From contig NIVC01004800.1 in NCBI GenBank assembly GCA_002269645.1, forward strand, positions 1 to 34,854: a stretch of DNA of 34,854 bases, written 5' to 3'. Shown in pieces: positions 1 through 34,854 of this stretch; the first letter of the stretch is position 1, and every line of letters starts with the position of its first letter. The notes under the pieces were generated by a model, which was not told the DNA's origin, made no database searches, and was given only the letters and a program-made list of their open reading frames with translations. Made by a program: the position numbers and the translations under genes. This DNA comes from Macrostomum lignano. Its lineage: Eukaryota.

Positions 1-820
1 TCGTGTCGGCGTTGGCTAGCGATGACTCCAGTCAGTTCCAGTTCCAATTCCAATACCAGATTGGCCTGGCGGGATGAATTTGCCTCGTAATTCGAGTTGA
101 GACAAACCAGAAAGTTGTTTAATTTTTAATTATCAACTTTCTTTTTTGTTTCCAATTTGTGTGCTGGGCTTCTGATTCACTTAACTGCATGTTTTTATCT
201 TAAAGTTTAGCCTTTATTATTAAGATAATGCTTCTTCGTGCTTTTAGTCCTGTGGCAAAGTTATTGTGCTTTAATTCGTGATAGGCCTAGTGAAGAGTAG
301 TGATAGTTGACTTGTCTGACATCTGACTCTTGTCTTGACTATTTTCTTGACTGGATTTAGGTTAGCAATAAAAGTGAGTCCTTGACATTAGCCTAGTTAG
401 TACTAGTAGTAAGTTAGTAGTACTCAAGAAAGTTAATCATGGAAGAAGTATGGCTACATTTAAGAATATATCTAAATATACTAATCCTTATACTAAAAGT
501 GGTGCGATGTTTGTCTGTCTGTCTGTCTGTATGTAGCAAGTGAACTCCTACAATACTGCCAAGTCAGCGTCGAAACTTATATGGGAAAACTGCAAATTTA
601 ATTTAGAATTTTTTAGGCCTAATAAAGTGCCTTTTTTTCTCTGACTTCATCATTTTATTTATTTTAAATTAAAATATAGCTTTTGTCCTATACTAGGCCT
701 ATACCTAGGCGGCTAGGCCCCATAGGGCTTTACTTTGTCTTTTATAATAATTGCATTATAGTCACTGATGTTGTGCTAATGGTTTACTACATATTTAGGC
801 CCTTATTAAATTCTTTACTT

Positions 821-932
821 GGCTATCCTGTAGTTTCGCACGTTAAATTATTACCCCCACCCCCCACCACCCTTGAATAGAAGGCGAAATAATTCCGTAA
901 AATAATTTAACGTGCGAAACTACAGGATAGCC
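821..932. mobile_element. 112-bp MITE, PIF/Harbinger(Tourist)-like
   Basis: Perfect 32-bp inverted repeats GGCTATCCTGTAGTTTCGCACGTTAAATTATT (821-852) and reverse complement (901-932). Flanked by 3-bp direct repeat CTT (818-820, 933-935). Superfamily inferred from the GGC terminus and 3-bp TSD. Confidence 0.75.
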
Positions 933-1599
933 CTTTATATTATCAATGTTGTAATAGTACTAATACTTCTATTTCAAAGCTGATAAGTATTAAGTGATAC
1001 TAAGTTATAATAAGGGTTTTATTGTTTTACTTTGTAATAGGGGTAAGTTTTCTTTCTATAAATTCACTGAAGCCACCTATAGTCAGCAAAGTGGCCTATA
1101 GGCCTACAATAGATTTCTTTGGTGTACATTGCTATGTTATACTTGGCTTGGTATATAGTCTCACATATAATAAAAGTATGGGTAACAAACTTAGCATGGT
1201 ATATATACTAGTGATATGAGTGTAAATTTTTACTTCACTTACGTGCTTTATATGTGAGTATAATTTTAACCAAATATAATTTTAACAAAAAGTAAGAATA
1301 GGCCTAGTAATATAAAAAGTTGAAAATGTTATTATTTTGTTTGAATAATTTTGAAAACATTGTTTATTATTACAAAACTTCCTAAACTAAAATTCAATTA
1401 GTATGGAATACAATAAATAAATCATTTGTTTTTTAAAAGAGACTAGGGCCAATATATATTTTTTAAATAAATGTTTCTTTTCATTTTTCTTTATATGATC
1501 TAGTGTATTCAGCTAAGTTTATTTTATTAGTTATCATTGCAATTTTGCTACGCTATTTTATTAATAAATTGTATTTTATCTGTCTTTCTATCTCTCTGT

Positions 1600-2580
1600 A
1601 GGAATTATGCCTCCTGAGGTGATTGGCGCTAGTCCCAGAGTGCCAAAAGGTTGTCTAGTAGAGTTATTTGCACCCTTTTCTCTAAAACTGAATCTTTAGT
1701 ACTAGACAATATAACTCAGAAAATTTTAAGACACAGTTGTTAAGTTAAACAACTTCTTTTTAGAAAATACTTTTTAGGGAAAATTTTGACAGGCTACACT
1801 TACATTTGTTGGTATATAATTAGCTATCCCAAAAATCATTCCGGTGTATACCTGCCATCTTCTTGACTATGGGATGCCACTAGTTATAACAGTTCTTTTT
1901 AGTTCTCTTAAATATCCACTTCTAACACCAATTGTAATAGGGATATTATCCTATCTTTAGAATTTCATAGCTATCCTTAAAGTTATAATAGGGCTTTTTA
2001 AATAACCATTGTTCATTTGTTTCTATGAATTTGATAATTTAAAGTATATCACATTTCTGATAATGGTCCAATATATTATAGTAATAGGGCCCATTCTATA
2101 AAGCCATTGTAAGATAAGATCATTCTTAGATCCTATCTCTGCAATGTAAAAGTTCCGACATACAATTGAACTTATGCTACAATAGCTTTATATTATAGTA
2201 CAACCCCATAGTCTTATGACCTAAGCAGTTTTTTATAAGTACTAGTTTCTAATCTAGATATTACTGAGATTAGAGGTTATGCTACTACTCTTGATATATC
2301 TTTGCATAGACTTTTCTAACTCTTAACTCTCTTAATACATCTCTTAGCACTATTAGTAGGATTTGCTCTAAAACAAACAACAACTTTTTCAAACCCTAAT
2401 TGGCTTGCACTTCTCTTATGATCTTGGCTAGCTTTCTGCCTCCTATGTAGGAAAGCAGCTTGCAATTTTGTTTTTCTGAGACTCTAGATGCTACAATTAA
2501 GTCATCAAATCTATTTGACCAGACTGCTTACTGCTTGCTTAAGTCTTAAAAGTTATTTGATGAATTGAATAGCTTGGGTG
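1600..2580 (-). pseudogene. Heavily mutated retroelement remnant, possibly Gypsy-type gag
   Basis: Manual minus-strand translation from ~2570 gives PKLFNSSNNF*DLSKQ*AVWSNRFDDLIVASRVSEKQNCKLLSYIGG, resembling the W..RF...LL...GG motif of LTR gag N-termini. Many stops; boundaries are approximate. Confidence 0.3.
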
Positions 2581-3096
2581 ATGGTAGAAAAATAAAGTTT
2601 GCCATTGTGCTTGTCTGTCCAATGACTTGCAATGCCTATGTAGACAAGTCAATACTGCAATATAGTGTTAGACAGACATGAAAAAAACTCAAATGGCCAC
2701 TTGGACTTAGTAGGGCCAATTTATATATTTGGCTATGACTAGGGATTGACTATGACCACAGTCATAATCACAAAAACTGGGTATTGGAATAAAGTATTGG
2801 AATTAAGGTATTGCTGATACTTAAGTTTTGATATTGGACTTTCAGGTATTGGCAATACTTTTTTCAGAAAGAGTATCAGAGTATTGGTTTTCACCAATAC
2901 TTTTTTGAATATTTTGGCCAACACTGGGTGTGGCGCAGCGTTGCAAAGCAGTGGAGGCAATGGGAGGCTAAGAAGAGTGAATTGCTCCTCCTGTCCATCA
3001 TACTATTGTGGCACAATCCCTATTGGAATAAATGTTGAAAACCTATGGATGCACGCTTCAGAAGAGTCAAATTATTTTATTGTGCTTGAGGATTAT

Positions 3097-3410
3097 TAGA
3101 GATGTTCCAAAAAAGCATTTTATTTTTCTGTCAAAATCAAAATTTGCTAACTTTCCAAAATTGAAATTGAAATTTTCTGAAATCAATTTCAGAAAAACAA
3201 AGTTTAGTATGACCAACATTGACTTTTTTTACTTTTGATTTACTGTTTATACAAAACAAAATACATGTATAGATAGTAGAAATTAGTTTATTTTTAGCCA
3301 CTTTTTTAGACACCTCTAAAATTTTGACTTTTGAATTTTTTTAAATCAAAATTTGTTCCTAAAAATTCAAAATTTTGGAAAATCAAAATTGAAATTTTGG
3401 AACATCTCTA
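3097..3410. mobile_element. hAT-like MITE
   Basis: Perfect 16-bp TIRs TAGAGATGTTCCAAAA (3097-3112) and TTTTGGAACATCTCTA (3395-3410). Internal AAAATT/TCAAAATT subrepeats. Degenerate 8-bp flanks AGGATTAT/AGCATGAT (6/8). Confidence 0.65.
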
Positions 3411-3689
3411 AGCATGATAAATTACAAGTGTATAGGCCCCTTCCACAAAGGTATTAGACCCCCTTCCATGTCTATTTATTTGCTAGTGCAGCAGCCAGTA
3501 GGAAAGAGCAGCGCGTGCGCAAGTGCAGGCGCTATATGCCTAATGCTTGTGTTGCACTTTAGAAAATTTTCCTATCTAAGTAAGTTTTGCCTATAGGGGC
3601 GCAATTAGGGTAGGCATCCAGCATACCTAAGCCATGTATTGCAATAAGATCAGAAAGTGTTATATGAATCTAGTCAATTTCCTTTATTA

Positions 3690-5443
3690 CAAGGGGTGTC
3701 CAAAAAGTCTTAGGACTTTCTAGCATCACTCTTTTAATAGTCAGCAAGAGTAATAGCAACAGATTTATTTTATAGTGGCTTTACTTAAAAATAATGCAGT
3801 GAAAGAATTTTTAAAATACCACTAACTTTTCAAAAGTTATGCCTCCTTAACTGTAATGGGGTACTGCATCTCAATACATGAACAGGAACTTGGATGCTGC
3901 ATATGGAGCACTAGAAAATAGTAAGTCAGTTGTCTTTCAAAAATGTTCAAATGTATTCCTCAGTGGCAACTGAGACCTCAACATAGTCACCCTTCAGTTG
4001 GATGCATTTCTTCCACCAGGTAAGCATGTTATCAATGACATCTGCATACGCCTACCTTGGCATTTTGTGGACAAGAACCCATTGCACTTCCTGCTCAAGA
4101 ACAGTCATGGTTGGCATGAACTCTGCCCCTTAGAAGCTGCTTGAGTTTTGGAAAGATGGCAAAATCAGCTGGTATAGCAAATATGGTATATGAGGTAGGA
4201 GGTTGAATTGGATTTTGTTGTTTGCTTCGACCATCTTTTATGCAGTGTGGGGCTAAGCATTGTCATAATGGAGGAGCATTGGCTTTGTTGGAGTTCTCCG
4301 CTTGTTTGGGATATCCTTCTTCTGCTTCTTCAGCAAATTAATGTAATGGTCAGAATTGACAGTGGCATTTGGCTCCAGGAAGTCAATTGTCAGTGGCCTA
4401 TGACAGTCAAAAAAGAGCAACAGCATCACTTTCTGGCAATGGGTCTCACGTCAAGCCTTGGTGAAGGGATCAGTACCTTTCATTGTCCACACCTTAGACT
4501 CCTCCTTGGTCAAAGGGTCAAAGTGACCACCAGAGAATGGTAGATCCCCATCCTCCATGCTGATCAACCAGTGTCAGATTGCCTTGATAGGTCTGCTCTT
4601 GCTGCATCTTCATGTTAGGGGTGAGAATCCTCAGAACCCATCAAGCACTCAGTTTGATGAGATCCATGTTTTGCATGCAGAGATAGACAGTTGACTTTGG
4701 TATATCCAACTGGTCAGCAATCTCACAGATTGTCAATTGAGCATCAGTTTCAATGAGGTCTAGGATTTGATCTCCCAGAGTTTTGGAGGCAGATGCAGGA
4801 GATCATCCAGTTCTTGGCAAATCAGCCACATCTGTATGCCCAGCTTCAAACTCTTCAATCTAGCAGTACACTGTGCTCCTGGATACTGCTTCAGGCCCAT
4901 GAATTGTGCTCAGCTGTGTCAGAATTTCAGCACCATTCAACCTCATATGCCAAAGGGTATAGGCCAAGCAATGCTATGTTGTCTTTGAGTGGATATCCAT
5001 GATCCACAGATTGGGAAGAAATTTTGATAAACACTTGGCAACAAAGGCTTCAGCTGCATCTCAAAATGAGTCTCTTTCAAGGGCTGTTTTAGAGTGCAAT
5101 ACAAGTAGAAGCAAATGAAACTTTTACTCGTACCATAGATATAGAAAGACAGTGATGATATGGCATATGCTAAAGATTTTTTTGCACAAGTTTGAATTTT
5201 GTTAATTTCTATGAGATTTCAAAATTGTAGTTTAGTTCTAGTTCCTGTTCATGTATTAAGATGCAGTACCCCACTGCAATTAAGGAGGCATAACTTTTAC
5301 AAAAGAAAGTAGTATTTTCAAAATTCTTTCATTGTGTTATTTGTAAGTAAAGCCGCTTTGAAATAAATCAGTTGCTATTGCTCTTGCTAACTGCTAAAAA
5401 GAGTGATGTGAGAAAATCCTAAGACTTTTTGGATAACCCCCTG
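3690..5443 (-). mobile_element. Dead mariner (DD34D) transposon, copy 1
   Basis: TA dinucleotide on both sides. ~200-bp TIRs starting CAAGGGGTGTCCAAAAAGTCTTAGGA. Minus-strand transposase remnant: HFDPLTKEESKVW...HYDNA*PHTA*...LPHIPY..PADFAIFPKLK...WKKCIQLKGDYVE. Contains stops, a frameshift and an apparent deletion at the first catalytic D. Confidence 0.92.
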
Positions 5444-6769
5444 TACATTGACTAGGGTAAGAAGCAATTGTGAAAAGCAAACCAAAATTGCAACAAATTA
5501 ATCCATACGTAACACAGCCATATAATAAAAAAATAGTCAAACAATAAATATAACAAAACAAAGCTTGAAAATCAATAGAAATTACTAGACTTGGTAGTAT
5601 TAACACTAATAGTTCTGTGTTTAAATTAAAATGTATGTTATAAAAAATTCATAGTCACGCACAATTCACACACACTATAGTTCCAATCATGCACAAAAAA
5701 TCACAATCAGTAAATCCCTTGCTATGACTAATTGTATAATAAATTAATTATAAAGTGAGTAGTTAGCTATATATATTTGTATAGGGCAATGATAGTTCCA
5801 GACTAAGTGAGCAAAAGAGAGAGATAGAGGTAGATATACACTGTTCCATAGCAATGATCTGAATATGCATGTCCCTTACAAGAATTTCCTAGCCTTTAAG
5901 TTTTATATTGAAGACATTTAGGTGTACAATGATATTAGTCACCAAGGCTAGGCAAGCAAGCTATTTTGGGTCAGAAAAGCAGTCTGCATGGGGCAGATTT
6001 TTCTAGTGCAGAAATGTGGCAATATCCTGCTATAAGTCACATATGCAAGAAATCATTACCCCACAGCTTAGCTAGTAGACTTAGCAAAAGTAGACCTGGT
6101 AGGCAATAGTTAAGGCTACTAGAAAAGATAGAGTTGACAACTTTCATTATAATAAATGTTAAATTAGAAATTTTGGCAGACTTAATGCATAGGGCCTCTT
6201 GATAAATAATGCAGTGTATCTTTTCTATTAGCTGGATATAGCTAGCAGCCTTGCAGTGATAGCAATTATATAGTATCTTTCCTCTTCTTAGTCATTGCTA
6301 GGGCATTATTGGTTGTCACACAAGGCAAAAAAGGTCAAGTGAGTGCTGCTCGACACACTTAAGCATAGCATCAAATATTTCTTTGCTAGTGGTAATGCCA
6401 TGCAATGGGACAAGCTATAGAAACTTCTTATGAACCTTAAGTCAATAATGACTCCATGGATAAAAATAGCCAGCTAGGCTATATCTTTTATATCAGTGCT
6501 CTTATCAAAAGTGAAGATGAAGGCAACCAGATCAATGCAGTAGGTCTTTAGTAGGTCATGTATATTGTCTGACATCTTAATGTGCCATCAAATAGTATAG
6601 TATAAAAGGCATACACTCAAAAGCAGAATGCTATTCTAGATGGACAGAGTTTGCCAACAGAGTTTGCCACAATAACAAAGCACTCCTTGATGAAGTCCCT
6701 ATCTAAAAAAGGCTTTATCTAGCAAGCATAAAGGATTTTGTGTATAGGTCCTTGTACAAATCTATTCAG

Positions 6770-7943
6770 CAGTGTTGGGCAAGTTACTCAAAAAAAGTAA
6801 CTTGCGTTACTGTAACTTAAGTTACCACTTTTTAAAAAGTAACTTACATTAGCCTAGTAACTTTGAACAAAAACCCGGTAACTTTTAAGTTACTTCCGTT
6901 ACTTACTTCCGTTACCTATGTTATAAACAAAATTTTCTGCTTTTTTAACATTGCAAATGTGCTGGAACAGCACAAATGATCGCGAAAGCCAGAAGGAAAA
7001 ATACAACAAAATTAATTTCAGTAACTGTATTAAATTTTAATCACTTTAGGCCCTTTCCGTAAAAAGAAGAGAAGCTGAAGGTCAGAAATGTTAAAGGCAA
7101 AACGCAATTTAATTTTTAATAACATTATAAGTTATAATACACAAGGACAACTTAACGTAACTTCAGTTGTCCTTGATAATACATCGCTCGTAATAAGTAC
7201 CTGGCTTTACTCCACTCTACAGTCTGCTTTACTAGTCTTTTTATTTTCAATTATTTGAAATTTTTTTCAATTTTTTCAATTATTTTTCAATTCATTAATA
7301 TTAAATTATTGTGCAGTGCAGTGCAGTGCCAGTGGACTTTAGTGGTGTAGCCAGGGAGGCCGCCTTAACAATCGTTGGGGCGGCAACTTCACCCCACCTG
7401 CAAGACACCCCACCAGGGGGGGGGTGGGGTTGGGCGTGGCGGGTGCATGAGGCATGGCCAGCCAGGCCAACCCGCCCCCCCCCAATTAAAATTCCTGGCT
7501 ACGTCGATCACTGAGTGGATTTGTGGAGACTACAGATGAATTTCTTTCTTTGGTTGTTTGTTTCTAAGAACTAAACAAAATATTTTTATTAACTTAAAAA
7601 CGAAAAGCAAAAATATTTTACCAAAAATAACAAAGTAAAAACATGTTTCAAGTATTTCTTTATTAATTACAGCGTAATACCGTATAATATTATTCACTTA
7701 GTTTTGAATTTAAGAATGAAAAATGCTAAAAATGTGACAACTGGCGTAATAGCTAAGCATATCAGTTTTAAATTTAAATATTGCGATTGTTGCAAAGTAA
7801 CTGTAATGGACTTCCGAAATTTGAGTAACTTACCGTTACTCCGTTACCAAAATAGGAAAGTAACTTGCGTAAGGAACGCTTTACAAAAAAGTAACTTGCG
7901 TTACCATTTACAAGTTACTCGGTAACGGAAGTGCCCAACACTG
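6770..7943. mobile_element. hAT non-autonomous element (MITE)
   Basis: TIRs CAGTGTTGGGCA / TGCCCAACACTG. Perfect 8-bp TSD CTATTCAG (6762-6769, 7944-7951). Subterminal AGTAAC/GTTACT repeats at both ends. Confidence 0.92.
7340..7513. mobile_element. 174-bp mini-element of the CAGTGGCGTAGCCAGG-TIR family, nested in the hAT MITE
   Basis: Ends TAGTGGTGTAGCCAGG...CCTGGCTACGTCGATCACTG. Flanks AGTGGACTT / AGTGGATTT (8/9 direct repeat). Terminal parts match the ends of the 21912-23371 element. Confidence 0.75.
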
Positions 7944-8320
7944 CTATTCAGCATGCCTAAAAGTTAATTTCAGCAAATTTGTATATCCAATACTAACTTC
8001 AATTTTTGTCCAAGCTCCTTTATCAATGCCTGTAGGCAATAATTCTTTATAGGACAGCTTCAAAACACCCAGGTCCAAGACAATATTAATAATACATAAG
8101 TTCTTAGTTCTTACTTTTCATTTGCATGTATACATTGGACATTAGAAATTGGATAGTCAGTTAGTCATTTCTTAATCTTATATGCTTGCAAGCAAAAAGA
8201 CAAATAATTTTTACTTTACTAAATTTATGTTAAACAAAATATTTCAAAAAAAATTATTTGAATTGCTAAAGCAGTAAAAAACTAGAAAAATCATATGAAG
8301 AGCAAATAAAAAGTGTAGTA

Positions 8321-10049
8321 TGATTGGTGTCCAAAAAGTAGTGGGACTTTTCAACATAGTTCATAGCTAGAGTCAGATACATAAATGGCATTGACATTTT
8401 ATGAAAGTGGCTTTATCTATCTATGCAATAAATTTTGAATTATGTTAATATCTACTAGAATTCAAAAGTTATGAGCAATTTAGTGCAGTTCCCCAGGGTT
8501 CAACTTATAGAAACTTTTAACAGGTAGTTGTAAAGCAAAGCATGGCAACAAATCTATCAGATGCAAGTCCTTTGAAAGTCTTCTTAACAACAAACTCAAA
8601 TGTCCTTCTCATTAGGGATAGAGACCTTCTCTATGTAGTCGCCTTTGCAGCTAATGCACCTCTCCCTAGCGAGTATGCAGTGAATCAATTGCATATGCAT
8701 ACTACTCCTTAGGAATTGCATAAACAAGGATGAATCAAACCTCTTCTTCAAGGCAATGGCAATTGGCATAGACTTTGCCTTGTAGCAGCTCCTTCAGTTT
8801 TGGAAAAAGATCAAAGTCGGCTGGTACCAAGTCAGGCAAGTAGGGTGGGTCGAGCTTCATGCCTTGAATTGCCTCCATTGTCCTCAAGGCCATGTGCAGT
8901 CAGGCATTGTCATGGTGGAGCACTGATGGTTTGATTCCACTGCACTGTTTATTGTGGATGTCAGCCTTGAGCTTCTTCAGAGACAAGATGTAGTGCTCTG
9001 CAATGACAGTTGTGTTTGGCTCTAGAAAGTTGATAGTCAGAGGGCCATGGCAATCAAATAAAAGCAGCAGCATCAGCTTCTGGCAATGAGCTTCTTGACA
9101 AGCTTTGATTGGAGGGTTGGAGCCCCTTATCGCCCAGACCTTTGACTCTTCTTTTGTTGTGGGGTTGAAGTGAGGCAGCCAGGTTTCGACACCTGTGACA
9201 ATGAGCTGTCAAAAGGCCTCCCACCTTCCTTGCTCTTCGACAAACCTGAGATTGCTCTTGCATTTGTTCTGTTGCTGTGCTTTCATTTCCAGGGTAAGAA
9301 GCCTCGGAACCCACGGCACTGAGCTTGACAAGATCCATGCTGCAGATGCAATGATGGACTATGGACTTTGGCATATCTAGTCTGTCAGCAATTTCCCTGA
9401 TGATAAGGCAAGCATTGTCTTCAAATAGGCCCAAAATTTGATTGCTCAGAGTCTTGGATGCAGATATCTTTAGCCAACCAGATTTTGGCAATGCCGCCAC
9501 ATTGGTTCAACCAGCTTCAAACTCTTCAATCCACCAGTAAACCATGCTCTTGCTTACTGCATGCTGTCCATGGATATGCTGCAGTTTATTTAAAATATCC
9601 AATCTATTGTGTCAAAGGCTCCATAGAGTAAAAATGGCATGGTGCTACCCTTCTTTTGAGTGGATGTCCAACATGTTAGCACAAACTTTGTTGCTTCAGA
9701 AGCGCAAGTTGACAAGATGTCTGGCTGAGCTGTGATGTCAATGTAAAGCTTAGTATCGCCTGGCTTTGATGATGCTGCATGTATTCATAGTTTTGGTGTT
9801 CAGTCCATAGACATGCATTACTATATCTGTAGGCATCATTGTATAAATTGTGTACATTTTCTGTAGGTTATTCCCTAGGGAACTACACTAAATTGCTCAT
9901 GACTTTTGAATGCCAGTAGATATTGACACAATTCAAAATGTATTGCATAGATAGATAAAGCCACTTTCATGAAATGTCAATGCCATTTATGTATCTGACT
10001 CTAGCTATGAACTACATTGAAAAGTCCCACTACTTTTGGACACCCCTTG
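8321..10049 (-). mobile_element. Dead mariner transposon, copy 2 (related subfamily)
   Basis: TA flanks (8319-8320, 10050-10051). TIRs 8321-8498 and 9873-10049. Remnant includes an HTH region (ORF 9054-9500), IVTGVETWLPHFNPTTKEESKVW, HHDNA*LHMA, PPYLPDLVPADFDLFPKLK and RCISCKGDYIEK. Confidence 0.92.
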
Positions 10050-11353
10050 TAATATGCTTTAATTTAAAAAGATATAAACAAAAGCTTTTAATTAGTATTG
10101 AAAAAGATATATTTTATATCTGTAATATATTTCTATTAACATAAACCATTTTTAAGCAACAAATTTTTTTTGCTAATAAAACTAAATCAACATTAAATAG
10201 ACAATTTTTGAAAATTGGACATTAATAACAGTCAGTTTGAGTATGTATGTAGTCTTTAAAACACCTTTAGAAGATGGCCTACACCACTGTATATGTTCAG
10301 TTTCTTAATTTGCAAAGCTTCAAGTATAGATCAGTTTAAAGAGTTTTTATGGTCTATAATGTTAACTAAATCAATTAGCTTACTCATTTAACACTTATCA
10401 TAACTGAGCAGGTGTTTATATATAGCTGAGTTTTTTAGCCACTTTTATTTGGCCCTGTTATATATACATCTTTTGTTTTCCCAACATAAAACCCTGTAAA
10501 AATAAGCTAGTACTATATCACTAATATAAGCATTTGCAAGCAAAATGCCAGCCAGTTATTCTTGCAGTTTGCCACAATTTTGCTAGGATTTAGTTACCTT
10601 TTAATTTTCTTTCTGAATGCAATTTTATTAATTTAATCTATAAAGCTTTTTTAAATGATCAATAGTATTATTTGTTGTATTGTATAAGCCTTGTATTTCT
10701 TTTTATATGAAGATTAAAACTCTATTAATATTTCTTTGTATGAAAAATAAAGCTTTAAAGAATAAATAAGACTGCTATTCTTTTTGAAGCTGAAAAAGAT
10801 CAGATTGTTTTTTTCTGAAATCAATCGCATACCTAGATAGATAGATACCAATAGACCATTTTTAGTATATGGACAAGCAAGATTTTCATTTTTACAAGCT
10901 AGTATATGGAAATGTTTTATTAATAAGCAGCCTTATATATGTATGTAAATATGAAAATATGACAAAATGCAATGTTATATGCTGAATTGGTATAAACCAT
11001 GTCACTATCAAACAACTTTGATATAATGTAGTTTAATGTTGAATAGTTAATTGTAATTCTGAAGACTGTTTAAGAGTGATTAAGGTTGTTTAGGACAATT
11101 TATAGACACTGGTTAAGCATATGCTGCACTGAAATGGAACTTAATAAATTGTACACAGTATGTATATTAAAAAATGTGCATTATTTGCAGAAAATACATG
11201 AATGAAAAATCCCTAAATGTCATCAAACTTTATGCAGTTTTTTTATTTTCCTAAGTGTTCTTATCATTTGCATTATCAGCACTGGTCTTATCATTACTTG
11301 ATATAATGGCTGCAATATGCTAGGAAGCCTGGCTAAGACAATCAGTGGAAGAG

Positions 11354-12298
11354 CTCACCTTACTGACTTTGAGAATCCTCACCTTACTCACTTTGAGAAT
11401 CCTCACCTTACTCACTTTGAGAATCCTCACCTTATCACTTTGAGAATCTTCACCTTACTCACTTTAAGAATCTTCACCTTACTCACTTTGAGAATCTTCA
11501 TCTTACCCACTTTGAGAATCCTCACTTGACTCACTTTGAGAAGCCTCACCTTACTCACTTTGAGAATCTTCACCTTACTCACTTTTAGAATCTTCACTTT
11601 AATCACTTTGAGAATCTTCATCTACTCACTTTGAGAATCCTCACCTTAATCACTTTGAGAATCTTCACCTTACTCACTTTAAGAATCTTCACCTTACTCA
11701 CTTTGAGAATCTTCACCTTACTCACTTTGAGAATCTTCATCTACCCACTTTGAGAATCCTCACTTGACTCACTTTGAGAAGCCTCACCTTACTCACTTTG
11801 ATAATCCTCACCTTACTCACTTTGAGAATCTTCACCTTACTCACTTTTAGAATCTTCACTTTAATCACTTTGAGAATCTTCATCTACCCACTTTGAGAAT
11901 CCTCACTTGACTCACTTTGAGAAGCCTCACCTTACTCACTTTGATAATCCTCACCTTACTCACTTTGAGAATCTTCACCTTACTCACTTTTAGAATCTTC
12001 GCTTTAATCACTTTGAGAATCTTCATCTACCCACTTTGAGAATCCTCACTTGACTCACTTTGAGAAGCCTCACCTTACTCACTTTGAGAATCCTCACCTT
12101 ACTCACTTTAAGAATCTTCACCTTACTCACTTAGCGAATCTTCACTTTAATCACTTTGAGAATCTTCATCTACCCACTTTGAGAATCCTCACTTGACTCA
12201 CTTTGAGAAGCCTCACCTTACTCACTTTGATAATCCTCACCTTACTCACTTTGAGAATCTTCACCTTACTCACTTTGAGAAGCCTCACCTTACTCACT
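11354..12298. repeat. 24-bp minisatellite (~39 units), consensus CTCACCTTACTCACTTTGAGAATC, with higher-order period
   Basis: Direct tandem units. The variant CATCTACCC recurs at 11738, 11881, 12024 and 12167 (143-bp period, 6 units). Confidence 0.97.
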
Positions 12299-12322
12299 GA
12301 GGTTCCAGGGGCTAAAAAACAG

Positions 12323-12819
12323 ATGAATTGCCAATTGATGAGCAGCAATCAGCGCCAGCTAACAGCCGGCATGGAGCGAGTGCGGCCCCGGCCACGCCTA
12401 GAACTGGCTGTCGGGGGCATCGGCCGGCCCTCAGTAGTCCTTGGCCAGCACAATCAGCACAATCAGCAGCAGCAGCAGCATCAACAGTTGATGCCGGCGG
12501 TTGGCAAGTTATTATTGCCGGACGACGCCACTGAGCGACAGTTTAGCGTTGACGATCTGGAAGATCTAGGCGAGATTGGCCGCGGCGCATTTGGCGCAGT
12601 GAACCGGATGCGCTACACCCCCACCGGAGTCGTGCTGGCCGTTAAACGGATCCGATCAACTGTAGACGAACGGCAGCAGAAGAATATGCTGCTAGAATTG
12701 AATGTAGTTGTCAATTGTCAATGCGAATTTATAGCCCGCTCATATGGCGCACTGTTTAAGGAAGGCGACTGCTGGATCTGCATGGAATTGATGGATACTA
12801 GTCTGGATAAGTTCTACAG
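12323..12819 (+). CDS. MAP2K4: MAP kinase kinase 4 (MKK4/SEK1), exon 1
   Basis: DDLEDLGEIGRGAFGAVN, AVKRIRSTVDERQQK, CWICMELMDTSLDKFY. Donor AG|GTTCGT at 12820. Start at ATG 12323 is assumed; ATG 12338 or an upstream exon is possible. Confidence 0.93.
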
Positions 12820-13127
12820 GTTCGTTTTTGTCCGAACAATTTTGCGCCTGTAATTGCCACAACGCACTAATCATAGTAATGAATGCTTCTCTCGCAAAAG
12901 TATGTTGACCCCACCCAAAGAGGCACGATGAGATGGTTAGAGTCGCTACATGTATAACGTGAGCGTGTGCCTGAGTACATATCCGCATGATTATTCTTGC
13001 CTGTGAATCGAATTGAAAGCCAAAGATGTCAGCTGGCATTAGTCAAATAAATTAAAAAAATCGAATAAAATATCAACATCGCTACCCTACCCTGTACATT
13101 TCTGAGCCTGTCTGACCTACAGAAGCT

Positions 13128-13436
13128 GCATAATAATAATAATTGGGCCAGATATATAACGGACAGTTCAGTAACATCTGAAGGCTGCATACGGCTGTTC
13201 AGTACAAGGACTGGGGGGAGGTCGCTACGCAACACCCTCATGTAGGGCTGCCGGCCCTACATGGCGCCAGAACGAATCGATCATCATCCCAGCTCATGCT
13301 GGCACCCATTTTACAGCTGCGTGAACTGAAGCAATGCAGAGTTAAGTTGCTCAAGGGCCGGGATCGGTAATTGAACCCCCGACCTTCTAGTTGTGAGTCC
13401 TACGCTCAGACGGTCTTAACCGCTAGGCTACAACCC
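13128..13436 (-). mobile_element. tRNA-derived SINE in the MKK4 intron
   Basis: Minus-strand head GGGGTTGTAGCCTAGCGGTTAAGAC (A box) ... GGTTCAATTACC (B-box-like). Body CTGTAAAATGGGTGCCAGC. 3' end GTTATATATCTGGCCCAATTATTATTATTAT with a (TTA)n tail. Confidence 0.8.
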
Positions 13437-13859
13437 CCTCCTGCAGTAAGTCTGTAGACTCAATGTCTACAGATTACTTAAATTCGAAAATTGATAAAGT
13501 TTCAAAATCCCAAGAATACCAACCAATGATTATTACAATTATTTAAAGCTAAATTAACAAAATATGAAACTTAATTTAAATTATATCCAGTGCAGAGACT
13601 GGGTGCTAATTTTGTATCCGGAGTCCGAATTCAGGATGTCATGAAAGTGATGCTAATATGAGCAGACTGTATGATTGGTTTAGTATAGCATTCTTATTAA
13701 TAGACCTTTTGCCTAAGTGGAAAACTAAGTTGATTGAAACTTCTGAATTCTGTAGATTTACAGTTTGTTTTGTCTTCTATAAGTACATGATTCCAGATCA
13801 GTTAAATTACGTTTACTTACCTGTTACCTATAATTACAATTAACTACCACCACCTGCAG

Positions 13860-14502
13860 AATTGTCTACCACCATCTGCACGAGGCCATCCCGGAGGTTG
13901 TAATCGCTCGGATCGCTTTGGCAACAGTTTCGGCGCTGGACTATCTTAAAGAGAAGCTAGGCATGATGCACCGAGACGTGAAGCCCAGCAATATCCTGGC
14001 TGACAGGCGGGGCCGGGTGAAGCTGTGCGACTTCGGTATAGCCGGCAAGCTCGTTGACAGCATAGCCAAGACCCGCGACGCCGGCTGCCGGCCCTACATG
14101 GCGCCAGAACGAATCGATCATCAGCGCATGACCGAAGGCTACGACGTGCGCAGCGACGTCTGGTCGTTAGGCATCTCGTTGTACGAACTGTGCACCGGCC
14201 GCTTCCCCTATAGACAGTGGGGCACAATGTTTGAGCAGCTGGAACAGGTGGTGAAGAGCGATCCGCCTAGGCTAACCGATATTCGCTACTCCGAGGAGGC
14301 CCGCAGTTTTGCTAATCTCTGCCTAACTAAAGACGTCAAGAAGCGGCCAAAATACCGGCAATTGTTGCAGCATCCGTTCCTATTGGAGAGCGCCGCTCTC
14401 GACGCCGACGCCGATATTGCCGCCTACTTCTGCAGCGTGCTGAACCGGACGCCGGAGGAAGCCCAACTGGCTGACCTCCTGGCCGCTGTACACGTTGCTT
14501 AA
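13860..14502 (+). CDS. MAP2K4: MKK4 exon 2 (spliced protein 379 aa)
   Basis: Acceptor CTGCAG|A gives the in-frame join FYR-IVYHHL. HRDVKPSNIL and DFGIAGKLVDSIAKTRDAGCRPYMAPERID (the MKK4 activation loop). Stop TAA at 14500-14502. Confidence 0.96.
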
Positions 14503-16172
14503 GCTGTTCCTAATTAATACGTACACCTGTCTTCTTTTCGTAATTAAAGAAGAGTGGTGTAGTTTTCTAAAATTCTACTTAAACCTTGCTTGAAGTATCT
14601 TCCTACTGTAAGTACAAATCTAAGGATAGTTTAAACAATTTTAAAGAAGTTTCCAATCAACTCTGTTAAACCTCTGAAAGATATTTTGGTATAGCTTTTA
14701 GTGACACTTGTTTAATTGAAAGTTTGTCATTTTTTCACTTTGAGTCTATCTACCTACTATTAGTAGAACAACGGTCGGATATTTTTGTGTATATTCAAAA
14801 ACAAAAATTTATTAAGCCATCCCGAGTCATCCAGCTGAGTCATGCATTGATGCATTACGCATACTTGTGCAACTTTACCTATAACTCTGATCGATTTCCT
14901 TACCATTTGGGTAACACATTTTTAAAGAAACATATGATTACATTATTCCATTATGTACTGCTTTGGTAAGCCCATTTTATTAAGTGATTAATTGATCTCA
15001 ACCTTTTCTATTACAAAACATTCTATTATTTTTAATAAACATGATATAATGCTGCACTGTTTGGTGTTTCTTCGGGCGGTATATTATTTATTAGGTGATT
15101 AGCTAACTGCCCACTAGCCATTAGCTTTCATAGTTTTGGATAGTAAAGAGACGCTTAGTCAGATAGCCTTGATTAGTCATGTTCTATTTTTAGCTCAGGG
15201 CTTTGGCTCGCCTGCGCGGGGCTATAGGGGCTTAAGCGCAAGATAAAGGAGAGGAGAGGGCAGACTATGACTCATACTCAGGCTTGAAAAATTGTGGGGT
15301 AAGAAAGATCTGATTCACCACTGTTATTAGCTTTAAGCCTTTAGCTTATCTATTCAGCTAGCATATATAGACCCCTTAGTCCTGAAAGCGGTATCCTAAG
15401 TCTGATAAGAACTGTTTAGATTAGTCTTAGAATCAGATGTTTAATATATTGGTTGAATATTGTACACACAAAGAGCTTGCTTCTATATTTATTCTCTAAT
15501 TGTTTTTTTACTCGTTTACTGGTTTACACAAGTGCACCGTAGTCCTTAAAGACACATCATAGTCATTGTATTTGCTTTGCACAAAATAAGCTTTCAATAT
15601 CTTCTATTTTGTTTCATGCCTGTGATATTGGAAAGTTAAGAAATCTCGTTCATGAAGAACTCGTTCATGAGTCCGGAGTTTCACATAGTTGAGGTGTTTC
15701 TCACGTTTATTCATTCAAGCTTTCTTCTCTTCACACAGTTCAGTTTTGTATTATTCAACATATTCAGACTCCGGAGCGCAGGGCAATTTCATGCTTGATT
15801 AGAGTGTCATTTTGCTCGTTTATATTAATTAATAGATTTTCATATTTTTGACAAGACCAAAAAAAGCTAGTCGTCCGCTATGCAGATCAATTTAAATGTC
15901 TTTTTATTTGCAAATACACAGCCTGGAAACATTGAAACTTGCCCCTTTGTTTGGTCTATCTGTCATTGTTGATAAAATTTTGTCTTTATTCTTGGCTTCT
16001 TAAGATATACTTTTTAGATATAGATTAAAGATTTAGAATACTGAAATGCTAATCACCAGTTTATCACCAGTTTAAGATCAACAGAGAAATATAAAGATAA
16101 TCGCACTAATTGTATCTTTCATGACAGAAAGTCATCCTTTGTTTAACAAAAGCAGCAGTACCAAGCAGTAGA

Positions 16173-17179
16173 ATGGCAGACCCATCTGGTGCCTCAGCCA
16201 ACACGGCAGCGACAGCTGGTAGTGCCTTCGTAGAAGGCATCGGCTCTGAGGTTGTCGTCTGCCTCTTCATCCTACTTGCTGGCCTAATCCTTGTTGCTGC
16301 TTGGCTATCAACGTACGTGCCGCAGGATATGCGACCTATTGCTGTGTTCGTGTTTGAAAATTTTGGCCGCTACAGACCTGGCGAGCAGCAGCAGCAACCG
16401 CAGCAGGTAGCGACCGCGCCGCTGCCTCCCGCAGCAATCACTGGTCCGGCTCCTATTCCAACAGCTGCTGCTGAAGCTCCGAGCGCTTCAACAGCAACAA
16501 CTGAAACTCCGTCTAGCAGTGCGTCGCCATCCTCTGACACTGCTCGCATCGCGACGCCACCCTCTGACAGTGCTCGCATCGCGACGGAGCCTGCGACAGT
16601 GCCAGACGCTGCAGCAGATGCTGGCGACACCACCGCCATTGATACTCCAGCTGCAGCCGCTGCGGTCACCACCGATCTGGCCGCCTATGATGTTGACGTG
16701 CTGGAATCAGACGGCGACCTTGACCCAGAGATGCGCGAACGCGTCGAGGACGTGCTTAACGAGTACACCCAGGTTATGGAGGCTAAGAACGATTCGGAAC
16801 TGCGAAATCGACGATTAAAGTATTTTAATTGTCTGCTGACCCAGCCGGCTGACTCTGATGCCAGCGCCAGCGTTGCCTCAACTTCTGGGGCTGGAACTGG
16901 CGCGGCCGCTTCTCCTGTCTCTGCATCTGATACTCCGGCATCAGCTGTTGTCGTTGGAAGCGAAGCTGCTTCATCATCGATCCTCGAGTCGTCTTCCGCG
17001 ATGCCGTCCGCAGCTCCTGCTGCCACCGTTGATACAGCGTCCGCCGCTGCGCCAACATCGTCGGCGACTGCATCTTCGAGCCGACCACCGGGCAGTCTGC
17101 TACTCAGATTGAAATACTTTAACGACGATCTGCGCACGGTTGTAGCCCTGCCCAACGAGTCTATTGCAAATTTTAAACG
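16173..17179 (+). CDS. TMUB: Transmembrane and ubiquitin-like domain protein (TMUB1/2 family), exon 1
   Basis: N-terminal EGIGSEV...LILVAAWLST TM segment, long A/S/T/P linker, UBL start LLLRLKYFND. Donor CG|GTTAGT at 17180. Confidence 0.88.
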
Positions 17180-17423
17180 GTTAGTCGCTAGTTGGTGATG
17201 TTTTGGATTGATGTTTGATTTTTAGGAGTTTACATTAAGGTACGATGTACTAATGACCTAGGTATTATTCCGTTGAAAATATGCTTTCTGATAGCAACAA
17301 TTTGAGTACTTGTTCCTTGCTTAAAACACTTGTCTGCATGAAATCGGATATCGTTCCTGTCATCCTAAAGATCCTGCAATATGAAAATAATATATTTAAT
17401 AACACCTATATATCCCATTCCAG

Positions 17424-17919
17424 GAAGCACTTCCAAGTAGAAATGTCGCGCAATATGAACATTCGTCTCATCTACAACGGTCGCGAGCTCAAAGAGGGCA
17501 CAGATTGTACCTTGGCCAGCTACGCCATACCCGAGGAGGCCACCATTCATTGTCTCATCACCGAACGAAATACGAGTGCCAACGAGGAGTCCGGAGCTGC
17601 TGCTGCCTCTGGTGGTGGCGGCGGTGCAGCAGAAGGCGACGGCGTCGGACCATTGGAAGGTCAGGGCGACATTGGTAGCTACATGTTTCCACTATTTGGC
17701 GGCATCCTTGGTATTATCTGGTACTGTCGGGTCTGCTACAAAGCCTATTTTAACTTCATGTCAACTATGGCACTTGGCGCCGTTACCCTACTGTTTTTTG
17801 CTGCCTTCTTCGCCTCCTGGTCGGCTCGGCCGGCCAGGCAAACTGGTCAAATACACGTGCATAGAATTAACCTGGACGCGCAGCAGCAGCAGCAGCAGCA
17901 GCAAGACCAACAAGCGTAA
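17424..17919 (+). CDS. TMUB: TMUB exon 2 (spliced protein 500 aa)
   Basis: Acceptor TTCCAG|G gives FKR-KHF. UBL IRLIYNGREL...IHCLIT, then two C-terminal TM helices (MFPLFGGILGIIWY; STMALGAVTLLFFAAFF), polyQ and TAA. Confidence 0.9.
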
Positions 17920-20767
17920 AGATTTCTAACCGACTTGAATGGGGCAAAAGTTGGATCAACAAGTCTAGTTTAATAGAAGATTCTCTGCCGAGTCTTTGTC
18001 AATTTCACTGTCATATTGTGATTCTTTTTGATTTGCACCGTTGAGTTTAGAATGAGATTAGCAACAAAACTCGTTTGTAAGCTCGTCTGGACGTTAGTGA
18101 CGGTCAGCTAGAATGTTCGAGCTAGGAGCTACGAGTAGTTGAAACTTTACCCAGTCTATTGGTCAAAACTCAAAGTCCCGGTCGCTCCTTATATTTTAAT
18201 ATTTTTTCCATCGCCTAGTAAAGCAAAAAGCTTTCATTCTCTTTTTTCAGTTCCTTTGGTAGCTTCGGTTATTGCTATTGTTGTACCTCTTATTTGATAA
18301 TCAAAAAAGCAAAAATCTGTTTTTCTGGCTGTACGTTAAGGTTTATTACATTATTGTGTTTGATTTCGTTTTAGTTTTCTCTTTAAAAATCATTTAATTA
18401 AGGTGCATATTTCGGTATAAATACTTCTGCAAATTACAGACAGAGTGGAAGGTAACACCTTAACTGCAGCCATTCATGATCGATTCATTAATTCTATTTC
18501 ATTATTATTCACTATATACAAGGTAATGGGTTTGTAAATTCTAATGTATATATATACATACTTAAGTGGATGTCATTACCACTGCCCGTGTACTATGTAC
18601 ACAATCTTAGATTATTCAAGTCTCTTCTGAACTAAAGCTAGAAAAATTAGTATTCACCAATTTTCGACTGTGACTCGATTGTAATTGCTAAAAACATATT
18701 ACAAAAAATTAAAGATTTATTTTGGTTCCGACCTCGATCGCACAGGCCTTTAACTAATCGTGGTATTTCTTCTGTAAATATACGAGCATATTTGTTTCTA
18801 CTGTTTAAATTTCTTTTTAACTATATATTGAATCTATTTTTGTGTTTAATTACTAAATCTATAATATGAATTTGCAATAATTAGACTTTAATCATTAACG
18901 TCTGTCAAATTGTGAGCAAATAAGTTCTTGCTAAATAAAACAAATCAGCCAGTACAACAGCAATAGAAGAAAAAAGCGTGATTTAAATATCGACCTGTGC
19001 CTGGGTCGTGTTGGGTAATTTTTTAAATGGAATTTCTGCTTTCAAAACGCAAATTCCTGTTTAGGTATGCCAGTTTTTTCACTCGTCTTCAACGCTTCAA
19101 CTTTATATTCAATGCATGTTTTTTAATCAATGAGTTTTGACCGAATTAATGTAATTAACGTGTGTACGTGTGCTATAAGTATTTTAAAAAAATGTTTGCT
19201 TTTTTTCTTGAGCCACTACTGCACTGCAACAAGCACCATCTGAGGGTTAATTAATTACTCACAACTGTCAATGTGTACTTGAACACTCGAGGTTCCTAAC
19301 AAAAGACCTAACCGGCTACTAATTAATATATATATATATATCGCCTTTTTATTTGAAAAGAAAGCTTAGGTCTCCGTGTTCTGATTTGCCCTAAAACCTA
19401 CTCTGTAAGCCTATATATTAAGAACACTTGTTTCCAATTCCTTCCTGTCTGTCTGTCTGTCTGCTGTCTGTAAGTCTGTGTTTACTGTGTTTATTGTAGA
19501 TAAACGCTTGTTGGAAATCGGGCCAATATCTGTGTGACATTGCCCTTTATGAACGATGTTACTTCTTGGTGTTTTAATTGCTGCTTTATTTCTGCAAATA
19601 TTGCATAGACAGATTGTAACGCGTTATTTTTCAATATTAAAGTACTTGATCATAATCATAAGATCATAAGATTTAATCATAAGTTAGAAACTTAGGATTC
19701 ATTAGTTACCGCAGCTAGATTTTTATATCAGTATCAGATCCTAATTTATTTTATTACGTCATTTTCGTAGAGAACTCCCACTGTCTAATTGATATTTATG
19801 TATTTAATTCCTTTGTCCTATGTTGCCCTATCGTTTCTAACTGTACTGTAGAACTTTTTTGCATGCAAACCGGTTTTTCCGGTTTAGGAACCAGTGTTAT
19901 GTAAATGTAAACCCTATATAAACCCGGGGCTTCGACTACCAATTAAACAAACCTAAACCTTGCGCTGTCCTCTCTGCCCCCTTTTGGCCTTCCAGTCGTC
20001 CTCTCTCAGTCACGCATTAAGCGCGTGATCCCTACTAGACTAGTGTTGTGTACAGGGCCAGGCTACCAGGCTTTTTTACTGGTCTAGAACGTGTTTGCGG
20101 GCGTGTGAAAGCTATGGAGAGAAGGAGTGGAGTGAAAAAGGGCTGAGTGAGGGACTGAGTGAGGGTAGGTTCTAAATGTACAGTGTGGAACGTTTCGCGT
20201 CTCGTGTTGGGCAGGGTGGGGTTGCAAGTCACATGATCAGCTAGGGTTGAGAGGAAATGGGGTGGGGCTGGCCCCAGCCTTCATTTCATTGCGCACGCGG
20301 AGGGGGTAGAAAGGAGAGGGCAAGGCCAGGGTTTGCAGTGTTTGCTTGCTGAACTGAACGCGAGATTTTCCTTCCCTTTCCAAGCGCCGCCCCACGTCTC
20401 TCTGTGCCTAGACCTTAGAGAAATAATTTGCAGAATTTTTCGCCTACGTAGGAGCATTGGTCTGTGTGTTTCTTCTGTGTGCCCGATTTCAACGAACGCC
20501 TCCCCTTCTATTTTGGCCAATCACATGCCCTTTAATGGTTCTTCTTCCCCCTATTGTACATATATGCTAGTTATTCTATATAACCAACTGAAGTGTGCAG
20601 TGTAGCAAGCCTTCTTGTCTCGTATTTCCAGCCGGGAGAACCCAACTCCGGTTTGTAAAAAAAGAATAAGCAACCTCAACTGTACAATCAGATTGTCTGA
20701 TTCAACGGCAAACAAAGGTGAACATCAAACCTGTCAGCTACTACCGACAAGTAGTTAATAATTAATT

Positions 20768-21103
20768 ATGCGAACCAAGCAGTGCGCGATTCGGCGCGTG
20801 GCAAACAGTGAGGAGGAAGACAATACTGAGGCAACGTTAGTTGCGCCTCAGTTGCCTGAGCCACTGTCGCAGCCCCAAACGCCTACTCTGACTACTACTA
20901 TAATTAATGGTCAAGGCCAGCAGCAATTGGAGGACGGCACTGTGGTTGTGCAACCGGAAGCCGTTGCTGAGACTGGCAATAGCCAAGTTGCCTGCTTCGA
21001 TCAGGCCTCGTCCGGTGCTCGATGCGCCGCGCCAGGAATTTACGACACCGTTAAGTGCACCGCTTGTGGAAAGAAAGTCAATCCTTACAATGGCACTATG
21101 GAT
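20768..21103 (+). CDS. ATRX-type ADD-domain protein, exon 1
   Basis: ORF from ATG 20768 ending VKCTACGKKVNPYNGTMD. Donor GTAAGT at 21104, phase 0. Confidence 0.85.
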
Positions 21104-21201
21104 GTAAGTGTGCAATAATTTTTTTTTCACTTTAAAACTGTTATCTACTACTTAGTGAATATGAATACTACTCAAAAGTTTGTTTTTCCATCTTCATTCA
21201 G

Positions 21202-21522
21202 GTGCATCCGCTACTAAAAGTGCTGGTGTGCCAGAAATGCTATAAATTCTACGCGTCTGGCCACTTCGACTCGGACGAGCAGGGCAAAGAGAACCAGTGT
21301 CGCTGGTGCGGCGAAGGCGGCTCATTAATCTGCTGCGACAATTGCGAGCATTCATTCTGCCGCACTTGTATTAAACGCAATCTTGGTCGCAGCGCTCTGC
21401 AGGATATTGAAAGCTTGCCGGACGAGTCTGTTTGGCTTTGCTACGCCTGCGATCAGAGCTCACTAAGGCACCTACAGGAGGAAGCCGTTGTTGTTATTAA
21501 AACTGTTAAAGAGCACTTTCTG
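21202..21522 (+). CDS. ATRX-type ADD-domain protein, exon 2 (GATA-like plus PHD fingers)
   Basis: HPLLKVLVCQKC...QCRWCGEGGSLICCDNCEHSFCRTCIKRNLGR...WLCYAC matches the ATRX ADD pattern rather than the DNMT3 one. Acceptor TTCAG at 21201, donor GTACGT at 21523. Confidence 0.93.
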
Positions 21523-21984
21523 GTACGTTGTATTTCTTCTAGAAGCTCGGGGACAAAAAGGGGAGCGAGGGGAGGGCGGCGAGTAGACAGGAATAGAAGG
21601 GCTCGAATGAGGTAGACAGGAATGGGAAGCAAAGACGGGAAGTCTAGTTTTCTCAAACGTGCTGAAAATACGAGAGATTTAGGCTCAGCTGGAGATATGC
21701 GCACAGTATTGCTCGCGCAACAAATTGGAAAACTTGCATCACCCTCCTCTAAACCCCAGCCCAGTCATTCTCCTCAGTATATGTCAGTTGATTGCCGTGT
21801 GAACGATTGCCAGATGGGCTAGACTAGATGGGAGACGGAAAGGGTTAGACTAGATGGAAAGGTTGGACTAGATAGGAGGCAAACAGGAAGGGAGAGTCGG
21901 AGACCCGAAAGCAGTGGCATAGCCAGGGGGGCCCAATCGCCTAGGGGGGTGGGGTTGGGCGCGGCGGGTACCAAAAACGGGTCG

Positions 21985-22814
21985 CCATCATAAGCTCGAA
22001 AAATCACATCGTCGAAACAGGGCTCCATCACAAGCTCGAAAAGTCATAAGCTCGAAAAATCACATCGTCGAAAACTGAATTAGCAGCGGGGGCCATCACA
22101 AGCTCGAAAAATCACATCGTCGAAAAGCATCCACCATCACAAGCTCGAAAAGTCATTAGCTCGAAAAGTCACATCGTCGAAAAGTTTAGCAACCACCATC
22201 ACAAGCTCAAAAAGTCATAAGCTCGAAAAGTCACATCGTCGAAAAGTTTAGCAACCACCATCACAAGCTCGAAAAATCACATCGTCGAAAAGTTTAGCAA
22301 CCACCATCACAAGCTCGAAAAGTCACATCGTCGAAAAGTCTAGCAACCACCATCACAAGCTCGAAAACTCACAAGCTCGAAAAATCACATCGTCGAAAAG
22401 TTTAGCAACCACCATCACAAGCTCGAAAAGTCATAAGCTCGAAAAGTCACATCGTCGAAAAGTCTAGCAACCACCATCACAAGCTCGAAAACTCACAAGC
22501 TCGAAAAATCACATCGTCGAAAAGTTTAGCAACCACCATCACAAGCTCGAAAAGTCATAAGCTCGAAAAGTCACATCGTCGAAAAGTCTAGCAACCACCA
22601 TCACAAGCTCGAAAACTCACAAGCTCGAAAAATCACATCGTCGAAAAGTTTAGCAACCACCATCACAAGCTCGAAAAGTCATAAGCTCGAAAAGTCACAT
22701 CGTCGAAAACTGATTTAGAAACCACCATCACAAGCTCGACAAGTCATAAGCTCGAAAAATCACATCGTCGAAAAGCTTAGCAAACATCATCACAAGCTCG
22801 AAAAGGCACAAGCT
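21985..22814 (+). repeat. Modular satellite arm (AAGCTCGAAAA / CATCGTCGAAAA / TAGCAACCACC modules; ~62-bp unit, 124-bp higher order)
   Basis: Direct tandem modules. The variant GTCTAGCAAC occurs at 22338, 22462 and 22586. Confidence 0.95.
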
Positions 22815-22815
22815 C

Positions 22816-23001
22816 TAACCCTAACCCCAAGGCACTAACCCTAACCCTAAGGCACCAGTACCCTAGCCTAACCCTGAAACATAACCCTAACCCCAACCCT
22901 AACCTAACCCTAAACCCTAACCCTAAGGCACAAGTTCTAACCCCAACCCTAAACTTAACCCTAAGCCCTAACCCTAAGGCACAAGCTCTAACCCTAACCC
23001 T
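22816..23001 (-). repeat. Degenerate interstitial telomere-like tract (TAACCC)n, i.e. (TTAGGG)n on the minus strand
   Basis: Many TAACCC units interrupted by AAGGCACAAGCTC segments. Confidence 0.9.
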
Positions 23002-23005
23002 ATTC

Positions 23006-23172
23006 AAGCTTGTGATGGTGGTTGCTAACCTTTTCGACGATGTGACTTTTCGAGCTTGTGATGGTGGTTGCTAAATTTTTCGACGATATGATTTTTCGAG
23101 CTTAGGACTTTTCGAGCTTGTGATGGTGGATGCTTTTCGACGATGTGATTTTTCGAGCTTGTGATGGCCCCC
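23006..23172 (-). repeat. Inverted copy of the modular satellite arm
   Basis: 23106-23172 is the exact reverse complement of 22088-22154 (67 bp). Confidence 0.93.
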
Positions 23173-23191
23173 CAAAAACCATGAGGCAATT

Positions 23192-23297
23192 GAGTGCCTG
23201 CGGCGCCAAAATAAGTGCCTGCGGCGCGCTAAAGTGAGTGCCTGCGGCGCTAAAATGAGTGCCTGCGGCGCCAAAATGAGTGCCTGCGGCGCCAAAA
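23192..23297. repeat. Five ~21-bp units GAGTGCCTGCGGCGCCAAAAT inside the composite element
   Basis: Direct tandem copies. The reverse complement matches the core of the 29604-30524 satellite. Confidence 0.9.
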
Positions 23298-23481
23298 GTG
23301 GCAATGGCATAAGGCATGGCCAGCCAGGCCAAACCGCCACCCCCCAATTGAAATTCCTGGCTACGCCACTGAGAGGGACTGGCGGGAAGGGAAGAGAGGG
23401 GGGAAACATATAGAGCTCTGCAATGATTTCCTTTCAATTAAATACTATACTAACTAATCCTATTTGCTTTAACGCTTTCAG

Positions 23482-25101
23482 GAGGCAAGCAAACGCTCTG
23501 AGAAGCAGAAAGTGGCCCAAGCAAAGAAAACGGTTGCCGCACCTGCTCCTCCTAACTCGGCGCCACTGCAGCTGCAGCCTCTGCCACTGCCCCAGCTGCA
23601 GACGATCCGTCAGGACCAGCTGCCAGTTCTAGTCGCTGCAACTCCAGCAATCGCCTACGGCAGCGTTCGCGGCGGAGTTGGCGTTACTAGCAACGCCACC
23701 ATTGCTGGCATGCAGCTGGATTTGAGTTCGGTGCCAAAAGTCACTTCTAGGATGCCGTATACTACTGTAGGTAATCAGCCTCTGCAACCGCATCGGCAGT
23801 TGACCCAGCAGCACAATCAGGTTGGCTCGCAGCTGCACAATCGTCATCAATTGCAGCAATTGCAACAGATGCAGCAACAGCAACGGCGGCAGCAGCAGCC
23901 GCAGCAGGTAGCGGCGCCAGCAGCAGCTGCCGGCCAAGCTAGTGTAACCCAGCGCACCGAGCTGTGGTACAAGCAGAATGTTCGCATAGAGACAATCCTA
24001 TCCGACATCGAATCCGTTGACGTGCGCAATATTGGCACAGCGCTTAATGCCACAGTGTCCCTATTGCAGGGTATGATGCGCCAATACAGCCGGTTCATGC
24101 AGGATCTCACTGCCGCCACTACTCTTGCAGACAAGTCGCAGATTGTATCCCGATTTAAAAGCGCCTACCGGATGCACCTGTTCCTACGGCTTGGCAAACT
24201 GCGCAGCCTTATCGCCGAGGAGGATAAGCACGCCCAGCGCAGGAGTGGCAAAACCAGAGGATCCGTGATCGATTTAACTGGGCCTTCGGCTGCGACCGTT
24301 TCGCGACCCGTGCACCAGCCAGGTCTGCGGATTCCGCAGTCTCGGCCGGCGCCTCCTGCACAGCCTATTATTCATCAGTCAGCAGGGCCGGTCGTGTCGC
24401 GCCATCAGCAGCAGCAGCAGCAAGCGCAGCAACGTCGCAGCATTCAGGCGCAGCGCCAAGCTCCGTGTCCAACACCCGAGAGGCCAGCAGCGGTGCCTCC
24501 CGATATGGTTGTCGTGCTGAGCGACGATGATGACGATGAGGAGAACAATAATAACGGCGGTGTCAGACACGACGGCGCTGTTGAGTCATCGGACAAAGAG
24601 GCCCAGCAGCAGTCTGAGGAGGCGCCCGCGTCGGTTGCTCCACCAGTGACTGGCGGCGGCAAGCCTGCAGCCATTCTTGAACTGCTTGAGGCGCGCAAAC
24701 GGCGTGAAAAATGCGCCAGAAAGCTGCAACAGCCACGTCGAATTCCTGCCGCCGAGGCCGAATCTTCTGCAGCCTCGGCGGCGTCGCCATCGATAGATTC
24801 GGCTGCCGACGAAGTGACTACGGCGAACGGCGACACTAATAGCAACGAAGCTGACGCTGTGCAGGAAGACACGTCGCCTCCTGATCCTGACCAGACTGCC
24901 AGCGCCGTGAAACGACGAATCGCGTCTGCAGACGAGGCCGAAGCCGCTATGGAAGATGCCGCAGGGATTGGAGATGGGGACTGGTCAGATTCGGGACCGC
25001 CAAGCGAGAAGCGGCCGCGGAATCAGCTTCAAGAGATCAATACGGAACCGGCGCATGACGTTGCGACAGCATCGGCAGCCGCAGGGAGTTCAGCCGCTTG
25101 A
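23482..25101 (+). CDS. ADD-domain protein exon 3 (Q/P/A-rich, helical segment, SIM-like motifs; spliced protein 758 aa)
   Basis: Acceptor TTTCAG|GAG is in frame with exon 2 and with the 529-aa ORF. Motifs VIDLT and VVVLSDDDDDEE. Stop TGA at 25099-25101. No helicase motifs. Confidence 0.8.
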   Translation, partial: EASKRSEKQKVAQAKKTVAAPAPPNSAPLQLQPLPLPQLQTIRQDQLPVLVAATPAIAYGSVRGGVGVTSNATIAGMQLDLSSVPKVTSRMPYTTVGNQPLQPHRQLTQQHNQVGSQLHNRHQLQQLQQMQQQQRRQQQPQQVAAPAAAAGQASVTQRTELWYKQNVRIETILSDIESVDVRNIGTALNATVSLLQGMMRQYSRFMQDLTAATTLADKSQIVSRFKSAYRMHLFLRLGKLRSLIAEEDKHAQRRSGKTRGSVIDLTGPSAATVSRPVHQPGLRIPQSRPAPPAQPIIHQSAGPVVSRHQQQQQQAQQRRSIQAQRQAPCPTPERPAAVPPDMVVVLSDDDDDEENNNNGGVRHDGAVESSDKEAQQQSEEAPASVAPPVTGGGKPAAILELLEARKRREKCARKLQQPRRIPAAEAESSAASAASPSIDSAADEVTTANGDTNSNEADAVQEDTSPPDPDQTASAVKRRIASADEAEAAMEDAAGIGDGDWSDSGPPSEKRPRNQLQEINTEPAHDVATASAAAGSSAA

Positions 25102-28100
25102 TGAGATCTGGGTATCTAGTAGACTTGATTTTATTACCAATCATAATAGGTGCAATTTTATCTGTCTGATAGTTGATTTTCATTGAAAATTAAAGCATGG
25201 CTGATTAATCTGTGTCTCTTATTATCAACTGTTTATCAACGTTTTCATGTTGTAACTTCTCATATTTGTTTGGCATCTTTGCGTTTTCAGCGTTTTTCTT
25301 TCGTTGTTTTTATATTAATATGGTGTAATAGATTTCTAAGAGTGAGCCCGCTAGAATCCAGATCACTGGTTTGGCCCCTGTGCAATATAACCCCAATCCT
25401 GTATAGGCGAGTGACGCATTGCAGCAGCATATCTTATTATCCTACCTGTTGTTACAAAAACCTAACTGCTCACAATACTCCCCGCTCTAGTTATGTAAGT
25501 ATAATAAAAATGACTGTTTATTTGAAGTGTATTTGCTAACCTTCTGCACTGTTATTACTTGTAATAACAATCTGTTTTGTTGCCTACTCTGTATTTGATT
25601 TGTCCAATTATCTAGCTTGTCCCGCACTGCACAAATTAATGCACGGATTTAGTTAGTTTGCAGGAAATTCTGTGTAATTGTTTCGCTAAGGACATTATAC
25701 TTCACTATAAGTACATAGTTCGATATGCATATGAGTAATTGATCTCAGTGGCACATAGTTTGCGTTTCAATTGCATAACATTGCGTACTATAATTACCCC
25801 TATCCATTAAAACTAATGTCCTATTGAAAACAATACAATACATGCTTTGTCTGGATTTTAAAGGTATAAGCTTCTAAAAGTACAAAATTTGTGACATGTG
25901 TTTCCCTGCAGTTAAAATTAAATAAATCACTACGTATTCACTTTTCGCTAATTTATAATACAATTTACCTAGCACAAACAAAGAATTCAGAAATCCAGAT
26001 GACAGTTTCAGAAAATTTCCCTATTCAGTTTGGATCGGTAGAAACTCCTACGACTATCTCGGCTATGTAAAGTTTTCTTTGCTTATGACTAGACCAGTCT
26101 TAAGGCTTAGAACTCAAAGCAGGTATTTCTTTATTTCTTCATTGTTCTTTTTTTCTAACCAATTTCATCCAGATTTTTGTGTGGCATCTGCTTGCTCTGT
26201 TTATAAACATTTACGTGTTTTTATAAACGAAGTTAATTCTTATGTGGCGGCACCGTGAGTGCACAATATAGCTTTGTAAAATAATACAAAATCTGCGTGT
26301 TCTAATTTGATGTTGCTTTATAAAATATAAATCAAATCTAACGTATAAACATTTTACTGCGAATACTATTGCTGTGGATGAATACACAACTCCCAGTTAT
26401 AAATCGTACATGGCAGAATAAAATGCATTTTTCATTATTATTGCTCATGCCTCATTATGTTCTACAATAAGCGTATACATGTACGTATACATCTACATAT
26501 ACATGCGTATGAGTACATGGTACATGTACGTAAAGTAACTGTATGCTCACAAATGCCAATACAATAGACCACGTGAATCCGAGATACTGAAGAGCACTCA
26601 ACAATAATTAGAAAAATACACGCTCTAGTATTTTAGCCAGAGTTTTCTTTGCCAGGGAACATCGTGAACACTTTATCGTGTCCTTTAAAAGTTTTGCGCC
26701 ATCTTGTGGCGCCCCGATAAGAACATGCATCATCATACTTGTACATAGACCGTAATACCTGGAGAATTAATTGACAATTCATCTCTTTTATTCATTAAAT
26801 GATTACATTAAAAATAATTTATTCCGAAACGAAGCAACTGCCTGTTTAGTAGATTATACGTTTTTGTTATAGCCTGTTACAATATTTCCTCATGGATCTT
26901 TTTAAAAACAGAAATGCTTCGTAGAATATTGAGAAAAAATATTACGCAGAACAATTATGTTTGTGCAAAAAGCGAAAAGTGTAAAAGAATACTATTGACA
27001 TACGCGAAAAATATTGTAGGTATCTATTTGTACATGCAATTATTTTATATTCGTAATTCATCTTATCTGAACCCAAATTAATCTTACCTGAGTCGAGAGT
27101 CATGAGTTATTTTAACTAGTGACGCGGCCCCCGCGGCGACGCCTGCTCCACTCTTATCGACTTTCGGACTATTATTTATGAATAGTATGACCTACCCATC
27201 ACATGCACTAGAGCACCACATTCTTTAGAAATAAATAATTGGCAACCAAACTGATAAATGAGGCTTGCAGTCTATATATTTGGTAAATATAATGTGACTA
27301 TATGCAATATATAAGGCTAAGGCAAACAAACTTTGTGTACAAAGTAAGTATATATTTATAGCTATGCCAATAATATACTATATAGTATAAACCCAAAATG
27401 AGACTGGTATAACTTTAGGTTTTGCTTGAATAAAATATAATATTTTTTGTGCAATAGAGATACTAGTCTATCTATAGGAGTATAGCATAATCCATAGTCC
27501 CGAGTATGCTTAATGCATGCAAAAATAATTTTTGCCCTTGCACGCCGCACACGGGAGGTCAAATCACATATACACCCCATGCACGCCGAGCTAAATGACT
27601 TTAAATTTTTTAATTTAAATTTTAGATCTTTTAGATTTAATTTTTAATGAGAGATTTAAAATTCAAATAAAGAAAAGAAACTATCCATAGTAAACTAGGA
27701 CAGGTGAGTGGCAGCAAGGGATCTAGATCTACCAATCTATCTATGTAAGTGGTAAGCTTTGCATTGAATAATTAATGCAAGACACACTTTCAAATAAAAA
27801 CGAAAAAAAAAAACACTTTGACAAAATATTATAGTTTGTATTTATTATATACTGTTTTATAATGCCTGAAAATTGTATTGCCTCACGCAAAAATTGTTTT
27901 CCTTATTGCAGATACACAGAAAGATCTCTCGTTATGCACATTGTGTTATTATTGTAAGACATTCAATTTAAAATAAAAAAAACTTGTCATTACCAAAAAC
28001 GCGGAGTGAATAAAATATTTGCATGGCGCATGCTAAAATAATTTCTGCCTCTTGGTTGCACGCCGTGCATGCCGCACATGGCTGCCTGGGAATTTGTTGC

Positions 28101-28695
28101 ACGCGAGAATTTTCCCCACAAAACAGCATCTTCGGGAGTATGGAGCATAATAGCATCTTGACTTTCAAAATTGCATTTTCCAATTAGACCTTGGATATAA
28201 GTTTGAATCCTAATACTAGCAAAAAACCTATGTTAGTTTTTTTTAGGTTTTTTATGCAATAAGGACCAAATTGCATCTTAAAAATAAACTTTGTATACAA
28301 CAATTTTGCTTCTTAGTGCTAGTAAAAACCTTGCTTTCAAGCATATTACTAGAGAGTTATGCTTGAAGTTTTTTATTTTATTCCTATATTTTTATTCTAT
28401 CCTTAATTTAATTTTAATGACTAATAATGACTAGTTAATTTATTATTATAATTGGGTAGATAATATCAATATATATATATTGGATATAACCACTATGCTA
28501 ATTAGTACAAAGATTATAAGTAGCTATTAAACAAATTAAACAATCAGTTATAATAAATAGCCAAAAATAGAGGTAGGCAGTAGAAGTGTATTATGATAGT
28601 AGAACTTTTGAAAGGTTAAATTTTTTTAAGTAAATAAAAAAGTAATTTTTTATCTAACAACAAGTATAATATAGTGTTCCGCCATAGCTGTAGCT

Positions 28696-29436
28696 ATGGC
28701 TACGGGATCCTACGGCAAATATGGTAAAATACGCCATCAATCATTGGAACATTCCGCAGCTCCGCTGTGCAGCGCCATGCCAACTGGCGCGCGCACAGTG
28801 TCGGGCAGCGCCACTCCAAGTGGCGCTACTCCGCCGCCATCGGAGCAGTTGATCACGCTGACTCCACCGTCGCCGCTGCCCCAACGCTGCCACCTTCGCC
28901 GCCGCCACTGCTGCAGCCGCAGCAACAACAGCAGCACGCGCCATCCTCCGCCGCCACTGGTGCCAGCAGTCTGGAGTCGGCCGCCTCGCCGGACCTGTTC
29001 GAAGCCTGTCGAGCTGGCGACCTGGCTCGGGTCAAGCGGCTGCTAGCGATGGGTCACAGCGCCCTGGCTCGCGACCCAGCTGGCCAGGGCAGCACTCCGC
29101 TGCACTTCGCCTCCGGCTTCGGTCGACGCGACGTTGCCGCCGCCCTGCTGCAGAGCGGCGCTCCGGTTAACGCGCGCGACGAAGGCGGCCTGGTGCCGCT
29201 GCACAATGCCTGCTCATTTGGCCACTGCGACGTTGTCAATCTGCTGTTGGACTCCGGCGCCGATCCTAATCTGAAGGACAACTGGGGCTACACGCCGTTG
29301 CACGAGGCCGCCGCCAAGGGTAAACTGGAGGCCTGCCTGCTGCTGCTGCAGCGGAAAGCGGATCCGTCCGCTAGGAATGCCGAAGGTCGGACGCCGCTCG
29401 ACTTGGCCGAGGTTGAGGCCAGACAGGTGCTCACTG
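28696..29436 (+). CDS. TNKS: Tankyrase first coding exon (S/P-rich N-terminus plus first ankyrin repeat cluster); apparent 1-bp frameshift at 28879-28882
   Basis: [57 protein letters not shown], ending VLTG| with donor GTAAGC at 29437. The ATG at 28696 is in a different frame from the ankyrin ORF. Confidence 0.88.
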
Positions 29437-29603
29437 GTAAGCTTTTAGGAGACTAATCTACCTGCGGGGTGTTTTGTCATTTTTGGATAGGCGTTGGGAC
29501 ACCTTGCCTGGGTTGTGAAGCTCTAGTTGTGCTCAGTTGACAGAGCCAAGAATTCTGCATGAATAAATTCCTGGATTCTGTTTTGAGAAACGGTTTTATT
29601 TGA

Positions 29604-30524
29604 ACTCATTTTGGCGCCGCAGGCAGGGCACTCATTTTGGCGCCGCAGGCAGGCACTCATTTTGGCGCCGCAGGCAGGGAACTCAGTTTGGCGCCGCAGG
29701 CAGGGAACTCATTTTGGCGCCGCAGACAGGGCACTCATTTTGGCGCCGCAGACAGGGAACTTATTTTGGCGCCGCAGACAGGGCACTCATTTTGGCGCCG
29801 CAGGCAGAGCACTCACTCATTTTGGCGCCGCAGGCAGGGCACTCATTTTGGCGCCGCAGTCAGAGCACTCATTTTGGCGCCGCAGGCAGAGCACTCACTC
29901 TTTTTGGCGCCGCAGGCAGGGAACTCATTTTGGCGCCGCAGACAGGGCACTCATTTTGGCGCCGCAGACAGGGCACTCATTTTGGCGCCGCAGGCAGGGC
30001 ACTCATTTTGGCGCCGCAGGCAGAGCACTCACTCATTTTGGCGCCGCAGGCAGAGCACTCATTTTGGCGCCGCAGACAGGGCACTCTGGCGCCGCAGGCA
30101 GGCACTCATTTTGGCGCCGCAGGCAGGGCACTCACTTTGGCGCCGCAGACAGCGCACTCATTTTGGCGCCGCAGGCAGGGAACTCATTTTGGCGCCGCAG
30201 ACAGGGCACTCATTTTGGCGCCGCAGACAGGGAACTTATTTTGGCGCCGCAGACAGGGCACTCATTTTGGCGCCGCAGGCAGGGCACTCATTTTGGCGCC
30301 GCAGGCAGAGCACTCACTCATTTTGGCGCCGCAGGCAGGGCACTCATTTTGGCGCCGCAGGCAGAGCACTCATTTTGGCGCCGCAGGCAGAGCACTCACT
30401 CTTTTTGGCGCCGCAGGCAGGGCACTCATTTTGGCGCCGCAGGCAGAGCACTCATTTTGGCGCCGCAGACAGGGCACTCATTTTGGCGCCGCAGGCAGGG
30501 CACTCATTTTGGCGCCGCAGACAG
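29604..30524. repeat. GC-rich minisatellite, ~26-bp unit CATTTTGGCGCCGCAGGCAGGGCACT (~35 units) in the tankyrase intron
   Basis: Direct tandem units with an invariant TGGCGCCGCAG core and length variants. Confidence 0.97.
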
Positions 30525-31056
30525 TCGCTAACTAGCAAATTAGCAAAAAGTGCGACTATCAAATAATGCTTCTATAAGAAAAATAGTTGGCCTTGAAACA
30601 GTGAAGCACCGACAACACATTCTCTTTTGAGCCATGCATCCTAGCATCTCATCAGGCACTTATTTTAAACCAATTTCAAGTCATTCTGGAGATTTCTTAT
30701 TTTTTTAAAATGTTTAATTTCCGTTTTTATTTCGCATTTTTACTACTGATCAAATTAGTAGCTAGTGTGTAATCTTCCACTTATTTTAAACATACTTTCT
30801 CGTCTAATTTGTCTTAGTAATGCATCACTATTATTTGTATAGATAACGGAGTGGCCATACTTCCTGTGTTGAAGGGAGCAGAAATGGCTGGCTATACAGT
30901 AGTCACTTCCTGTCGTAGTCCGGTAATCATGTCCGGCTTTGTGTCACACGATACTCAGAAGACATGTTCTAAACTTGGACTGTCTTAGTTATCATGGAAT
31001 CAATTAGGCCAGTAGGAAGCTATGCATCTTGATAGATCTGATATCTGATGCATATC

Positions 31057-31352
31057 GCAGGCAGGCAGGCAGGCAGGCAGACAGACACAAGACAGACAGG
31101 CAGGAAGACAGACAGACAGACAGGCAGACAGGCAGGCAGACAGACACAAGACAGACAGACAGGCAGGCAGACAGGCAGGCAGACAGACACAAGACAGACA
31201 GACAGACAGGCAGGCAGACAGACACAAGACAGACAGACAGACAGACAGACACATAAAGACAGACAGACAGACAGACAGAAAGACAGACAGGCACATAGAC
31301 AGACAGACAGACACATAGACAGACAGACAGACAGGCAGGCAGGCAGGCAGGC

Positions 31353-31411
<59 letters not shown>

Positions 31412-31508
31412 AAGACAGACAGACAGAAAGACAGACAGACACATAGACAGGCAGGCAGGCAGACAGACATACAGACAGACAGACAGGCAGGCAGACAGAC
31501 ACAAGACA
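31057..31508. repeat. Compound (CAGA/CAGG)n microsatellite
   Basis: Tetranucleotide array with ACAC/AAG interruptions. Confidence 0.97.
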
Positions 31509-31892
31509 CTAAAACACTAGGACAAATATATGCAAACCAAGTGGTGGCTCTTATTTGAGTACTTTAGCAGTGTCAAACAATGTCAGCGGTATAATAGCAT
31601 ACGCTTGTAGTTCAGAAAGTCATTTCACTGAGCTGATATCCGGATGTTTCTAAATTTTAATTGCTTTTTAAAGGAGCTGCTCCAGTTCTATTAGAATGCG
31701 AAGATTAGCGTTTTAAAACAAAGATAACAGTAAAACGGATACTATTTCACGACAGATAGGCAGAGTAATTGTCTTTCGCGTCACACAAATAATAATACCT
31801 GTATGTATAGTGATTAGCATTGAAAAATCATTAGCTCGTATTGATAAAAATCCGCATAACTTGGATAGAATCTGTTTTTTTTGTGCGTCAAT

Positions 31893-32915
31893 TCAACGCC
31901 CGGCCCGGGCCTGCACTAGCGTGGCCGCCTCCTGCGCGTACACCAGCGTCACCCGGTTAGTGTCCTCGGAGTAGCTCAGCCGCATCGGGAAGTACCGGTT
32001 GTTGCTGTCCACCTGTTTAGCCGCCGTCGCCGCCGCTGCAGCCGCTGTTGCGGCAGTTGCAGCTCTGGACGACCGTGGCGCCGGCGGCGTCGGGTTGTCA
32101 GTTTCAGCCGCTGCCGGCGGTGTCGAAACCGATGCTGCCGCTGCCGCCGCTGCGGCCGACGCAGCTCCGTCGATTTTATCGCGCAGCCCGGCCGCCGATC
32201 GCATCAGCTGATCGGACAGCTCCTGATCCTCGGCTTTGGCCTGATTTAGCCAGCTACGCAGCTCGAATTGTTGCGCGTTGCGCAGCACGGATCGAACGTC
32301 GACTGTGCCACTGACTACGACGCAACACTCGCTGGCGTGGTGCTTTGCCTTGGTCACCAGCAGGTTGATGCCGATGCCGCCGCAACGTCGCTTGACAGAA
32401 TCGGCCAGCCGATTCGCCGCGGCCTCGGCCTCGGCTTCGCCTGCGTCCGTCTGCAATTTTACGTCGTCTAGTTGGAAGTGCAGTTTAACAAAGTCCCGAT
32501 ATAGAATGGGATTCTTGCTGCCAACGTCGCCATAGTTGACGTGCACCGTCCAGCCGGGCTTGGCGCTGTTGCCCGCGTGCCCGTTCTCAACTGGGCTCTG
32601 GGTCTCGGTCTCAGAATAGTTGTATTCCGCTGGCGCCGCGGCTGCCTCTTCCCGACAGTGCCGCAGTCCCGTCCGATCTAATAGCACATAGTTTAATAAG
32701 CGCTTCTGCTCCGCGCTTGGCAGCACGCGTTCCAGATATTTGCTAACTCTGGCCCATTCGCGCCAGGTGAATTCTACCGACACCGCCGCCGTGTTGCCGC
32801 TGTCTGAGTTTATTACTTTGCTCTCGCTGACCCGACTGTCCGTGGTGTTCAGTTCGGCTAATAGCTTCTCTATGGTGGCCCGGCAATAGGCTTCGCCGCT
32901 CATTTGTTGGCCCAT
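31893..32915 (-). CDS. Intronless 340-aa protein of unknown function; MGxxxS N-myristoylation-like start
   Basis: Long GC-rich ORF with the same codon style and polyA tracts as the neighbouring genes. Start context GCAATATGG. No family recognised. Confidence 0.7.
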   Translation of the reverse strand: MGQQMSGEAYCRATIEKLLAELNTTDSRVSESKVINSDSGNTAAVSVEFTWREWARVSKYLERVLPSAEQKRLLNYVLLDRTGLRHCREEAAAAPAEYNYSETETQSPVENGHAGNSAKPGWTVHVNYGDVGSKNPILYRDFVKLHFQLDDVKLQTDAGEAEAEAAANRLADSVKRRCGGIGINLLVTKAKHHASECCVVVSGTVDVRSVLRNAQQFELRSWLNQAKAEDQELSDQLMRSAAGLRDKIDGAASAAAAAAAASVSTPPAAAETDNPTPPAPRSSRAATAATAAAAAATAAKQVDSNNRYFPMRLSYSEDTNRVTLVYAQEAATLVQARAGR

Positions 32916-34854
32916 ATTGCTGTTGCTGCTAATCTTAGTCCGAAGAAATTTCGATAATTTTTTAGGGGGAAGATCTCAGCTAGCCAAGAAAAGCAAAGCA
33001 AGACGGAGATCCTGGTCTATTTTATCCGCATCTCCATCTCCTGCCCCTGTTCTCACCCCACCCCTATCCCTCGCTCTGGTTTCCCCACACTCTCCCTGCT
33101 TCCTTATCCCCCATTTCTCGACCCCCTTCCCTGTCCCTGGTCCCTTGGAGCGCGCAAGTGAGGGGAGAACCCATTGGTAAGAGGCTGCTCAAGCAGGCCT
33201 TGGATGGCGGGGTAGGGGCGGCTTGAGAATGGGTCGCTTGGGCAAATCCAATAGTGCCAATGCTCCACTCACTGTCCCTCCTTCCCCACCCTCCGTCATT
33301 CTCTTCTCTGCCCTTCCGTCGCCGCCGTTGCCTCTGCCAGCCTCCACTCTCGGTTGCTGTCCACATATTCTCAATTCCCAATTCCAGCATCCAGAGCGTC
33401 ATCAATCCAATCGACACTGGGTGGACCATTTTTCTTTCCTTTTCCTCTTCCTCTGCGTCTTCTCTCTCTTCCCCTTGCCGCCTTAAGACGAGGGCGTGCA
33501 TTCATTTTTCTTTATTCTTGAATGATGTTGAAGGGGAGCTTGTGAAGGCTGGAAAGGCTGATTTTTTGAGTCCACAGTAGTGGAGCAGGGTGGCTGAAGT
33601 GAGATTGGTGGCGCTAAGAGGATTGGCGGATGCCCGATCGGCGTGTGTCTGCGCGAGTGTGTTTTTTGGCGAAGTTTGTGCTCGCATTCTTGGTGTTCTG
33701 CGCTAGAATAATCCCGGTCCCTAATCCCACACTGGGCCCCACGGATGCCTCAGTGAGGCTTCGCCCTCGTCTTACCGAAGGATCCCATCTTTGCCTCTAT
33801 GAACTCTCTTTCTCTCGATCTTTGCCTCTCCCGCACTCCCCGGTCTCTCTCCGTGCCCAGCAGCTCCTGAGCTAGCTGGCAAGCACAAGTGGCGCACTCT
33901 TTTCTCCACTCGGTGGGTTGATGCAAATCCCCCTTCTTGCCCTCTTATCCATGCTGGCCCAACTTGAATCGGTCGGGGGGGGGGGGGTTAAGGCCCGCGT
34001 CTCGCACGCGAGGCCGCCACACTGCTGGATAATTTACACAGGCGTCTATAGATTGCTTTAGCTTTTTCTTTGCATATACATGCATATGTATACACACGTA
34101 TACATAGTCTGCGCCTATCATCAATATGCGAGGCTTGTCATGATCGGATTTGATGTAAGAGAAATCGTTCCAGTCGCTGATTGGCTGTTCTGCGCTGTTC
34201 TAGGATTTATCATCAACTGAAAGTTATCTCCAGACTACGATGAGCACACCATTTAGACAGACAATTGCAGACTTCGATTTTATATTCCTGATTGAGCAAG
34301 AGATGAAATGCAATTTTCTGATCCCTCTGGGAAGAGGCAGGCCCAACTGCCTCATCCCTCTATTTGCTTCGTTCGCTCCAGTCTTGCTCCTTTCATTTTG
34401 CTGCGCCGACATACAACAAGGCAGTGTTGATTGACTAGGAGAGGAAAAGGCGGTCAAGTTGCCCAGACCGGTCTGTCAGGCTAAGGAGATTGAAATCTAC
34501 AGTCTGGATTAAAAACTGCTTTCTAAAAAATCGCTCGTCTTACATCTTTAACACTGTCGACTTGAAACTCTATACAAAATTTTTAACAAATGCTTCAAAA
34601 AGACATTCCTATAAAGTTGTAATACCAGCTCATGCATCAAATATTTTTTCTAAAAGAACAATCCGATGAATAAGACAAACGAAGGACGTCTTAATCTTGG
34701 ACGTCCTCCAAGACGTCCTTGGACAAAGCTTAAGAATCCGCCAACGAATAATTCCAACAATATAGAAAACATATTTTTGTTATTGCTCCAAGTATCTATG
34801 TAGAGATCTCTTTGGCTCAGCTATCCAGTCCGGTCAAAATGAAATGCAAATGCC

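What the first reader, a model, noticed from the sequence alone, without database searches (positions are those of the whole stretch)
13246..13286. Exact 41-bp copy of the downstream MKK4 exon (activation segment) embedded inside an intronic SINE
Seen: GGCTGCCGGCCCTACATGGCGCCAGAACGAATCGATCATCA at 13246-13286 is identical to 14083-14123 (codons GCRPYMAPERIDH), 837 bp downstream in the same orientation. It sits in the middle of a minus-strand tRNA-SINE. The exon peptide is the conserved MKK4 sequence, so transfer was exon -> SINE. A Pol III transcript of this SINE would carry 41 nt perfectly antisense to the host mRNA at the kinase P+1/APE region. Inference, in rising novelty: (a) assembly or read-correction graft; (b) one-off template switch onto nearby genomic DNA during TPRT or theta-mediated repair; (c) a SINE family with a variable cassette matching its host locus, acting as a cis-antisense regulator or a guide-like targeting sequence.
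Basis: partly seen in the sequence, partly recalled or inferred. Interest (0 to 1): 0.88.

Follow-up and report, generated by a model that had tools for sequence, protein, structure and literature searches.

The report
Repair scar: exon snippet copied into SINE
A 41-base piece of a flatworm MKK4 kinase exon has been copied, with a 7-base fold-back tail, into a SINE in the intron just upstream; it looks like a one-off scar of error-prone DNA repair or replication, not a regulatory device.

Summary
13246-13286 equals 14083-14123 exactly, on the same strand, and it is the longest dispersed exact repeat in the window. The host gene is an MKK4 orthologue of a Macrostomum-like flatworm under strong purifying selection. 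The copy went from exon to SINE.

The carrier is a genuine minus-strand tRNA-type SINE: tRNA-like head, conserved core, (ATT)n tail.

The insert is compound. The 7 nt to its left (CATGTAG, 13239-13245) are the reverse complement of CTACATG inside the insert. This gives a perfect 10-bp stem with a 5-nt loop. A direct patch plus a snap-back patch is the known signature of polymerase template switching.

An assembly artefact is unlikely but not excluded. Option (c), a SINE family with locus-matched cassettes, has no support. It could not be tested because no other copy of the family was reachable.

Two things were new:
- The 1,040-bp intron is lineage-specific. It is absent from both M. lignano paralogues, a limpet and a sawfly.
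- Its last 21 nt are an 18/21 near-duplicate of the first 21 nt of the next exon, so the 3' splice site was built from exon sequence.

Verdict: an ordinary mutational scar in an unusually young intron. Modest interest.

The parts
13246..13286 (+). 41-nt exact direct copy of exon sequence, the main templated patch, lying inside the SINE
   Evidence: D1; 0 matches in shuffles.
13239..13245 (+). 7 nt CATGTAG, the reverse complement of CTACATG at 13257-13263 inside the insert; inferred to be a second, inverted (snap-back or strand-switch) templated patch
   Evidence: Chance of a 7-nt extension of the stem exactly at the junction is roughly 1e-3 (own calculation: about 20 registers x 2 junctions x 4^-7).
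13239..13263 (.). Perfect hairpin straddling the left junction: stem CATGTAGGGC / GCCCTACATG (10 bp), loop TGCCG (5 nt)
   Evidence: -11.2 to -11.6 kcal/mol as ssDNA, z about -3.
14083..14123 (+). Source of the copy: MKK4 exon codons G-C-R-P-Y-M-A-P-E-R-I-D-H (activation segment, APE region)
   Evidence: M. lignano orthologous exons are 38/41 and 35/41 identical.
13130..13441 (-). tRNA-derived SINE. Head about 13441-13365. Conserved core ...CCTTGAGCAA..CATTGCTTCAGTTCACGCAGCTGTAAAATGGGTGCC about 13362-13301. Family-specific 3' region. (ATT)n tail 13144-13130. It is interrupted by the roughly 48-nt insert.
   Evidence: Head and core align with SINEs on metagenome contigs L006 and L009, and the core with L008 and L010 (alignment A1). 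ARAGORN and Rfam call no tRNA. The boundaries are approximate.
12820..13859 (+). GT..AG intron of the MKK4 gene, phase 2 inside the Arg codon of DKFYR|IVY; lineage-specific
   Evidence: Searches give the splice sites and frame. The position is uninterrupted in M. lignano L001-L004, Patella L012 and Orussus L013.
13838..13859 (+). Last 22 nt of the intron, AATTAACTACCACCACCTGCAG. Its first 21 nt match the first 21 nt of the next exon at 18/21. It supplies the 3' splice site (CTGCAG against exon CTGCAC).
   Evidence: D2; 0 of 2000 shuffles reach the score.
13860..13880 (+). Start of the last exon, AATTGTCTACCACCATCTGCA, the template of that near-duplicate
13446..13478 (.). Second hairpin of the same geometry just outside the SINE head: 9-bp perfect stem TCTGTAGAC / GTCTACAGA, 5-nt loop TCAAT, extendable to 14 bp with one bulge
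   Evidence: -10.5 kcal/mol, z -5.6, 0 of 200 shuffles.
12323..12819 (+). Upstream MKK4 coding exon. The start codon is provisional; the frame is open from 12203 and a further 5' exon is possible.
13860..14502 (+). Last MKK4 coding exon, including the stop codon. It corresponds to three M. lignano exons fused.

Best explanation
This is a one-off compound templated insertion of about 48 nt, left by a DNA polymerase that switched templates while a break or a stalled fork inside the intronic SINE was being repaired.

In the simplest order of events, read on the minus strand:
1. A 3' end in the SINE (...GCTGGGA) was extended on the + strand of the MKK4 exon 837 bp away. This copied 14123 back to 14083, 41 nt.
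2. The new end came off and folded back on itself. Its terminal GCC paired with GGC, leaving a 5-nt loop.
3. It was extended by 7 more nt (CTACATG).
4. It was then joined to the other SINE end (AGGGTGTTG...).

Read on the + strand, the same product is a 7-nt copy of one exon strand followed by a switch to the other strand.

The enzyme is most likely of the polymerase-theta end-joining or SD-MMEJ kind. A replicative template switch (FoSTeS or MMBIR type) is the alternative.

The event is very recent, with 0 of 41 differences. It sits in non-coding intron sequence and most likely has no function.

Shown: the exact copy, its direction from exon to SINE, the inverted 7-mer at the junction, and the SINE identity. 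Inferred: the order of steps, the polymerase, and neutrality.
For: - The 41-nt identity is exact, and the copies are the only two in the window.
- The source is a conserved coding exon. The same codons are present in both M. lignano paralogues at 38/41 and 35/41, and the peptide is conserved in Patella and Orussus. The gene is under purifying selection, with dN/dS about 0.06-0.1.
- The 7 nt abutting the insert are the reverse complement of a 7-mer inside it, in register with a 3-bp GGC/GCC pairing. Together they form a perfect 10-bp stem with a 5-nt loop. An inverted patch next to a direct patch is what reiterated priming with snap-back produces (PMC5068794, read; PMC4912351 and PMC2943611, listed).
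- The same intron carries a second, older exon-derived patch at its 3' end, 18/21 identical. A second hairpin with a 5-nt loop lies beside the SINE head.
- The window holds 7 distinct perfect hairpins (stem 9 bp or more, loop 3-8 nt; 9 rows as the script counts them) against about 1.4 in first-order Markov simulations counted the same way. This fits a background of template-switch mutation.
Against: - In C. elegans about 85% of POLQ templated inserts are primed within 10 bp of the break. They average about 10 bp, and only about 3% come from distant sites (PMC5068794). A 41-nt patch from 837 bp away is therefore at the unusual end of the range.
- The two outer junctions show no visible microhomology. 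This cannot be judged properly because the pre-insertion SINE sequence is unknown.
- If CATGTAGGGC is in fact the native SINE sequence, the compound reading falls. The 10-nt inverted match would then be a pre-existing microhomology or a coincidence.
- No reads, no second assembly and no population data were available.
Confidence: 0.68

Rival explanations
1. The template jump happened during the SINE's own retrotransposition (TPRT). The reverse transcriptase making the + strand cDNA left the SINE RNA, copied a few nt of one exon DNA strand and 41 nt of the other, then returned to the SINE RNA. The patch would then be as old as the insertion of this SINE copy.
For: - The insert lies cleanly inside an otherwise colinear SINE.
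- A hairpin of identical geometry, with a 5-nt loop, sits at the SINE 5' junction, where TPRT is completed.
- LINE reverse transcriptases are known to switch templates (own knowledge).
Against: - The orientation rules out a simple RNA-to-mRNA switch. The SINE-sense strand carries the antisense of the mRNA, so the template must have been the minus DNA strand or an antisense RNA (reasoned).
- It requires exposed single-stranded DNA more than 600 nt from the target nick.
- The flanking target-site duplication is not clear (41 of 1000 shuffles, gapped alignment).
- The age of the SINE copy relative to the patch cannot be measured without a family consensus.
Confidence: 0.13
2. It is an assembly, polishing or library artefact. 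The 48 nt are not in the animal's genome.
For: There is no independent assembly or read support. The window's species is not in any collection reached. Tiny worms are often sequenced from pooled or amplified DNA, and amplification polymerases also make template-switch chimeras (own knowledge).
Against: - A consensus assembly needs most reads to agree, whereas chimeras are single-molecule events.
- Exon reads would not be mis-placed into an unrelated SINE.
- Outside the tandem arrays, the window shows no other dispersed exact duplicate of comparable length.
- The same intron holds an independent, diverged exon-derived patch, which cannot be an assembly artefact of the same kind.
Confidence: 0.1
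3. The segment is a functional antisense or guide cassette. The SINE family carries a variable slot loaded with sequence from its host locus, and its Pol III transcript targets the MKK4 mRNA or feeds small-RNA pathways.
For: - On the SINE strand there is no TTTT run between the head and the insert, so a Pol III transcript would include the 41-nt antisense (read).
- Macrostomum has active PIWI/piRNA pathways (PMC4604429, title and abstract).
Against: - There is only one copy and no family data.
- The head is degenerate. ARAGORN and Rfam find no tRNA, and the B-box-like GGTTCAATTAC departs from the consensus.
- The fold-back fine structure is what a repair polymerase leaves, not what a designed slot would need.
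- The related SINEs found share only head and core, with nothing cassette-like.
Confidence: 0.03

Closest known systems
Polymerase-theta-mediated end joining / SD-MMEJ templated insertions (delins, 'filler DNA')
   Same: - The insert is identical to nearby sequence.
- More than one patch is present, implying reiterated priming.
- One patch is direct and one is in reverse-complement (snap-back) configuration with a short loop.
- The internal switch uses a tiny 3-nt microhomology.
(PMC5068794; PMC4912351, PMC2943611 and PMC5728401.)
   Different: The template is 837 bp away and the patch is 41 nt. Typical experimental inserts are about 10 nt and primed within about 10 bp. Outer-junction microhomology cannot be scored. 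Polymerase dependence is untested.
Short-range replication template switches that create perfect hairpins (Loytynoja and Goldman four-point model)
   Same: A short inverted copy creates a perfect stem from nothing. The window shows an excess of perfect short hairpins. References: PMC5453318, PMC8794818 and PMC7954356.
   Different: That model explains the 7-nt inverted part only. It does not explain a 41-nt direct copy brought in from 837 bp downstream.
FoSTeS / MMBIR microhomology-mediated template switching
   Same: Serial switches between nearby templates, with both direct and inverted pieces (own knowledge).
   Different: It is usually invoked for kilobase-to-megabase rearrangements. Here the total is 48 nt.
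Neointrons formed by double-strand-break repair (Daphnia pulex)
   Same: The host intron is lineage-specific and carries exon-derived direct repeats. Neointrons there are enriched in internal repeats, which are read as repeated break repair (PMC4202315; PMC3020277 and PMC3443670).
   Different: [quoted passage not shown] Here a 21-nt copy lies in tandem with its template at the same end, and the intron contains a SINE.
tRNA-derived SINEs with a conserved central domain
   Same: tRNA-like head, core ...CATTGCTCCAGT..CAGCTGTAAAATGGGTACC, simple-repeat tail. From memory the core resembles the 'Deu'-type central domains of invertebrate SINEs; this was not tested against a repeat library.
   Different: The 3' half matches nothing retrieved. 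The family itself is undescribed as far as these tools reach.

Membership tests
tRNA-derived SINE | 5' tRNA-related head with internal Pol III A and B boxes | tested here: inconclusive
   The head aligns with the heads of SINEs on L006 and L009. It has A-box-like TAGCCTAGCGG and B-box-like GGTTCAATTAC (read). ARAGORN and Rfam do not call a tRNA.
tRNA-derived SINE | Conserved central core shared across families | tested here: met
   The core 19-mer CAGCTGTAAAATGGGTRCC was the search pattern. Around it, 36 nt match at 86-89% on L006 and L009, which have the same head-then-core layout; L008 and L010 match over 19-23 nt.
tRNA-derived SINE | Many dispersed copies flanked by target-site duplications | tested here: inconclusive
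   There is no second copy in the 34.9-kb window, in about 90 kb of M. lignano, or in the collection scans. The flank alignment is weak (41/1000). The source genome was not available.
Pol-theta / SD-MMEJ templated insertion | Insert identical to sequence near the junction | tested here: met
   41/41 identity to sequence 837 bp downstream, plus 7/7 inverted identity to the insert itself.
Pol-theta / SD-MMEJ templated insertion | Reiterated priming: several patches, direct and snap-back | tested here: met
   A direct 41-nt patch abuts an inverted 7-nt patch, in register with a 3-bp GGC/GCC primer pairing and a 5-nt loop.
Pol-theta / SD-MMEJ templated insertion | Template within a few to tens of bp of the break; insert about 10 nt | tested here: not met
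   The template is 837 bp away and the insert is 41 nt. The norms come from PMC5068794, which also reports about 3% distant templates.
Pol-theta / SD-MMEJ templated insertion | Microhomology of at least 1 nt at the outer junctions, and dependence on POLQ | not testable with these tools
   The pre-insertion SINE sequence is unknown, and no genetics are available.
Neointron by break repair | Intron present in one lineage and absent at the orthologous position in relatives and outgroups | tested here: met
   DKFYR|(I/V)VY is uninterrupted in M. lignano L001-L003 and L004, Patella L012 and Orussus L013.
Neointron by break repair | [quoted passage not shown] | tested here: not met
   Only the intron 3' end against the start of the following exon is significant, and these lie in tandem at the same end. 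No terminal inverted repeats were found.
   No other family copy and no expression data were reachable.

The most novel reading that the evidence does not exclude
This MKK4 intron is a young, still-growing neointron that repeatedly acquires patches copied from its own host exons through error-prone break repair. The newest patch happens to place a perfect 41-nt antisense of the kinase's activation-segment codons into a Pol III-type SINE. That SINE's transcript, or small RNAs derived from it, could then act in trans on the mature MKK4 mRNA. This would be an accidental first step towards a TE-borne antisense regulator.
Probability: 0.04. Interest if true: 0.75.

Novelty: new member of a known kind. 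Interest (0 to 1): 0.3.

Why it matters
It is a clean natural example of a long-range, two-step templated insertion: a direct patch plus a snap-back patch. Such scars are well known from experimental break repair but are rarely documented this legibly in a wild genome.

Its setting adds value. The host intron appears to have been gained in this flatworm lineage, and its 3' splice site is made from a duplicated piece of exon. The locus therefore records several rounds of error-prone repair, first building an intron and then modifying it. This bears on how new introns arise in animals.

It does not, on present evidence, reveal a new regulatory or targeting system.

Tried and rejected
1. Finding other copies of the SINE family to define the 'slot'. 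All of these failed:
- BLAST of the element against the window and against four M. lignano loci.
- Core-motif scans of viral contigs (none) and metagenome contigs. The latter gave 7 hits: four SINEs of other families (two sharing head and core, two the core only), and three hits with no SINE head, two of them in what reads as coding sequence.
- 3'-region scans of genome contigs (none) and viral contigs. The 5 viral hits were bare 16-mer chance matches.

2. Retrieving the same locus from another assembly. The window's proteins are not on record, and a spliced model is not accepted by the look-up.

3. A protein search with a translated SINE. I considered this and dropped it. All frames are broken by stops, and the absence of any MKK4 hit above 78% identity shows that the species and its close relatives are not in that collection.

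4. Chance similarity or a native SINE origin of the 41-mer. Rejected, because the sequence is conserved coding sequence in other species.

5. An RNA-level chimera of SINE RNA with MKK4 mRNA. Rejected on orientation.

6. The intron as a DNA-transposon 'introner'. No terminal inverted repeats were found and there is no other copy.

7. The Rogers tandem-duplication model for the intron. Rejected, because the intron 3' end resembles the start of the downstream exon, not the end of the upstream one.

8. The gene as a pseudogene broken by an insertion. Rejected, because the frame is intact and dN/dS is about 0.06-0.1.

9. Rfam. Only a sub-threshold mir-2778 match was found, on the SINE core (19 bits against a gathering score of 86).

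Full report
**1. The observation**

The 41-mer at 13246-13286 is identical to 14083-14123, on the same strand, 837 bp apart. There are no further copies even at 3 mismatches, and none appeared in 100 shuffles. The bases on either side differ, so the identity is exactly 41 nt. Outside the window's minisatellite arrays it is the longest dispersed exact direct repeat.

**2. The gene**

The downstream copy lies in an exon encoding ...DSIAKTRDAGCRPYMAPERIDHQ.... A spliced model of 379 aa finds MAP2K4 (MKK4) proteins throughout animals. The best hit is Macrostomum lignano at 78% identity. The window therefore comes from a Macrostomum-like flatworm that is not M. lignano.

Its proteins are not on record in the contig collection.

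Against the M. lignano copy on L003, dN/dS is about 0.06-0.1 with dS about 1.3. The gene is functional and the species are well diverged.

Downstream synteny is with M. lignano locus L004.

**3. Direction of transfer**

The M. lignano exons carry the same codons at 38/41 (L001-L003) and 35/41 (L004). The peptide is conserved in a limpet and a sawfly. The intronic copy matches its own species' exon perfectly. The sequence therefore went from exon to SINE, and recently.

**4. The carrier**

Read on the minus strand, 13441-13130 has four parts:
- a tRNA-like head;
- a core, ...CCTTGAGCAA..CATTGCTTCAGTTCACGCAGCTGTAAAATGGGTGCC;
- a roughly 110-nt unique 3' region;
- an (ATT)n tail.

A metagenome scan for the core 19-mer returned seven contigs. 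L006 and L009 match the window element over 36 nt around the core and share its head-then-core layout. L008 and L010 are also tRNA-headed SINEs but match only over 19-23 nt of the core. All four diverge completely 3' of the core.

It is therefore a real tRNA-type SINE of a family I could not find elsewhere. ARAGORN and Rfam call no tRNA. Only a sub-threshold mir-2778 match falls on the core.

No second copy exists in the window, in about 90 kb of M. lignano, or in the viral, genome or metagenome scans.

**5. Fine structure of the insert**

The 7 nt left of the 41-mer (CATGTAG, 13239-13245) are the reverse complement of CTACATG at 13257-13263, inside the insert. Together with GGC/GCC they form a perfect 10-bp stem with the 5-nt loop TGCCG. 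Folded as ssDNA it gives -11.2 to -11.6 kcal/mol.

A 7-nt stem extension exactly at the junction has a chance probability of about 1e-3. This is my own calculation: about 20 registers x 2 junctions x 4^-7.

The economical reading is that the scar is about 48 nt and compound. It has a 41-nt direct copy of the exon and a 7-nt inverted copy, made when the new 3' end folded back with a 3-bp primer pairing and a 5-nt loop. Read on the other strand, the equivalent is a switch between the two exon strands.

Direct and reverse-complement patches side by side, reiterated priming and minimal microhomology are the described hallmarks of polymerase-theta end joining and SD-MMEJ (PMC5068794, read; PMC4912351, PMC2943611 and PMC5728401). 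The inverted part also fits short replication template switches that create perfect hairpins (PMC5453318, PMC8794818).

The distance (837 bp) and length (41 nt) are atypical. In C. elegans about 85% of such inserts are primed within 10 bp, the mean length is about 10 bp, and about 3% are distant.

The outer junctions show no visible microhomology. This cannot be assessed properly without the pre-insertion sequence.

**6. Orientation logic**

The SINE-sense strand carries the antisense of the mRNA. A simple jump by a reverse transcriptase from SINE RNA to MKK4 mRNA is therefore excluded. The template was DNA, or an RNA read by a repair polymerase priming from the other end. A jump during TPRT onto exposed target DNA remains possible. 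I rank it second.

**7. Artefact?**

This cannot be excluded without reads. Several points argue against it:
- A consensus assembly should not fix a single-molecule chimera.
- Exon reads would not be placed in an unrelated SINE.
- The snap-back detail is the work of a polymerase, not of an assembler.
- The same intron has an independent, diverged exon-derived patch.

**8. Context: a young intron**

The intron 12820-13859 has GT..AG ends, is phase 2, and splits DKFYR|IVY. That position is uninterrupted in both M. lignano paralogues, in Patella vulgata and in Orussus abietinus.

Conversely, the window gene lacks two introns that both M. lignano paralogues have. One is at HR|DVKPS, which is also present in Patella and so is probably ancestral. 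The other is at EQV|VKS.

The first 21 of the intron's last 22 nt (AATTAACTACCACCACCTGCAG) match the first 21 nt of the next exon (AATTGTCTACCACCATCTGCA) at 18/21. None of 2000 shuffles reached that score. The acceptor CTGCAG is a copy of the exonic CTGCAC.

No terminal inverted repeats were found, there is no other copy of the intron sequence, and nothing is significant at the 5' end.

This looks like an intron gained through break repair, as in the Daphnia literature (PMC4202315; PMC3020277 and PMC3443670), but with a tandem exon repeat rather than an opposite-end one.

Three of 21 mismatches against 0 of 41 (hypergeometric p about 0.035, my calculation) suggests that the two patches differ in age or in copying fidelity.

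**9. Other scars**

A second hairpin with a 5-nt loop lies just outside the SINE head. Its stem is 9 bp, extendable to 14 bp with a bulge, at 13446-13478 (z -5.6).

The window holds 7 distinct perfect hairpins (stem 9 bp or more, loop 3-8 nt; 9 rows as the script counts them) against about 1.4 in Markov simulations counted the same way.

**10. Function**

There is no evidence for any. A Pol III transcript of this copy would include the 41-nt antisense, since no T4 run precedes it. However, the head is degenerate, expression is unknown, and an intronic antisense SINE is already complementary to the pre-mRNA. I give the regulator or guide reading about 3-4%.

**Verdict**

The best explanation is a one-off, recent, compound templated insertion from error-prone repair or replication, a new member of a known kind. 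It sits in a lineage-specific intron that itself bears repair scars. Interest is modest at 0.3. The intron-gain context is the more useful by-product.

Noticed in passing
window 12820-13859, with 13838-13880: The MKK4 intron that hosts the SINE is lineage-specific. It is absent in both M. lignano paralogues, Patella and Orussus. Its 3' splice site lies in an 18/21 tandem near-duplicate of the first 21 nt of the following exon. It is a candidate recent intron gain by break repair.
   Followed up: yes
window 13971/13973 and about 14245-14250, against L001-L004: The window gene lacks two introns that both M. lignano paralogues have: HR|DVKPS, which is also in Patella, and EQV|VKS. The L001-L003 copies have a further intron at FIA|RSYG that is absent in L004 and in the window. 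Intron turnover in this genus looks fast. The adjacent 3' losses would fit cDNA-mediated intron loss.
   Followed up: partly
window 13446-13478: A near-perfect 14-bp hairpin lies immediately outside the SINE head: 9-bp perfect core TCTGTAGAC / GTCTACAGA and 5-nt loop. The loop size is the same as in the hairpin at the exon-copy junction. CTACAGA also recurs in the other SINE flank (about 13112-13118), so it may be a target-site or snap-back scar of the SINE integration.
   Followed up: partly
window-wide, for example 2880-2901, 3173-3196, 6779-6805, 28807-28827, 34085-34106: There is an excess of short perfect hairpins (stem 9 bp or more, loop 3-8 nt): 7 distinct against about 1.4 in first-order Markov simulations.
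   Followed up: partly
window about 11300-12310: A large minisatellite (units such as CTCACTTTGAGAATCTTCACCTTA, with higher-order periods of 143 and 286 bp) runs right up to the first MKK4 coding exon and is open in frame with it.
   Followed up: no
window 29600-30570 (+) and 23070-23440 (-); also 22100-22700 and 31000-31510: Further tandem arrays are present. An array of roughly 26-bp units (ACTCATTTTGGCGCCGCAGGCAGGGC) appears at two places in opposite orientation. There is also a 124-bp-period array at 22150-22700 and a (CAGA)n-rich array near 31000-31500.
   Followed up: no
window 8334-10042 and about 3685-5418: Long inverted terminal repeats (43, 30 and 21 nt exact pieces) bracket about 1.7 kb that contains a 148-aa ORF (9054-9500, minus strand). 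This looks like a Tc1/mariner-type DNA transposon remnant. A second set of inverted matches spans 3685-5418, and one 21-mer (TATTACAAGGGGTGTCCAAAA) is shared between 3685 and 10039.
   Followed up: no
window 16173-17919, 20768-25101, 28767-29456, 31893-32915 (-): Neighbouring genes, judged by eye from the ORF translations:
- a ubiquitin-like-domain membrane protein;
- a protein with an ATRX/DNMT3-type ADD zinc finger, syntenic with M. lignano L004;
- an ankyrin-repeat (tankyrase-like) exon;
- a 340-aa single-exon ORF starting MGQQMS.
None was examined further.
   Followed up: no
window 13288-13360 (-): The SINE core gives a sub-threshold Rfam match to the insect mir-2778 precursor family (19 bits against a gathering score of 86). 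It probably reflects a SINE-core origin of that miRNA family rather than a miRNA here.
   Followed up: no
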